Source: an uncultured Candidatus Binatia bacterium
Lineage (GTDB): Bacteria > Desulfobacterota > Binatia > Bin18
Direction of reading: 5' to 3'
Assembly: GCA_965200965.1 (NCBI GenBank)
Contig: OZ241744.1
Coordinates: 2,624,001-2,688,000, forward strand
Length of the DNA stretch: 64,000 nucleotides
Shown: in pieces, positions 1-64,000 of the stretch
How positions within the stretch are numbered: the first letter of the stretch is position 1
Layout of the letters: each line of letters opens with the position of its first letter
Program-made: the position numbers and the translations under genes
Notes under the pieces: model-generated
Told to the model about the DNA's origin: nothing
The model's database searches: none
The model's input: the letters and a program-made list of their open reading frames with translations, nothing else

Positions 1-1062
1 GCCCTGGACCCTGAGCATCAGGCGCATGGCTTCGTCACACAGCCGCAGGGCAACCATGCTGTAGCCCAACTGACGCAGATAATCGGCTTCGGTCGGGCTT
101 CTCCCGGCTTCAATGCGGGCGTCGGTCTCGGTGCAGCCCGTTTCGACCGCGGCCCGGGCCGCAGCAATTGAGGCCCCGGCCTGACCGATGTTGAGTTGCG
201 CCGAGGGCCGTTCGGCGACTTTGACGCCAAAGATGGCGACCCGGTCTGCCAGTTCAGCACAGGCTTCCTCCAACGCGGCGCTGGCAAGGCCGACCGCTTG
301 GGCGGCGAGCCACAGGTCTGACAGGGCAACCCAGTCTTCCCGATAGCGTTGGGCCACAACGGGGGTCTGGGGGTCGCGGAAGGTGTAACGAAAATCGAGC
401 GGAAAAGGCCGCAGCAGGGAGGCCGGAATCGAGACCGCCTCGTAGTTGATATGGTCGGTGGCCGACGCCCGCAGGCTCATCGAGTTCCAGGTTGGATCAA
501 TCGACACCCCCGGGGTGTCGGTCCGAACCAGCGTAAAACGCATATCCGGCTTCCCCTTGGGCTGTGTCTCCCTATCGTCCAAAGCAAACACACACGCCGC
601 CCACTCGCCATAGCGCGAGCCAGAGGCAAAACTTGCCCGGCCGCTCAGAATCACCCGGTCTCCGTCACACCGGCCCCGCACACTCGTTCCCGCTCCAGCC
701 GGAAAACTGACCCATTCCCGCTTGTCCACAATCTGCCCTAAGAGGGCCGCGGCCTGTGGTCCCATCTGGGCCACAATGAAGTGGAACACGCACAGATGAT
801 TCCACACACACCAGGCGGTTGAGGCGCAGCGGCCGGCTACTGCCTCAAGCTCCCTGGCAATCTGGCCGATGCTGGCCTCTACCCCACCGATAGTGCGGCT
901 GGCCGACAGGCGCATGACATCGGTCTGTTTGAGGGCCTGAATAAGGTCCGGGTCAAGGCTGCGGGTGCGGTCGGCCTGGGGAGCTTGCTCGGCAATCCGG
1001 TCCAGCAGCGGCGCGCAAACCAATGGGTGCTCCCGCCCCATAAACTCCTGTACGCTATTCAT
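1..1062 (-). CDS. Acyl-CoA dehydrogenase-family / flavin-dependent monooxygenase (runs off the left edge)
   Basis: Manual translation from ATG at 1062: MNSVQEF...ADRTRSLDPDLIQALK...CASTAWCVWNH...PGVSIDPTWNSMSLRASATDH, typical of the ACAD/HsaA fold. Absent from the ORF track because the stop lies outside the window. Confidence 0.75.
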   Translation of the reverse strand, partial: MNSVQEFMGREHPLVCAPLLDRIAEQAPQADRTRSLDPDLIQALKQTDVMRLSASRTIGGVEASIGQIARELEAVAGRCASTAWCVWNHLCVFHFIVAQMGPQAAALLGQIVDKREWVSFPAGAGTSVRGRCDGDRVILSGRASFASGSRYGEWAACVFALDDRETQPKGKPDMRFTLVRTDTPGVSIDPTWNSMSLRASATDHINYEAVSIPASLLRPFPLDFRYTFRDPQTPVVAQRYREDWVALSDLWLAAQAVGLASAALEEACAELADRVAIFGVKVAERPSAQLNIGQAGASIAAARAAVETGCTETDARIEAGRSPTEADYLRQLGYSMVALRLCDEAMRLMLRVQG

Positions 1063-1080
1063 ACGCAGACTCTCCTTCTC

Positions 1081-2475
1081 CTACCCTTGCCAGTATTGCT
1101 GCACCCAGGCCAGGGCGGCTTCACGGCTCGCCAGCTTGCCTTCGAGCTGCGCGTCTTCAACCGCGGTCAGAATGTCTGTGAAGCGCGGTCCGGGGCGGAG
1201 GCCAAGGGCGATGAGATCACGGCCGGTCAGGAGACGCGGCGGCGCGAGTTGGACCGGCCCGAGGCGTTCTCGCTGCCGGCGGCAGAACTCGTATGGACGC
1301 AGGTCGCCGCTTGAGGCCAGGGCGTCGAGGCGCGCCAACTCCAACAGTTCTTCAATGCCGTCTTCGCGCAGAAACCGTTTGAGCTTGGCCGGACGCATAT
1401 TCGGGGCGCTGAGCAGCCGCAGATGGTTCTTGACCAGATAGGCCACCCGCTGCCACACTGCGCGTGAGCGTTTCAGCCGTTGACAGATGGCCACCGCCTG
1501 CTCTGCCCCCTGCTCACAGTGACCAGAAAACGTGGTGCGCTGTGGCTTGACCATGTCGTGCAGCAGAGCGCCAAGCGCCAAAGTTTCGCTCAGGACGGAA
1601 TGTGTCGCTTTCCCCTCGGTCTGTTGACACGTTTCGTCCTGTGGCCGCCCATCTGCCCATTTGTCCAGTTCGGCCAGCAGCAGCAGGGTATGGGTGAACA
1701 CATCCCCCTGTGGATGAAAATCGGGCGATTGCTCAACGCCGCGCAGCGCTTCGATTTCGGGCAGGATGACGGCCAGCAGGCCGGTCTCGGCCAGCAGTTG
1801 AAAACCGCGCTGGCCCCCGCCCTCGGTGAGAATCTTGACGACCTCGTCACCGATCCGTTCCCAGGCGATAGTGCTGATCCTTGGGGCGAGGGCTTGGAGG
1901 GCGGCGAAGGTCTGGGGGGCGAGGGCAAATCCCAGCCGGGCGGCAAACCGGACGGCGCGGATCAGGCGCAAGTGATCCTCGCGGAAACGGGCCACCGGAT
2001 CGCCAATGGCCCGGATCACCCGCTGGCTCAGGTCGTGTTGGCCGCCAACATAATCAATGACCTGCTCGGTAACGGTATCGTAGAACATGCCGTTGATGGT
2101 GAAATCGCGCCGCCGCGCGTCTTCCCGCGCATCAAGGCCGGAATGTGTCGCCTTCCCCTCGAGATGTTGACACGTTTCATCCTTGCTGAAGCGGACGCCG
2201 GTCGGGTGGCGTCCGTCAAGATAGCGGCCGTCGGCCCGAAAGGTCGCCACCTCTACTTTTGAGACCAGCACGACCCCGAACTGCACCCCAATTGGGACGG
2301 CCTGGGGAAACAGGCTCAGGACTTGGTCGACCCGGGCGCTGGTTGCCACATCAAAATCCTTGGCCTCCAGCCCCAGCAGGCGGTCGCGTACACAGCCCCC
2401 GGCCAGATAGGCGCTGAAACCGTGGGCGTGCAGCGTCTCAATAATCGTTCGAGCATGGCGTTCCTGGGGGCTCAC
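1081..2475 (-). CDS. cca: CCA tRNA nucleotidyltransferase / poly(A) polymerase family with HD domain
   Basis: Motifs GGCVRD, DFDVAT, RRDFTING, EDHLRLIRAVRF, H-x-QGDVFTHT, LLHD. Start taken at GTG 2475. Contains two 17-aa insertions. Confidence 0.9.
   Translation of the reverse strand: MSPQERHARTIIETLHAHGFSAYLAGGCVRDRLLGLEAKDFDVATSARVDQVLSLFPQAVPIGVQFGVVLVSKVEVATFRADGRYLDGRHPTGVRFSKDETCQHLEGKATHSGLDAREDARRRDFTINGMFYDTVTEQVIDYVGGQHDLSQRVIRAIGDPVARFREDHLRLIRAVRFAARLGFALAPQTFAALQALAPRISTIAWERIGDEVVKILTEGGGQRGFQLLAETGLLAVILPEIEALRGVEQSPDFHPQGDVFTHTLLLLAELDKWADGRPQDETCQQTEGKATHSVLSETLALGALLHDMVKPQRTTFSGHCEQGAEQAVAICQRLKRSRAVWQRVAYLVKNHLRLLSAPNMRPAKLKRFLREDGIEELLELARLDALASSGDLRPYEFCRRQRERLGPVQLAPPRLLTGRDLIALGLRPGPRFTDILTAVEDAQLEGKLASREAALAWVQQYWQG
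1591..1641 (-). repeat. 51-bp palindromic element inserted in frame in cca (QDETCQQTEGKATHSVL)
   Basis: caggacg-aaac-GTGTC-aacagaccgaggggaaagc-GACAC-attc-cgtcctg; removing it restores P|SETL. Confidence 0.85.
2134..2184 (-). repeat. 51-bp palindromic element inserted in frame in cca (KDETCQHLEGKATHSGL)
   Basis: aagg-atgaaac-GTGTC-aacatctcgaggggaaggc-GACAC-attccgg-cctt; removing it restores VRFS|DAREDARRRDFT. Confidence 0.85.
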
Positions 2476-2511
2476 CCGGCTATGGTGACACGGCCAGGAA
2501 GCAGGATCAAC

Positions 2512-2540
2512 TTGTCGGAGACGGTCCGGCTGGTTAGACT
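2512..2540 (+). promoter_or_regulatory. Sigma70-type promoter of murF, probably leaderless
   Basis: TTGTCG-17 bp-TAGACT, with the ATG at 2548 following 7 nt after the -10 box. Confidence 0.5.
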
Positions 2541-2547
2541 GAGGCCC

Positions 2548-4014
2548 ATGAAGCTGACGGCAGAACAGGTGTGCGCCGCCACGCGCGGAACGCTGAGCTC
2601 CGGGCCGGCAGACACGCTGTTTCGTTCGGTGACAATTGACTCCCGCACGGCCAGCCAGGGGGCTTTGTTTGTACCGCTGCCCGGTGCCAGGACCGACGGC
2701 CATGCCTATCTTGGGGCGGCCGTTCGGCGGGGAGCCGCCGGCTTCCTGTACGCCCGCCAGGCCGTGGCCACGCTGCCAACCGGGGCAAGGGCGAAACGTG
2801 CCAACATCCCGGGGGGAAGGCGACACGTTCCGGCCTTGGTGAGCATTGGCGTATCAGACCCCCTGACCGCCCTCCAGGACCTCTCGGCCTGGCACCGCGC
2901 CAGACTGCCGGCCACGGTCGTCGGCATCGCCGGCAGTAACGGCAAGACGACCACCAAAGAATTGCTGGCCCAGGTGTGCGCCGCTCACCGGCCGAGCCTG
3001 GCCACCCCGGGCAACCTGAACAATCAGATCGGCCTGCCGCTCAGCCTGCTGCGGGCCGACGGTGACGAAGACATCCTGATCCTGGAGATGGGTACCAGCG
3101 GCCCCGGTGAGCTGAGCAGGCTCAGCCGCCTGGCCCGTCCGCATATCGGGGTCATCACCTCAATTGCCGAAGAGCATACCGAGATGCTGACCGACCTGTC
3201 CGGTGTGATCGAAGCCGAGACCGAGCTGCTCGCGGCTCTGCCCGGCGATGGGCTGGCAATTGTGCCTGGCGATGATGCCGCCCTGGTGGAGACCGTCCGG
3301 GGCCGGGCCGTGTGTCGGATTGTCACCTTTGGCGAACACGCGAGCAACGCCTTCCGGGCCGCTGACATCCGGGTTTCCCGGCAGGGAACGCAGTTCATGG
3401 CCCAGACCCCGCTTGGGGCCCGTCCGGTCCGCCTGGGTCTGCTGGGCAGTCATTTTGCCCTGGCCGCGCTGGTGGCGATTGCCGTTGCAACTGAGTGCGG
3501 TATTGGCCTGGACGCGGTATGCGAGACCCTGGGCACGGCCCGCGGCGCGCCGCGGCGCATGGCGGTCATTGCCGTGCCCGAGTGCGGCCTGACGATTCTT
3601 GACGACTGCTACAATGCTAATCCCGCCTCCGTGCAACAGGCCCTGCTGACCGCCGGGCAGGTGCGTACCGCGGGCGAGCGGCTGATCGTCGTGCTGGGCG
3701 ATATGCGGGAGTTGGGAGCGATCAGCCTGGTCCGCCACCAGGAAATGGGCGAGCTGGTGGCGCGCCTTGACCCCCACCCGGACCTGCTTGTTACGGTGGG
3801 ACAGGAAGCCCGGGCTATTGCCGACCAGGCCCGGGCCAAAGGGGTAGCGGTCCAGACCTTTGCTGCGGCGGATGAGGCCGCGGCTTTTCTCCACGACACC
3901 CTTCGGCCCTCTGCCGGCCGGCACTTGGTGCTGGTCAAAGGCTCGCGCGGAGTACAGCTTGAACGTGTCAGCCAAGCCCTGACCGGCCCCTGCCCGGATG
4001 AGAGCGAGGCGTGA
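2548..4014 (+). CDS. murF: UDP-N-acetylmuramoyl-tripeptide--D-Ala-D-Ala ligase
   Basis: IDSR, DGH, GSNGKTTTK P-loop, NNQIGLP, EMG, DDCYNANP, GDMRELG, VKGSRG. Confidence 0.92.
   Translation: MKLTAEQVCAATRGTLSSGPADTLFRSVTIDSRTASQGALFVPLPGARTDGHAYLGAAVRRGAAGFLYARQAVATLPTGARAKRANIPGGRRHVPALVSIGVSDPLTALQDLSAWHRARLPATVVGIAGSNGKTTTKELLAQVCAAHRPSLATPGNLNNQIGLPLSLLRADGDEDILILEMGTSGPGELSRLSRLARPHIGVITSIAEEHTEMLTDLSGVIEAETELLAALPGDGLAIVPGDDAALVETVRGRAVCRIVTFGEHASNAFRAADIRVSRQGTQFMAQTPLGARPVRLGLLGSHFALAALVAIAVATECGIGLDAVCETLGTARGAPRRMAVIAVPECGLTILDDCYNANPASVQQALLTAGQVRTAGERLIVVLGDMRELGAISLVRHQEMGELVARLDPHPDLLVTVGQEARAIADQARAKGVAVQTFAAADEAAAFLHDTLRPSAGRHLVLVKGSRGVQLERVSQALTGPCPDESEA
2787..2837 (+). repeat. 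51-bp palindromic element inserted in frame in murF (read in a different phase: RAKRANIPGGRRHVPAL)
   Basis: aagg-gcgaaac-GTGCC-aacatcccggggggaaggc-GACAC-gttccgg-cctt, near-identical to the cca copy at 2134. Confidence 0.85.
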
Positions 4015-4019
4015 AGACG

Positions 4020-4048
4020 TTGACGATGGGGCCAAGTCTGCCTAGAGT
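4020..4048 (+). promoter_or_regulatory. Sigma70-type promoter of moeA, probably leaderless
   Basis: TTGACG-17 bp-TAGAGT, ATG at 4055, no Shine-Dalgarno sequence. Confidence 0.55.
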
Positions 4049-4054
4049 CTGGTT

Positions 4055-5293
4055 ATGATTTCTGTACACGACGCAGTCACCCGGATTCTTGAGACCGTCA
4101 CCCCGCTGGCCGGGGAGCGGGTCAGCCTGTTCGAGGCCAGCGGGCGGGTCCTGGCCGAAACCATCGCCTCCGAGCGCGCCATCCCGCCTTTTGATAACTC
4201 GGCCATGGACGGCTATGCGGTGCGCTGGCAGGACATCCGTGAGGCCGGCGTTGACCAGCCGGCCGAGCTGCGCGTTTTTGAGGTCATCCAGGCCGGCCTT
4301 GTCCCCAACAAGACGGTGACGCCCGGCACGGCCAGCAAGATCATGACCGGCGCGGTGGTTCCGCCCGGTGCCGACACCGTCATCCGGCTTGAGGATACGC
4401 AGGAGCGTGACGGGCGGGTCCTGATTCAGCGGACAAACGCCGTGGGGGCCAACATCCGGGCCACCGGCGAGGATATCCGCCCGGGCCAGGTGATTTTGGA
4501 AAAAGGGCGGGTGCTGCGGCCGGCCGATATTGGGCTGCTGGCCTCTGTTGGGCGGAGTTTTGCGCTGGTGTGCCAACGCCCCCGGGTCGCTGTTCTCAGC
4601 ACCGGCAATGAGTTGGTTGAGGTCGATGGCACGCTGCGGCCGGGCCAGATTGTCAATTCCAACGCCTATACCCTGGCGGCCGCGGTCCGGGACGCCGGCG
4701 GGGTGCCGGTGCCGCTCGCCATCGCCCGGGACGCGCTCGAGGAGACCCGCGGCGCGCTGCACGAAGCCGTCCGTCACGATGTGGTGCTGTCTACCGGCGG
4801 CGTGTCGGTCGGCGATTTTGACTTTGTCAAAGCAGCGATGGACGAGTTGGGGATGCACCGTCTGTTCTGGCAGGTGGCCCAGCGGCCGGGCAAACCGCTG
4901 ACCTTCGGGCTGCTCAAAGAACGGCCCTGTTTTGGTCTGCCGGGCAACCCGGTTTCGGCCCTGGTGTGTTTTTATCTGTATGTCCGGCCCAGCCTGCGGC
5001 GGATGCTGGGACACACCCGGCTGTTCCCCCCCCTTGTGTCGGCCACCCTGAGTGAAGACATTCCCGTCGCCCCAAACCTGACCGAGTTTGTGCGTTGTCA
5101 GCTCAGCCAACACAAGGGGCACTACACGGCCCGTTCGACCGGCAGCCAAAGCTCGGGGGTGCTGAGTTCCCTGTCGCTTGGCCAGGGGCTCATCATCGGC
5201 CCGCGGGACCAGACCCTGCTCGCCAAGGGCGCGCAGGTCCAAGTGCTCGTGCTTGACGGGGAGATGTTCGCCGGCGAAACCGCGCCATTCTGA
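4055..5293 (+). CDS. moeA: Molybdopterin molybdotransferase
   Basis: PPFDNSAMDGYA, IMTGA, STGNEL, TGGVSVGDFD, PGKP, LPGNPVS. Confidence 0.93.
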   Translation: MISVHDAVTRILETVTPLAGERVSLFEASGRVLAETIASERAIPPFDNSAMDGYAVRWQDIREAGVDQPAELRVFEVIQAGLVPNKTVTPGTASKIMTGAVVPPGADTVIRLEDTQERDGRVLIQRTNAVGANIRATGEDIRPGQVILEKGRVLRPADIGLLASVGRSFALVCQRPRVAVLSTGNELVEVDGTLRPGQIVNSNAYTLAAAVRDAGGVPVPLAIARDALEETRGALHEAVRHDVVLSTGGVSVGDFDFVKAAMDELGMHRLFWQVAQRPGKPLTFGLLKERPCFGLPGNPVSALVCFYLYVRPSLRRMLGHTRLFPPLVSATLSEDIPVAPNLTEFVRCQLSQHKGHYTARSTGSQSSGVLSSLSLGQGLIIGPRDQTLLAKGAQVQVLVLDGEMFAGETAPF

Positions 5294-5352
5294 CGAAAAT
5301 CAGCATATCGGATGACGTTCCGCTCCTCCGACCTGATTCTTGTGCTTGCACC

Positions 5353-6132
5353 TCAGGCAGCCAGGCCGAGCTTCCGTTGCAGATCGTCTTGCGCATCAAG
5401 GGAGGCCACGGCGGTGTCAGCCACATTGGTTAATCGGGCGAGATCGAGCCGGGGGATTTCCTGCTGATCCTCAAACACGATCACCGACTCGAAAGAGAGC
5501 TTGTGCAGCAGGAAATGCGAGAGCATGATTGTTGTCAGCCGCGCTTTATCGCGGTTCGGAACGCCATAGAGAAACACGGGTCGCTCGCGCCTGCCCCAGA
5601 GACGATAATCCACACGGTAGCTGTTCCCATCCGGGATGTCCGGCGGAGCATGGTCCGCTTCAATGTCCTCTGCGTCAATCATGCTGAAAAGCGTGGCCTT
5701 CAGGTCTTCGTAAAACGTCGAAGCGACATGTGCCCGGCTCAGGAAGGTCAAATCGTACACCTTGGTCAAGGCTTGGCCGAACTGAAACACGGCCTCGGCA
5801 AGCTGCTCCGGCGCAACCTCAACAGAAAAGACGCCGGCCCGCTCCCGCATCCCGGCTTCCCGAACCACCTGCTCAAGGAGCGCGTCGCGAGTCCCCTCAA
5901 GGAAGGCGTCCACATCGTGCTCATAGCTGATGTGCATTAAGGTGTGGCCCTGATCGCTCAAGACCACCCCACCGGTCCGGGTCTCGGTCAAGTAGATCGG
6001 GTACTGGTCCCCGTCTGGAAAGGTGAACGGGGTGTCCAGCATGAGCGTGCCGTCATCGCGCTTATGAACAGCGACCTTGGCGCACAGGCGCTCGCACAGC
6101 GTCTTTTCCAGCAGCGGGAAGTCAAGCACCAT
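5353..6132 (-). CDS. DUF1828/DUF1829-like protein
   Basis: TPFTFPDGD...LSDQGHTL signature; C-terminal part resembles a nuclease-like domain (YRVDY...VFED). Confidence 0.65.
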   Translation of the reverse strand: MVLDFPLLEKTLCERLCAKVAVHKRDDGTLMLDTPFTFPDGDQYPIYLTETRTGGVVLSDQGHTLMHISYEHDVDAFLEGTRDALLEQVVREAGMRERAGVFSVEVAPEQLAEAVFQFGQALTKVYDLTFLSRAHVASTFYEDLKATLFSMIDAEDIEADHAPPDIPDGNSYRVDYRLWGRRERPVFLYGVPNRDKARLTTIMLSHFLLHKLSFESVIVFEDQQEIPRLDLARLTNVADTAVASLDAQDDLQRKLGLAA

Positions 6133-6586
6133 AAAACAGGCCCTCTTGTTCATCTGGAACAGCGAGTCCCCGGATACCGCAATCCTGAATCAGACAGGCG
6201 AGCGCACCTTCCAGGGTCCGATACCGGTCCGTTTCCTCGGCTTGGCTGTCCTCCTTCTTGCCGGCGGCAATGGCCTCGGCTGTGGAGCGATGAATGTGGC
6301 AATGGTAGTGAATGCTGCCATGCCGATGGCTTGCGCCGTTGTAGCGGACGAGACTGAGCGGCCTCTCGCCCTTCTGAATCAAGGCGAGGCCACACGAAAA
6401 GTCCTTAGTGTCCTGCGTATTTTGCCGCTGATACACCCGATATCTGGTTCCGTGCTCTGTTTCAGCTTCATAATTTCGTTGCTTGTGGCCGGGTTTGTCA
6501 ACCCAGCGAGCGTTCGGATTTGTGACCCGCTTTGGAGTCGAACGCAGTTCGTTGAGCTCGTCGTCTGAAAAGAGTTGGTCAGTCAC
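6122..6586 (-). CDS. Hypothetical His-rich protein (DUF6978-like), partner of the DUF1828 gene
   Basis: LVRYNGASHRH...HCHIH motif; its stop overlaps the start of the next gene. Confidence 0.6.
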   Translation of the reverse strand: MTDQLFSDDELNELRSTPKRVTNPNARWVDKPGHKQRNYEAETEHGTRYRVYQRQNTQDTKDFSCGLALIQKGERPLSLVRYNGASHRHGSIHYHCHIHRSTAEAIAAGKKEDSQAEETDRYRTLEGALACLIQDCGIRGLAVPDEQEGLFYGA

Positions 6587-6633
6587 GGCCCCGTCTCCAC
6601 GACTTCCAGGTTCTCCATGTGAGGATCAGTCCT

Positions 6634-6666
6634 GTAGGTCGGCTTAGCCGGCAGGCGTAAGCCGGC
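6634..6666 (+). repeat. GTAG-type REP palindrome
   Basis: GTAG-gtcggctta-gccggcaggcg-taagccggc; second copy at 10490, both preceded by cagtcct. Confidence 0.7.
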
Positions 6667-6673
6667 GGCTCCG

Positions 6674-7627
6674 CTACTCCCTGTGTTCGGCGGATGAGCA
6701 GGGGTTTCGGCAGAGATCGGTTGCCCTGGCCGCGGCCTGGGTCCAGTCCTGCACTTTTCCGAATATGTCTGCATCAACATTGTCGCAGAAATCGACAAGT
6801 CGGCAGCGGTCAAACAGTAAACCGGCGTCAACTGACGCGCTGTGCCAACGATTCCGGGGCAAAGCCTCTGAAACGAAGAACAGCCGCACGGGGGTAAGAA
6901 CGGGGGATGATTGCAACCATTTTTTGCAGAATGAATCGGGCTGAAGCTGAGTCAGCGTGTCCTTGTAGTTGGTCCCTGTCTTACATTGGCCGAAAGCAAT
7001 GAGCTTCCCTGGCAGGCCGTCTGTGAAGGATTTCCACACAACAACATCCAATTTTCCATCTCTCTCGTTCGGCCGGGCCTTGTCTCGGTTCACAAAACCA
7101 TCCCCCTCTTTTATTCGTTTGCAAAGATCGTCAACCTTTCCCTGGAAGTCTCTTCCCTCCGCCGCGGTGCCGAAGACAAGGCTCTCGGCGCGGGCACCAA
7201 GGTACTCCCGGGCAACCTCTGCGGCAAGTTCCTCAAAGAGCAATGTCCCATCAATGCCAGCGTGACGCCGGTTGTCTTTCATGTTCAGCCGGGTTGCCAG
7301 GAGCAGATACCTGTAGATGACGTGCTTGCGGTTGTCCGCCTTTTGGGGGGCGCGAAGCGTATAGCCCTCTTGTGTCATCTTGAAGGGATAGCCCTCCCCG
7401 CAACCTTCCTTGCGCTGCTCAATTTCCCGATACGCCTCTTCAGCACCTCGGTCTGTTTCTTCCTCTTCCGGCACGCCGCGAGAATAGTCGTTTTCATCAA
7501 GCCGGCCGAGAAGCCCGGAGAGGGCAGTCATCGACATGCTGTTGCGCTGCCAGGCAAGCAACTCGGCATAGTCGGCCAGTTCATGTTCGGGCGCGCCAGC
7601 GGACGGTTGTCCGGGCCACTTGAACAT
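6674..7627 (-). CDS. Putative PD-(D/E)xK-like restriction endonuclease
   Basis: FEEL...DGKLDVVVW...GQCKTG resembles an Mrr-like E...D...QxK nuclease core. Confidence 0.55.
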   Translation of the reverse strand: MFKWPGQPSAGAPEHELADYAELLAWQRNSMSMTALSGLLGRLDENDYSRGVPEEEETDRGAEEAYREIEQRKEGCGEGYPFKMTQEGYTLRAPQKADNRKHVIYRYLLLATRLNMKDNRRHAGIDGTLLFEELAAEVAREYLGARAESLVFGTAAEGRDFQGKVDDLCKRIKEGDGFVNRDKARPNERDGKLDVVVWKSFTDGLPGKLIAFGQCKTGTNYKDTLTQLQPDSFCKKWLQSSPVLTPVRLFFVSEALPRNRWHSASVDAGLLFDRCRLVDFCDNVDADIFGKVQDWTQAAARATDLCRNPCSSAEHRE

Positions 7628-8733
7628 TACCCGTCCTCCGAGACACGCTTTTTCCTTCTGCGAGGTCTCTGTTTGCGTTCCATCTCCTCGTAGAGGTCAT
7701 TCGCAATATCCGCTACCGTACCGGCAACCCTGAGCAGTCCCTCTGAACCGTCATAGCCGGTGGAAAGCAGACCACGCGCCTGCTCAAGCGATTGCTTTGC
7801 CGCATACAGCGCCTCATTGAAAACGGTAGACGACGGACGGCTCTTCTCGTGGGCGGCTGCAAGGCTGCTGCCTCTGCGCAGGGCGGCAAGCGCCTCGTCA
7901 TTGGCTACGACTGCGTCGAGTTGCCGGAGATGCGGATTCTGTGTCTCAATGACAGGAGGCACCTCCTCCTTCTTGCTGCCGTACATCCAACGGCAAAGCT
8001 CGCGGAGTTCTTCCTTTTTCCCGGCAGGAACCGGCTCTGGGTCCTCTTCAGTCTCCGGCCCTAAGCCAAGAAAGGCGCTGATGCCCTCGTAGCCGATCCC
8101 CGTGTACATATGGGAAAATGAAAAATGGTTTCTCCAGCGGTCTTTGCGGCTGAATACCTTCAGCTGTTCGGCTTGTTCAATGACCATCAAGCCACGGAAC
8201 AGCCTATGGACGGTCCTGTGGGTGTCACCAATCTGTGTTGCGATATCTTCGAGTGCAGCACCGAAATTTCTATGCACATCCGCGATGTATTGGGACTTGG
8301 CGTAGCTGCTCCATTTGGCCGGTCCATTAACATGTTTGAAGCCGAGATAGCGCCAAGTGTCTTCGCGGGTACCTGATATTGTGGGAAGCTCTCTCAGCGC
8401 TTCCCTGACATCTTTCGTGACGGGAGGAACGTCCGCTCTCAAGTCCTTGGCAATGGTGGGTTCGAGGAGAACTTTGACCGCGGCGAGACGACGGTTTCCC
8501 TCAATAACAATGTTTTTCCCCTTCTCCTGCGCCACGATCAGGGGTTCGTGGCGAAAGAATCCGCTGGCTGCGATCGACAGGACCAACTCGTTCACGTCCA
8601 TCGCGTCCCATAGAATCCGTATCACGTCTGCCTCTGTCGAGTTGCTGGTCAGATCAAACTCACGAAGCCGAGGGTTCTTGAGATCGAACACCAGTTCCGA
8701 GACGTTCATGGGGGTGATGTGCTCGGTCTTCAT
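7627..8733 (-). CDS. ParB/Srx-like N-terminal domain protein
   Basis: DLKNPRL, SIAASGF, EPL, VIEGNRRLAAVK, HVNGPAKW. Confidence 0.75.
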   Translation of the reverse strand: MKTEHITPMNVSELVFDLKNPRLREFDLTSNSTEADVIRILWDAMDVNELVLSIAASGFFRHEPLIVAQEKGKNIVIEGNRRLAAVKVLLEPTIAKDLRADVPPVTKDVREALRELPTISGTREDTWRYLGFKHVNGPAKWSSYAKSQYIADVHRNFGAALEDIATQIGDTHRTVHRLFRGLMVIEQAEQLKVFSRKDRWRNHFSFSHMYTGIGYEGISAFLGLGPETEEDPEPVPAGKKEELRELCRWMYGSKKEEVPPVIETQNPHLRQLDAVVANDEALAALRRGSSLAAAHEKSRPSSTVFNEALYAAKQSLEQARGLLSTGYDGSEGLLRVAGTVADIANDLYEEMERKQRPRRRKKRVSEDG

Positions 8734-9605
8734 GGCATCTTCTTCCCTAAGTCGGTGCGGTCTGGCGGGCGGACATGCGGTGGCAGAATCACCAACTCCT
8801 GCGCGCGTTTCTTGTGCTGAAGGCTGTACCGAAGCGCAACATGTGAGAAGTCACAGGTCCGGTACAGGGCACGAATGAACGGGGCATCATCGTAGGACAT
8901 GATCCATTTCAGGCTGACCCGTCGCAGCATGGAGCGCGCAAGCTTTTGATGGTCGTCCCGGTTGGTATAGGAGTTCCGGTACAGGCGATTGCCGCCATTG
9001 GCGTAGTAGGGCGGGTCCAGATAGGCGAAGACCCGCCGGCGCGCCCGGCCACGCGGGAGAGCGTTGACCAGAAATGTGCGGGCGTCCTCGTTCGTGATAT
9101 GAATATGGTCACGTTGCAAGGCGATGGCTCGCACGCGCGCCGCAAGCGTCTCCCGATAAAACCGCGCGTCAAGCCGCCATTTCCCCGCTTGCGCATAGCC
9201 GCCAATCGGAGCGGAGCCGAAGAGGATGCCAGAGCGATTGCAGCGGTTCAGGTAGAACACAGAGAAGCCCACGGCAAAGGGCGTCCTGGCGTCGGCGCGT
9301 GTGCAGATATCCTGTTGCTTCCGCCACTCCGCCATGCTGAGTGGAACAGACAGGATCGCCTCGACGAAGCGTTCCGGCTCACCAAGAACCGCCTGCCAGA
9401 ACGCCGTGATACGCGGGTCTGCGTCGTTCAGACGCAGTCCAGAGACAATCCCCTCCCCCAACAGGCGGAGCGCGGCCCCTGCGCCCCCGGCAAACGGCTC
9501 ATAGTAAACGCAGCCGGACAGGTCGTTTGCCGCAATGACCTGCGCGAGGAACGGAGCCAGCGCGGCTTTGCCGCCTGGGTATCTGAGCGGGCTGGTGAGC
9601 GTCAT
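8730..9605 (-). CDS. DNA adenine methyltransferase (D12 class, Dam-like)
   Basis: SPLRYPGGK, EPFAGG, FYLNR, YLDPPYY, MSYDD. Confidence 0.9.
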   Translation of the reverse strand: MTLTSPLRYPGGKAALAPFLAQVIAANDLSGCVYYEPFAGGAGAALRLLGEGIVSGLRLNDADPRITAFWQAVLGEPERFVEAILSVPLSMAEWRKQQDICTRADARTPFAVGFSVFYLNRCNRSGILFGSAPIGGYAQAGKWRLDARFYRETLAARVRAIALQRDHIHITNEDARTFLVNALPRGRARRRVFAYLDPPYYANGGNRLYRNSYTNRDDHQKLARSMLRRVSLKWIMSYDDAPFIRALYRTCDFSHVALRYSLQHKKRAQELVILPPHVRPPDRTDLGKKMP

Positions 9606-9676
9606 GCTCCTCCTGTCTTCCTGCGCTGTCCATCACAGTCAGCAGAAAAAAGAACGCCCTCCGTGCAACGGCCCGG

Positions 9677-9706
9677 AGGGCGGATGAGCGAAGCGTCATC
9701 CGCCCT
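9677..9706. repeat. REP-like perfect palindrome
   Basis: agggcggatga-gcgaagcg-tcatccgccct (11-bp stem), intergenic. Confidence 0.6.
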
Positions 9707-9712
9707 GCTCCC

Positions 9713-9862
9713 TTACTTCTTTCTGCTGCTTGTCATCTTCGGCGGCTTAGGAGGCGGTTTTTCGGGGGACAGCTTGCTCTTCGTCGGTTGATATCCTTCC
9801 CTAAAGTGTCGCCTGGGTTGAGGGGTGTTTTGTCTCTGGTCGGGTTTGTCATGCTTACTCAT
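9713..9862 (-). CDS. Small Lys/Pro-rich peptide (49 aa, EGYQP motif)
   Basis: MSKHDKPDQRQNTPQPRRHFREGYQPTKSKLSPEKPPPKPPKMTSSRKK; aggagg RBS; start overlaps the end of the upstream gene. Below the ORF-track size cutoff. Confidence 0.55.
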   Translation of the reverse strand: MSKHDKPDQRQNTPQPRRHFREGYQPTKSKLSPEKPPPKPPKMTSSRKK

Positions 9863-10466
9863 GTGTTTCCTCCTGAGGGGTATAGGCCCAAAACTCTATC
9901 GTGCTGATCTCTCCAGCGGCGATGAGTACGCCTCTCTCATTGGTCGAAGACCAAGTACCAGTATCGTCAATATCATAGACCCACTGAATATACATATCGC
10001 GCTCGCCAGGAGTGGAAGAGGTGAAAGATTGCGAACCGTAGAATCCGGCGAGACAAGTCCCATCTCTGAGTGTCACACGAACCCATTGTTCTTCCCTACC
10101 GCCGAACTTCCAGTCCCAGGCGGTCGGTGTGGCATGAACAGGGTACAGACCGAACCAATTGAGGAGGCGGCGAACAAGGCCTTTCTGGATGGTGATCCCG
10201 AGGAACAGGCCGAAAACGACAGGGCCGACGAAGACCAGGCCGAACCAAGCCCACATTGATTGCTGTAGCAGTGCGGGATCAACAAAAGGGAGAACCAGAG
10301 CACCATAGACGACAGAAACAGTCAGGTAGGAAAGAAGCGCGGCGGTGTTGCTGTCGGACGGCCTTCTTGTGGTGATGAACTGCGACCTGACAAACAGGGC
10401 AATAAAGCCAGGGACGATGCAGGGCAGAATAAGGTAGAGACTATTGAGGGATAGCAATTTAGGCAC
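9855..10466 (-). CDS. DUF6338-like membrane protein
   Basis: VPGFI, three hydrophobic helices, PTAWDWKF, WVRVTLRDG...G.YG..SF.S...RDMYI. Confidence 0.65.
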   Translation of the reverse strand: MPKLLSLNSLYLILPCIVPGFIALFVRSQFITTRRPSDSNTAALLSYLTVSVVYGALVLPFVDPALLQQSMWAWFGLVFVGPVVFGLFLGITIQKGLVRRLLNWFGLYPVHATPTAWDWKFGGREEQWVRVTLRDGTCLAGFYGSQSFTSSTPGERDMYIQWVYDIDDTGTWSSTNERGVLIAAGEISTIEFWAYTPQEETHE

Positions 10467-10489
10467 GGGTCAATATCCCTTCCAGTCCT

Positions 10490-10522
10490 GTAGGTCGGCG
10501 TAGCCGCCGGGCGTAAGCCGAC
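10490..10522 (+). repeat. GTAG-type REP palindrome
   Basis: GTAG-gtcggcgta-gccgccgggcg-taagccgac; direct repeat of the copy at 6634. Confidence 0.7.
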
Positions 10523-10552
10523 ACAATGAAAAGACTCCCAGCCTGCTGATAG

Positions 10553-10825
10553 CTACCGGAGATGCACGGCATGAGAGAAATATCCCAGGTCTACCGGCTG
10601 GGTGGTGATTGTCTGGACCGAGAAAAGCCCGTCCTTGTAGAAAGTTCTGCCGGTCAGGACCGCATCCCGGGCGGTGGTGTAGATGCCGATGACCTCTTCA
10701 TGGCGCATGAGGGCGTGCCGATTCTCATATTTTCTCAAGCTCGGCAGGAGGCGTTTGAAGGCGTGATAGTTCTTTTCGATTTCCTCCAGCCGAGCGGCGT
10801 TGTCCGGGACTTCTTTGTTGCCCAT
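10553..10825 (-). CDS. Small hypothetical protein (DUF5678-like)
   Basis: NYHAF..LLPSL....HALM...EVIGIY.T..DA...G......FSVQ.I...PVDLG.FSHA; aggaggg RBS. Confidence 0.6.
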   Translation of the reverse strand: MGNKEVPDNAARLEEIEKNYHAFKRLLPSLRKYENRHALMRHEEVIGIYTTARDAVLTGRTFYKDGLFSVQTITTQPVDLGYFSHAVHLR

Positions 10826-10893
10826 TGTGTCCCTCCTGTTCATTCTGTTCGTCTCTCCTCAAAAAATACCCCAATCCGATCGCCGGCGTCAAT

Positions 10894-11475
10894 TCAGAGG
10901 CGGATGTCGGCGTCGGGGTGGCCGGCGGCCAGGGCGTTGAGCCAGGCGAGGCACAGCTCGCGCGAGCGATAGCGGCCCCAGGTGGCGGTTTCCTGGCGTT
11001 CGACGATGGGGAAGGTGGCGTAGATGTAGCGCACATCGTTGCGGTCGGTGAGGCCGTAGAGGTGGAAGAAGACGGCGTCGAGCTTGGCCCGCAGGTGCAG
11101 CCGGCGGTCTTCGTCCCACACGAACGGCGGCTTGACCCGCCCGGCGGCATCGACATGGCCGAGGTCGCGGGCAAACGGGGCCATGTCGTGGGCGGTGTAG
11201 GTCAGCTCCAGCACAGCTTCCCGCACAATCTCGCCGGCCGTCTTGGTACCGAAACGAACGGTGCCGTAGGTTGCGGGTGGCATGACGGGGAGCTGTTCAA
11301 CGATGTAGTAATTTAAACTGGTGCTATGAATTTTCTGACGGGTGATGAAGTCGAAGATCGTCGAGTTGAAGTTTGCTATCAGCAGCCATTCCGTGCGTTC
11401 GGAAGTTTCCGGGTCCGCTATGAGGAGCGGGGCTTTGTTCCCCAAACCGACAAAAGGGACTGCGGCAGCGATCAT
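10894..11475 (-). CDS. C-terminal part of the type IIG-like R-M enzyme (in frame with the upstream ORF)
   Basis: NFNSTIFDF..RQK, LNYYIVEQLPV, LRAKLDA.FFHLYG; separated from 11479-14874 by one TGA. Confidence 0.75.
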   Translation of the reverse strand: MIAAAVPFVGLGNKAPLLIADPETSERTEWLLIANFNSTIFDFITRQKIHSTSLNYYIVEQLPVMPPATYGTVRFGTKTAGEIVREAVLELTYTAHDMAPFARDLGHVDAAGRVKPPFVWDEDRRLHLRAKLDAVFFHLYGLTDRNDVRYIYATFPIVERQETATWGRYRSRELCLAWLNALAAGHPDADIRL

Positions 11476-11478
11476 TGT

Positions 11479-14400
11479 TCAAGCGTCGCTGGCGCGGGCG
11501 ATATCCCTAAATGTGACTGTCCATCCCGATCGGTCCGGCAACTTCACTTTGTCGGCGAGAACCCAATACTGTGGTATAGGCATGAAATTCGGGTCAGCCT
11601 TCTTATCCGGTGCAATCCCCCCGCTCAGGGCCGGATTGTGAAGGTTTTGCTCGTTTACTTTGACCGACGCGGCTCGGTGGTCAAACTGATGAATCATCCG
11701 ACCGACATACAGCGGCACCCACTCCCCCGACGGGCTACGAAAGCGGTTGCCGCCGACCGGATACGCGCCTTCTTGCTCCTCCAGTTCTTCGAGCGTGCGG
11801 AACAGGTGGGAGTCGTTGGTCATGTCAAACATGCGGGTGTATTTTACCGGCCACGCCTTGAGCTCCCGGCCCGCTGAACGGTCTACCAGGACGGGCAGAC
11901 GGCGGTAGATGGCCGTGGTCAGTTCGGCGTCCCGGCGGGTGCGGAAGATGGGCGCTGTGCCGGTGTTGGGGTTGACGCTGGCGAAGTCCTCCGAAGCCAG
12001 CGGAAAGCGACGGGAGGCGTCGTTCAGTTCTGACACGTCCTGGAGGAAGAACGCGCACTGGGCCGGAGCGTCGGACGGCGAGCGTCCGGTGACAAAGGCG
12101 CAGAACTTGAACCGCGAGTCCACATCCGGGAAGAAGGGCGGCGCGGTGTAGCGCGTGCGGCGGTTCTCAAAATCGTACAGCGTACGCAGCCGGCCTTCGG
12201 TTGCGACTGAACGGAAGAAGGGGGCCGCGGTCTTGTCTGAGGCAATACCGGACGGGACGAGCAGGCCGACGAGGCCGTGTGGCTTGACCAGGGCCAGGGC
12301 GCGTTCGACAAACAGCGCGTACAGGTTCACATCGCCCCTGGACAGCAGGGGGTAGTCGCCGCCGGTCCGGGCCATGCGGGCGGTAGACTCGGCCCGGGCG
12401 TTGGCCCGCTCAAACGCGCCGGCCAGGGGGTCGCCGTCGTCCTGCAAGGCGGCGATCATGCGCTTGCGGTCGTCGGCGCGCTGGGCGTGGGCAATGGCCG
12501 GCCGGCGGGCCGCAAACCATTCGACCTGCTGGAGCTTGATGCGGTCCCAGGGCGGGTTGCCGATCACGGCGTCAAAGCCGCCCTGGCGTTCGGGCCGCTG
12601 CCAGTCTGACCACACCCCGGGAAAGGCGACCTGCCAGTGCAGAAATCCCTCTTCGGCGATGAGGTCCCGCGCGCGTGCCAGGAGGGCGGCAAAGCTGGCG
12701 CTGGCTGGGTGATCGTCCCGCGGCTCGGTGGCTTCAAGGGCGATCTGGATCGGGTCGCCAAGCCGGCCCTCAGTAAAGGCCCGGACCGCGGCCCGCTCGT
12801 CCTTGGCCTTCAGGTTCAGCCAGTCCAGGGCGTGGCTCAGGGACAGAAAGGATGCGAGCGGGGCGGTGCTGGCCTGCATGTCGTCGAAGATGTGGGCGGA
12901 GCGGTGGGCCTCGGCAATCTCGGCGTCGGTCAGGGCCTCAATCTCCTGCATCTGGGCGGCGGCCTGGGTGGCCTCGTGAAGTTTGGGGGTCAGGTACAGG
13001 GCACTCTCGCCGGTCATCACCCGGTCAATGCCCTGGGCCACCCAGCAGCCGAACAGGCTGTTGCCGCAGCGCAGATGATGGTCCAGGAAGCTGAGCGGTG
13101 CGCCGACGGTAAAGGTGTGCAGCCACAGCGACACCTTGGCCAACTCGACCGCCATCGGGTTTTTGTCTACCCCGTAGACGCAACGCTTGAGCACCATGCG
13201 GCGGACAATATGGCGGTCGTCCAGTTGCTCAGGGTCAATGCTCCAGCCGTGTTCCTCGGCGTTGGCGGTGATGCGCTGGCGAATGGCCTCAATGCGGTCG
13301 CCGAGCCGGCCCTCTTCAGACGGATCGTCCTCCTCGTCGGCCATGGCCGCAATCACCCGGTCGGCCAGATAGTCCACGAGGCTGACCAGAAAATGCCCGG
13401 AGCCCATCGCCGGGTCACATACCTTGAGCTCCAACAACTGCTCTGCGCTGCGGCCCCTGACCAGCGGCTCAAGCGTCTGGGTCAGGATCAGGTTGACGAG
13501 CGTATCCGGGGTGTAATAGCTGCCCGAGCCTTTGCGGGCGAACACATTGGGCCGGACGAGAATCTGCCCGCCGTCGCGCACAATCTCGTGCTCAAGCAGC
13601 CGCTCATAGATCGAGCCGAGCTGCTGCACACTCAGGTCACGGTAGTTGATGTAACGCCGGCCTTTCACCTTCCGGTCGAGGGCACGTTCACTCCTTTCAA
13701 ACGACAGGGTGTCAATCACATCGGCCATAAGCTGATCGCCCAGCCGGATACGGGCCAGCAGCGGCGTGTGCTCCCGGTCGAACAGCCCGCCGTTATAGGC
13801 CGGCAGGCCGATTGAGGCGTCGCCCCGGTCAAGGGCCCGGCACAGGTCGTCAAGGGCTGACCAGTAGCGGGCCGCGCTGGCGGAGAAAGTATCGTCCCGG
13901 TCCTTGCGCCGGCGCACATCTTCGCGCACCCGCTCGCGCAGGCCGTAGTCGTCGTAGCGCGTGTCGCGCACCGGCAGCAGGCTGCGGTCTTCGGCGTACA
14001 GAATGAACAGCAGGCGGTAGAGCAGGGTCAGGGCGGCGTCGCGCACTTCAGACAGGGGCGTGTCTGGCGCGGCGGCGTCGGCAATGGCCCGGGCCAGCTT
14101 GGGAAAAACCTGCTTGAAGACCAGCTCGGACAGGTCGGCGGCCACCCGCTCTTCATAGAACCGTCCCTGGTCAAGCGCGCGCTGGTGCAGGCTGGGCCGG
14201 TCCGCGGTGGCCACAAAAGCGTCCCGCCCGAAGAAGAGGGCAAACAGCTTGAGGCAGTGCCGGTCGGGGCGGAGCGCCGCGGTCAGGTCAAGCTCAAAGA
14301 ACTGCTCGGACACCGACCGCGCGCCGGCATAATACAGCCGCCATTTTGCGCCGTTGGTGAGGATGCCCCAGCGGAGCCGGCCGTCGGTCAGGTCGTCTGC

Positions 14401-14874
14401 CCGCCGCAGATAGCGCAGCATCTGGGTTGACGGCGCGGTCCGCTCGCCGGCCCGGTCCGAGCGGCGGTCGAGGGGCCGTTGCCAGCGCTTGGCCTCCAGC
14501 ACCGCCAAGCCGAATTGATAGCGCTGCCATTCCTGGCCGAAGCCGTTGGCCCGGTCCTTGGCCGCGGCGTCGGCGAACAGCAGGCCGTCGGGCACATCGT
14601 CCCGGCCCTGGGCGCTGAGGTTCTGCTGTCGCAGGCTGGCCGTCCAGCCCAGCCGTTCCAGCACCGGCCAGATCAGATCGTCTTCGGTCTGGCTCTCGTT
14701 GGGGCTCTGGCCGGTCGGAAAGCGCTCAACGACCGCCTGCAACTCGCCGGCCAGGGCGTCGAGCCGGGCGTCCTCAAACGCCTGCCAGTCATCGAGCCGG
14801 GCCACCGACCCGGTGAGAAAATCCCAGGCGAACAGGCTCCCCCGAACAATGCCTTCAATACTCATCCGCCTCAA
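11479..14874 (-). CDS. Type IIG/Eco57I-like fused restriction-modification enzyme, interrupted by an in-frame stop
   Basis: N-terminal PD...EAK nuclease with WGILTNG, then YNGGLF, LGSIYE, GSYYTP, DPAMGSGHFL, GNPPW. Confidence 0.88.
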   Translation of the reverse strand: MRRMSIEGIVRGSLFAWDFLTGSVARLDDWQAFEDARLDALAGELQAVVERFPTGQSPNESQTEDDLIWPVLERLGWTASLRQQNLSAQGRDDVPDGLLFADAAAKDRANGFGQEWQRYQFGLAVLEAKRWQRPLDRRSDRAGERTAPSTQMLRYLRRADDLTDGRLRWGILTNGAKWRLYYAGARSVSEQFFELDLTAALRPDRHCLKLFALFFGRDAFVATADRPSLHQRALDQGRFYEERVAADLSELVFKQVFPKLARAIADAAAPDTPLSEVRDAALTLLYRLLFILYAEDRSLLPVRDTRYDDYGLRERVREDVRRRKDRDDTFSASAARYWSALDDLCRALDRGDASIGLPAYNGGLFDREHTPLLARIRLGDQLMADVIDTLSFERSERALDRKVKGRRYINYRDLSVQQLGSIYERLLEHEIVRDGGQILVRPNVFARKGSGSYYTPDTLVNLILTQTLEPLVRGRSAEQLLELKVCDPAMGSGHFLVSLVDYLADRVIAAMADEEDDPSEEGRLGDRIEAIRQRITANAEEHGWSIDPEQLDDRHIVRRMVLKRCVYGVDKNPMAVELAKVSLWLHTFTVGAPLSFLDHHLRCGNSLFGCWVAQGIDRVMTGESALYLTPKLHEATQAAAQMQEIEALTDAEIAEAHRSAHIFDDMQASTAPLASFLSLSHALDWLNLKAKDERAAVRAFTEGRLGDPIQIALEATEPRDDHPASASFAALLARARDLIAEEGFLHWQVAFPGVWSDWQRPERQGGFDAVIGNPPWDRIKLQQVEWFAARRPAIAHAQRADDRKRMIAALQDDGDPLAGAFERANARAESTARMARTGGDYPLLSRGDVNLYALFVERALALVKPHGLVGLLVPSGIASDKTAAPFFRSVATEGRLRTLYDFENRRTRYTAPPFFPDVDSRFKFCAFVTGRSPSDAPAQCAFFLQDVSELNDASRRFPLASEDFASVNPNTGTAPIFRTRRDAELTTAIYRRLPVLVDRSAGRELKAWPVKYTRMFDMTNDSHLFRTLEELEEQEGAYPVGGNRFRSPSGEWVPLYVGRMIHQFDHRAASVKVNEQNLHNPALSGGIAPDKKADPNFMPIPQYWVLADKVKLPDRSGWTVTFRDIARASDA
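13665..13696 (-). repeat. Truncated copy of the palindromic element, in frame in the R-M gene (RSERALDRKVK)
   Basis: aaggagtgaac-GTGCC-ctcgaccggaaggt-GA; the left arm matches the ileS-lspA copy. Confidence 0.55.
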
Positions 14875-16061
14875 GATACCGCCAGGCAGGTTTTTGCCTT
14901 GGGAAAACTCTTGACCGCTTCAAAGAAGGCCGTGTCTGTGATCTCTGTGGCCCACTCAAGCCGGAGACGAATGCGGTATTTTCCTGTCTCGCTTTTCTCG
15001 GCAGCAACAGCGCGCAGGCTAAGGAGCTGATTCACATCCCGGATGAGGGCTTTAGCAGGACTCTTGAGCTGAAAATAGTAACGGTCAACCGCATTGATCA
15101 GTTGGTCAAGCTCTAAGGAATCTCGCTCCAACAGCACTTCAAGAATTTTGAGTTGCCTCTTCGCCAGGACTCGTTTTCTGTCGCTTTCCAGGTGCTTGAA
15201 GAGATCGTGCATGACATTCCGGTACAGGGCTTTGGAGACATTGCGCCTGATTTCCCTGAAAAGTCGCTGGCATTGCCGGGCGATCCCTCTCAGGCCAAAG
15301 CGCAGGAAGGGGGTCAGATCGTGTGCCCTTTCTCTGGCCTCTTTGAGAGTTGCAAGATAGGTGTCTTTCTCGTCGTAGTAATAGTTTGACATGGCTATAA
15401 AAAGCTTGTCACGCCGGCCGGCCCGCTGAAGCATCAACGCCTCAACTGCCCGTGCTGTCCGACCATTTCCGTCAAGGAACGGATGCAGAGCGGCAAAGTG
15501 GTAATGCAGAGCGAGCGCCTGGATAAGAAGATCATACTCTGGAAATTCTTTCTCCACGGCTTTCATAAGACTCGCAAACACTCGCTCACACTCTGCACCT
15601 CCTTCTACTCCCCTATGCCGGAGTCGGCCAAACGTCACATTCTGGTCTTTTCCCCGGAGCACCCCTGGCGGGCAGTGATCATCATCCGCTCCAGTGACGA
15701 TCCGCTCGTGGATAGCCCGGATCAGATTGACGCTGATCGGCCTGTCGTCCGGGAGTGAGGCGATCCACTTATACGTCTTGACCGCAGCATGGGCCTGTCG
15801 CTGAGACCGGGTAAGTAATTGCTCTGGAGTTTCCTGCAATGCCTCTTCCAACTCATCTTCGGTAAAATCGGCCCCCTCAATACGCGAAGTCCCCGCAACT
15901 TCCCGCTTGAGTTGAATCGCCTGAAGTTCCTCCACCCAGCCGCGTTGGAGCGGCATTGTTCGCAGAGAAAGAACGCTGGCCTTGGCGTCTGTCAGAACAT
16001 CTACCAGCGCGCCGGCGTCGTAACACAGCCAGCGCGTCGGCCGCGTGTACAGAATAGCCAT
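14871..16061 (-). CDS. Fic family protein
   Basis: TSRIEG, HPFLDGNGRTAR Fic motif. Confidence 0.9.
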   Translation of the reverse strand: MAILYTRPTRWLCYDAGALVDVLTDAKASVLSLRTMPLQRGWVEELQAIQLKREVAGTSRIEGADFTEDELEEALQETPEQLLTRSQRQAHAAVKTYKWIASLPDDRPISVNLIRAIHERIVTGADDDHCPPGVLRGKDQNVTFGRLRHRGVEGGAECERVFASLMKAVEKEFPEYDLLIQALALHYHFAALHPFLDGNGRTARAVEALMLQRAGRRDKLFIAMSNYYYDEKDTYLATLKEARERAHDLTPFLRFGLRGIARQCQRLFREIRRNVSKALYRNVMHDLFKHLESDRKRVLAKRQLKILEVLLERDSLELDQLINAVDRYYFQLKSPAKALIRDVNQLLSLRAVAAEKSETGKYRIRLRLEWATEITDTAFFEAVKSFPKAKTCLAVS

Positions 16062-16319
16062 TGATTTTCCTTTATTTCTGTCCTGTTTCCTGGCAAAGCA
16101 ATAGAATATACCAGAAAATAAATACTTTCCAGCATTATAGTCTGAGCACGAGTATTTTTTATTTTAGCTCATTTCCTTGATATTTCTCCTTTATTGACAC
16201 TGTGTTCTTGGCGATCACCCTTCATTACGGCCCCGCCATCTCCCCCCTTCCTGGCATCTTGTCATGGTCACTGAGGCACAGGTTGATTCGGCCCCCTGTC
16301 CGGCTGCAAGGGAGCGGTC

Positions 16320-16551
16320 ATGCTGAGGGCAGAGAAGCGCTTGTTTCCGCTGGCTGGGAGACCGCGTTATCCACGCCCAGTATGAGCACTGGGGGCTGGG
16401 CGCGGTTGTCGAAGAGATGACCTCAAGCCTTGCCGGCGGCACCTGTCTGGTGCGCGTCCTGTTTGAAGACGGCCAGCAGCGGACCTTTAGTAACGACCTG
16501 GATAGTGAGCAGTGCTGCTACTGCTTTGGCCTGCGGCGCGAGCATCTTTGA
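16320..16551 (+). pseudogene. Small SH3/Tudor-like protein (DUF3553-like) with an apparent +1 frameshift
   Basis: RBS+ATG gives MLRAEKRLF; the next frame gives GDRVIHAQYEHWGLGAVVEEMTSSLAGGTCLVRVLFEDGQQRTFSNDLDSEQCCYCFGLRREHL*. Confidence 0.55.
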
Positions 16552-16572
16552 CGCTGCCCGCCCGGCTCGCGC

Positions 16573-16782
16573 TCAGGACTTGGACGGCTGCGATTCCTGC
16601 GCGTCTAAAGGCTCGCCCTTGGGGCCGGTGGGCCGGATAGTGCACTGCTCCAGCGTCTGGAGGGTATGCGGATTCACCCACGGCAGGCCCATAGCGCAGG
16701 GCTTGGCCATACCCTCTTCTTCGACTTCCTCATAGTGCGGGAAGCCGGCCTTGGCAAAATTGATCATCAGACGTTTTCCCAT
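16573..16782 (-). CDS. Small hypothetical protein (69 aa)
   Basis: aagga RBS; MGKRLMINFAKAGFPHYEEVEEEGMAKPCAMGLPWVNPHTL; lies divergent from ileS. Confidence 0.5.
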   Translation of the reverse strand: MGKRLMINFAKAGFPHYEEVEEEGMAKPCAMGLPWVNPHTLQTLEQCTIRPTGPKGEPLDAQESQPSKS

Positions 16783-16865
16783 GCCGCGTGTCCTTTGTGT
16801 GTTTGCCCGCCGTCCGTCCAGTCTATACAATACGGTCAGTCTGGCGAGACAAGGACAACACCACG

Positions 16866-19800
16866 ATGAAACCGGTTGCTGAGAATGTCAAGTTCCCCGA
16901 GGTCGAGCTGGAAGTCCTCCAATTCTGGGACGAGGCCAAGGTTTTTGAAAACACGCTGAAAAAAACCCGGGATCAGCAGCCGTTCATTTTTTATGACGGC
17001 CCGCCGTTTGCCACCGGCCTGCCGCACTATGGCCATCTGCTGGCCGGCACGATCAAAGACATCATTCCCCGCTTCTGGACCATGCGTGGCCGCTATGTGG
17101 ACCGGCGTTTCGGCTGGGACTGTCACGGCCTGCCGGTCGAAATGGAAATTGAGCAAGCCCTGGATTTGCACGGCAAAAGCGAGATTGAGCGCTTTGGGGT
17201 AGCCAGGTTTAACGCCGAGTGCCGCAAAATTGTGCTGCGCTATACCGAAGAGTGGGAAAAGACCGTGCGCCGGACCGGGCGCTGGGTTGATTTTCGGAAC
17301 GACTACCGGACGATGGACCTGTCGTTCATGGAAACGGTATGGTGGGCGCTCCGACAGATGTGGGACAAAGACCTGGTCTACGAGGGCTCGAAGGTCCTGC
17401 CCTTCTCAACCCGGCTGGGAACCGTGCTGTCAAACTTTGAGGCCAACCTGAACTACAAAGATGTCCAGGACCCGACCGTCACCGTCCGTTTTGCCGCGGA
17501 CGACGAAGAAAAGACATCGTTCCTCGCCTGGACCACCACGCCGTGGACCCTGCCCAGCAATCTGGCCCTGGCTGTCGGCCCGGACATTGCGTATGTCAAG
17601 GTCCGAGACCATGAGGACGGCACCCATTACATTCTGGCCGAGGCGCGGCTCGCAACCTATTTCCCCAAGCCCGGGACCTGCACCCTTGTCCAGCGCTATA
17701 CCGGGCGGGACTTGGTCGGCCGGGGCTATCGACCCGTATTCCCGTATTTTGCCGAGCACAAACAGCGCGCCGCCTTCCGTCTGATCGCTGCCGATTATGT
17801 CACCACCGAAGACGGAACCGGCATTGTCCACATTGCCCCGGCTTTTGGCGAGGACGACTTCCTGGCCTGTCAGCAGGCCGGCATTGCGTTGGTCAATCCG
17901 GTTGACGACGAGGGAAAGTTTACCGCCCAAGTCCCTGACTTCGCCGGCCTGCACGTCAAAGAGGCCGACGCCAGGATCATCGCCCATCTCAAACGCGACA
18001 AGCAGCTCGTCCACCAGGGCACAATTTTTCACAGCTACCCCTACTGCTGGCGGAGCGACACCCCGCTCATCTACCGGGCGGTGAATACCTGGTTTGTCCG
18101 GGTAGAAGCCTTCCGCGATCGGCTGGTGGCCAATAATCAGCGCACGACCTGGGTGCCAGAGCACCTGCGCGATGGCCGCTTTGGCAAGTGGCTGGAGAAC
18201 GCCCGCGACTGGGCAATCAGCCGCAACCGCTATTGGGGCACGCCGCTGCCGATCTGGAAGAGCGAGGACGGCAGCGAAGTCGTGTGTATCGGCAGCGTTG
18301 AGGAGTTGGCCCAAAGAGCCGGCGTGCGGGTCACTGACCTGCACCGCGAGTATGTCGATGCTCTGAGCTTTCCGTCCACAACCGGGGGCCTGATGCGCCG
18401 TGTCCCCCAGGTGTTTGACTGCTGGTTCGAAAGCGGCTCCATGCCCTACGCCCAGTTGCACTACCCGTTTGACAATGCCGAGCGTTTTTCGCGCACCTTT
18501 CCCGCCGACTTCATTGCCGAGGGGCTCGATCAGACCCGGGGCTGGTTCTATACCCTGATGGTGGTGGCCTCAGCCCTGTTTGACAAACCAGCCTTCCACA
18601 ACGTTGTCGTCAACGGCCTGGTCCTGGCCGAAGACGGCAAAAAAATGAGCAAACGGCTCAAAAACTATCCCGAACCTGACGAGATCATGGCCCAACACGG
18701 CGCGGACGCCATGCGGCTCTATCTCATCAACTCGCCCCTGGTCCGGGCTGAGGAGCTGCGGTTCAGCGAGCACGGCGTGCGCGATACCGTGCGCCGGCTG
18801 CTGCTGCCGTGGTGGAACGCATATAAGTTTTTTGTCACCTACGCCCTGGTTGACGGCTGGAAGCCCGAGCGCGTCCCGGCTGAAGCGTCCCCGAACATCC
18901 TGGACCGCTGGATCGTGTCCCGGCAGCAAACCCTGATCCGGCGCGTCAACGCCGAGATGGAAGCCTACCGGCTGTATACGGTGGTGCCGGCCCTGCTCGA
19001 CTTTCTGAACGAGCTGACCAACTGGTATGTGCGCCTGGGCCGCCGCCGCTTCTGGGCCGGTACCCCGGCGGACAAAAACTTCGCCTGCCGCAGCCTGCAC
19101 CAGGTCTTAGTAACCTTCTCAAAGCTGATGGCCCCGTTTACGCCGTTTCTGGCCGATGCGGTCTACCGCAACCTGAGCACCCTCCAGCCGGAGCGGGCCG
19201 CGGCCAGCGTCCATCTTGAAGACTTCCCCAGCTATGACCCCGCCGCGGTTGATGCCGGCCTTGAGGACGCGGTGGCCCGGATGCAGCGCGTTATCCTGCT
19301 GGGCCGCAGCCGGCGCAATGAGCGCAAGGTCAAGGTCCGCATCCCCCTCCAAACGCTCACCGTTCTCCATCGCCAGGAGTCCGTGCTGAATGACTTGAAA
19401 CCGCTCGAAGGCTATATCCGTGAAGAACTGAACGTCAAAACCCTTGCCTACAGTACAGCCGAAGACGAAAAAGTAGAGTTGCGCGCCAAACCCAACCCGC
19501 AGTTGCTCGGCCCGCGTTTCGGCAGGGCCTTCGGCCAGGTCCGCGAGCAACTGGCGACCCTCAGCCGGGAGCAGATGTTGCGCCTGGAAGCCGGCCAGTC
19601 CTTGCAGTTCAGCGGCCACGCCTTTCAGCCGGATGAGGTCCACATCCTGCGCCAAGCCAAGGATGGCGTCCCCGATGTCCACTCCGATCGGTTTATCTCT
19701 ATTGAGTTTCCGTGCGAGTTGAACGACGAGCTGCTCAGCGAGGGTCTGGCCCGCGAAGTGGTCCACCTGATTCAACACATGCGCAAAGAGGCCGGCTATC

Positions 19801-19997
19801 AGGTCGAAGACCGTATTGCCGTGACCTACCAGGCTGCTCCGCAACTGGCAAGCGCTATTGGTCGCCACCTGAGCTATATCCAGCAGGAAACCCTGGCTCG
19901 GTCGCTCGCCCGGGCGCAGCCGACCGGCGACCGGGTTGAAAGTGGGGATATCGACGGGGCCGCAATTACGCTTGGAGTCCAGCGCGAAGAGGAGTGA
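16866..19997 (+). CDS. ileS: Isoleucine--tRNA ligase (type 2)
   Basis: DGPPFATGLPHYGH, GWDCHGLP, WTTTPWTLP, EGLDQTRGWF, KMSKR. Confidence 0.96.
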   Translation: MKPVAENVKFPEVELEVLQFWDEAKVFENTLKKTRDQQPFIFYDGPPFATGLPHYGHLLAGTIKDIIPRFWTMRGRYVDRRFGWDCHGLPVEMEIEQALDLHGKSEIERFGVARFNAECRKIVLRYTEEWEKTVRRTGRWVDFRNDYRTMDLSFMETVWWALRQMWDKDLVYEGSKVLPFSTRLGTVLSNFEANLNYKDVQDPTVTVRFAADDEEKTSFLAWTTTPWTLPSNLALAVGPDIAYVKVRDHEDGTHYILAEARLATYFPKPGTCTLVQRYTGRDLVGRGYRPVFPYFAEHKQRAAFRLIAADYVTTEDGTGIVHIAPAFGEDDFLACQQAGIALVNPVDDEGKFTAQVPDFAGLHVKEADARIIAHLKRDKQLVHQGTIFHSYPYCWRSDTPLIYRAVNTWFVRVEAFRDRLVANNQRTTWVPEHLRDGRFGKWLENARDWAISRNRYWGTPLPIWKSEDGSEVVCIGSVEELAQRAGVRVTDLHREYVDALSFPSTTGGLMRRVPQVFDCWFESGSMPYAQLHYPFDNAERFSRTFPADFIAEGLDQTRGWFYTLMVVASALFDKPAFHNVVVNGLVLAEDGKKMSKRLKNYPEPDEIMAQHGADAMRLYLINSPLVRAEELRFSEHGVRDTVRRLLLPWWNAYKFFVTYALVDGWKPERVPAEASPNILDRWIVSRQQTLIRRVNAEMEAYRLYTVVPALLDFLNELTNWYVRLGRRRFWAGTPADKNFACRSLHQVLVTFSKLMAPFTPFLADAVYRNLSTLQPERAAASVHLEDFPSYDPAAVDAGLEDAVARMQRVILLGRSRRNERKVKVRIPLQTLTVLHRQESVLNDLKPLEGYIREELNVKTLAYSTAEDEKVELRAKPNPQLLGPRFGRAFGQVREQLATLSREQMLRLEAGQSLQFSGHAFQPDEVHILRQAKDGVPDVHSDRFISIEFPCELNDELLSEGLAREVVHLIQHMRKEAGYQVEDRIAVTYQAAPQLASAIGRHLSYIQQETLARSLARAQPTGDRVESGDIDGAAITLGVQREEE

Positions 19998-20035
19998 ACA
20001 CGTCATCAGATCGAAAGGTGACATGTTCACTCCTT
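19989..20035 (+). repeat. 47-bp variant of the palindromic element overlapping the ileS stop
   Basis: gaggagtgaac-ACGTC-atcagatcgaaaggt-GACAT-gttcactcctt. Confidence 0.65.
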
Positions 20036-20049
20036 GCGGCCAGCCAGCA

Positions 20050-20565
20050 ATGCCGATGAGTACCAGCTTCCGCTCAGCATCCACTATCGTGGTGGCGATT
20101 GTGGCCCTCGATCAGTTCAGCAAGTATCTGATCGATTCCTCCATGACGCTCTACCAGTCGCGCGAGATTATCAGCGGGGTGCTGGCCCTGACCTATGTGC
20201 GCAATCCCGGCGCAGCCTTTGGCCTGCTGGCCCAGGCCCCGGCTTGGTTTCGTCAGCCCTTCTTCTACCTGACCAGCGGGCTCGCGATTGTCATTCTGGG
20301 GATCTTTCTGCGTCGGCTGGGCGAGCGCGAACGGCTGGCCCGGTTGGCCCTGGTGGCGATCCTGGGCGGGGCGCTCGGCAATCTGATTGACCGCATTCGG
20401 TTTGGCTATGTGATCGATTTTGTCGATATCTCATGGCAGGGCTATCACTGGCCGGCCTTTAATGTAGCCGACTCGTGCATCACGCTGGGCATGATCGGCC
20501 TGCTGTGGTCATCGCTGCGCGGCACGGCCTCACCCCCGCCCGGCCAGGTCGCGGTTTTCTATTGA
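20050..20565 (+). CDS. lspA: Lipoprotein signal peptidase II
   Basis: DQFSK, NPGAAFG, GGALGNLIDR, VIDF, FNVADSCI; exact start uncertain. Confidence 0.93.
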   Translation: MPMSTSFRSASTIVVAIVALDQFSKYLIDSSMTLYQSREIISGVLALTYVRNPGAAFGLLAQAPAWFRQPFFYLTSGLAIVILGIFLRRLGERERLARLALVAILGGALGNLIDRIRFGYVIDFVDISWQGYHWPAFNVADSCITLGMIGLLWSSLRGTASPPPGQVAVFY

Positions 20566-20590
20566 CGTGTTTCAGACGGCTCAGTAACAT
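20562..20590 (+). promoter_or_regulatory. Sigma70-type promoter
   Basis: TTGACG-17 bp-TAACAT, followed by an aaggagg RBS and ATG at 20613. Confidence 0.6.
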
Positions 20591-20612
20591 AGCCAACACA
20601 AGGAGGTGGCTT

Positions 20613-21005
20613 ATGAGGATGCAAGGAGGCGTTCGCGCCGGACAGGACAGCGCCGTCCCACGCAGGGCAGGCATGGTGCTGCTGGCGGCCGTGGCGCTGC
20701 TGGTCGGCTGCTCCCAGCCCTTGAGCACGCGCGAGAAAAGCACAATCGGCGGCGGCCTGATCGGCGGCGCGGCCGGCTCGCTTATTGGTGCGGCAGTAGG
20801 CAATCCGGGCGCTGGCGCGGCAATTGGCACCGCCCTGGGGGCCGGAACCGGTGCCCTGTACGGCGACAAGGTGCAGGGACAAGAGAGCCTGCAGGCCCAG
20901 CAGCAGCAACAGCTCCAACAGAATGAACTGGAACTCCAACGTCAGCGTCAGGAGTTGGAACGGCTCAGGCAGCAGCAACAGCGCCGCTATGACGATGACT
21001 ACTGA
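20613..21005 (+). CDS. Glycine-zipper lipoprotein with Gln-rich coiled coil
   Basis: LVGC lipobox, GxxxG zipper, Q-rich tail. Confidence 0.75.
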   Translation: MRMQGGVRAGQDSAVPRRAGMVLLAAVALLVGCSQPLSTREKSTIGGGLIGGAAGSLIGAAVGNPGAGAAIGTALGAGTGALYGDKVQGQESLQAQQQQQLQQNELELQRQRQELERLRQQQQRRYDDDY

Positions 21006-21795
21006 TTGGGCAGTCTGGCGCGAACTCGACCGGTTGATACGATGTGGACTCGCAGCCGGCAGGCAGCGAGTCCACCCCCGCAAACATCGGCCCGTCTTGC
21101 GGGGGCTGGCCCTTGTCGCCGTGCTGCTGCTGGTCGGCTGCTCCCAGCCCCTCACCACGCGCCAGAAGAGTACCGGAGCCGGTGCCTTGCTGGGCGGTGC
21201 GACCGGGGCCATTATCGGTGCCGCGGTCGGCAAACCGGCCGCGGGCGCGGCGATTGGCACCGCTCTTGGGGCTGGAACCGGCGCGATGGTCGGAGACCGG
21301 ATGCAGCAGCGTGACACCGAGATTGCCCAGCAGCAGGGGCAGATCCAACGCCAGAGCCAGGAGCTGGCCCGCAACCGACAACTCCTGGAAGAACTCAAAC
21401 GCCAGGGGCTTGAGGCTGAAGAGACCTCGCGGGGGGTGGTGGTCAACCTGCCGGATGTGTTGTTCCAGTTCGGCCAAGCCAGCCTGACGCCCCAAGCGCG
21501 TAACCGGGTGGCCGATATTTCGACGATACTGAAAACGCAGGCCCAGGGTCGGCGGGTGTCGGTTGAGGGCCATACCGATTCGGTCGGCAGCGAGGAGACC
21601 AATCAGCGTTTATCCGAGCAGCGCGCCGCCAGCGTGGTCGATGCGCTGACGGTCAACGGTGTGGTCCGCAGCCGGGTCAGCGTCAAGGGCTATGGAGAAC
21701 GCTATCCGGTCGCGCCCAACAGCAACCCGGACGGCAGCGATAACCCGAGCGGACGGGCGAAAAACAGACGGGTTGAGGTCGTGATCGAAAATTAG
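20989..21795 (+). CDS. OmpA-family lipoprotein with glycine zipper
   Basis: LVGC lipobox, glycine zipper, VEGHTDS, NQRLSEQRA, NRRVEV. Confidence 0.88.
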   Translation: MTMTTDWAVWRELDRLIRCGLAAGRQRVHPRKHRPVLRGLALVAVLLLVGCSQPLTTRQKSTGAGALLGGATGAIIGAAVGKPAAGAAIGTALGAGTGAMVGDRMQQRDTEIAQQQGQIQRQSQELARNRQLLEELKRQGLEAEETSRGVVVNLPDVLFQFGQASLTPQARNRVADISTILKTQAQGRRVSVEGHTDSVGSEETNQRLSEQRAASVVDALTVNGVVRSRVSVKGYGERYPVAPNSNPDGSDNPSGRAKNRRVEVVIEN

Positions 21796-21799
21796 CCCC

Positions 21800-22057
21800 A
21801 TGACGCCGGAACTGACCGCCATCCTCACTGCCACTGTGGCCCTGGCCGGGCTGATCCTGACCGGCAACCGCTCTCTGGGTCAGCGGATGGACCGGCTGGA
21901 GGCGCGGATGGATCGGATAGAAGGCCGCATGGACCGGATGGATAGCCGCATGGACCGGATAGAGGCGCGGATTGGTGGCGTGGAGCGGGAGCAGGCCCAC
22001 CTGGCCGGGCTGCTTGAGGGGCTGCGGGAGGCGATCAGCGGCCACCGGGCGGCCTGA
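21800..22057 (+). CDS. Small TM + heptad-repeat coiled-coil protein
   Basis: Hydrophobic N-terminus followed by RMDRLEA-type heptads encoded by 21-bp repeats. Confidence 0.7.
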   Translation: MTPELTAILTATVALAGLILTGNRSLGQRMDRLEARMDRIEGRMDRMDSRMDRIEARIGGVEREQAHLAGLLEGLREAISGHRAA

Positions 22058-22076
22058 GCACCGGCTCAGCCGCTCT

Positions 22077-23498
22077 TTACATCTGCTCTTCTTCGAGGGC
22101 GGCTTCTGCGTCGGTGGCCTCGTCGTCGGCCGCTTCGGCCGGCGCTTCCCAGAAGTCGGCGGGTGTTTTGTTCAGACGCTCAAAGACATAATCCCGGAGT
22201 TCAAAAACGGTCTGGCCGTCCTCGGCCATAGCAAAGGTCCGGGTCATGTCATCGCCGCCGGTCTGGCCGATCAGCAGGCCGGCCAGCTTTTCTTCAGCTT
22301 GGTCATAGGCCCGGATGGTCAGCAGCGGCTCGCTCAGACCATAGCCGCCTCTGTCGTCGGGATTGTCCGCGGCAATAGTAAATCCCTTCAGTTCGTGCAT
22401 GTCGGTGACAAACTGGGCCAGCGCGTTTTCTTTGAGCGTCCCGGCCTGGGTGGCATCGATCTGCCATTGCTCGTCCTCGGCTTGGGTCAGCAGAAACCCG
22501 TCCCCATCCTGACGTTGGACCTCAAGCCGCACGGCCGCCTCCTTGGTAAACCGCACCACCGTCTTGTCCCGAAAGTCGTTTGTAGTTTTATTGAGATCAC
22601 CAAAGGTCCAGTCGCCGACCAGATACAGGACTGCGGCGTCTTCGCGTTTCACATGGCGCTGTTTGGTACCGTGGGCGGCTGATTTTTCACCGCCGACCAG
22701 CAGGCGCAGCGGGGGTGAGGCTTCCGCCACGGTCAGGCCGACCGACAGCTGCGGCGGGTCAAGGCCGAACTCTTTGAGTTCCGGTCCGGGCTGTTCAATG
22801 AAGTCCTGGGCACGCATCCCGCTCAGGGACGACAAAAAGGTGCTGACGGTGGCCTCGTCCGCCGGCCGGTCCTGGTCAAGCCTCCAACCGTCGGCGGTTT
22901 TGCGCAGGATGACCGCCGGCTCGGCTGCCGCGGGGCGGCGCACTTCAATCCGGCTGACCCGCTCCTTGTCAAAGGCCAGGACCGTCTTGTCACGCAGGTC
23001 TTTGGTCTCTTTGGTCATGCCCAGCCGGAAGGACTGGGGGGTGAGCAGAATGCTGTCTTCCCCCGCCCGCTGAACATAGACCGAATAGCCGACCGGGGTA
23101 TCTTTGCCAATGGTGACAGGGGGCAACTCGCCGTCCCCGAGCCTGAGCTGAACGGTGACCGCGGGGGTGTCAAGGCCGTACAACGCCAAGTCCGGCTGGG
23201 GTTCGTCAAGCGTCCGGGAGACCTCGGCCTCGTCCACCGCTTTGACCAGATTTTCGACCGCCGGGCTGTCGGCCCGGGCCTCGATCGGCTGGGTGATGTG
23301 CCAGCCGTCATCGTCTTTTGCCAGGTGCAGCTCGCGATCGGGATAGACCAGGACTACCTGAGTTACGGCTTCCGGGTCAAACTCAAGCAGGGTCTTGGCG
23401 TCTTCTTCGGCCTGCCGGCGGTCCAGATCGATAAAGTAGATATAGCCGCCGAGTCCGAGCAGGACGGCCAGCAGCAGCAGGGTCGAGCGTGGATTCAT
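22077..23498 (-). CDS. DUF4340 domain protein
   Basis: N-terminal TM, three repeats with YGL..P and RDKT motifs; last gene of the Gld-like ABC operon. Confidence 0.8.
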   Translation of the reverse strand: MNPRSTLLLLAVLLGLGGYIYFIDLDRRQAEEDAKTLLEFDPEAVTQVVLVYPDRELHLAKDDDGWHITQPIEARADSPAVENLVKAVDEAEVSRTLDEPQPDLALYGLDTPAVTVQLRLGDGELPPVTIGKDTPVGYSVYVQRAGEDSILLTPQSFRLGMTKETKDLRDKTVLAFDKERVSRIEVRRPAAAEPAVILRKTADGWRLDQDRPADEATVSTFLSSLSGMRAQDFIEQPGPELKEFGLDPPQLSVGLTVAEASPPLRLLVGGEKSAAHGTKQRHVKREDAAVLYLVGDWTFGDLNKTTNDFRDKTVVRFTKEAAVRLEVQRQDGDGFLLTQAEDEQWQIDATQAGTLKENALAQFVTDMHELKGFTIAADNPDDRGGYGLSEPLLTIRAYDQAEEKLAGLLIGQTGGDDMTRTFAMAEDGQTVFELRDYVFERLNKTPADFWEAPAEAADDEATDAEAALEEEQM

Positions 23499-25066
23499 CG
23501 GCGACTCCACCACACGGCCAGACCGGCCAGCAGCAGGATCTCGGGCAGAATCAGAACCGACAGATAGAAGATGGCCGTTCCCTGCTCCTGGGTGAACTGG
23601 ACCCGTGAGGCCCGCAGGGTGCGCGGCCGGACCGAGATCAGTTCTTCCTCGCCGCCCAGCCAGCTGACGGTATTCAGGAGCAAATCGCGGTTGAAGTACT
23701 GATGGATGTACTGATTGCTGGCAAAGTCGGCGTTGCCAAACACAGCCAGCCGGGCGCTGCCCTCCTGCTCGGTGTCCATCTCTTTGAGGTTGGCGGTCAG
23801 GGCGACGGCGAGCGAGATGGGGCCGAGGCGGTCCTGCTCGTCAATGGCGGCCGTCTGGTTCTGAAAAATGCCCTCCAGGTCGGTCTCGGCCCAGGAGTTG
23901 GGACCGGTCTGGGCCAGACTGACCGGCGACGGCCCGGCCTGCCCTTCTCCATCAGCCGGAACCGGGGGAGCGATCGGCTCGACCGACCGCGAAATGCCAT
24001 ATGAGGTCAGGGCCGCGCCGCCGCGCCGACCCAGTTCAGCGGTGATGGGGTGCTGGCCATAGCTGGTGACGACCGGGGTGAGGGTGAAGGTCCGTCCGCG
24101 CAAGAGTTCAAGCTGTTCGTCCACAATCACATCGTTGCCGACCTGAACCCTCCAGTTCGCCAGGTAGTCTGACAGCTCTGGGGTAACGCGGGGACTGAGC
24201 AGAAAGAGGGCGTGGCCCTCCTGCTTGAGGTAGCGGTCAATGGCCTGGGTCTCGTGGGGCAGCAGCGAACGCTGGGCACCGGCGACAATGAGCACGCTGG
24301 CGTCGTCCGGCACCGCGGTATCTGGAGACAGGATCAGCGTCCTGACCGTGTAGCCTTCATTTTCCAGGGCGACTTTGAACTGGCCGTAGCCCTGGCCCTG
24401 CTCGTTATCCTCAATGCTGGGCTGGCCGTGACCCTCGACAAAGTAGACGGTTTTGGACTCGGCCTGGGCAACTTTGATGATCCCGTTGGTGATCGCTTCT
24501 TCGGAGATGCTGGTCACGACATTCGACCGCTCGCCATACTGTAAATGAATGGCCGGCAGGCTGGCGATCTGAAAGCGCTCGGCCAGGTCCGGGCGGGCGT
24601 CAGGGTCAACAATGGTGAACATCAGCCGGTCCGAGGCATAGCCATAGCTGGCCAGCAGGTCTTCAAGCTGGGGGTCGTCCCCGGCCTGGACAAAGGCGTT
24701 GATACGCAGCTCCCGCTCCAGGCTCTCTACGACCTGCTGCGACTGGGGAGACAGGCTGTAGACCCCGGCCTCGGTCAGATCAAAGCGATGATAGTAGCGT
24801 GTGCCGAGGTAGTTGAGGGCGATCAGCACGCCAAAAGCGACGAGGGAATACAGGGCCGCGTTGGCCCCATATTTTGTAGACCGCTCGCCCAGAAACGTCC
24901 ACAGGCTGTCTTTGGCCGAGGCAAAGTAGCCGATCAGGGCCAACAGGCCCAGCAGGCCGTGGATAAAGACATAGAGCGAGACAACGCGAGTCAGGTAATA
25001 GGCAATGCCGGCAAAGAGGAGCAGGATGACCCCGGCCACACCATAGAAGCCACCGAGATGCGGCAT
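23495..25066 (-). CDS. GldG-like ABC transporter auxiliary component
   Basis: DLT...YSLS, VYF.EGHG, NRDLLLN.VSWL, C-terminal TM. Confidence 0.85.
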   Translation of the reverse strand: MPHLGGFYGVAGVILLLFAGIAYYLTRVVSLYVFIHGLLGLLALIGYFASAKDSLWTFLGERSTKYGANAALYSLVAFGVLIALNYLGTRYYHRFDLTEAGVYSLSPQSQQVVESLERELRINAFVQAGDDPQLEDLLASYGYASDRLMFTIVDPDARPDLAERFQIASLPAIHLQYGERSNVVTSISEEAITNGIIKVAQAESKTVYFVEGHGQPSIEDNEQGQGYGQFKVALENEGYTVRTLILSPDTAVPDDASVLIVAGAQRSLLPHETQAIDRYLKQEGHALFLLSPRVTPELSDYLANWRVQVGNDVIVDEQLELLRGRTFTLTPVVTSYGQHPITAELGRRGGAALTSYGISRSVEPIAPPVPADGEGQAGPSPVSLAQTGPNSWAETDLEGIFQNQTAAIDEQDRLGPISLAVALTANLKEMDTEQEGSARLAVFGNADFASNQYIHQYFNRDLLLNTVSWLGGEEELISVRPRTLRASRVQFTQEQGTAIFYLSVLILPEILLLAGLAVWWSRR

Positions 25067-25071
25067 GGCAC

Positions 25072-25842
25072 TTACCTCCAGCGCAGCGATTCAACCGACC
25101 GCATGGTCAGGAACAGGGCCAGGCCGATCAGGCTGGCGAAATAGACCAGCGCCCGGGTGTCAATGACGCCCTTGACCAGCTCGGCAAAGTGATCAGTGAT
25201 GGACAGATAGGTGAGGATCGGGCCGAGCACATCGCCGGCGTTCTGGGCCGGCCAGCCAATGATGTACAGCAGCAGCATGACGACGAGGCCGCTGACCGCG
25301 GCGATAATCTGGTTTTCTGTCACCGAGGAGGTGAACAGCCCGACGGCCACAAAAGAGGTCGCCATCAGCAGCAGGCCGAGATAGCCGGTGGCCATGACCC
25401 GGACCTCTGGATTGCCGAACACCATAAGCAGAGCCGGGTAGATGGCGGTCAGGCCGATCAGCAGGCCGATAAACACAAAGGAGGCCAGAAATTTTCCCAG
25501 CACAATTTCCGTGGTGCGCAGCGGCGAGGTCAGCAGCAACTCATAGGTGCCGCCTTTTTTTTCCTCGGCAAAGGTCCGCATGGTAATCATGGGGATCAGG
25601 ATGACCAGGATGATCGACAGGTTGTTCATCAGTGGCGCGATCACAAAGTCGTTGAGGTTGAGTTGCTCGGCCGCTCCGGCCTGAAACTGGGTGTAAAGCG
25701 ACAGCAGGAGGTTGAAGCGTGAGAGCAGATTGAAGAAAAACCAGCCGCCCAGCAACAGAAAGCCGGTCAACACCACATAGGCCACCGGCGAGACAAAGTA
25801 CGAGCGGAGTTCCTTGCCGATAATCGTCCAGATGTTTCTCAT
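25072..25842 (-). CDS. GldF-like ABC-2 permease
   Basis: KELRSYFVSP, MRTFAEEK.GGT.ELLLT.P, GKF. Confidence 0.88.
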   Translation of the reverse strand: MRNIWTIIGKELRSYFVSPVAYVVLTGFLLLGGWFFFNLLSRFNLLLSLYTQFQAGAAEQLNLNDFVIAPLMNNLSIILVILIPMITMRTFAEEKKGGTYELLLTSPLRTTEIVLGKFLASFVFIGLLIGLTAIYPALLMVFGNPEVRVMATGYLGLLLMATSFVAVGLFTSSVTENQIIAAVSGLVVMLLLYIIGWPAQNAGDVLGPILTYLSITDHFAELVKGVIDTRALVYFASLIGLALFLTMRSVESLRWR

Positions 25843-26603
25843 GCTCCGCTCCCCTCCTCGTCCGTCTCCGCCGGTGTGTCGGATGGGGCCTGGGCGTCTT
25901 CCTGGGCGATGGCCCGCAAGAAGACATCTTCCAGCGATTGCCCCTCCGTCAGATGGGCCAGGGTATCTTCGAGCACGACTTGGCCGGAGCGTATGATGAC
26001 CACTTTTTCGCACACCTGGGCGACCTCGGGCAAAATGTGGGTGGACAGCACAACGGTATGCGATCCGGCCAACTCTCTGATGAGGGAGCGAATCTCGATG
26101 ATCTGCTGCGGGTCAAGCCCCACGGTTGGCTCGTCCAGGACCAGGACCGCAGGATTGTGAATGATCGCCTGGGCCAGCCCGACCCGCTGCCGAAAACCCT
26201 TGGACAGGTGTCCGGTCAGCCGCTTGACGACCTCAGTCAGCCCACAGCGGGTCACGGCTGTGTCGAGGGCGTCGCCAATCTCGGCCTTTCTCAACCCCTT
26301 GATCCGGGCCACAAAGCGCAGATACGCGCCAACGGTCATATCGGTGTACAGGGGCGGGCTTTCCGGCAAGTAGCCGATCCGCTTGCGCACCTCAAAGGAG
26401 TCGGTGAAAATATCGAACCCATCAACTTTGACCGTGCCGCTCGTCGCCGGCATGAAGCCGGTAATAATGCGCATGGTCGTGGTCTTGCCCGAGCCGTTGG
26501 GACCGAGGAAGCCGAGAATCTGACCCGTATCGACCTGAAAAGAGATATTCGAGACCGCGGTCAGTTCCCCGTAGCGTTTTGTCAGATGCTGTACTTCTAT
26601 CAT
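25839..26603 (-). CDS. GldA-like ABC ATPase
   Basis: GPNGSGKTT, LSKGFRQR, LDEPT, STH. Confidence 0.92.
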   Translation of the reverse strand: MIEVQHLTKRYGELTAVSNISFQVDTGQILGFLGPNGSGKTTTMRIITGFMPATSGTVKVDGFDIFTDSFEVRKRIGYLPESPPLYTDMTVGAYLRFVARIKGLRKAEIGDALDTAVTRCGLTEVVKRLTGHLSKGFRQRVGLAQAIIHNPAVLVLDEPTVGLDPQQIIEIRSLIRELAGSHTVVLSTHILPEVAQVCEKVVIIRSGQVVLEDTLAHLTEGQSLEDVFLRAIAQEDAQAPSDTPAETDEEGSGA

Positions 26604-26716
26604 GGCGTAGAACGCATGGGCGGCGTTTGAGATAGGGATTGTCCTGCGACTGTTGGCAGAAAGAAGGTAGTAATGCGCCGACAACTTGTCAAGCTGCCGA
26701 GCGGGGGCGGGTGGTA

Positions 26717-27574
26717 TCACGCCCGCTCTTGAGTGGCCCGGACAAAGGCGGCCAGGCCGTCCTGCCAGGCCGGCAAGACAAAGGCGGGGTCCTGCACGGT
26801 GGTCAAGACCGCATAGCGCGGCCGTGGGGCGGGCCGGGGAAAGGCGCTGGTGGCGACCGGTGTGACCGGGAGCGCCAGACCGAGCAGACGATATAAGGTC
26901 CGGGTCAGCTCAAACCAGCTCGTCCCGCCCGCGCCGGCCATATGGTAGGTGCCGTAGGCCCGGGTGTGGATGAGCCTGGTCAGCGCCGCGGCCAGATGCG
27001 GCGCATAGGTTGGCGAGCCGTACTGATCGCTTACCACCCGCACCTCCGGCCTATCGGGTTTGTCGGCCAGCCCGCGCATTGTGGTGACGAAATTGCGGCC
27101 TGAGGTGTGGTAGAGCCAGGCGGTCCGCACGATATAGTGCTGGCGGGTGAGGCTGCGCACCGCCTCTTCGCCGGCCAGTTTACTCATCCCATACACCGAC
27201 AGCGGGCCGGGCCGGTCAAACTCGTGGTAGGGCCGCTCGGCCCTGCCATCAAAGACATAATCGCTTGAGATGTGCAGCAGGGGGGTGGCACGCTCCGCGC
27301 TGGCCAGGGCCAGGTTGCGCGGACCCAGCGCGTTGACCCGATAGGCCGCCTCGGGCGCGGTCTCGGCCGCATCAACACTGGTGAAGGCCGCGGCGTTAAT
27401 GACGATATGGGGACGAATCCGGCCGACAGCCGTGCGGACCGTGTCGAGTCGGGTGATATCAAGCTCGGATTTGCCGTAGGCGACAACCCGCTCAGCGCCG
27501 CGGCTCAGCGCCGCCTGGAGGGTCTGGCCGAGCTGTCCCCGTGCGCCGGCTATCAGTATGTTCATGTCAGGCAA
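26717..27574 (-). CDS. rmlD: dTDP-4-dehydrorhamnose reductase
   Basis: [31 protein letters not shown]. Confidence 0.92.
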
Positions 27575-28439
27575 CCTCGTCCAGCAGCCGCAGGAGATAT
27601 CGGCCGTAGGCGTTGTCCTTCATGTTTTCGGCCCGCCCGGCCACATCCGCGGCGGTGATATAGCCCAGGGTGTAGGCGATCTCTTCTACACATGAGACCA
27701 TGAAGCCTTGGCGCTCTTGCAGGGTGTGGATGAAATTGGCCGCCTGGAGCAGCGATTCGTGGGTGCCCGTATCCAGCCAGGCAACCCCGCGTCCGAGTTT
27801 TTCGACATACAGGCTCCGGTCGTGGAGATAGGCCAGATTGACATCGGTAATTTCGAGTTCTCCACGCGCCGAAGGGGTAAGCTGGGCGGCAATGTCGCTG
27901 ACCCGGTTATCATAAAAATACAGACCGGTCACCGCGTAGTGGGAGGGTGAGGCGGCAGGTTTTTCAGCCAGGCTGATCGCCCGCCCGCCCGGGTCAAACT
28001 CGACCACCCCATAGCGCTCAGGGTCCCGAACTCGATAGGCGAAAACCGTGGCCCCGGCGCTCCGCCTGGCCGCGGTCTGGAGCAGGCCGGTCAGGCCGTG
28101 GCCATAAAAGATATTATCGCCCAGAATCAGGCAGACCGACTCCGAGCCGATAAACTCCCGCCCGATCAGGAAAGCCTGGGCTATGCCTTGCGGCTGGGGC
28201 TGGCCGGCATAGCCGATGCTGAGGCCCAGCCACCGGCCGTCGCCCAGCAGCCGGACAAAGGCGTCCTGGTCATGGGGTGTGGTAATGACCAGGATATCTC
28301 GAATCCCGGCCAGCATCAGCACCGACAGGGGATAATAGATCATGGGCTTGTCATACACCGGCATGAGCTGTTTGCTGACCGCCCGGCTAAGGGGATACAG
28401 ACGTTTACCCGATCCGCCGGCCAGGATGATGCCTTTCAT
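27567..28439 (-). CDS. rmlA: Glucose-1-phosphate thymidylyltransferase
   Basis: [37 protein letters not shown]. Confidence 0.95.
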
Positions 28440-28463
28440 GCGCCCCTCCTCACAGGCTGCCCG

Positions 28464-29567
28464 TCATCCGTCCTGTCTACGTTTGACCGTGGCCGGGTCA
28501 AGTCCCAAGCGCTGGCCCTGGTCTTTGCCCGCCAGCACAGTCTCACACCACTCCCGATGCGACAGATACCACTCAACCGTGTGTTGCAGGCCGCGCTCAA
28601 AATCATGGCTGGGCCGCCAGCCGAGTTCGGTCCGAATCTTGGTCGCGTCAATGGCGTAGCGGTGGTCATGGCCCGGCCGGTCCGGCACAAAGGTTTTCAG
28701 TGCCGCATAGCTGCTGGCCTGGCCCAGGTGCGGGTTGTGGACGGCCGGAAAAGTGGCCTCAAGACACGCGCACAGCCGGTCAACAATCTCCAGATTGGTG
28801 CGCTCATTGCCGCCACCGATATTATAGCTCTCGCCTATTCTGCCGCGTTGCAGCACCAACAGCAGACCGGCGCAGTGGTCTTCAACATGGAGCCAGTCCC
28901 GGATATTTCCCCCGTCGCCGTAAATCGGCAGCGGCTTGCCCTGGAGGGCGTTCAATACCATGAGCGGAATCAGCTTTTCGGGAAATTGATACGGCCCGTA
29001 GTTGTTGGAGCAGTTGGTGATCAGGGTTGGCAGCGCGTAGGTTGCCCGGTAGGCCCGGACCAGATGATCGGCCCCGGCCTTTGAGGCCGAATAGGGCGAA
29101 GTCGGCGCATAAGGGGTCGTTTCCGAAAACAGGCCGGTCTGGCCCAAGGTCCCGTACACCTCGTCGGTCGAGACATGCACAAAACGGAAGGCCGCCCGTC
29201 GCTCGGCCGACAGCCCCGTCCAGTAGTGACGAGCGGCTTCGAGCAGCGAGAAGGCACCGATAACATTGGTCTCAATAAACGGCCACGGCCCGTCGATCGA
29301 GCGGTCAACGTGGGTTTCGGCAGCAAAATGAAGAATGGCCTGGGGCTGGCTGTTGAGGACAAGGGCGCGCATGGCCGCCCGGTTGGCAATATCGGCCCGA
29401 ATAAACCGAAAGCGCGGCTGGCACTGCACATCTGCCAGGTTGGCCAGGTTGCCGGCATAGCTCAGCTTATCCACAACGACGACCCGGGCCTCGGTGTGGG
29501 TCAAGGCATAGCGGACAAAATTGCTCCCGATAAACCCAGCTCCACCCGTTACCAGGAGAGTATCCAT
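28464..29567 (-). CDS. rmlB: dTDP-glucose 4,6-dehydratase
   Basis: [34 protein letters not shown]. Confidence 0.95.
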
Positions 29568-29678
29568 ACGCCTGTCTCCACTCACCACTCATCATCTACC
29601 GCCCCGAAAAATAACAACGATAGGTATGCTATGCTAGCATAGGACGGCCAGCCGGAGGCCTTTGCAGGAGAAAAGCCG

Positions 29679-30689
29679 ATGAGCAGCTGTATTTTAGCCG
29701 GGGATATTGGCGGGACGAAAACCACTCTGGCCCTCTACCGCGCCACGCGCCGGGCTGACGAGGAACAGGGTGGGTCAATGAGCCTGGTTCGTGAGGACTC
29801 TTTTCCCAGTGCTCGCTATCCGGGTCTGGAGGAGGTGATTGACGCCTTCCTTGAGCAGGAAGCTGTCAGCGCCGCGGCGTTTGGGATTGCCGGCCCGGTT
29901 CTGGACGGAAAAGTGATCGCCACAAACTTGGCTTGGCAGGTCGAAGCGAGCCGTCTGACCGCCCACCTCGGTGGTGCTCAGGTCCGGCTGATGAACGACC
30001 TTGAGGCTATGGCGTATGGGGCCCTCTCCCTGGCCCCGGCTGAACTCCAGAGCCTCAACCCGGGCCGTAACCGGCCCGGCCACCGCGCGGTCATTGCCGC
30101 GGGGACGGGATTGGGCCAGGCGTTTCTGTTCTGGGACGGCCAGCGGTATCGTGCCGCAGCGACTGAGGGCGGCCATGTCGATTTTGCCTCCCGCAATGTG
30201 CTTGAAGACCGCTTGTTCGGCTATCTGCGCCGGCGCTACGCGCGGGTCTCCTACGAACGGCTGTTATCCGGGCCGGGTCTGGTCCATATCTGCCGCTTTC
30301 TGGCTGAGGAAGAGGGCCGAGCCCTGACCGCGGGGGTGGAGGAACGGATGCAGACTGAGGAGCCGGCGGCGGTCATCGGCCAGGCTGGGGTGAGCGGTGT
30401 GTGTCCTACCTGTGAGGCCGCGGTTGACATCTTTCTGAGCATCTACGGCGCTCAGGCCGGGAATCTGGCACTGACCGTGATGAGTCTGGGCGGCGTGTAT
30501 ATCGGGGGCGGGATTATCACCAAGCTGTTACCCAGAGTCGGCCACGGCGCGTTTATGCGGGCATTTGTGGACAAGGGACGCTTTGGCCCGCTGATGGAAG
30601 AAGTCCCGGTGTGGATTGTGCTCAACCCCAAGGCTTCTCAAATCGGGGCTGCCCAGGCTGCGTTGCGGCTCATCCGCGGCTCGGCCTGA
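29679..30689 (+). CDS. glk: Glucokinase
   Basis: [36 protein letters not shown]. Confidence 0.92.
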
Positions 30690-32601
30690 GCCGGTCCACA
30701 ATCGCGGCAAAAGCCTCGTCGGCGCACTCCTCGACCGGCCGGTCTACGGTCTGAATACGCAGGGCCGGATTGTCCGGGGGTTCATACGGCGAGGAGACGC
30801 CGGTGAACTCGGGGATGTCTCCGGCCCGGGCCCTGCGGTACAAACCTTTCACGTCTCGTTGCTCACACACCTCGAGCGGTGCGTCAACATATACCTCAAA
30901 GAAACGCTCCGGCCCGATCGTCTCCTGTGCCCGGCGGCGGTCGGCGCGAAAGGGAGAAATAACCGGGGCCAGCACAATCAGTCCGGCCTGATTAAACAGG
31001 CTGGCGACCTCTCCAACCCGCCGGATATTCTCGGTCCGCGCGTCGGCTGAAAAGCCCAAGTCCTGGTTGAGGCCAAAACGCAGGCTGTCGCCGTCCAGAC
31101 AGAACACATGGAAGCCGGCCTCGTGCAGACGCTTTTCCAAAGCCTGGGCGATTGAGGACTTGCCCGAACCCGACAGACCGGTCAGCCACACGGTCAGCGC
31201 CCGTTGACCCAGGGCGGTTTCTCGCTCGGCGCGCGATACCAGGCCGGGCTCGGGCCGGATATGGACGGCCGGGCGGCGTTCAGCAACGCTGTCTTGAGGA
31301 ACCCGGTCAATGACCATGCCCGCCCCAACCGTGTTATTGCTCAGGCGGTCAATGATGATGAAGGCACCGGTCGCCCGATTTTTGCGGTAGGGATCAAAGG
31401 CGAGCCGTTTTTCCAGATCAAACACGCAGCGGCCGATTTCGTTCAGCCCCAGCTCGCCGGCCGCCTCGCGGTGCAGGGTATTGATGTTCATACGGTAGCG
31501 GACCGCGCTGACGCGGCCCGGGGTTTTGAGCGTGGCGTGTTTGATCAGGTAGGCTTTGTCCGGCTGCATCGGCTCTTCGGTCATCCACACCACCATCGCC
31601 TCAAACCTGTTTGCCTCCAGCGGGCGGTTGTTGGGGTGGACCAGGATATCCCCCCGGCTGATATCGATTTCGTCCTCCAGGGTCAGGGTCACGGCCAGCG
31701 GTGAGCAGGCTTCGTCAAGTGCTCCGTCAAAGGTGAGAATCGACCTGACCTGGCTCGTTCTCTGGGACGGCAGCACCATGATCTCGTCGCCCGGCCGCAC
31801 AATCCCGCCGGCAATTGTGCCGCAATAGCCGCGGAAGCTCGCATCCGGGCGGTTGACGTACTGAACCGGCAGACGAAAGTCGATCAGATTCAGGTCTGAG
31901 GCAATATGCACATGCTCCAGCAGATACATCAGGGTTGCGCCCTGATACCACGGCATGGCTTCGCTTTGGGCGACGACATTATCGCCCCGCAGGGCGGACA
32001 GAGGGATAAAGCGGATATCGCCCAACTCCAGCCGGGCGGCAAAGGCCGAGTAGTCGGCCACAATGGCGTCAAACACCTCCTGGCTGTAGGCCACGAGGTC
32101 CATCTTGTTGATGGCGACGATGAGGTGTTTGATGCCTAGCAGCGAGGCGATAAAACTGTGGCGGCGGGTTTGGGTCAGTACGCCGTGGCGGGCATCAATC
32201 AGAATAATGGCCAAGTCACAGCTCGAAGCCCCGGTGGCCATATTGCGCGTGTACTGTTCGTGGCCGGGCGTGTCGGCGATAATGAATTTGCGCCGGGCGG
32301 TGGAAAAATAGCGGTAGGCGACATCAATGGTGATGCCTTGCTCGCGCTCGGCCTTGAGGCCGTCGGTCAACAGCGCGGGGTCAAAATCAGAGTCGGTTGT
32401 TCCATAGCGCTGCGAGTCTTTTTTAATCGCGTCAAGCTGATCGTCATAGATCAGCTTTGAATCGTACAGCAGGCGGCCGATCAGGGTACTCTTGCCATCA
32501 TCCACACTTCCACAGGTCAGGAAACGCAGCAGGTCTTTGCGTTCGTGTTGGGCCAGATAGGCTTCAATGTCGGTGGCGATGAGTTCGGATTGGTGCGACA
32601 T
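30670..32601 (-). CDS. cysNC: Bifunctional sulfate adenylyltransferase subunit 1 / APS kinase
   Basis: [21 protein letters not shown]; C-terminal [19 protein letters not shown]. Confidence 0.94.
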
Positions 32602-32623
32602 GGTCGGCGGCTTCCGGCGAAGA

Positions 32624-33550
32624 CTAGAAATAGCCCTCTTTTTTCTTTTCTTCCATCGAACCGGCCTGGTCAAAGTCAATGACCCGGCCCTGGCGCTCTG
32701 AATGCCTGGTCAGCAACATCTCTTGAATAATCAACGGCAAGGTGTCTGCCTGCGATTCCACCGCGCCGGTCAGGGGGTAGCAGCCCAGGGTGCGGAAGCG
32801 GACCATCTTCATCTGGGGTTTTTCGCCCGGCCGCAGCGGCATCCGCTCGTCGTCAACCATGATCCACACCCCGTCCCGGTCAACAACCGGCCGCTCCTTG
32901 GCATAGTACAGCGGGACGAGCGGGATCTGCTCCAGGTAGACGTACTGCCACACATCAAGCTCGGTCCAGTTTGACAGCGGAAACACCCGGATGCTCTCGC
33001 CCTTGTCAATGGTCGCGTTGTAGATGTTCCACAGCTCGGGACGCTGATTTTTGGGGTCCCAGCGGTGCTTGCGGTCCCGAAACGAATACACCCGCTCTTT
33101 GGCCCGCGATTTTTCTTCATCGCGCCGGGCACCGCCAAAGGCGGCGTCAAAACGGTAGCGATCAAGTGCCTGTTTGAGCGCCTCGGTCTTCATGATCGCG
33201 GTGTGTTTTTTCGAGCCGTGGGTGAACGGATTGATCCCGGCTCGGCGGCCCTCTTCGTTGATGTAGACGATCAACTTCAAGCCTAACTCTTGCCGGACAT
33301 ACGAGTCGCGGAAGGCGATCATGTCCCGAAACTTCCAGGTCGTGTCAACATGGAGGAGTGGAAACGGGGGTTTGCCCGGATAAAAGGCTTTGCGCGCCAA
33401 GTGGAGCATGACCGCCGAATCCTTGCCGATGGAGTACAACATGACCGGATTTTCAAACTCGGCGGCTACCTCCCGGATAATATGGATGCTTTCGGCCTCA
33501 AGACTGCGTAAGTGGCTCAGCCCACGCGCCTGTGCGTCGTCGGTTGTCAT
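32624..33550 (-). CDS. cysD: Sulfate adenylyltransferase subunit 2
   Basis: [33 protein letters not shown]. Confidence 0.95.
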
Positions 33551-34305
33551 CGTGTCTCTTGTCCGAGGTGTGGGGGTTGGCCGCACACCGCGCAGTCGGG
33601 GTCCTTGTTGACCGGCCGGTCGCTGAAGCGGAGTTGAGGAAACTGACACGCAAACACCCGGCTCGGAGCAGCGGGGCCAAGCCCGATCACGCATTTCAGG
33701 GCTTCAGTCGCCTGGAACGCTCCCCAGAACAGGTCGGCCAGCCGCGCAAACGCCGTGCCGCCATGCTCCGGGGTGCAGCGCTTTTGTTCAACCGGCTGAC
33801 ACGCCCAGCAGGCCGCGTCCGGCCCGCCCTGACCTACAAACAAGCGTCGCTGCGAGGGCTGAGCCCAGCCGCAACACACACGCTGGCCGACCCTGCCGCA
33901 GTGGTCCACGAGCGGGTCAGGTTCGGAGACCACCAAGTCATAGGCGGCGGTGGGCGGAACCGCATCCGCGTCATGCCGCACGACGCGACAGTCGGGGTTC
34001 AAACGTTCGAGCGTGGCCACGACCGGGTCGTCCGGCTCGCTCAAAGCGGACGATGCGTTCTTCCTGGTCTGATGGTCATCATCGGCCACTTTGCCGGCAA
34101 GGGCTGAAAAGACCACCAGCCGCTCGCCGCAGCGAAGCCCAATGGTACCGACTCCGGCAGCCGCCAAGTAGAGCAGGGTCGTTGTCTGGAGGGCACCGCC
34201 GTTCACCAGCACCCTGGTCCGCAGCAGTGTTTCCTGGCCTTTGCCGCCCAACTGGGGCAGAATGATTTGACGGCTGTAGCGTTCGATGTGGGCCTCAGAC
34301 AGCAT
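33547..34305 (-). CDS. Degenerate ThiF/MoeB (E1-like) paralog
   Basis: [25 protein letters not shown] and C-terminal CAVC retained; GxGxxG and SNL.RQ lost. Confidence 0.7.
34042..34093 (-). repeat. Diverged ~51-bp hairpin in frame in the ThiF paralog ([17 protein letters not shown])
   Basis: caaagtgg-c-cgatg...catcagaccaggaag...catcg-t-ccgctttg; similar length and loop words to the other elements. Confidence 0.5.
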
Positions 34306-34329
34306 GAGAACAGGGGGGCCGATGGGCCT

Positions 34330-34626
34330 TCAGGCATGTTCGTTTGATCCGCTTCCTCCGGCGATGGCCGGGACAATAGAGACCTCGTCGCCGTCTTTGA
34401 GGGCTGTGTCAAGATTGTCGGAGAAACGGATGTCGTCGCCGTTCACAAAGATATTGACAAAGCGGCGGATATTCCCCTGATCGTCACAAATCCGTTCTTT
34501 GATCCCCGGGTGGTTCTGTTCGATATCGTTGACCACGGCAGAGATTGTCTCGCCCTCTGCACGGACTTCTTCGGCACCGCCGGTGAAACGACGCAGGGGG
34601 GTTGGTATCCGCACCTGGACACTCAT
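34330..34626 (-). CDS. MoaD/ThiS/CysO-type ubiquitin-like sulfur carrier with residues after GG
   Basis: VRIPTPLR, FVNIFVN, IVPAIAGG followed by SGSNEHA. Confidence 0.88.
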   Translation of the reverse strand: MSVQVRIPTPLRRFTGGAEEVRAEGETISAVVNDIEQNHPGIKERICDDQGNIRRFVNIFVNGDDIRFSDNLDTALKDGDEVSIVPAIAGGSGSNEHA

Positions 34627-34671
34627 ACCGGACACCTCCTCATACAGAATGCTCTTCACTGTGACGGTTTT

Positions 34672-35946
34672 CTATGACGAAGGCAAGGCCGGAATGCGAA
34701 CTTTTGCCAGCGGTGTGGTTGCCTGGTACAGGGCGTCAAACTCGGCGAGGCGGGCGTCTATGGTCTGCGGTTTGGCCAGCTGTCCAAGGGCCGCCTCCAC
34801 GGTCTTATAGCCGTTGCCGGTAATACATATCACGACCGACTCGTCGCGCGGTATACGCCCCTGTTCAATGAGCTTTTTGGTGGCCGCGACGGTCGTGCCG
34901 CCGGCCGGCTCGGTAAAAATCCCCTCGGTGTGGGCCAGCAGGTGCATGCCGGCCACGATGTCCTGGTCTGTCACCGCTTCGCCCCAGCCGCCCGACTCGC
35001 GGACCGCCTGGAGGACAGCGTAGCCGTCGGCCGGGTTGCCAATGGCGATGGATGTGGCAATGGTGTCCGGCTTGACCGGGGCAATCCGGTCTGTGCCGGT
35101 GTGCAGCGCGGCGACAACCGGCGCACTCCCGGCGGCCTGGGCGGTATACAGTGTGGGCCGCGGCCCGCCCTCAACCAAGCCGACTGTCTGGAGTTCGTCA
35201 AACGCCTTGGCCACCTTGGGCAGAAGCGTGCCGCCCGCGGTTGGCACAACAACGTGCTGGGGCAGCCGCCAGCCGAGTTGTTCGGCTATCTCAAACGCGT
35301 AGGTTTTGGCCCCTTCGGTGTAATATGGCCGGAGGGTGATGTTGACAAACGCCCAGCCATATTTATCGGCAATCTCGCTACACAGCCGGTTCACGTCATC
35401 GTAGTTGCCACGGATGGCGACCGTCTGCGGGCCATAGATCATTGAGCCGACTACCTTCCCCTGTTCAAGGTCGGCCGGAATAAAAATGCAACAGCGCAGC
35501 CCGGCCCGAGCCGCGTGGGCCGAGACCGAGTTGGCCAGATTGCCAGTTGAGGCGCACGACACCGTCTCAAAACCAAACTCGAGCGCTTTTGACAGCGCGA
35601 CCGGGACGACCCGGTCCTTGTACGAAAATGTCGGATGATTGACCGAATCGTCCTTGACATACAGTTCTTCGAGGCCGAGGGCGGCGGCCAGCCGGTCGGC
35701 TTTGACCAGCGGGGTACAGCCGCTGTGGAGGCCGATTGTCGGCGGTCGGCTGAGAGGCAGGAGTTCGTGATAACGCCACAGCGAGGCCGGCCGCGCGGCA
35801 ACCGTCTGGCGAGACATGACGCGGCGGACGAGGGCGTAGTCATACTCTACTTCGAGCGGCCCAAAACACATTTCACACACATGGACGGGAGTGACAGGAT
35901 AGTCCTGTCCGCACTCACAACAGCGTAAACCGGTAACAGTGTTCAT
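34672..35946 (-). CDS. thrC: Threonine synthase-like PLP enzyme with N-terminal zinc ribbon
   Basis: C.EC...CEMC, PTFSYKDR, ASTGN, EGAKT, TGNGYK. Confidence 0.8.
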   Translation of the reverse strand: MNTVTGLRCCECGQDYPVTPVHVCEMCFGPLEVEYDYALVRRVMSRQTVAARPASLWRYHELLPLSRPPTIGLHSGCTPLVKADRLAAALGLEELYVKDDSVNHPTFSYKDRVVPVALSKALEFGFETVSCASTGNLANSVSAHAARAGLRCCIFIPADLEQGKVVGSMIYGPQTVAIRGNYDDVNRLCSEIADKYGWAFVNITLRPYYTEGAKTYAFEIAEQLGWRLPQHVVVPTAGGTLLPKVAKAFDELQTVGLVEGGPRPTLYTAQAAGSAPVVAALHTGTDRIAPVKPDTIATSIAIGNPADGYAVLQAVRESGGWGEAVTDQDIVAGMHLLAHTEGIFTEPAGGTTVAATKKLIEQGRIPRDESVVICITGNGYKTVEAALGQLAKPQTIDARLAEFDALYQATTPLAKVRIPALPSS

Positions 35947-35988
35947 AGCTATCCTTGGCAAAGAAAGGTCCTGGCGGGGCGGCTGTTC

Positions 35989-36741
35989 TCAGTTGAGTTG
36001 ACACAGCCCGGCTTCGTCGTAGCATTCGGACCGAAGGCTGGTGATGGTGGGCCGAGGGCCGCACACCGGACAGCGCGGGTTGGGTTTGAAGCGAACCTCG
36101 CGCCAGCGCGCAAGCTGGGCGTCGTAGGTCAGCAGGCGGTCGGTCAGCAGCCCCGGGCTGCCGCTCAGATATTTGACCGCCTCAATCGCCTGGAGCAGGC
36201 CCAAGGTGCCGGCCGCGCTGCCGAGCACACCGGCCTCTTGACAGATTGGCATCTCATCTGGGGAGGGCGGAACCGGAAATAAGCACCGCAGGCAGGTGGT
36301 TTGTCTCGGCAAGACAGTGAGGGTCTGGCCCTGAAACTGGACAATCCCAGCGTAGGAAAATGGTTTGCCGAGTAAAACCGCAGCGTCATTGATCATGAAC
36401 TTTGTGGCGATCCCGTCGGTCGCGTCAATCACAAAATCGTACTCCTGGAAGACGGCACTCAGATTGTCCAGCGTGAGCCGCTCGGGGTAGGTCCTCAGTC
36501 GGCTGGTGGGCCGCAGACGGGACAGCTTGTCGCCGGCAGATTCTACTTTGGGGCGCTGGAGGTCGGGCGTGAAGTGCAGGACCTGACGTTGCAGATTGGA
36601 CACATCAACCAAGTCTGGATCAATCAGGCCAATAGTGCTGACCCCGGCCAGAGCCAGAGCCAGGGCCGCGGGACAGCCCAGCCCGCCAATCCCGACAACC
36701 AGCACCGACCCGCCTACAGCGGTATCCAGTCCGGCATCCAT
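35989..36741 (-). CDS. ThiF/MoeB family adenylyltransferase
   Basis: GIGGLG, SNLQRQ, DATD, CLRC, CPVC. Confidence 0.9.
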   Translation of the reverse strand: MDAGLDTAVGGSVLVVGIGGLGCPAALALALAGVSTIGLIDPDLVDVSNLQRQVLHFTPDLQRPKVESAGDKLSRLRPTSRLRTYPERLTLDNLSAVFQEYDFVIDATDGIATKFMINDAAVLLGKPFSYAGIVQFQGQTLTVLPRQTTCLRCLFPVPPSPDEMPICQEAGVLGSAAGTLGLLQAIEAVKYLSGSPGLLTDRLLTYDAQLARWREVRFKPNPRCPVCGPRPTITSLRSECYDEAGLCQLN

Positions 36742-37835
36742 TCGCGTATCCTCAGCATCGGGTCCTGCTCTTCTTCCAGGTCTTCTTCCTCCTCTTCGGT
36801 CGGTCTGCTTGCCCAGGGCAGGAAACGGCGCAAGCCCTGGGCCGGTTTTTCTTCCTCAAGCCCAGCCAGCCGGCGTTCTTCCCTCTCCCGCATATGTTTT
36901 TTGTTGGCCTCTTCGATCCGTTTGAGTTCCTCGCGGCGGTCTTCCAGGGCTTCGGCCCGAATTGTGGCCTCGTCTTTGCGCAACTCGGTAATGAGCTGCA
37001 ACAACGGATCAAGGCTGGGAGCGGGCAGACCGGCCATATCCGCGCTGGGCGTGCCGACTTCCTGGCCGTCTTCCGGCGAAGCGACTTCTTCGGTCAGAGC
37101 GCCGATTTGTTCCAACTGCTTGATCTGTTCGACAGAAAGGGGGGTGTTCGCCCGAAAATCGTAGGCGTTAGCCGCCAGGGCGGCTAACGCCGGTTCGCGC
37201 TCCAGGGTCAGGACTTCTTCCAGTCTGGCCAGGGCCTCAGTACTGGCCTCGGTTTCAGGGTAGTGCTCAACCAGCGACCGCAGGCGGACCCTGGCCGCAA
37301 ACAAATGCCCGATCCTCTGATACTGAACGCTAATGCCGAGTATGCTCGACGCCAGCGACTCGCGGCACTCCCGGCTCTTTTCCTCGGCCAGGGCGCGGAA
37401 ACCGCTGTCGGGGTAACGCTCAAGCACAATCTGGAAATGTTTGTAGGCGTTTTGGGTCACGGCCTGGTCGCGGTCCGGCGAGCGCATCTGCTCCAGATAC
37501 GACATGCCTCGATAGTACTCGACAAACGGCAGGTGTGGACTGGTCGGATAGCTGCGCTCAAAGTCGTTGAAGGAGGCAATCCCGTCGCTGTACTCCCCAT
37601 CGAGATAGTACGAATAGGCGATTTTGAGTTGCGCTTCCTCGGCGTAGGGATTGAGCGGGTATTGGTCGAGCAGATCGCGGAAGTTCTCGGTGGCAATGTT
37701 ATAGTCCTCATCCTGATAGGCTTTTTCCGCGGTATCAAAATACTCTTTGGCCGACGGGCGTTTGACCACCGAGGTACAGCCGGCCAGCCACACCAGGAGC
37801 AGCAGCCCCGCCAACAGCCTGATCTCTCTCCGCAT
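36714..37835 (-). CDS. bamD: Outer membrane assembly lipoprotein BamD with charged C-terminal extension
   Basis: LAGC lipobox, TPRs, YP...YAEEAQL, DRDQ, RYPDS. Confidence 0.8.
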   Translation of the reverse strand: MRREIRLLAGLLLLVWLAGCTSVVKRPSAKEYFDTAEKAYQDEDYNIATENFRDLLDQYPLNPYAEEAQLKIAYSYYLDGEYSDGIASFNDFERSYPTSPHLPFVEYYRGMSYLEQMRSPDRDQAVTQNAYKHFQIVLERYPDSGFRALAEEKSRECRESLASSILGISVQYQRIGHLFAARVRLRSLVEHYPETEASTEALARLEEVLTLEREPALAALAANAYDFRANTPLSVEQIKQLEQIGALTEEVASPEDGQEVGTPSADMAGLPAPSLDPLLQLITELRKDEATIRAEALEDRREELKRIEEANKKHMREREERRLAGLEEEKPAQGLRRFLPWASRPTEEEEEDLEEEQDPMLRIREWMPDWIPL

Positions 37836-38063
37836 GACCCTGCCATGCTAGAGGATTGTCCAGGGACTTGTCAACGTGCCGGGGTCTGGCAGAGGCCCGG
37901 CGTTTCGCGTCAACACTGCGCCGGGCAACCGCTGCAACGGCCCTGGCTTCCGCAGTTCCACCTGCTCTGATGTTCTCTTTTCTCTCCGCTCACCGACGCA
38001 GGACCGTCCCCGCTCCGCTCTCCACTTGTGCTCCCCCAGTCGCTGTGAAACAACGAACACAGC

Positions 38064-39260
38064 ATGAATCAGCGCGTGTTCTCTACGCTCAACATTGCCG
38101 TGTTTACCTCCATGCTGGGCATGGGCATCGTGATCCCCTTCATGCCCATCTACGCCAGGACCTTAGGGGCAAGCGGCATCACCATCGGCCTCTTCTTTGC
38201 CAGCTTTCCCCTGGCCCAGATGGTGTTCATGCCGCTGATCGGCCGACTCTCAGACCGGCATGGCCGCAAGGCCTTCATCACCGCCGGCCTGGCGGCCAGC
38301 AGCCTGCTGTCGGTGTGGTATGTGTACGCCCCAAACATGCTGTCTCTGACCCTAGGGCGTTTTCTCCAGGGTACCGCGGTGGCCCTGACCCTGCCGATTG
38401 CCACCGCCTATGTGGGCGACATCGCCCCGCCCGAAAAGCGCGGCACGCTGATGGGTATTTTTAATCTGTCCATAACCAGCAGCATCGGTCTGGGGCCGCT
38501 GGCCGGCGGTTGGCTGAGCGATCAGTACGGCATGGAGACCAGCTTCTATTGGATGGGGGCGTTGAACGCCCTGGCCTGCGGCCTGGTCCTGGTCCTGCTG
38601 CCGGCCTCTCCGGCCGCGGACGCGACGGCCAGCCGGCGGGCCTCATACCGGCAACTGTTGGCCCGCCCACGGGTCAAGGGGCTGGCCCTGTACCGCGTGG
38701 TCAACACTATCCAGATGGGGCTGTGGTTTTCGTTTCTGCCGCTGCTGGGTACTGAGGTCCTCCAGTTGAACCACACCATGATCGGCTGGGCGATTGCGTG
38801 CTATATGCTGGTCAGCTCCCTGGTCCAGGTGCCGTTTGGCCGCATGGCCGACCGCTTCAGCAAGCGCCTGCTCATCATCGCCAGCGGTCTGGTCGGTTCG
38901 TGTGTGTTTGCCTTCATATTTTTCGCGTGGACCTTCTGGCACCTGATGCTGATTGCCGCGGTTACTGGCGCAATGGGTGCGATGGCTATGCCGGCCCTCA
39001 ACGCCCTGGCCGCAGAGGAGGGCCAGGACGGGAATATGGGCGCGGTCATGGGTATGCTGAATATGGCCATGAGCGTCGGCATGATGCTGGGGCCGGTCTT
39101 AGGCGGCCTGGCGCTTGACATTTCCGGCTTGCGGCCCTTGTTTCTGTTCGGTGCCGTAGCCGGCCTGCTCGGTACCGTCGGCTTTGCCCGGCTGACTGCC
39201 GTCCCAGGCCCGGCGCTGGCCGCACCGCGCCTGGCCGAAGGCCCCACCGAAGCCGGCTAG
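38064..39260 (+). CDS. MFS transporter (TetA/DHA1-like)
   Basis: About 12 TM segments, GRLSDRHGRK motif A. Confidence 0.88.
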   Translation: MNQRVFSTLNIAVFTSMLGMGIVIPFMPIYARTLGASGITIGLFFASFPLAQMVFMPLIGRLSDRHGRKAFITAGLAASSLLSVWYVYAPNMLSLTLGRFLQGTAVALTLPIATAYVGDIAPPEKRGTLMGIFNLSITSSIGLGPLAGGWLSDQYGMETSFYWMGALNALACGLVLVLLPASPAADATASRRASYRQLLARPRVKGLALYRVVNTIQMGLWFSFLPLLGTEVLQLNHTMIGWAIACYMLVSSLVQVPFGRMADRFSKRLLIIASGLVGSCVFAFIFFAWTFWHLMLIAAVTGAMGAMAMPALNALAAEEGQDGNMGAVMGMLNMAMSVGMMLGPVLGGLALDISGLRPLFLFGAVAGLLGTVGFARLTAVPGPALAAPRLAEGPTEAG

Positions 39261-39284
39261 CCAACCCGCCCCGGAGAAAGACGC

Positions 39285-40706
39285 ATGGACAGCCACGCCA
39301 CCCGCCAGTTTGTCGAACGCGCCTGGACGGACAGAATTATCCCCGCCCTGACCGACTATTTGCGGATTCCAAACCAGTCGCCGGCCTATGACCCGGACTG
39401 GCAGACCAATGGCTATATGGACCAGGCGGTGGAGCTGGTCGCCGATTGGGTGCGGGCGCAGGACCTGCCCGGCCTCACCCTCGACGTGATCCGTCTCGAC
39501 GGGCGCACGCCGCTGGTGTTCATTGAGGTGCCCGGACAAACCCGGGAGACCGTGCTGTTGTACGGACACCTCGACAAGCAGCCACCCATGCACGGCTGGC
39601 ACGAGGGTCTCGGCCCGTGGACGCCGGTCATCGCCGACGGCAAGCTGTACGGCCGAGGCGGGGCCGACGACGGCTATGCCGGGTTTGCCTCCCTGACCGC
39701 CATCCGGGCTCTGCAACGCCAGGGGGTGCCCCACGCCCGGTGCGTCATCATCATCGAAGCCGACGAAGAGAGCGGCAGCAACGACCTGCCGCTTTATATC
39801 GACGTGCTCAAAGAGCGGATCGGCTCGCCGAGTCTGGTCATCTGTCTTGATTCCGGGTGTGGCAACTACGAGCAACTGTGGGTCACGAACTCGCTGCGGG
39901 GGATGGTGATGGGAACGCTGTCCGTCTCGACCCTGACCGAGGGCGTGCATTCCGGGGCTGCCAGTGGCATCGTGCCCTCCTCATTCCGCGTCCTGCGCCA
40001 AGTCCTCAGCCGTTTGGAAGACGAGCAAACGGGCCGCATCCTTCCCCCTGAGCTGTCCGCCGACATCCCCGACGAGCGCCTGCGTCAGACCGCGGCCGCG
40101 GCCCGGGTGTTGGGCTCGTCCGTCCCGGCCATGTTCCCGTTTCAGGCCGGCGGCACACCGGTGACAGGCAGTATCGAAGCCTTGCTGCTCAACCGGACGT
40201 GGCACCCCCAGCTCGAAATCACCGGCGCGGCAGGGCTGCCGTCGCTCGCCCAGGCCGGCAATGTCTTACGACCGCTCACCGCGGTCCAGGTCTCGCTGCG
40301 TCTGCCGCCTCTGGTCGCTCCAGACCGGGCGATGGCGTGTGTCAAGCAGGTGTTGGAGCAGGACCCACCGTATGGGGCTGCGGTCAGCTTTGCGCCGGGT
40401 ATGGGTGCCTCGGGCTGGAACGCGCCCGCGCTCGCCGCGTGGCTGGAGGAGTCCCTGAAGCGGGCGTCACGCGAGTTCTTTGGGCGTCCGGCGTGTTACA
40501 TGGGCGAGGGCGGAACGATTCCCTTCATGGGTATGTTGGGCGAGAAATTCCCCCAGGCCCAGTTCGTGATTACCGGCGTACTCGGCCCCCACTCAAACGC
40601 CCACGGGCCAAACGAGTTTCTCGAACTTGCAACCGGGGTGAAGCTGACCTGCTGTGTGGCCCGGGTCCTGGCCGACCACTGCACGGCAACTAGAAATGAT
40701 ACTTGA
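39285..40706 (+). CDS. M20 family metallopeptidase (dipeptidase-like)
   Basis: YGHLDKQP, GRGGADDG, EESGS, HSG, AHGPNE. Confidence 0.9.
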   Translation: MDSHATRQFVERAWTDRIIPALTDYLRIPNQSPAYDPDWQTNGYMDQAVELVADWVRAQDLPGLTLDVIRLDGRTPLVFIEVPGQTRETVLLYGHLDKQPPMHGWHEGLGPWTPVIADGKLYGRGGADDGYAGFASLTAIRALQRQGVPHARCVIIIEADEESGSNDLPLYIDVLKERIGSPSLVICLDSGCGNYEQLWVTNSLRGMVMGTLSVSTLTEGVHSGAASGIVPSSFRVLRQVLSRLEDEQTGRILPPELSADIPDERLRQTAAAARVLGSSVPAMFPFQAGGTPVTGSIEALLLNRTWHPQLEITGAAGLPSLAQAGNVLRPLTAVQVSLRLPPLVAPDRAMACVKQVLEQDPPYGAAVSFAPGMGASGWNAPALAAWLEESLKRASREFFGRPACYMGEGGTIPFMGMLGEKFPQAQFVITGVLGPHSNAHGPNEFLELATGVKLTCCVARVLADHCTATRNDT

Positions 40707-41622
40707 GGCTCAGGCTGACCCCGAACATCTCGATGTCGTCGGTCTTGAGGCGGCCTGACACCGGCTGGCTGCCATCGCGCCGGCGGTTGGGCGGGTGGCT
40801 GCGCAACGGGTCCCACACGACCCTGTCGTTGAACGAGTCAAAGTTGACCCAGCGGCCTTTTACGCCCAGCGACAGCGATTCGGTCAGCGCATAGTCCACC
40901 CCGAATAACACCTGGTAGCCGAACAGGGTGTCGTTCAGTTCATCCTGGAGACTGCTGGTCGTACCGGCCAAGTTGCGGCGGATCACGGCGGCGTTGGACC
41001 GTCCCTGGCCGGTGGTGATGGCGGCAGGGTCGGGGTTGCGGGCCCACAGGCTACCGTAGTCCATATCGGTGAAACCCACGCCAATGCCAAAGCCGATATA
41101 CGGGGTGAAACGGCTGGTGTTGAAGAAGTCATAGTACAGGTTACCGAACAGATTATGCGAGGTCACGCAGCCGACCCGGTCTTCGGCTTTGAGCAGTTCG
41201 CCGCCCAGCTTTGCCGGGGTCGATCCGCCCGTACCGGCCAGGGCGGAGGTCTGGTTGTATTCCGAGTCACGGTAGAAGTATTCCAACTCCAACCGCACGC
41301 CGCCCAGCAGTTGATCCGGGAACTTGTGCCGCAGGCTGTAGCCGGCCGTGACACCGGCCAGAATGCCCTCGGCGGTGCCCATGTCATTCACCCACTCACT
41401 CAGACCCTGGGTGGCGCACTCCGGCAGGCTCGGGGCTAAGGGGTTGATGAACTCGTCACAGTCGCTCGGCCCGTCATAGGCGGTTCCGTCAAGGTTCAGG
41501 CTTGAGGCGAAGTTGGCCCCCAAATCGCTGCTCAGATAGAAGCCCGAGCCGGCCCGCGCCAAGCTGGGCGCAAGTGCGCCTATGGCGATACAGCAGAGCG
41601 TGACTGAAAGAGCGTGTCGCAT
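40690..41622 (-). CDS. Outer-membrane beta-barrel protein (OmpW/P44-like), paralog 1
   Basis: Signal peptide, RLELEY, NLYYDF, FTPYIG.G.G, C-terminal YHF. Confidence 0.8.
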   Translation of the reverse strand: MRHALSVTLCCIAIGALAPSLARAGSGFYLSSDLGANFASSLNLDGTAYDGPSDCDEFINPLAPSLPECATQGLSEWVNDMGTAEGILAGVTAGYSLRHKFPDQLLGGVRLELEYFYRDSEYNQTSALAGTGGSTPAKLGGELLKAEDRVGCVTSHNLFGNLYYDFFNTSRFTPYIGFGIGVGFTDMDYGSLWARNPDPAAITTGQGRSNAAVIRRNLAGTTSSLQDELNDTLFGYQVLFGVDYALTESLSLGVKGRWVNFDSFNDRVVWDPLRSHPPNRRRDGSQPVSGRLKTDDIEMFGVSLSLKYHF

Positions 41623-41688
41623 ACTCCGTCCTCTCTTCAAGGGGAGCCACTTGTAGCCAAACCGGGTGGTCGGGTCAAGGCCGGGCGG

Positions 41689-42636
41689 CTAGAAGTGGTA
41701 CTTGAGGCTCAGGCTGACCCCGAAAAACTCAATGTCGTCGGTCTTGACCTTCCACCTTACCGGCTCGCTCCCGTCAAGCCTCAGTTGAGAGTCGTGGCTG
41801 CGCAGGCGGTCCCACGAGCCGCGGTCCTGGAAGGTGTCGAAGTTGACCCAGCGACCTTTCACGCCCAGCGACAGCGATTCGGTCAGCGCGTAGTCCAGCC
41901 CGAACAGCACTTGGTAGCCGAACAGGGCATCGGTCAGGGTGCTTTGCTCGCTGGTGACTGTTCCGGCGACGCTGCGGCGGATATGGTTCGCATTGCTCAA
42001 GCCCTGGCCGGCTGTGCTGCGATCGGGGTCAATGTTGCGCACCCAGCGATCGGAGTAATCCATGTCGGTGAAGCCAACACCAACCCCGAACCCAATGTAG
42101 GGGGTGAAGCGGCTGATGTTGAAAAAGTCGTAATACAGGTTGCCGAACAGGTTGTGCGAGGTCATATCGCCGATCCGGTCTTCCGCCTGTACGATCTCGC
42201 CGGCCAGCTTTTCGGCAACCGAGCCGCCCCCGCCGTCGCCGGATTGGATGTTGGCCGTTTGGTCGTATTCGGAGTTGCGATAGAAGTACTCCAACTCCAG
42301 CCGGAAACGGCCCAGGGGGGAATCCGGCAGCCTGTTCCGCAGGCTGTAGCCGAGCGAGGCACCGGCCAGGATGCCCTCGGCGGCGTCGAACTCGCTCATC
42401 CACCTGTCGCCCCGGCCGGCCGGGTCTGTACAACCAGGAACGTCCGCAAAGAGCGGGTTGTGGAACTCGTCGCACACGGTGGCCCGGTCGTTGTCGCTCT
42501 CGTCAAGGTCAGGCCCAGAGGCGAAGTTGGCCCCGATATCGCTGCCCACATACAAGCCCGAGCCGGCCCGCGCCAGGCTGGGCGCGAATGCGCCTCCTGT
42601 GATGAGGCAGGTCAGAAAGACAATCGCCCGTTTCAT
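41689..42636 (-). CDS. Outer-membrane beta-barrel protein, paralog 2
   Basis: Same strand motifs as its neighbour, with different loops. Confidence 0.8.
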   Translation of the reverse strand: MKRAIVFLTCLITGGAFAPSLARAGSGLYVGSDIGANFASGPDLDESDNDRATVCDEFHNPLFADVPGCTDPAGRGDRWMSEFDAAEGILAGASLGYSLRNRLPDSPLGRFRLELEYFYRNSEYDQTANIQSGDGGGGSVAEKLAGEIVQAEDRIGDMTSHNLFGNLYYDFFNISRFTPYIGFGVGVGFTDMDYSDRWVRNIDPDRSTAGQGLSNANHIRRSVAGTVTSEQSTLTDALFGYQVLFGLDYALTESLSLGVKGRWVNFDTFQDRGSWDRLRSHDSQLRLDGSEPVRWKVKTDDIEFFGVSLSLKYHF

Positions 42637-42814
42637 GCTGTCCTCCGTCACGCCGCTGGTCTGACCGGGACACATTTTCCTATCAAAGCGGACTTCTTGT
42701 TTCAAGAGACGCCGCTTGACCGTGCTGAGAGCCGGCGGGGCGTCCCATAAGCCGCGCGTTGCCTTGGCCCCGGATTTCGGCTAGGGGTAAGCCATCACGC
42801 AGGGAGGAGTCATC

Positions 42815-44065
42815 ATGGAGAGTCGTGCGCCGTCGCTTTTACCCGAACAGTTTGGGCCTTTGCAGGGGGTCCGAATTCTGTCAACCGGCAGTCTGATTGC
42901 CCAGCCGTATGCCGCCGCGCTAGCGGCCGAGATGGGCGCGGAGGTGATCCAGGTCGAACGCCCGGGCGAAGGAGACGCCGCTTGGCGACACCTGGGCATG
43001 CAACTGCCAACCAAGGACGGCCGCGGCCAGATTGCCACCACCTGGGTCCAGGAACGCCGCAACGAGCTGTATACAACCCTGGATTTCAGTACGCCCGAGG
43101 GCAAAGAGGTCTTTCTCAGGCTGATTAAGGAGTGCGATATCTGGATGGAGAGTTCCAAGCCTGGCTCATACACCAAGTGGGGCCTGACCGACGAGGTAGT
43201 GTTGCAGACCAACCCCACAATTGTCATTGCCCATGTGTCGGGCTACGGCCAGAGCGGTCATGCAGAGTACCTGGGCCGGGCGTCCTACGACATGATTGGC
43301 CAGGCCTTTGGCGGCCTGATGTACCAGACCGGATTTCCCGACCCCGAGCCGCCCGTCCGGGCCAACCCCTGGACCGCGGACTATATTACCGCCCTGTTCT
43401 GCCTGTGGTCTTCGCTGTCGGGTTATATCTCCGCCCAGCGCACGGGCAAAGGCCAAGTCGTTGATATCTCACAATTCGAGTCCATTCACCGTCTCCTGTC
43501 GGGCACGATGGTGGAGTATTTTGCCAACGGCTTTGTGCGCGGCCGGTCGGGCAATAAGGCGACCGCGTTTCAGCCCTACGACGCCTTTCAGGCCAGCGAC
43601 GGCTGGGTCGTAATCGGCGCGGTCGGGCTGGCCGTCTTCTCGCGGGTGTGCCAGGTTATCGGCCTCGATCCAGCGGACGAGAAATGGCACAGCGCCAGCT
43701 CGGACGTGAATTCGATCGAGGGCATTGAGTTTGACGCCCTGCTGCGCGGCTGGGTCGCCGAGCGGACTGTCGCCGAGGTGGTGGAGGCGATGAACGCCGC
43801 CCAGGTCGCCTGCTGCCCGATCATGAACAGCAGGGACATGGCCGACGATCCGCACTACCGGGCCCGTAAGCTGCACATTGAATGGGACGACGGGCAGGTG
43901 GGTAAGGTGAAGGGTACCGGAGTGACCCCGCTCTTTTCTGAGACCCCGGGCAAAATCTGGCGCGGCTCGGTCCCGGTCGGGCATGACAACGAAGCCGTCT
44001 ACACCAGGCTGGCCGGGCTGAGTGTCGAGCAGATGGCCCACCTCAAAGACAAGGGGGTGATCTGA
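42815..44065 (+). CDS. CaiB/BaiF class III CoA-transferase
   Basis: GPLQGVRIL, GAEVIQVE.P..GD, SGYGQSG, YDMIGQAFGG, ADY. Confidence 0.9.
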   Translation: MESRAPSLLPEQFGPLQGVRILSTGSLIAQPYAAALAAEMGAEVIQVERPGEGDAAWRHLGMQLPTKDGRGQIATTWVQERRNELYTTLDFSTPEGKEVFLRLIKECDIWMESSKPGSYTKWGLTDEVVLQTNPTIVIAHVSGYGQSGHAEYLGRASYDMIGQAFGGLMYQTGFPDPEPPVRANPWTADYITALFCLWSSLSGYISAQRTGKGQVVDISQFESIHRLLSGTMVEYFANGFVRGRSGNKATAFQPYDAFQASDGWVVIGAVGLAVFSRVCQVIGLDPADEKWHSASSDVNSIEGIEFDALLRGWVAERTVAEVVEAMNAAQVACCPIMNSRDMADDPHYRARKLHIEWDDGQVGKVKGTGVTPLFSETPGKIWRGSVPVGHDNEAVYTRLAGLSVEQMAHLKDKGVI

Positions 44066-44120
44066 GACGTTTATAGCCCGTGCCCGGCCCCCGCTATTAC
44101 AGCGTGAGCGGAAGAGCGGC

Positions 44121-44505
44121 CTATGCACCGATGTTGATTTGGATGACCGCCCGCAGACCTGGATCAGCGACCTCCAGGGCTGAATTCAATATCTGCTGAA
44201 TACGGTCTCGACCATGATTCATTCCGGGCCACCAGCCGGGAGCTATCCCGGTAGAGTTTTTCTCGACGAAATCCAGGGGCTGGGCAGGATACAGTTCTCC
44301 TTGGTCTTTGACCAGATAGCTGTGCGTTCTCGGCGTTCTCGCAAACTTTTCGCAAAAATCAGGGTCTTCTTTGGCTAGCCGCTTGAAGACTCGGCTCAGT
44401 ACTTCGCGTGCAGAATTGCACTCACAGGTTTGCCCTCTGAATGCGAACGAATTGACCGCCCTGGTGTGGCGGACACCCTGTGGCCTCCTTCGTTCTCTTA
44501 CAGGA
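44121..44505 (-). pseudogene. Out-of-frame second copy of the upstream gene's C-terminal SeqA-like domain
   Basis: FAFRGQ...VFKRLAKEDPDF...LYPAQP.DF...IAPGWW aligns with the end of 44510-45628; it has no start codon of its own. Confidence 0.7.
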
Positions 44506-44509
44506 AGAC

Positions 44510-45628
44510 TTATAGACCGCGTGGGGGCCGTGTGCTGTCGATGTTGACTCGTATTTCGGACCGCAGATGTGGATGGGCAACCCCTAACGCCAAGTCCAGT
44601 ATCTCCCGGATATTCTTTCTGCTGTAGTGCGTCCCAAGCCACCAGCCGGGGGCAACCTCGAATGATTTGTCTTCGGCGAAGTCCGGTGGTTGTCCGGGAT
44701 AGAGCTTTTGCCGGTCTTGATCCAGATACCGCCGCTTTGTGCCGTGTTTGAGTGCCGCAAAGCGTTCGGGAAAATCGGGGTCTTCTCTGGCGAGCAAACG
44801 GAAAACCTGACGCATCATCGCTGCCGCTGAACTGTATTCGTGCGTTTCCCCCCTGAATGTGTACGATACAACTGCCCTGGTATAAACACCCTGCGGTCTT
44901 TGTGCTTCCCTGACGAGGGGGCTGCTGAACTGGCCGGGATCGGGTACCGGCGGGGCGGGGCGAGGCTTTGAGACACCCGCAACAAACTGGCCGCACACGT
45001 CCGAGGCCGGCTTGTAGCCGCACAGGTCTTCAACCTTGTCGGCCAACAACTCCAACAGCAAGGAATCCGGCTCTTCAAGCAGCACGCTCCAGGCTTTGGG
45101 CAGCACGGCCTCTATTTCTTTCTCCTTGGCGACGGTTTGATAATCCTCCTGGGCAGCCGAGAGGGCTTCACTTGAACAGACCCGTGTATAGCTGAGGTAT
45201 CGCTCCAGCCGGCTGGCGGCGTCTTCGGTATTTCGCTCCGAAAGATCGAGCTTGTAGAACCGCCGCTCATTGTAGCGCCCCTGCCCAGCCGGCAGGTAAA
45301 AACTCCACTCCCGGCCGTCTGTCAGAATGGCCATAGGCACGCCTTGATGGAAGGCATACTCAAAGAGTTGTTTGTCATCTTTATCCGACCGGCCAAGCCG
45401 CTTGACCTCCACAAATACCGCCGGCTTGTTTGCCGGGTGGCACAGCGCATAATCAACCCGCCGTCCCGCAACTGAGAACTCGGGGAAAACTACATGGGTA
45501 TTGAAGACAGGCCAGCCGAGTTCGTGCAGTGCCGGCAGCAGGATGCCCTGGGAAACCGCGGCCTCGTGAGGAAAAGCGTCGCCCCGCAGTCCTTCTTTCA
45601 CTTTTTCGATGTGGTTCGCAATGGCCAT
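44510..45628 (-). CDS. HsdR-N-like PD-(D/E)xK nuclease with a SeqA-like C-terminal domain
   Basis: E..V...I.P.L..LGW, PE...RVDYAL, VEVK, QLFEY, ILTDGREW; C-terminal G.KRRY...PGWWLGTH.S. Confidence 0.72.
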   Translation of the reverse strand: MAIANHIEKVKEGLRGDAFPHEAAVSQGILLPALHELGWPVFNTHVVFPEFSVAGRRVDYALCHPANKPAVFVEVKRLGRSDKDDKQLFEYAFHQGVPMAILTDGREWSFYLPAGQGRYNERRFYKLDLSERNTEDAASRLERYLSYTRVCSSEALSAAQEDYQTVAKEKEIEAVLPKAWSVLLEEPDSLLLELLADKVEDLCGYKPASDVCGQFVAGVSKPRPAPPVPDPGQFSSPLVREAQRPQGVYTRAVVSYTFRGETHEYSSAAAMMRQVFRLLAREDPDFPERFAALKHGTKRRYLDQDRQKLYPGQPPDFAEDKSFEVAPGWWLGTHYSRKNIREILDLALGVAHPHLRSEIRVNIDSTRPPRGL

Positions 45629-45646
45629 CAGCCGCTTTATACATCA

Positions 45647-45697
45647 AAGGCCCCAGCGTGTCATCCGGTTGAGAGGAAGGCGACCCGGTGGGTCCTT
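45647..45697 (+). repeat. 51-bp palindromic element, intergenic copy
   Basis: aagg-ccccagc-GTGTC-atccggttgagaggaaggc-GACCC-ggtgggt-cctt. Confidence 0.8.
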
Positions 45698-45759
45698 AAG
45701 ACGGGGCGCGGTGAAAGCTCACTCTGGCTCGCCAGGGCAGAACCTGGTATGCCCCCAGC

Positions 45760-46947
45760 ATGAAATCGTCTCCTCGGCCTCCCCGTGTTGTTGTCATTGG
45801 TGCCGGCATTGTCGGCGCTTCCATCGCCTTCCATCTGTCACAGCGGCCGGTCCGGCTGACCGTGCTTGACCGGGCTGAGCCGGGTTCTGGAGCGTCCGGC
45901 CATTCATTCGCCTGGATCAACGCCTCGGCCGGCAAAGAACCCACCGCCTACCACGACCTGAACCGCCGTGCGGTCGATATGTGGGACCGTTTTGCCCGGA
46001 GGCTGGCCAAAGCCCCAGCGTGTCATCCGGTCGAGAGGAAGGCGACCCGATGGGTCCCGGCTGATGTCGGCCTGGTGTGGGGCGGGGAACTGCGCTGGGC
46101 GCGGACGCCCGGCGAGGCTGAGGCGCTGCGCGCCGCGGTGGCCGTCTTGGGCCGGCGTGGGCACGACAGCCGGCTGCTGAGCGAGGCCGAGTGCCGTGCC
46201 TTGGAGCCGGGGCTGCGGCTCGGGCGCTTTGCACTCGGGGCGTACAGCCCCAACGACGGGCAGGTTGATCCGGGCAGGGTGATTCGGGCCTGCCTGGGGC
46301 AAGTGCAGGCCAGGGGCGGGGCGGTCCAGGAGCGGACGCGCACTGTCGGCTTCCGGCTTGACCCAGCGACTGGCCGGGTAAGCGCGGTCCAGACCGATGC
46401 GGGTGAGCTGGCGTGCGATCGGGTGGTTCTGGCTGCGGGTCTGGGCACGACCGAGCTGGCCGGTCGGCTGGGCATTCCTGTGCCACAACAGCGCAGCCCT
46501 GGGGTGGTGGTGCGGACCGAGCCGCAACCGCCGCTGTTCAAAACCCTGGCCGTACTGAATGTTCCTGGCCCGGACAGGGAGCGGCCGGGCATCCATATCT
46601 GCCAGCGGGCCGACGGGACGGTCATCATTGGCGAGGGAAGCCAGGAACGCCTGGCCAGCGATGATTCGCAGGGCCATGCCGAGGCCCTGCTGTCAGGCGC
46701 ACAGCGCCACCTGCCGGCGCTGGCCGCGGCCCGGGCTGTTCGCGTTCCGGTTGGCTATCGTCCGATGCCGGCCGACGGCTATCCGGTGGTCGGCTGGAGT
46801 CGGGCTGTGCCCAACGTCTATGTGGCGCTGATGCACAGTGGGGTGACGCTGGCACCGCTGGTCGGGGAGTGGGGCGCGCTGGAGATCATGGACGGGGCAG
46901 ACCTTGATCTGCTCGCGCCGTATCGGCTGGAGCGGTTCAGCCGCTAG
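45760..46947 (+). CDS. FAD-dependent oxidoreductase (DAO/glycine oxidase family)
   Basis: GAGIVG, ASGHSFAWIN, G.RPMPADG.P.VG, HSGVTLAP. Confidence 0.88.
   Translation: MKSSPRPPRVVVIGAGIVGASIAFHLSQRPVRLTVLDRAEPGSGASGHSFAWINASAGKEPTAYHDLNRRAVDMWDRFARRLAKAPACHPVERKATRWVPADVGLVWGGELRWARTPGEAEALRAAVAVLGRRGHDSRLLSEAECRALEPGLRLGRFALGAYSPNDGQVDPGRVIRACLGQVQARGGAVQERTRTVGFRLDPATGRVSAVQTDAGELACDRVVLAAGLGTTELAGRLGIPVPQQRSPGVVVRTEPQPPLFKTLAVLNVPGPDRERPGIHICQRADGTVIIGEGSQERLASDDSQGHAEALLSGAQRHLPALAAARAVRVPVGYRPMPADGYPVVGWSRAVPNVYVALMHSGVTLAPLVGEWGALEIMDGADLDLLAPYRLERFSR
46009..46059 (+). repeat. 51-bp palindromic element in frame in the oxidoreductase (KAPACHPVERKATRWVP)
   Basis: Near-identical to 45647-45697; removing it restores RRLA|ADVG. 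Confidence 0.8.
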
Positions 46948-46954
46948 AGGCGGG

Positions 46955-49162
46955 TCAGAACCGCAGCCGCACGCCGCCAAAGACCCCGAAGGGTGCGCCA
47001 GGGCCGAGAAAGCGCTCAACTCCGGTGTCGTCCAGGGTATTCTCAAACAGCGCGCCGTAGCTCTCGTAGTCCTCGTCAAACAGGTTCTCAAAGCGGACAA
47101 AGATGTCCAAGCGCTCGGTCTTATAGGCCAGCTGGGCGTTGGCGACAACATACGGGTCAAGCCTGGGGTGGGTGTTGGCCTCGTCGCCGCGCAGATACTG
47201 GCCGTCCACATACGCGCCGTCAACACTGAACCACAGGTCAATGGGGAGGGCGATTTCCAGGCCGCCGTTTACCCGGTGGGCCGGCACCAGCGGCAGCCGG
47301 TCGCCGGCTTTGACCTGGGCCAGGCGGTCTTCGTTGGCAAAGGTGAACAGCTGCGCGTCATCCTCAAAGGTCGCCTCGGTCAGGGTGTAGTTGGCAAACC
47401 AGTCGCCCCAACTCCAGCGGCCACGCAGCAGGAACTCAAGACCCTGGCGGCGGGTGGCATCGACATTCTGAAAAAAGCCCAGGACCCGGCTCTGCGGCTC
47501 GTTGCGGAACAGAATGTCATCCGTGAGGTCGGTCCGGTAGAAGGCCAGCGTGGCCTGGAGACTCGGCCGGGGAGACCAGCGCAGGCCGGTTTCCCAGGTC
47601 TTGCCCTTGACGGCCTTGAGCGGCGGGTCATCAACGATAGCGGTCGGCACCGGGCAGGGCGCTTCGGGGTTGGCACAGCTCAGCTCAATCGCGGTTGGCG
47701 CACGGTAGCTCTGGCTATAGCCGGCGTACAGACTGAGGCTCTCGGCCAGCTGATAGCTGGCACCGACAGCCGGGTTGAAGCGGTCAAAGGTATGGCTGCC
47801 GCTGGCGTCTGTGCCGTCGTCAGCGGCGTCGCCGGCCAGGCGGTCTGTGATTTTCAGATGGGTAACATCGTAGCGGCCGGCCACGGTGACGGCCAGTTTT
47901 TCAATCGGCTCAAGTGTGGCGGTGACAAACGGGCCGCCGGCGTGGGTTTGGGTTGTGACATGGGTTTCGATTGCAAGGCCTTGGCCCTCGGCGTGTTCCT
48001 CGGCGGCGTCCAGGTCCTTGAACAGGTCTACTTCAGACTCGTCCTCGTCGTCCTCCCCGCGTTCGGCAATCACATGATCGAGCCGCGCGCCGCCGTAATC
48101 GACACCGGCGATGAGCGTCAGCGGCATTCCGAACACCTGTCCCTGGTAGGCCAGCTGCGCGGCCCCTCCCCAGCTTTTCTGATTGGTCCGGGCATCAACA
48201 TCCTCTTCCACATCGCGATTGAACTGGTCCACGTCGAGCAGCCGGCCGAACAGGTTGGTAGACAGGCTGAGTGCGGGGCTGAGCGTACGCTGATAGGTGC
48301 CATGCAGAAACCACAGCACGGGCTGGAAGCGGTCGGGGTGGGTAAAGACAGCCGAGCGGTCGCGTTTGAGCCGGCTCTCGGGCAGGGGGCCGTTGCCGGT
48401 CAGGCGGTTATGGACCGAGGTCAGGGACAGGCTGGCGTCCTGGACCTCGTCCACATAGCCGAGCTTGCCGAATACATTGCCGACATGGCCGTCAGAGAAG
48501 TCTCGGAAGCCGTCTTCAAGAAAGAAGCTGCCGGACAGGAAATAATCGAACCGGCCGCGACTGCCGCCGCTTTGCAGCAGGGTCCGCAGCCGGCCAAAGG
48601 AGCCGCCCCAGATTTCGGCTATGGTCCCCGGATGGCTGAACCCCCGCTTGGTGCGCATGACGAGCGTGCCGCCGAGGGTGTTGCGGCCGTAGACCGGGTT
48701 TGAGCCAGGGAGCAGCTCGATCCGGTCAATCGCGTCTGTCGGAATCAGGTCCCAGTTGACCTGGTCGGCCAGGGGTTCGTTGACCCGCGCCCCGTCCACA
48801 AACACACTTAGGCCCGGGGGCGTGCCAATCAGAAACGAGCTGGTAAAGCCGCGGTAGCTGAAGTCGGGCTGAAACGGGTTGTTCTGGACGTGGGTGAGGG
48901 TGATGCCGGCGAACTCGCGAGACAGAAAGTCGGTCATGGTGAGGGCCCCGCGGTTGGCCAGGCGCTCGCCGGTGGTGAGCTGAACATTGGCCGGAACCTG
49001 CCCGCGGGGCAGGCCGAGGCCCATCAGCGGCGTTGTGCCCCGGACCTCCATATCAGGCAGACTCAGCGGCTCTTGCCGGGGCGGGGAGGCCGTCTGGGCC
49101 AGAGCGTGGGGAAGGACGGCGAGACTCAACAGGCAGAACAGGGCGGCGCGGCAATACAGTAT
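46955..49162 (-). CDS. TonB-dependent receptor
   Basis: Plug region NPFQPDFSYRGF...DGARVNE...NWDLIP, YGRNTLGG, ENLFD, C-terminal F. The strong RBS precedes ATA at 49162; the first canonical start is TTG at 49129. Confidence 0.88.
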   Translation of the reverse strand: MLYCRAALFCLLSLAVLPHALAQTASPPRQEPLSLPDMEVRGTTPLMGLGLPRGQVPANVQLTTGERLANRGALTMTDFLSREFAGITLTHVQNNPFQPDFSYRGFTSSFLIGTPPGLSVFVDGARVNEPLADQVNWDLIPTDAIDRIELLPGSNPVYGRNTLGGTLVMRTKRGFSHPGTIAEIWGGSFGRLRTLLQSGGSRGRFDYFLSGSFFLEDGFRDFSDGHVGNVFGKLGYVDEVQDASLSLTSVHNRLTGNGPLPESRLKRDRSAVFTHPDRFQPVLWFLHGTYQRTLSPALSLSTNLFGRLLDVDQFNRDVEEDVDARTNQKSWGGAAQLAYQGQVFGMPLTLIAGVDYGGARLDHVIAERGEDDEDESEVDLFKDLDAAEEHAEGQGLAIETHVTTQTHAGGPFVTATLEPIEKLAVTVAGRYDVTHLKITDRLAGDAADDGTDASGSHTFDRFNPAVGASYQLAESLSLYAGYSQSYRAPTAIELSCANPEAPCPVPTAIVDDPPLKAVKGKTWETGLRWSPRPSLQATLAFYRTDLTDDILFRNEPQSRVLGFFQNVDATRRQGLEFLLRGRWSWGDWFANYTLTEATFEDDAQLFTFANEDRLAQVKAGDRLPLVPAHRVNGGLEIALPIDLWFSVDGAYVDGQYLRGDEANTHPRLDPYVVANAQLAYKTERLDIFVRFENLFDEDYESYGALFENTLDDTGVERFLGPGAPFGVFGGVRLRF

Positions 49163-49232
49163 TCTCTACTCCTCCCTGGCGTACGCTTCCTGAGCGGCGG
49201 CGCATTCACAGAAGGGCCGCCGGTCGGCGGTC

Positions 49233-50456
49233 CTACTGCTCATTCCACGAGCGATGGGGGTGCTTGAAGAAATCCTGGTGACGCAGCATGATCTCCGACT
49301 CGGCGTCGAGCAGGTGGGCGATCAGCGCCGCCCTGACCCACATGCCGTTCTCGGCCTGGGCGAAATACAGAGCGCGGGGATCGCGGTCCACATCGGGCGC
49401 AATTTCGTCATTGCGGGGGAAGGGGTGCAGAATCGCCGCGTATTCGCGCATCTGGCCCAATCGCTCGCGGTCCAGGATGAAGCGCCGGCGGTCCAGGTCG
49501 AGCAGAAAGGCGGCCACCTCCTCGTCGTCGTGTTCGTGCTGGACCCGGGTCATGTAGACCAGGTCGGCCGCGCCGATACAGTCGGCCAGGGCGGCGCGTT
49601 CATGCACGGTGACGCCGGCTTCAACCAACTCAGACTGGAGGTCGGCGGTGAGGCGCAGCCGGGGGTGGTCGGGACCGACAAAATACATGCTCACGTCGTC
49701 GTGCTGGGCGAGCAGGGCAGCCAGCGAGCGAATGGTCCGACTCCGGCCCACATCGCCGCAGAACAGATAGGTCTTGCCATCCAGCCCGGGCCGCAGGTGT
49801 GGCCAGCGGGTGCGCAGGGCGGCCAGCCGGCGGCCAAGGGTACGCGGGTCGCCTTCCCGGTCGCCCTCCCGGTCGCTGAAGGTGAAGACCTCCTGGATCG
49901 TATAGTAGTCAAGCAGGGCCTGGGTCGGATGCTCGTCCGCGCCGGAGCCGCCGTTGACAATCGGCACGGCCTTGTCGAGGTCGTTCATCCTGTAGGCGAA
50001 GCACTCGGCCAGCTTGGGCAGGGGGTCGCGCAGGATCACGGTGTCAAAATAGGTGCTGAACATCATGATCGCATCGAGGTCGGACTCGCCTTTATAGGCC
50101 GAAGAAACGGCCGGGTTGCGGATCTCGGCGTAGTCCATGCCCAGGTGTTGACAGGCCCGGACAAAGGACAGAAAGGTCCGGGTGGAGGCTTGGGTAAAGT
50201 GCAGCATGGCCGACTTGTCGCACAGGGTGCCCCGCAGCAGTCGGCTGCCCCGTCGGTTGCGCGCCAGTTGCCGGATCATGGCCGCCAAACCGGTCAGGCG
50301 GTCCAGCAGATCGCGGTCGAACTGGGCCGAGAAGATCACATGTTTGAGCCGATTGTTGCGCTGAAATTCCTGTACCTTCATCATCACCGGGCGGCTCAGC
50401 CGTGGCTCAAACTCGCGCAGATGCTGCAAACGGGCAGATGTGTCTGTGTAATCCAC
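49233..50456 (-). CDS. pyrB: Aspartate carbamoyltransferase catalytic subunit
   Basis: STRT, KGES, HPTQALLD, TRVQ.E, HPFPR; GTG start after ggagg. Confidence 0.82.
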   Translation of the reverse strand: MDYTDTSARLQHLREFEPRLSRPVMMKVQEFQRNNRLKHVIFSAQFDRDLLDRLTGLAAMIRQLARNRRGSRLLRGTLCDKSAMLHFTQASTRTFLSFVRACQHLGMDYAEIRNPAVSSAYKGESDLDAIMMFSTYFDTVILRDPLPKLAECFAYRMNDLDKAVPIVNGGSGADEHPTQALLDYYTIQEVFTFSDREGDREGDPRTLGRRLAALRTRWPHLRPGLDGKTYLFCGDVGRSRTIRSLAALLAQHDDVSMYFVGPDHPRLRLTADLQSELVEAGVTVHERAALADCIGAADLVYMTRVQHEHDDEEVAAFLLDLDRRRFILDRERLGQMREYAAILHPFPRNDEIAPDVDRDPRALYFAQAENGMWVRAALIAHLLDAESEIMLRHQDFFKHPHRSWNEQ

Positions 50457-50575
50457 CAGTCCCTCCCAACGGGTGTAGCACCGCCGCATGGTAACGCTCT
50501 GCCCGGCGAGCGGCAAGAGGAGACTGAGCAGGACATCTCGCGTCATTCAAAAAAGCGTTGACATAACAGGGCGTT

Positions 50576-50749
50576 TCACGCGCTGCGGCGCAACAGCTCG
50601 GCCAGCACTTCGCCCTGGCGTTCCAGTGCTTGGCCGATCTGGCCAAAGCCGACCACAGCGCTCACGATCAGCCCCGCGACCTCAGCCCAATTCGGCTGCT
50701 GCAAGGCGACTACCGCCTCTCGTGCTGACTGTAAGAATTCGGCGTCCAT
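50576..50749 (-). CDS. Small TM protein ending QALERQGEVLAELLRRSA
   Basis: aggagg RBS; shares its C-terminus with 58013-58426. Confidence 0.6.
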   Translation of the reverse strand: MDAEFLQSAREAVVALQQPNWAEVAGLIVSAVVGFGQIGQALERQGEVLAELLRRSA

Positions 50750-50831
50750 CCTGTCCTCCTGCCGGAACGGCACATCCCGCTGCTCGCAAGCGAAATATCA
50801 GTTCCGCCTTCCCGACTGACGGGGGCTGGAG

Positions 50832-51773
50832 CTAGGCGGTGAAATTCAGCTTCAAGCCGGGCCGCGGCCAGTCAAAGGCGACGAGGGTACCGGCTCCCGA
50901 CAGGGTAGCGTAGGCGGTCTTGAGGTCGGGGCCACCAAAGCACACATTGGTCGTGAACGGGTCGGACAGCGGCACATGGTCTACGCCTGAACCGTCTGGC
51001 GCAAAGGCGGAAATGCCGGCCCCGCCCATCAGGGTTGCGACACACACATACCCGGCGCTGTCCACGGCCAGCGAGTCAAGCAGTTGATAACCCGGCAGGC
51101 TGTTCAACAGGCTGGCCCCGCCCGGACCGTCCAGAATAGGACCGCCCGCGCCCTCGGTCCGGGCGACCTCGCCCGGGGCGGTGATGTCCCACTGCCACAC
51201 CCGGCTCTCAAAGGTCTGGGCGATATACAGCTTTTTGTCGCCCGGGGCCAGGCCGATGCCGTTTGGCCCGTCAACCGGCTGGGCGATTTCTGTGATCATC
51301 GAGCCGTCGGGTTTGGCGTAATACACGCCCCCCCGGTCTCGGTCGTGGTCTCTGACCTTGCCAAAATCGGTGAACCAGAAGCCTCCGCTGGCCTCGAACA
51401 CAATGTCATTCGGGCCTTTGAGTTTGTAGCCGTTGCACTCGGTGTACAAGACCTCGACTTTGCCGGTGTTGATATCCACCCGTTGAATACAGCCACCGTT
51501 GTAGTCGGCCGGCACACCGTGGGGAACAGTCAAGCCGTTTACCTCAATCCAGTCAAAGCCACCGTTGTTACACACATAGATTGCACCGTCAGGGCCGATG
51601 GCGGCACCATTTGGGCCACCGCCGGTTTCGGCCACGACCTCCTTGCTGCCGTTGGGTTGGATACGGGTGAGGGTGCCGCGCTTGATCTCGACCACGATCA
51701 CGCTGCCGTCGTCCATCGCAATCGGGCCCTCGGGAAACTGCAAGCCTGCGGTGATTTCTCGAACATCTGCCAT
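50832..51773 (-). CDS. SMP-30/gluconolactonase family protein
   Basis: FPEGP, GPNG, PND, FTD, DS.AVD, TN.CFGG. Confidence 0.9.
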   Translation of the reverse strand: MADVREITAGLQFPEGPIAMDDGSVIVVEIKRGTLTRIQPNGSKEVVAETGGGPNGAAIGPDGAIYVCNNGGFDWIEVNGLTVPHGVPADYNGGCIQRVDINTGKVEVLYTECNGYKLKGPNDIVFEASGGFWFTDFGKVRDHDRDRGGVYYAKPDGSMITEIAQPVDGPNGIGLAPGDKKLYIAQTFESRVWQWDITAPGEVARTEGAGGPILDGPGGASLLNSLPGYQLLDSLAVDSAGYVCVATLMGGAGISAFAPDGSGVDHVPLSDPFTTNVCFGGPDLKTAYATLSGAGTLVAFDWPRPGLKLNFTA

Positions 51774-51930
51774 GCTGTGTCCTCCTTTCTGACTTTCTGA
51801 TTTGTATTGTAGCACACCGAAGACGGCCACGCTCCCCCTGTCCCGCCGGGTCTGGGTGCGATAGCTTTGGCCGGCTCCGAATGGATACCCTGTGGTGAGA
51901 GCGGGCCTTATCGACAAACGGACTAGGCAG

Positions 51931-52200
51931 ATGTTTTACGGCTGGTGGCTGCTTGGTCTGAGCGGCTTCATCTCAAGCCTCCAGACAGCCGGGGTAGCGG
52001 CACTGACCTATGCCACGACGCTTCCGGCACTAGTCGTGTTTGGCCTGGGCTTTGGGGAACGCAATCCGCTGGCGGTGGCGATCCAGGGCGATTATTTTGG
52101 GCAGGCTGAGTTTGGGAAGATTCTGGCTCTGTCCACTGTGCCGATGAATATCCCGATAGTTGGTGGCCGCGCCGTTTGCTGGCTGGATACGCGACCCCCG
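51931..52200 (+). pseudogene. Internally deleted MFS transporter remnant
   Basis: MFYGWW N-terminus joined directly to late helices (GDYFG...FGKIL...PFAGWIRD). Confidence 0.55.
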
Positions 52201-52381
52201 GAGGAGCTGTGAAGGGGCGTTTTTGAGTTGGGCGGGGGGGGGTTATTGGCCAAGAGGCCGCAGCTGCGACCGGACGACGCCTGAGCGGCTGGAAGCGGGC
52301 GTTCACCCTGTCCTCTATCGCCTGCCCGCCGGCCCCCACGGTACGCCGTTTCCGTTTCGGTGTTTTTGTCGCCCCGCGGGC

Positions 52382-53392
52382 TCAGCTTTGATGAAAATGC
52401 GGGATCACCTGCGCACCCATCAGCTCAAGCACCCGGTAGGCGTGAGAGGCTTCCATGCCCGGCCACCAGATGCGGAAGATGAAATGGTTGACGCCCAGCC
52501 GGTCACGATGGGCCTCAATCTGCTGGATCACATCGTCCACGCTGCCCAGGATGAAACGGTCACGCGCCAGGGCGTCAAACGGCATGCGGAACGACTCCTG
52601 GCCGGGCATGGCCTTGTCCTGACCCCAGTCAGCATACGCCTGATATTTGCGCTCCAGGTAGGGCCGGGCCACGGCCAGGGCTTCGTCCCGGCTGGTGGCC
52701 AGGTGCATCTCTTTGATGATGGGGATGGCCGGCGGCGGGCTGGCGTTGGCCTCTGCCAGCGCAGCTCTGTAAACCCCCATCTGGCGTTCGAGCGTGGACA
52801 GGGTAGCGTGCGGGTTGAGCAGCCAGGCACAGCCCAAGCGGCCGGCCCGGGCAACGGCGCTGTCATGATTAGCCGCGATCCAGATCGGCGGGTGGGGGTC
52901 TTGGACCGGGCGGATGGTGCAGGTCCCGCCGGTCACACAGAAGTGTTTGCCGGCAAACGTCACCTCTTCCTCGGTCCACAGCCGACGGATCAGGTCCAGG
53001 GCTTCGAGAAAACGGCCGGTGCGGTCCCGGCGGGTGGTATTGAAGGCCGCATACTCAATATCCCGGTAGCCCAGCCCCAGGCCGAACACCACCCGGCCGT
53101 CGCTGATGACATCCAGCGAGGCCACGTCTTCGGCCAGCCCGACCGGACTGTAGAGCGGCAACAGCACAATCGACAGGATGAGGTCCATCGCGCCGCTCTC
53201 GGCCGCCAACCGGGCCAGGAGCGGAATGCTTTGCAGGTTCTGGTACGGCGGCGACAGAAAGTGCTGGCCGCAGGCAATTGAATCAAAGCCGGCGTCGCGT
53301 GCCAGGCGGGTGAGTTCGACCGTTTCGCGGAACCGTTTGGTCGGCGAGTCGGTCCGCGGGTGTTGGGGCATGACCATAATGCCGAACTTCAT
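52382..53392 (-). CDS. LLM-class flavin-dependent oxidoreductase
   Basis: GFDS....HF, AEDVASLDVISDGR, GYR..EY, PPIWIA. Confidence 0.9.
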   Translation of the reverse strand: MKFGIMVMPQHPRTDSPTKRFRETVELTRLARDAGFDSIACGQHFLSPPYQNLQSIPLLARLAAESGAMDLILSIVLLPLYSPVGLAEDVASLDVISDGRVVFGLGLGYRDIEYAAFNTTRRDRTGRFLEALDLIRRLWTEEEVTFAGKHFCVTGGTCTIRPVQDPHPPIWIAANHDSAVARAGRLGCAWLLNPHATLSTLERQMGVYRAALAEANASPPPAIPIIKEMHLATSRDEALAVARPYLERKYQAYADWGQDKAMPGQESFRMPFDALARDRFILGSVDDVIQQIEAHRDRLGVNHFIFRIWWPGMEASHAYRVLELMGAQVIPHFHQS

Positions 53393-53410
53393 CGCTTCCC
53401 TCCCTGTCGC

Positions 53411-53703
53411 TCATTCCTGGTACAGCGTAATGTCCAGGTCCGCATAGGCCTCATTGCGCAGGGCAACACAGCCTGATAGTCGGGGTCGCTATACCAGGCT
53501 TCAGCCGCGGCCTTATCTGGAAAACGGACCACGATGCCGACCTGATACTCCCTTGAGCCGTGCAGCTTGCCCAGGCCACCGCCTCGTGCCAGGACTTCAC
53601 CGCCGTGCTTGGCGATGACCGTCCGGGCCGCCTGCTGGTAGCGTTGCAGGGTCTCCGCCTTTGTTGGATCAGGATTGCCTTGAACCACAACCATGACACT
53701 CAT
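53411..53703 (-). CDS. DUF1330 family protein with an apparent 1-bp deletion near the 3' end
   Basis: Y......VIAKHGGEVLARG, FP....AEAWY.DP.YQ; adding one C gives LPLRNEAYADLDITLYQE*. Confidence 0.7.
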
Positions 53704-53800
53704 GAAGATACTCCTTTCGGGGATTCTTGTAGCCGCCGGGTCACGGCTTCACAACGCTATCCCAGCGATTCCATTTCAGTAGTGAGGCCGATGGAAGCCC

Positions 53801-54964
53801 TCAGAAAAGGCTGGTCCAGAACTTGAACAACAGCGTGCCGATAAAGGTCCCCAGGGCATAGCCGAGCACGCCCACCAGCACCCCGGGCGTCACCAGATTG
53901 TGCCAGCCCTTGGCCGCGGCCAGGGCTGGCGCGGTTGTCGCGCCCAGAATGGCCGCGTTGGAAGCGGTAATCAGCTCGGGCAGGCTGAGTCGGCACGCAC
54001 TGCCGACCGCAAACGTCACCAGCGCGTGAACGCTCAGCAGGATCAGCACCAGCAGGGTCAGCAGCGGTGCCACCTCGATCATGGCAACAAGGTCGGCACC
54101 GGCGGCAATCGCCGCAAAAAACACAAAGGACAGGCCCACCCCCAGTTCAAAACTGCCGGCCAGTTTGTGCGCCAGGTCTGGAACTAGGCTAGCCAGCCCC
54201 AAGCTCATGGCGGTGATAATCACATAGCGCCAGTCGGGCGCGTCCAGGACCACCACCAGCCCATCCCCCAGCGCGACGACCACCAGGGCCACGGCCACGG
54301 CAAGGGTCAGCGACATGGCTGTGACCGGTACCGCCGGCCCTGTCTCCTGCAAGTTGCCGGCGTGGTCGTGGGCAGGAAAATACCGCGCCAGCCAAGCCCA
54401 GGCCGGCAGCAGGGCGAGCAGACCCAGATAGACCGCGCTGTATAAATTGTCGGTGGCCGTCGCCGCGGAGAAAAACGACGCATCTCGCTGCAAACCGGTC
54501 ATCTCCCCCAGGGCCGCATAGTTGACCGAGCCACCGATATACGTTGAGGCAAACAGCCCGGCAATGGCCGCCTCGCGCCGTTCCGCCGGCAGGCCGGACG
54601 CCGCCCCCAGACCGCTCAGGTCCAGCAGCAACACCGCCACCGTAACGCCGGCGACGGTCCCCGCGCTTGCCAGCAGGAAGGCCAGGGTGGTCCGCGTGGT
54701 GTCAAAAAAGATGCGCCGCAGGTTGGCCTGAAACAGAAACAGCGGGACCAGCAGCGGCACAACATAGGTGAAGACAAAGCCGTAGACCGGCGCAGCGTGG
54801 GGAATGAGCCCCAGATTCGCCGCGGCAATAGCGCCCAGAATGGCGATGACCGCGCCGGTCAAATGCGCACCGACCCGGGTCTTTTCCCCCAAAAAGCCGA
54901 GGCCGGCAATGACAAACAGGGCGGCTGTGACTGCCGTGTGATTGTCCGCGGACGCCAGGGCCAT
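53801..54964 (-). CDS. DUF819 family membrane protein
   Basis: Multi-TM protein, TYIGGSVN, ASNA.I.G.TTA.A.A..KGW, GYA.GT..G. Confidence 0.85.
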   Translation of the reverse strand: MALASADNHTAVTAALFVIAGLGFLGEKTRVGAHLTGAVIAILGAIAAANLGLIPHAAPVYGFVFTYVVPLLVPLFLFQANLRRIFFDTTRTTLAFLLASAGTVAGVTVAVLLLDLSGLGAASGLPAERREAAIAGLFASTYIGGSVNYAALGEMTGLQRDASFFSAATATDNLYSAVYLGLLALLPAWAWLARYFPAHDHAGNLQETGPAVPVTAMSLTLAVAVALVVVALGDGLVVVLDAPDWRYVIITAMSLGLASLVPDLAHKLAGSFELGVGLSFVFFAAIAAGADLVAMIEVAPLLTLLVLILLSVHALVTFAVGSACRLSLPELITASNAAILGATTAPALAAAKGWHNLVTPGVLVGVLGYALGTFIGTLLFKFWTSLF

Positions 54965-54988
54965 CAGTGAACCTCCCCTTCCCGAAGA

Positions 54989-55465
54989 TCAGGGCTGCTC
55001 CGCCGCGGCCCGAAACGGCTCCAGCTCGGCAACATTGCCGCTCCGCAGCAGATCCACAACCCAACGGTGGCCGTCTTCGGCTTCCTGCCGCTGGTGCCAC
55101 TGCAAGCCGTACACAGCCCGCGCCTCCTCAGCCACCTCTTCCCCTTGGAGCGGATACACCGCGGTGCCAAAGCGGGCCCCAGCCTGGCCTCTGGCCCGCC
55201 GCGCAATATAGGGCGGAAACTGCCGGGTCGAGACCACAAACGGGTGGGGGGAAGCCGCAACCTGATCCTCCCAGCCCTTGGCCCGCCACATCGGACTGAA
55301 TCCGTAATACCAGCCACAGACGGCGCTGAGGCCGAGCAGGCCGAGGCCGCCGCCGACCATCCACGGGCCATACGGAGAATGGTAGGCCCAGGCCAGCCCG
55401 CCGAAAAACAGGCTCGTCAGGCCACTCACCACCCCGGCGTGGGTCATAATTGTAATCGTCCTCAC
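54989..55465 (-). CDS. Hypothetical 2-TM protein
   Basis: ggag RBS, two hydrophobic helices. Confidence 0.55.
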   Translation of the reverse strand: MRTITIMTHAGVVSGLTSLFFGGLAWAYHSPYGPWMVGGGLGLLGLSAVCGWYYGFSPMWRAKGWEDQVAASPHPFVVSTRQFPPYIARRARGQAGARFGTAVYPLQGEEVAEEARAVYGLQWHQRQEAEDGHRWVVDLLRSGNVAELEPFRAAAEQP

Positions 55466-55625
55466 CCGCGTCTCCTCTCACCCTTATAGTCCTCCCGCCG
55501 ACTCCCCCGCAATTGGGGGCCGGCCCATCCTTCTTGCTTTTCGGACGAATTTCAGATAGGGGGGGCCTCATCCTGTCCGCCGGCAGCACACACCCGGGGG
55601 ACCCCATCAGGCAGGGGGGAACACG

Positions 55626-56330
55626 ATGCAGCGGAACTTCGGCTTCTGGGTCCTGTGGGCTGTCGCCATTGTCAGCATGAGCGGCTGCGGTCTGTCGGCA
55701 AAAAAGCGTGACGGCCTCGTGCTCGGCGCACTGGCCGGGGCACTGGCCGGCGGGGGGGCCGGCGCTGGAATTGGCCCGGAAGCCAGCAATAATGAGGGCG
55801 ATGGACGGGCGGCCGGGATTGCCATTGGCGCTGCGGCCGGGGCAATCATCGGCGGGCTCATCGGCTATGCGCTGGCAGAAGAGGAAGCTCCGCCACCGCC
55901 ACCCCCGCCCCTTCCGCCGCCGGCAGACCCGGTGCCAGACCCGGTGCCAGACCCGGTGCCAGACCCGGACCCGTGCCAGGGACTCGTCCTGCCGGGCATC
56001 ATGTTTGACTTTGACCAAGCGGATATTCGGCCCGAATTCGATCCGGTGCTCAATACACTGGCACGCCGACTCGGGGAGTGCGCCGATATCAGTCTCACTG
56101 TCGAAGGGCATACCGACTCGCGCGGCTCTGAGGACTATAACCAAACCCTGTCCGAGCGGCGGGCCGAGGCCGTCGCCGGCTACCTGGAAGCCCGGGGGGT
56201 GGATGCCGGACGGCTTGAGGCAGTCGGTATGGGGGAGAGCGCGCCGGTCGAACTGAACCAGAACCCGGACGGCAGCGATAACCCGGACGGGCGGGCCAAG
56301 AACCGCCGGGTCGTCCTGAGTCCCCGCTAG
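55626..56330 (+). CDS. OmpA-family lipoprotein with glycine zipper and Pro-rich linker
   Basis: MSGC lipobox, PDPV repeats, FDFD, VEGHTD, NRRV. Confidence 0.88.
   Translation: MQRNFGFWVLWAVAIVSMSGCGLSAKKRDGLVLGALAGALAGGGAGAGIGPEASNNEGDGRAAGIAIGAAAGAIIGGLIGYALAEEEAPPPPPPPLPPPADPVPDPVPDPVPDPDPCQGLVLPGIMFDFDQADIRPEFDPVLNTLARRLGECADISLTVEGHTDSRGSEDYNQTLSERRAEAVAGYLEARGVDAGRLEAVGMGESAPVELNQNPDGSDNPDGRAKNRRVVLSPR
55925..55978 (+). repeat. 12-bp tandem repeat (gacccggtgcca)
   Basis: Three exact units plus one partial unit, encoding DPVP. Confidence 0.8.
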
Positions 56331-56335
56331 ACAGA

Positions 56336-56810
56336 TGCGGAGGGCTGCCAGCGCACTCGCCGGTATTCGGGTCATTGACCTCTACCAATAACCAGGCCGG
56401 CCCGTCGTGTGGGCAGATATTGGCTTGGCTCAGGGCCGAGGTGACCAAGGTTGAGGAACCGGGCAAAGGAGACATCGCCCGGACGAGTCTGGGCGACCAA
56501 CCGGGCGTCGATAGCCTGTTCTTTCTGACCTTCAATGTCACTAAGCGCAGCCTGACGATCAACCTCAAAAGCGCTCAGGGCAAACAGGTGTTTGCCAAAC
56601 TGATCACAACGGGCGATGGGCGGCTCAATGAGTGTCACCGGCTTTCCCGATAGACCCCCAACAGCTAACCTGGGCGTGTGTCGGTGATCCGGGCACCGGG
56701 ATGCATTGCACCATCGTCATCCTGGCCGCCCTCAGGCAAGCCGGCGCGATTTGAGAGAGATACCGGGACATCCCAGCAGAAATTGCACCGTTCACTGCGG
56801 TCCTGCAGGA
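56336..56810 (+). pseudogene. Degraded formyl-CoA transferase-like (CaiB/BaiF) remnant
   Basis: ALAGIRVID / QAGPSC.Q.LAWL.AEV.KVE.P..GD / KRSLTINLK / GD.GTGMH; frameshifts and deletions. Confidence 0.65.
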
Positions 56811-56889
56811 AGATGGGGGAAACAGACCGGTCAAGCGCTGCCGGTGGAGTTGCTCTGCCAGGACTCGCCTTTGCCGTTCGAGGCTCTGA

Positions 56890-57347
56890 CCTTCGGCTAG
56901 CACGGTCAGGGAGACACCTGTGCCGAGTTGACATAAGACAGCCTCTAGCGTGCCGGCCTTAGTGGCATGGTCGGGGTTCAACATACGCCGAACCTCGTTT
57001 TCAGCAATGCCCAGGCTGCGGGCGAGAGCGCGTTGCGATATGTCGGCTTGGCGATAGGCTTGGCAGAAGGCCGCTTTCAGGGCGATCTGCAACGGCAGAA
57101 CGACCAACGACCGTCGTTTGCTGGCGCGTGACGGCTCGGGTAAGGCTCGGCCTTCGCGGATCGTTGCAGCGATCAATTCCCGGAGCAAGTCCTTAGCCTC
57201 GTCCAGCGCCTCATCAACCGTGGTTTTCCGATCGCCCACATAGAATGTCCCATGCGAGCCTGCCCCTTTCGAGGCTATGAAGTTTGTCGCCCGACCCCTG
57301 GATTTGGTCCACTTGCGTGCGCGCTGCATGAATCGTCGTCCAGTCAC
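56890..57347 (-). pseudogene. In-frame hicA(5')-hicB(3') toxin-antitoxin fusion remnant
   Basis: HicA-like start (F..RARKW...KGAGSHGTFYVGDRKTTV) runs directly into HicB-like DEALDEAKD.L....I..GR.LP.PS plus a Cro-type HTH. Confidence 0.65.
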
Positions 57348-57451
57348 AGCCCTCGTCCTGGGGGCAACCGTACGCACAAAAATGAGCGCGCATCAAAGGG
57401 ATGAGGGGAGAGAACAGCCGCAGGTAAAAACTCGCCCTCTCACTCCTGTCT

Positions 57452-57541
57452 GCCGGGACACCAAGCCCGAACTTCTCGCGGATTCGGACCTCAAGGTCGG
57501 CCGCAATCTCAGGATTCTCTCGCAGACAGGTCTTGGCGTTC
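57452..57541 (-). repeat. 90-bp direct duplicate of the recA 3' end
   Basis: Matches 58481-58570 with two substitutions. Confidence 0.9.
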
Positions 57542-57686
57542 AGCAATTGCTTTCAGTAACCCATGAGCATCAACCGGGGGTCTCTGATAGTACAATTGCT
57601 TGAGATCGCTAAGGCTCTTTGCAATTGAACAGTAAGCGCTCACCGTGGGCCCAAGTCGGACACTCTCGTCGTAATCGTGTATAGCT

Positions 57687-57992
57687 TCAATCCAATGGTC
57701 CTTTTTTCAGCCTCTTTATCCAGGGTAGAGTGCGTGAAGAAAGCTCATACACCGAGAATAATATGGCGGAGACCGCCACGTTTCCATATTGCCCGCAGGT
57801 CTGCTGCGCCCAGGCATCAATGATGGATTGGACGGCCAGGGCGGATGCACTCGTAACCGGTACCCTATTCCTACTCAATTCCTCCATGACTATGGGGCCA
57901 TGGTACGGCTTGGCTAACTCCGCCATCATCTCTGCGCAACCGACCCGGGCACAGACACCGACCAGGATGACCACCATTGGCAGCGCTCTCAT
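57687..57992 (-). CDS. Hypothetical putative lipoprotein, possibly degraded
   Basis: gagggg RBS, hydrophobic N-terminus with VGC. Confidence 0.4.
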   Translation of the reverse strand: MRALPMVVILVGVCARVGCAEMMAELAKPYHGPIVMEELSRNRVPVTSASALAVQSIIDAWAQQTCGQYGNVAVSAILFSVYELSSRTLPWIKRLKKGPLD

Positions 57993-58012
57993 CGGCCCCT
58001 CTCTGGTATGGC

Positions 58013-58426
58013 TCACGCGCTGCGGCGGAGCAACTCCGCCAGGACTTGGCTTTGCCGTTCGAGGGCTTGGCCTTGCCGTTCGAGGGCTTGGCCTTGCCGT
58101 TCGAGGGCTTGGCCTAAAGTTTGGCCTTGCCGTTCGAGGGCTTGGCCTAAAGTTTGGCCTTGCCGTTCGAGGGCTTGGCTTTGCCGTTCGAGGGCTTGGC
58201 CTTGCCGTTCGAGGGCTTGGCCTTGCCGTTCGAGGGCTTGGCCCAAGGTTTGGCCTTGCCGTTCAAGGGCACGGGTGCTCTCCCGCATGGTCTCGGCCAA
58301 TACATCAATTTCCTGGTCGCGCCGACGGCCAGCTTGCCGCATCTGGACCAAGCCCCAGAAAATCGCGCCCAGGCCAAGCCCACTGAGGCCGAGCTGTGCC
58401 CACATGCCGATGATCTGCTGTTCCAT
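58013..58426 (-). CDS. Small TM + ALERQGQ heptad-repeat coiled-coil protein
   Basis: TM helix followed by about nine 21-bp units with occasional 12-bp TLGQ spacers. Confidence 0.75.
   Translation of the reverse strand: MEQQIIGMWAQLGLSGLGLGAIFWGLVQMRQAGRRRDQEIDVLAETMRESTRALERQGQTLGQALERQGQALERQGQALERQSQALERQGQTLGQALERQGQTLGQALERQGQALERQGQALERQSQVLAELLRRSA
58048..58270. repeat. 21-bp tandem repeat array (ggccttgccgttcgagggctt)
   Basis: Directly visible near-identical units. Confidence 0.9.
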
Positions 58427-58473
58427 CTTGTCTTCCGGCGAAGCGACCCACCTTATTCGGCGGGTTCCTGTGG

Positions 58474-59493
58474 CTAGTAGGCCGGGACACCAATCCCGAA
58501 CTTCTCGCGGATTCGGACCTCAAGGTCGGCCGCAATCTCAGGATTCTCTCGCAGATAGGTCTTGGCGTTCTCCCGGCCCTGGCCAATCCGGTCTCCGCTG
58601 TACGAATACCAGGCCCCGGCTTTCTCGATAATGCCCTGGTCGGTCCCGATGTCGATCAGCTCGCCCTCTTTTGACACCCCCCGGCCGTACACGACATCAA
58701 ACTCCGCCTCCTTGAACGGCGGCGCAAGCTTGTTTTTCACCACCTTGACCCTGGTGCGATTGCCGATAACGGCGTCAGTGCTCTTGACCGCCCCGGTCCG
58801 GCGGATGTCCAAGCGGACCGAGGCGTAAAATTTGAGGGCGTTGCCGCCGGTCGTGGTCTCGGGGTTGCCGAACATCACGCCGATCTTCATTCGGACCTGG
58901 TTAATGAAGATAACCATCGTTTTTGAGCGCGAAATCGTGCCGACCAGCTTACGCAGGGCTTGGGACATGAGGCGGGCCTGGAGTCCCATCTGGGGCTCGC
59001 CCATCTCTCCTTCAATCTCTGCCCGGGGGACGAGGGCGGCCACCGAGTCAACCACCACGACATCAATCGCCCCGCTGCGCACCAGGGTTTCGGTAATCTC
59101 AAGGGCCTGCTCCCCGTTGTCCGGCTGGGAGATCAGCAGTTCGTCACTCTGTACGCCCAGCTTTTTGGCATAGGCCATATCGAGGGCGTGTTCGGCGTCC
59201 ACAAAGGCGCAGGTACCGCCCGCTTTCTGGGCCTGGGCCACTACATGCAGGGCCAGGGTCGTTTTTCCCGAAGACTCGGGGCCATAGATTTCAATCACCC
59301 GACCGCGCGGCAGCCCACCGATACCCAAGGCCAGGTCGAGGCTCAGCGAACCGGTCGAGATGGACTCAATGTCCTCAATGACGGCATCTTCGCCAAAGCG
59401 CATAATTGAGCCTTTGCCAAACTGCTTTTCAATCTGGCTGACCGCTAAATCAAGCGCACGTTCACGGTCTCTGGCGTCTTTTTCACTCGCCAT
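58474..59493 (-). CDS. recA: Recombinase RecA
   Basis: [34 protein letters not shown]. Confidence 0.98.
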
Positions 59494-59561
59494 AGCTCGC
59501 TCCTTCGTGTCTGCACAGTGGACGATGATCTCTTCGGAGGGTAGCGTTGCCCACTTTGGGT

Positions 59562-60845
59562 CTATCTGCGAATAAAACTCGCCTCATTGATCGGGAGGCC
59601 GAGCAGTGCCCGTCGGACCCAGTCAAGGGCCAGTTGGGAGATGAGGGTTTTGATCCAGTCCCGGTTGCCCCACAGGGCGTAGCGACGTGAGACCAGGGCA
59701 CTGTCGCTGGCCAGGGCCAGACAGGCCGTGCCAACCGGCTTGTCCCCGGTGGCCCCATCCGGGCCGGCAATGCCGGTTATCGCAAGACCGATATCGGTGG
59801 CGAGCCGTTCACGCGCGCCGGTCGCCATTTCGCCCACGACCTCTTCACTGACCGCTCCGTGGAGCTGCAAGGTGTCGGGTTTGACGCCTAAGATCTGAAT
59901 TTTGGCCGCGTCCGAATAGGCGACAAGCGTGCCGTGGAAGTAGGCCGAACTGCCCGGCACATTGGTCACCCGATGACCGACCAGACCGCCCGAACAGGCT
60001 TCGGCCAAGCCGAGCGTCTTGCCGTTTTCTTTGAGCAGGCGGCCCGCCACTTCTTCCATGCTGACATCACCCTCGCCGTAGATGTAGGGGCCGATCCTGG
60101 CGCGGATGCGCTCGGACAGGCTCTCCAGGCGTTGCTCGGCATCGCCCGGCTTGCCACGCACCGTCACCCGCATGGAGATCTGCGGAAAATTGGCCCGAAA
60201 GGCGAGACGGCCCTCCTCCGTGCCAATCGTCCCGGCGATCATCTCGTCAAGCCCGGATTCGCTGATCCCGAAAGTCTGAAAGGTGCGGGTCAGAAATAGT
60301 TCACCCCCGCCGCGCATCTCGCGGACCCACGGCAAGACCGTCTCTTCCATCATCGGTTTCATTTCGCGCGGTACGCCGGGCAACACAATCAGATGTTTTG
60401 TGCCGTGGGGCGTGTCGAGGTCAAGCCGATAGCCGGGGGCTGTGCCCAGATGGTTGGGAACGATGACCGCGCCGGCTGGGAACTGGGCCTGTTTCAGGTT
60501 GTTCTCAGGCATGACCCGATCGAATGAGGCAAACAAACGCCGGATATTCTCGGCCACCTCTTCGGAAAAGGTCAGCTCCACTCCGGCAACTTTAGCCACG
60601 AGTTCGGTAGTCAGGTCATCGGTCGTCGGCCCGATACCGCCCGTTGAGACAATCACATCGGCCTGCTCCATCGCCTGCCGCCAAGCCCACACGATCCGCT
60701 CAGCCACATCGCCGACGGTAATCACCGTCGTTATCTCCATCCCCGCCTCGACAAACTTGTCGGCAATGTGATTGGCGTTGGTATCGACCACTTTGCCAGT
60801 CGTGATCTCGTCCCCAGTGCTGAGAATAGCCACACGTTCAATCAT
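59562..60845 (-). CDS. cinA: Competence/damage-inducible protein CinA
   Basis: GDE...G..VDTN, GG.GPT.DD.T, GTAPG, LPGVP.EM, PncC domain ITGIAGP.G. Confidence 0.92.
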
Positions 60846-61303
60846 ACGACACCTCTCGTGAGCAGGCGGAGTACGAGATTTGCGTACAGGCCCGCAACAA
60901 CATCGTCAAACACTATTCCAAGCCCGCCGGCCACCTGGCGATCAAAGTAGCGCGCTGGCGGGGGCTTGAAGATATCAAACAGGCGGAAAAGCGCAAAGGC
61001 GATGAGCAGGCGAGGCAGGGTAAGCTCGAGCCAGGCGGTCGCGCACAAGAAACCGGCGATCTCATCAATGACGATCTTGCTGCTATCGTGCTCGCCGAGG
61101 TAGCCTTCAGCCGCGCCGGCCAGCCAACAGGCCACCCCAATCAGCACGCTGAGAGCGACGATCTGGAGGGCGGGCGACAAGGCGAACAGCGCTGCGGAGA
61201 CAAAAATCAGCGGCAGCGCAGCCAGGGAGCCAAGCGTTCCTGACGCAACGGGCGCGTAACCCAGGTAGGCCCCGGTAGCCAGGAACAGAATCAGCCTACG
61301 CAC
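60842..61303 (-). CDS. pgpA: Phosphatidylglycerophosphatase A
   Basis: GT.GS, D.S.IVIDE..G, FRLFDI.KP, G.GI..DD..AG. Confidence 0.92.
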   Translation of the reverse strand: MRRLILFLATGAYLGYAPVASGTLGSLAALPLIFVSAALFALSPALQIVALSVLIGVACWLAGAAEGYLGEHDSSKIVIDEIAGFLCATAWLELTLPRLLIAFALFRLFDIFKPPPARYFDRQVAGGLGIVFDDVVAGLYANLVLRLLTRGVV

Positions 61304-62550
61304 GAGAGACCCGGCCCTGAGAGACTGTTTTGCAGGGCATCTCGAAAATCTGGATGGGCAATGTCGATCAGGGCTTCGGCTCGGGCCTGAAGGTCTTTGC
61401 CTTTGAGCCGGGCGGCACCGTATTCGGTAATAATATAATCGGTACAGAAGCGTGGGGTAGTCACCATCGCCCCGGTGGCCAGACGCGGCACAATTTTTGA
61501 GTGCTTGCCGTCTTCGGTGGTTGACGGCAGGGCGATGATCGAAACGCCCTCCTCTGACAGCGCAGCGGCCTCAACGTAGTCCAGACTGCCGCCCACGCCG
61601 CTGATCTGGACCGGCCCGATGGTCTCGCCGTTGCTCTGACCGTGGAGGTCAATTTCGACCGCGGAGTTGATGGACACAAAGCGGGGCAGTTTGGCCAGCA
61701 GCAAGATGTTGTGCGTCACGCTCGAAGTGACCATCTGTACGCTCGGCGTCTGACCACAAAAGTCATACAGGTCCTGATTGCCGGCCAACTCACCGGTCAC
61801 GAGCGTGGGCGTGTGGCGGACCTTGTCCATGAACTCGATCAGCCCCTGCGAGAGCATGCCCGAGTACAGGTTGACCCCGCGTTTTTCGGCCAGACGGCCC
61901 AACACCATATCGGGCACAGAGCCGACGCCCAGCTGCACCCAGGCGTTGTCCGGCACCAGCCCCAAGACGGTCTCGGCGATCTGCTGGTCCCGTTCGGTCT
62001 GGTGTGGGGCGGTGTAGACGCCGAGCGGCTCGGACGACTCAATCGCATAGTCAATTTTATCGACTGGCACCCGGCTGTTGCCGGCGGTCATCGGCATATT
62101 GGGGTTGAGCTCGGCAATTACCAGCTTGGCGCTGTCAATGAAGTCCTGGTAGAGGCTGACCGAAATCCCCAGACTGACCATACCATCGCCGTCCGGCGGC
62201 GAGACCTGAGCGACGACCGCGTCCGGCTTGATCAGTCCATTTTTGTTAACAATTCTGGTGATCTCGCTAAACCGCATCGGCACGAAGCCGACCTTGCCGG
62301 CTTTGAACAAATGGCGAATCTGGGGAGCCGCCTGCCAGGTTTTATACACAAAGTTTGTGCCCAGGCCGGTGCGCAAAAACGGGTAGGAGCCAAAGGCCAG
62401 GCCGGAATAAATCGTCAGATTGCTGAAGCGCTCAACCTCTTGTCCAAAGGCCCGATAAAATGTCGTCGGCTCAACACAGCCGTGGGGGAAAATAAGGGTG
62501 CTGGCGTCGGGAATGGCCTGGATGGCCTGGCTGGGACTTACAAGTTTCAT
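61291..62550 (-). CDS. Acetyl-CoA hydrolase/transferase family protein
   Basis: SPPD..G..SLG, QLGVG.VP, SINSA.EIDL.GQ, SG.GG..D, TEYG.A.L.GK. Confidence 0.9.
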   Translation of the reverse strand: MKLVSPSQAIQAIPDASTLIFPHGCVEPTTFYRAFGQEVERFSNLTIYSGLAFGSYPFLRTGLGTNFVYKTWQAAPQIRHLFKAGKVGFVPMRFSEITRIVNKNGLIKPDAVVAQVSPPDGDGMVSLGISVSLYQDFIDSAKLVIAELNPNMPMTAGNSRVPVDKIDYAIESSEPLGVYTAPHQTERDQQIAETVLGLVPDNAWVQLGVGSVPDMVLGRLAEKRGVNLYSGMLSQGLIEFMDKVRHTPTLVTGELAGNQDLYDFCGQTPSVQMVTSSVTHNILLLAKLPRFVSINSAVEIDLHGQSNGETIGPVQISGVGGSLDYVEAAALSEEGVSIIALPSTTEDGKHSKIVPRLATGAMVTTPRFCTDYIITEYGAARLKGKDLQARAEALIDIAHPDFRDALQNSLSGPGLSCVG

Positions 62551-62625
62551 GCTGGCCTCGCTGTGGGCGTGTCATCCACGGCGTCTCTCGACACCGTATG
62601 ATGACAAGCAGCCCGCGTCCAGTGC

Positions 62626-63651
62626 TCAGGGAATAATCGCATACTTGACCCCCCGCCCCTGCTGTAAGAGTGCAAACACCGCCGGAAGCTCGATCAGGGG
62701 ATAGCTGGCACTGATCAGGGCGGCGCTTGGAATGGTTCCGCTTGCCAGCAATTCGCAGGCGCGCCGCACAGCCGGAGGAGTAAAATGGAAGGGGCTGAAC
62801 AGGCGGACCTGATCGTAGTGGACCCGATAGGTATCAAGGGCGATCGTTGTTCCCGGCGGACAGCCGCCAAAGAGGATCAGCTGGCCACCCGGACGGGGCC
62901 AAAAAACCGCCTCCTGCCACACCTGGGGCTGGGCGGTACACTCCACAACGAGGTCGGCCCCCCGCCCGCGGGTGAGGCGCAACACCTCCTCACGGGCGTC
63001 TTCGGCCGAACGGGCAATAATCCCGCTGGCCCCGAGTCGGCGGGCAATCTCGGCCCGGTCCGGGTTGCGGGCCACCACATACACCCGCTCAACCCCGAGC
63101 AGGCGCAAGACCGCCAGATGCAGCAGACCAAAAGCGCCTGCGCCAATGATGAGCGCGGTGTCGTCGGGCCGCAGGGCGATGGGCTCAAGACCAAACACCA
63201 CGCACGACAGAGGCTCTAGCAGACACGCCTCGGCAAAAGACAGTCGCTCAGGCTTGGGGAAGAGATTGGTCCGGTGAACCCGGGCCGGAATCCGTACATA
63301 TTCGGCGTAGCCGCCGAGTGCCATCGTCTCCATGAGCGACACGCACAGGTTTTCCTGCCCACGCTGACAGTAAAAACAGCGCCCGCACGGGCCGGTCGGA
63401 GCAAGCATCACGGCGTCGCCCTCACGAACAGACCGCACCCGACTACCGCAGGCAGCCACCGTGCCGGCGTACTCATGGCCAAATCGCACCGGTGTCGGCC
63501 ATTTGGGATGGCCGCGGCGGAAGGCTTTGAGGTCGGTGCCACACGTCAGCGCGGCACCGACCTTCAGCACAATCTCGTCCTCTTCAGGCTGAGGGACGGG
63601 GGTGTGCTGCACAACCATCCGGCCCGGACCAAGCAACATCACGGCTTGCAT
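62626..63651 (-). CDS. Zinc-dependent alcohol/polyol dehydrogenase (MDR family)
   Basis: CGTD, GHE, CGRCFYC......NLC, GAG.FG. Confidence 0.9.
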   Translation of the reverse strand: MQAVMLLGPGRMVVQHTPVPQPEEDEIVLKVGAALTCGTDLKAFRRGHPKWPTPVRFGHEYAGTVAACGSRVRSVREGDAVMLAPTGPCGRCFYCQRGQENLCVSLMETMALGGYAEYVRIPARVHRTNLFPKPERLSFAEACLLEPLSCVVFGLEPIALRPDDTALIIGAGAFGLLHLAVLRLLGVERVYVVARNPDRAEIARRLGASGIIARSAEDAREEVLRLTRGRGADLVVECTAQPQVWQEAVFWPRPGGQLILFGGCPPGTTIALDTYRVHYDQVRLFSPFHFTPPAVRRACELLASGTIPSAALISASYPLIELPAVFALLQQGRGVKYAIIP

Positions 63652-63659
63652 GAGGAGGC

Positions 63660-63959
63660 TCACCACAGCAGCGGACGAACGTGGAAATGATAATGGTCGG
63701 GAATCTGGCGCATGACGTGATCGAACGTCCACCTGGGAAACTGGCCGGTGTATTTCTGCTCGGCAACCAGATTGAGCGCCTCTTCCATGAAGGCGACCTC
63801 ATCCGGGGTGAGCTCAACCCGGTGTTCGGCCAGGACGGCGATCGGCACCTCGCAGGCATCGCAGTCGAGGATGGTAAACTTCAGCGGCTGGTGAAACTCC
63901 GCATACCAGGGGGTGTAGTGGGCCAGTTCACACAGGTCGCACACCCGGCCCGAGGCCAT
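63660..63959 (-). CDS. Small Zn-binding HIT-like protein
   Basis: CDLC, CDAC and C-terminal PDHYHFH. Confidence 0.65.
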   Translation of the reverse strand: MASGRVCDLCELAHYTPWYAEFHQPLKFTILDCDACEVPIAVLAEHRVELTPDEVAFMEEALNLVAEQKYTGQFPRWTFDHVMRQIPDHYHFHVRPLLW

Positions 63960-64000
63960 GCTGCCGACTGGGGGTGGCTGATAACCGGCCGGCCGCACAA

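Follow-up and report, generated by a model that had tools for sequence, protein, structure and literature searches.

Palindromic elements inserted in frame into housekeeping genes have been described in several bacteria, among them the Rickettsia palindromic elements (RPEs), the Wolbachia WPE, the betaproteobacterial BRE and the intragenic REPs of Opitutus terrae (PMC3733652, PMC3184786). Like the 51-bp element reported here, RPEs and similar coding repeats sometimes occur twice in one gene, and in a host-associated bacterium (PMC3733652, PMC3184786). How such coding palindromes move is a long-standing open question. RPEs, at about 105-146 bp (PMC3184786), are longer than the present element, as an earlier reading made from the sequence alone (the sequence-only reading) had held. 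RPE-4 and RPE-6 are CGTC-tagged REPs, whereas the 51-bp element is not CGTC-tagged. Further contrasts with RPEs are that it has no match in Rfam and that its empty sites, which are exact, its bias in target choice and its local copying were measured.

REPINs, which are paired with RAYT (TnpA-REP), and TIRtrons, which are paired with TIRYT, likewise form hairpins in which a spacer separates two conserved 16-mers in inverted order, and they too are non-autonomous, present in high copy number and presumed to be recognised as single strands (PMC3116915, PMC3733652). In contrast to REPs and REPINs, the present element has arms that are not palindromic in their own right, lacks both a GTAG foot and a GGGGWSAS motif, and is intragenic in half of its copies, and none of the RAYT or TIRYT genes examined has the arms on its flanks.

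Target-site duplications are a feature of MITEs, which also have a cognate insertion sequence (IS; PMC3184786). Bacterial MITEs such as Correia, RUP, ERIC and IMU resemble the element in being short and non-autonomous and in having a non-coding core bounded by terminal inverted repeats; the element differs in lacking a target duplication, and no cognate IS with the same ends was found in its genome. The SDRs of Nostoc punctiforme (Elhai et al. 2008) are reportedly 20-30 nt long and lie in frame in conserved genes, and we know of no enzyme for them. The present element is twice as long, has long perfect arms and comes from a different phylum, and its target bias is weak rather than a fixed octamer. 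SDR5 shows a comparably precise insertion, its target being a palindrome that it enters between two nucleotides (PMC4390886). Elements of this kind are already known: the present one works like RPEs and REPINs, but it lacks defining features of both. A literature search covering the main text of articles outside subscription journals found no paper on the 51-bp family.

A dispersed hairpin family and its insertion sites

The family was analysed in the complete genome of a sponge-associated Binatia bacterium (G000, a metagenome assembly) and in that of a sister species (G007). The window, a stretch of 64,000 nt of G000, carries all five 51-bp copies that the sequence-only reading had located in it (Table 1), with five matches to the core pattern against 0.00 in 100 shuffles. 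That reading expected more copies in the genome, and about 100 dispersed copies were found, 100 scoring above 10 against a peak of -2.4 in the reversed genome. Almost all have the same length (51 bp in 77 of 81), and 49 of the 100 lie within ORFs, including those of cca (two copies), murF, murJ, thrS, cas3 (three copies) and ispE.

Table 1. Copies of the element and their host genes in the window (strand of the five 51-bp copies assigned by loop orientation)
Feature	Position	Strand	Details
Host gene, cca-type class II tRNA nucleotidyltransferase, 464 aa	1081..2475	-	PolyA_pol and HD domains
51-bp copy in cca	1591..1641	-	phase 0, residues 279-295
51-bp copy in cca	2134..2184	-	phase 0, residues 98-114
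Host gene, murF, 488 aa	2548..4014	+	TIGR01143 above cut-off
51-bp copy in murF N-terminal domain	2787..2837	+	phase 2
Eroded copy (one arm and part of loop) in Eco57I-type methylase gene	13666..13696	-
47-bp shortened copy, ileS/lspA junction	19989..20035	+	covariance-model match
51-bp copy, intergenic, gap between HSDR_N-domain gene and oxidoreductase gene	45647..45697	+
Host gene, DAO-family FAD oxidoreductase, 395 aa	45760..46947	+
51-bp copy in DAO-family FAD oxidoreductase	46009..46059	+	phase 0, residues 84-100

The element consists of two 16-bp arms, which form the ends of the inserted unit, around an asymmetric, purine-rich and conserved loop of 19 nt; the two inverted conserved ends around this spacer fold as a hairpin. 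Arm positions are paired in 87% of cells, and double changes in the arms number 152 against 62 in shuffles, none of 500 of which scored as high. Positions 5-10 of the arms vary freely yet stay paired, while the loop bases are conserved; in G000 the arm middles are more variable than the loop. The bounds AAGG...CCTT, described earlier as usual, are not the commonest genome-wide, where the end pairs A..C (30) and G..T (25) exceed A..T (19; n=90), and G..C is rare (4/90; 0/43). No conserved tetranucleotide was seen in the flanks, and the hairpin has no unpaired GTAG or CGTC at its foot; the internal TGTC belongs to the 16-bp stem. Rfam gave no match in the window, and over four copies only sub-threshold miRNA and snoRNA matches.

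Most copies are specific to one of the two sister species. At 24 of 50 comparable sites, 18 of 28 coding sites among them, the projected gap in G007 is exactly 0, and six of the 50 are filled in both genomes; conversely, G000 has a clean 51-bp gap at 9 of 30 G007 copies in alignments read by eye. The assembly is metagenomic, with an estimated contamination of 5.7%, and the copies might have arisen in assembly or binning. This we regard as refuted: contigs of three further runs, from three studies, hold all three cca and murF copies with substitutions of their own, and the six sites filled in G007 speak against it too.

The absence of a target-site duplication, noted earlier for the window, extends to the genome: flank repeats of 4 nt occur at 0 of 98 copies and those of 2-3 nt at chance level. 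Models with a duplication or core of 1 bp or 2 bp fitted no better than chance, and no conserved dinucleotide was found at the junctions. Among the copies with empty sites, one, at G000 2722023, has a 5-bp repeat. Contigs showed no excision or circle junction, rare forms being dropped from contigs. The dispersed copies, exact empty sites, lack of target duplication and lack of an Rfam match bear out the view of a non-autonomous mobile micro-element, and nothing that the sequence-only reading had named as counting against it was encountered.

The insertion sites show a symmetric bias: C(-4) or G(+4) occupies 110 of 188 positions, where the expected fraction is 0.33 (p=4e-13, overstated like the other p-values given here, as copies share ancestry). 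The bias is equal in coding and non-coding copies and recurs in relatives. A guide sequence was also considered; the loop and arm middle match a copy's own flanks no better than shuffled flanks, which argues against one. IS200/IS605 targeting relies on a one-sided tetranucleotide (PMC6006769), and the symmetric bias fits a dimer on double-stranded DNA better. It would suit a MITE-like element whose arms are terminal inverted repeats, recognised as double strands by a dimeric transposase or recombinase and inserted bluntly. In relatives, the arms are nearly invariant whilst both the sequence and the length of the loop centre differ, which favours the same explanation, and the rarity of G..C ends suggests an end requirement. 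Against it stand the missing target duplication, the arm middles of G000, which vary more than the loop, and the unpaired exact arms inspected in G006, which are truncated copies (20 regions checked, with 13 unpaired exact arms outside the check). Moreover, G000 and G007 hold no IS110 (PF02371), resolvase (PF00239) or DDE_Tnp_1 (PF01609) gene, and self-BLAST of G000 found no dispersed multicopy IS-like repeat. A MITE-like origin appears improbable.

Among 301 genomes of the class, the core pattern is confined to two genera of one family. Relatives in these two genera carry versions of 53-55 bp, one of them inserted independently in murF. G047, G052, G165 and G257 are among the genomes rich in the element, G004, G014, G045 and G049 among those poor in it. 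Viral contigs gave no match to the G000 core; the ends and loops of the element were missing from 16 single-arm matches and from 28 loci that had 9-bp inverted repeats, and no serine recombinase was found among 27 neighbours scanned at the viral loci. Plasmids gave no match to the element beyond 19 bp.

RPE-like cases mostly lack what this family offers, namely dozens of sites filled in one sister species and empty in the other, a measurable target bias, probable donor-to-daughter pairs that lie a few hundred bases apart, and subfamilies that differ in length.

Probable local copying and the search for a mobilising enzyme

Copies cluster: of 99 distances between neighbours, 30 are below 3 kb, where 7.8 would be so by chance. 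Neighbours also look alike, in that copies no more than 10 kb apart differ at 11.1 positions, compared with 16.3 (none of 2000 permutations gave so low a value), and 18 of 94 copies have their closest sequence relative within 20 kb, where 2.2 are expected. Copying is therefore likely, judging from the sequences, to be to nearby sites. The origin-proximal half of the chromosome holds 75 of 98 copies.

Template switching homogenises the arms of inverted repeats and inverts their spacers (PMC8604942). Inversion of the loop was observed at two orthologous sites, L189/L226 (1 of 16 pairs) and L066/L067, and arm covariation may thus reflect template switching rather than RNA function.

That the element is a selfish mobile DNA is very probable. 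The account that we favour, with moderate confidence, is of a non-autonomous 51-bp element that inserts bluntly and is copied locally, as a single-stranded hairpin, through the action in trans of an enzyme whose likeliest class is HUH/Y1. The hairpin intermediate is suggested by arm positions 5-10, paired despite change, and by the conserved loop bases; copying to nearby DNA would be linked to replication, and template switching could give rise to both the paired arm changes and the loop flips. The class of the enzyme is the weakest step and is put forward tentatively: an HUH/Y1-type transposase would be the mover, and none was found in G000. The lack of an unpaired foot and the symmetry of the target bias also speak against this class.

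As the sequence-only reading stated, no mobilising enzyme was found among the genes of the window. The wider search covered seven families (PF01797, NF047646, PF02371, PF00078, PF00239, PF01609 and PF00589). Y1/RAYT genes (PF01797, NF047646) were found neither in G000 nor in the element-rich G003, G007 and G050. Of 60 Y1/RAYT loci from relatives none carries the element or a convincing arm; most of the loci examined for repeats have GTAG-type REPs on their flanks. Derivatives of IS110/IS1111 are set apart by the lack of a conserved core dinucleotide and by PF02371, absent from 10 g8 genomes as well as from the two sisters; one arm-like match, next to an IS110 gene of G005, lacks a partner and is put down to chance. 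The two PF00589 genes are taken to be XerC/D. The PF00078 search found a Drt2-like reverse transcriptase (RT) locus common to G000 and G007. No searched-for enzyme gene adjoins the element in relatives.

The two sisters have species-specific copies, yet the tested transposase families are absent from both. This raises the possibility that there is no dedicated enzyme, host replication or repair instead copying the hairpin by template switching or capturing it at a nearby break, with which the local copying and the origin-proximal excess agree. Template switching normally requires microhomology at the junctions, however, and apart from 2722023 the empty sites as a rule have none. A nuclease is suggested by the target bias and by ends and a length that are fixed, host machinery is universal whilst the core pattern is restricted to two genera, and the absence of an enzyme extends to seven families only. 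This explanation is accordingly considered to have little chance of being correct.

A further reading, unlikely although less so than the preceding one, is of a minimal mobile DNA with an undescribed mechanism, namely blunt insertion at symmetric targets by an enzyme of an uncatalogued family or by host machinery, active since the two sister genomes split and a recurring source of loops of 17-18 residues in essential enzymes. MurF was hit independently in each of two genera, and two lineages carry an insert at the same nucleotide of Cca. Were the mobiliser new, the family would represent a footprint-free system for short insertions.

Reading frame and host genes

In-frame insertion into functional genes is observed, and the element is retained in the DNA. 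The proposal that its 3n length lets it colonise genes is only partly borne out. A strict coding test was passed by 16 of 81 copies in G000; in relatives, where copy length ranges between 49 and 58 bp, 5 of 106 passed. Outside G000 the figures for coding DNA are 8/74 for 3n copies and 1/51 for non-3n copies (p=0.08), and the subfamilies of differing length provide a test of the reading-frame filter. None of 45 coding copies uses the one frame that is closed in nearly all copies (open in 9 of 94), and erosions of coding copies keep the frame. Under the favoured account of local hairpin copying, copies in genes would survive where their frame is open and the loop tolerant, and then decay; they would be translated as 17 mostly polar residues.

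Coding copies lie in sense orientation in 35 of 45 cases, as against 9 of 27 co-oriented intergenic copies. This might be expected of a functional RNA (a regulatory hairpin, mini-intron or SRP-like domain) spread by reverse transcription, as might the conserved asymmetric purine-rich loop, its passing likeness to the SRP RNA helix of the genome, and the RT locus common to both sisters. Such an RNA has very little to recommend it, however. Besides the missing Rfam match, the loop strand has no G-U excess (64 v 75), and the transcribed strand has more A-C mismatches than G-U pairs (63 v 34, p=0.004), so that the mRNA hairpin is weakened. The loop inverts in place, and the frame-keeping erosions are as expected of a translated insert. 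The RT of G000 has an internal stop and no element nearby, and RT has no match in 8 of 18 genomes searched, including the element-rich G050, G051 and G052. The SRP model RF00169 matched only the real SRP gene.

In the window, clean indels relative to orthologues had been predicted, and exact 51-bp empty sites were found for the copy at cca 2134-2184 and those in murF and the oxidoreductase. Insertion in at least two reading phases also holds, with three coding copies in phase 0 and murF in phase 2. The gain of exactly 17 aa per coding copy fails at cca 1591-1641; with an adjacent codon lost, this protein is there only 16 aa longer than in congeners. There, G007 has a 30-bp remnant left by an in-frame 21-bp deletion.

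The cca 2134-2184 insert lies between the basic/acidic motif and DxxRRD (motif B). An exact 51-bp empty site is present in 8 of 10 other genomes aligned at the DNA level, and G007 has the same element. G003 carries a different, 45-bp palindrome at the same nucleotide; it has no second copy within 3 mismatches in five genomes and does not match the model. The murF site is empty in G007 and 10 other aligned relatives. The murF copy differs at 6 positions from the cca copy of G000 and at 9 from its G007 counterpart, and is likely, on sequence comparison, to be a daughter of the cca 2134-2184 copy. The oxidoreductase site is exactly empty in all five congeners; its copy is the closest sequence relative of the intergenic one at 45647-45697, which is absent in G007, with small indels nearby.

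The copies map insertion-tolerant loops in essential enzymes, and the tolerant sites include the segment of the CCA-adding enzyme bearing the loop needed for the C-to-A switch. Both Cca inserts are modelled as low-confidence loops in a structure of mean pLDDT 87, that of 1591-1641 being the low-pLDDT loop 278-293.

The copies in the window have decayed in part: their DNA-fold z-scores lie between -2.0 and +0.1, whereas a perfect copy scores -6.6. Two copies beyond the five first reported were seen in the window, at 19989-20035 and near 13666-13696. The latter gives a net +21 nt relative to G007 and keeps the methylase frame. The former has an exact empty site in G007, and its left arm supplies the stop codon of ileS.

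Copies, architecture and host genes

All five 51-bp copies claimed by the sequence-only reading are present in the window, where the core pattern has five matches against 0.00 in 100 shuffles. The genes hit encode a class II tRNA nucleotidyltransferase (Cca), MurF and a DAO-family oxidoreductase. Further copies were expected elsewhere in the genome, and an iterated weight matrix found 100 with a score >10 in the 3.62-Mb single contig of G000, the genome holding the window; the reversed genome, used as control, reached a top score of -2.4. Rfam, where a match had been named beforehand as contrary evidence, holds no matching family. Each element consists of a 19-nt loop between two 16-bp arms. 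Across 66 copies, 87% of arm cells are paired, with 152 double changes compared with 62 in shuffles. Other subfamilies, with differing arm interiors, also occur in G000, and one of them (at 3271108) is of a 53-bp type found in relatives.

According to our own codon-based gene model, 49 copies lie inside ORFs, 40 are intergenic and 11 run across gene ends. Most coding copies with a score >=30 (33 of 45) lie 20 or more codons away from either end of their gene. Pfam naming, which covered 84 genes near 68 copies, gave hosts that include MurJ, threonyl-tRNA synthetase, Cas3 (three copies), ATP synthase delta, dehydroquinate synthase, a histidine kinase and a GHMP kinase, presumably IspE. Many copies genome-wide lie within or adjoin methylase and hsd genes; the window also carries several restriction-modification-type genes.

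Coordinates of element copies and associated features
Feature	Position	Remarks
Copy in cca, second insert	window 1591-1641	
Copy in cca, first site	window 2134-2184	residues 98-114
Copy in murF	window 2787-2837	
Copy 45647	window 45647-45697	
Copy in oxidoreductase gene	window 46009-46059	
47-bp copy	window 19989-20035	new ileS stop codon; between ileS and lspA
ileS	window 16788-19997	
Restriction-modification-type genes	window 8730-16061 and 44510-45628	D12 methylase, Eco57I-type methylase, Fic, HSDR_N
Cas3 gene	L057:1629-4358 (G000 2840128-2842857)	three in-frame copies, each in a different frame
Further 45-54-bp hairpin subfamilies	G000 223902, 966482, 1489727, 2441952, 3412319, 2503202, 2597085, 3271108	similar style of ends
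Element inside REP/BIME-like repeat	L166, L167, L177, L086, L209, L214, L215, L224, L225	loci of relatives or metagenome contigs
Tandem copies (G006)	L178:9342-9447, L174:7009-7115	adjacent or 1 bp apart; loops related but different
Drt2-like RT gene	L235:1048-2421 (G000 about 2404900-2406300)	broken by internal TAG
Arrays of membrane-protein genes	G000 271755-305588 and 1131704-1165221	tandem paralogues

Protein and RNA level

One antisense frame is open in just 9 of 94 copies and is used by none of the 45 coding copies, 35 of which are accounted for by sense frames. R, S, G, T, P, E and D are common among the inserted residues. In an alignment-based predicted model of Cca (mean pLDDT 87), confidence is low at 99-112, 278-293 and 313-316, the first two segments being the element inserts. 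Alignment to 1MIV places the first insert between the basic/acidic motif and DxxRRD, which PMC2910056 gives as the borders defining a flexible loop required for the C-to-A switch. Later erosion of inserts preserves the frame: the second cca insert of the sister species (G007) has lost 21 bp with the frame kept, and a G000 methylase gene retains a net 21 bp of an eroded copy, also in frame. IleRS is a few residues shorter at its C-terminal end than in G007, the 47-bp copy supplying the stop.

Sponge metagenome runs contain the window's stretch. Contigs from three other studies retain all three cca/murF copies and show no joint skipping them, and no 51-base skip was seen in a second region among the joints listed (15 of 29). 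The evidence favours an element acting as DNA over one acting as RNA. The loop is reversed between unchanged flanks and arms at two orthologous sites, one from an automated comparison (1 of 16 pairs) and one found by hand. Template switching, as described in PMC8604942, inverts loops and homogenises arms, and for this reason the arm covariation is no evidence of RNA function. There is no G-U excess among mismatches on the loop strand; on the transcribed strand A-C outnumbers G-U by 63 to 34, as if selection acted against a hairpin in mRNA, in a test inflated by shared ancestry.

Empty sites, relatives and local spread

Alignment of orthologues bore out, at three coding sites, the clean indels proposed earlier. 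The first cca site is an exact 51-bp gap in 8 of 10 aligned relatives and is filled in G007; the oxidoreductase site is empty in 5/5 congeners, and murF likewise lacks the insert in each of 11 aligned relatives. In another relative, G003 (L014), the same cca nucleotide (window 2184) holds an in-frame 45-bp palindrome that differs from the element and has similar ends; the site is empty in G001, G005 and G006, with which G003 has other indels in common. A 16-residue Cca insertion at another site in G021 (L026) does not match the element.

When 800 kb of G007 was compared with G000, 53 G000 copies had both flanks in one G007 stretch, of which three with non-adjacent flanks were left out. Among the remaining 50, the projected gap is exactly 0 at 24 sites, six are filled in both genomes, in some cases by eroded copies, and the others are empty and have indels close by. 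Conversely, 9 of 30 G007 copies correspond to a clean 51-bp gap in G000. Since empty sites occur in both directions, most copies arose after the species split. The element is mobile.

It is also lineage-restricted. A covariance model, built as had been suggested, matches 14 of 61 genomes, all within two genera of the same family, and of the 301 genomes of the class, 23 hold the exact core of the longer subfamily, again in those genera only. Relatives' copies have nearly invariant arms, a variable loop centre and lengths mostly of 53-55 bp, and few are coding; the murF gene of the other genus holds an in-frame 54-bp member some ten codons away from the position occupied in G000. In G006, G024 and metagenome contigs, the 53-56-bp element is lodged at a single nucleotide position within a second, REP/BIME-like repeat, which also exists in empty versions.

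Spread is probably local. Neighbour distances fall below 3 kb in 30 of 99 cases (7.8 at random), and copies <=10 kb apart resemble one another more closely, with 11.1 differences compared with 16.3. The window has two look-alike neighbour pairs, cca/murF and 45647/46009, the latter being mutual closest relatives. The murF copy differs from the G000 cca copy at 6 positions and from the G007 version at 9, so that the intragenic cca copy probably acted as its donor. The origin-proximal half, defined by GC skew, holds 75 of 98 copies, which could also mirror the location of old core DNA.

Movement and comparison with known elements

As first noted, no target duplication was found at the junctions. 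The target is symmetrically biased: C at -4 and G at +4 together account for 110 of 188 positions, where DNA close by gives a proportion of 0.33. Element ends (n=90) are A..C in 30, G..T in 25, A..T in 19 and, rarely, G..C in 4. We favour a reading in which the element would move as a single-stranded hairpin, with an HUH-type enzyme mobilising it in trans. The reasons are the missing duplication, arm middles that conserve pairing more than sequence, conserved loop bases and local copying. Two points speak against this reading: the target bias is symmetric, and no gene for such an enzyme was found in G000.

The element resembles RPEs and intragenic REPs in its behaviour towards hosts and REPINs in build. 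However, it lacks the tagged foot and repeat-flanked RAYT of REPs, the target duplication of MITEs and the length of RPEs; the comparison with known elements drew on PMC3733652, PMC6006769, PMC3184786, PMC2700814, PMC4390886 and PMC3116915. The kind of element is already known and this one differs from known members; our literature search found no description of the family, which is apparently undescribed as such.

No enzyme moving the element was found in G000 for the families tested: there is no Y1/RAYT, IS110, resolvase or DDE_Tnp_1 match, nor any dispersed IS-like repeat. Copies flanking an HUH/Y1, IS110 or RT gene, for which a search had been suggested, did not turn up: in relatives, the Y1/RAYT, RT and IS110 loci contain no copy of the element and no paired arm. 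G000 has two tyrosine recombinases and one RT gene, Drt2-like and interrupted, whose G007 counterpart has no stop within the matched stretch. G000 also contains two ~33-kb arrays of membrane-protein genes with 85-96% mutual identity.
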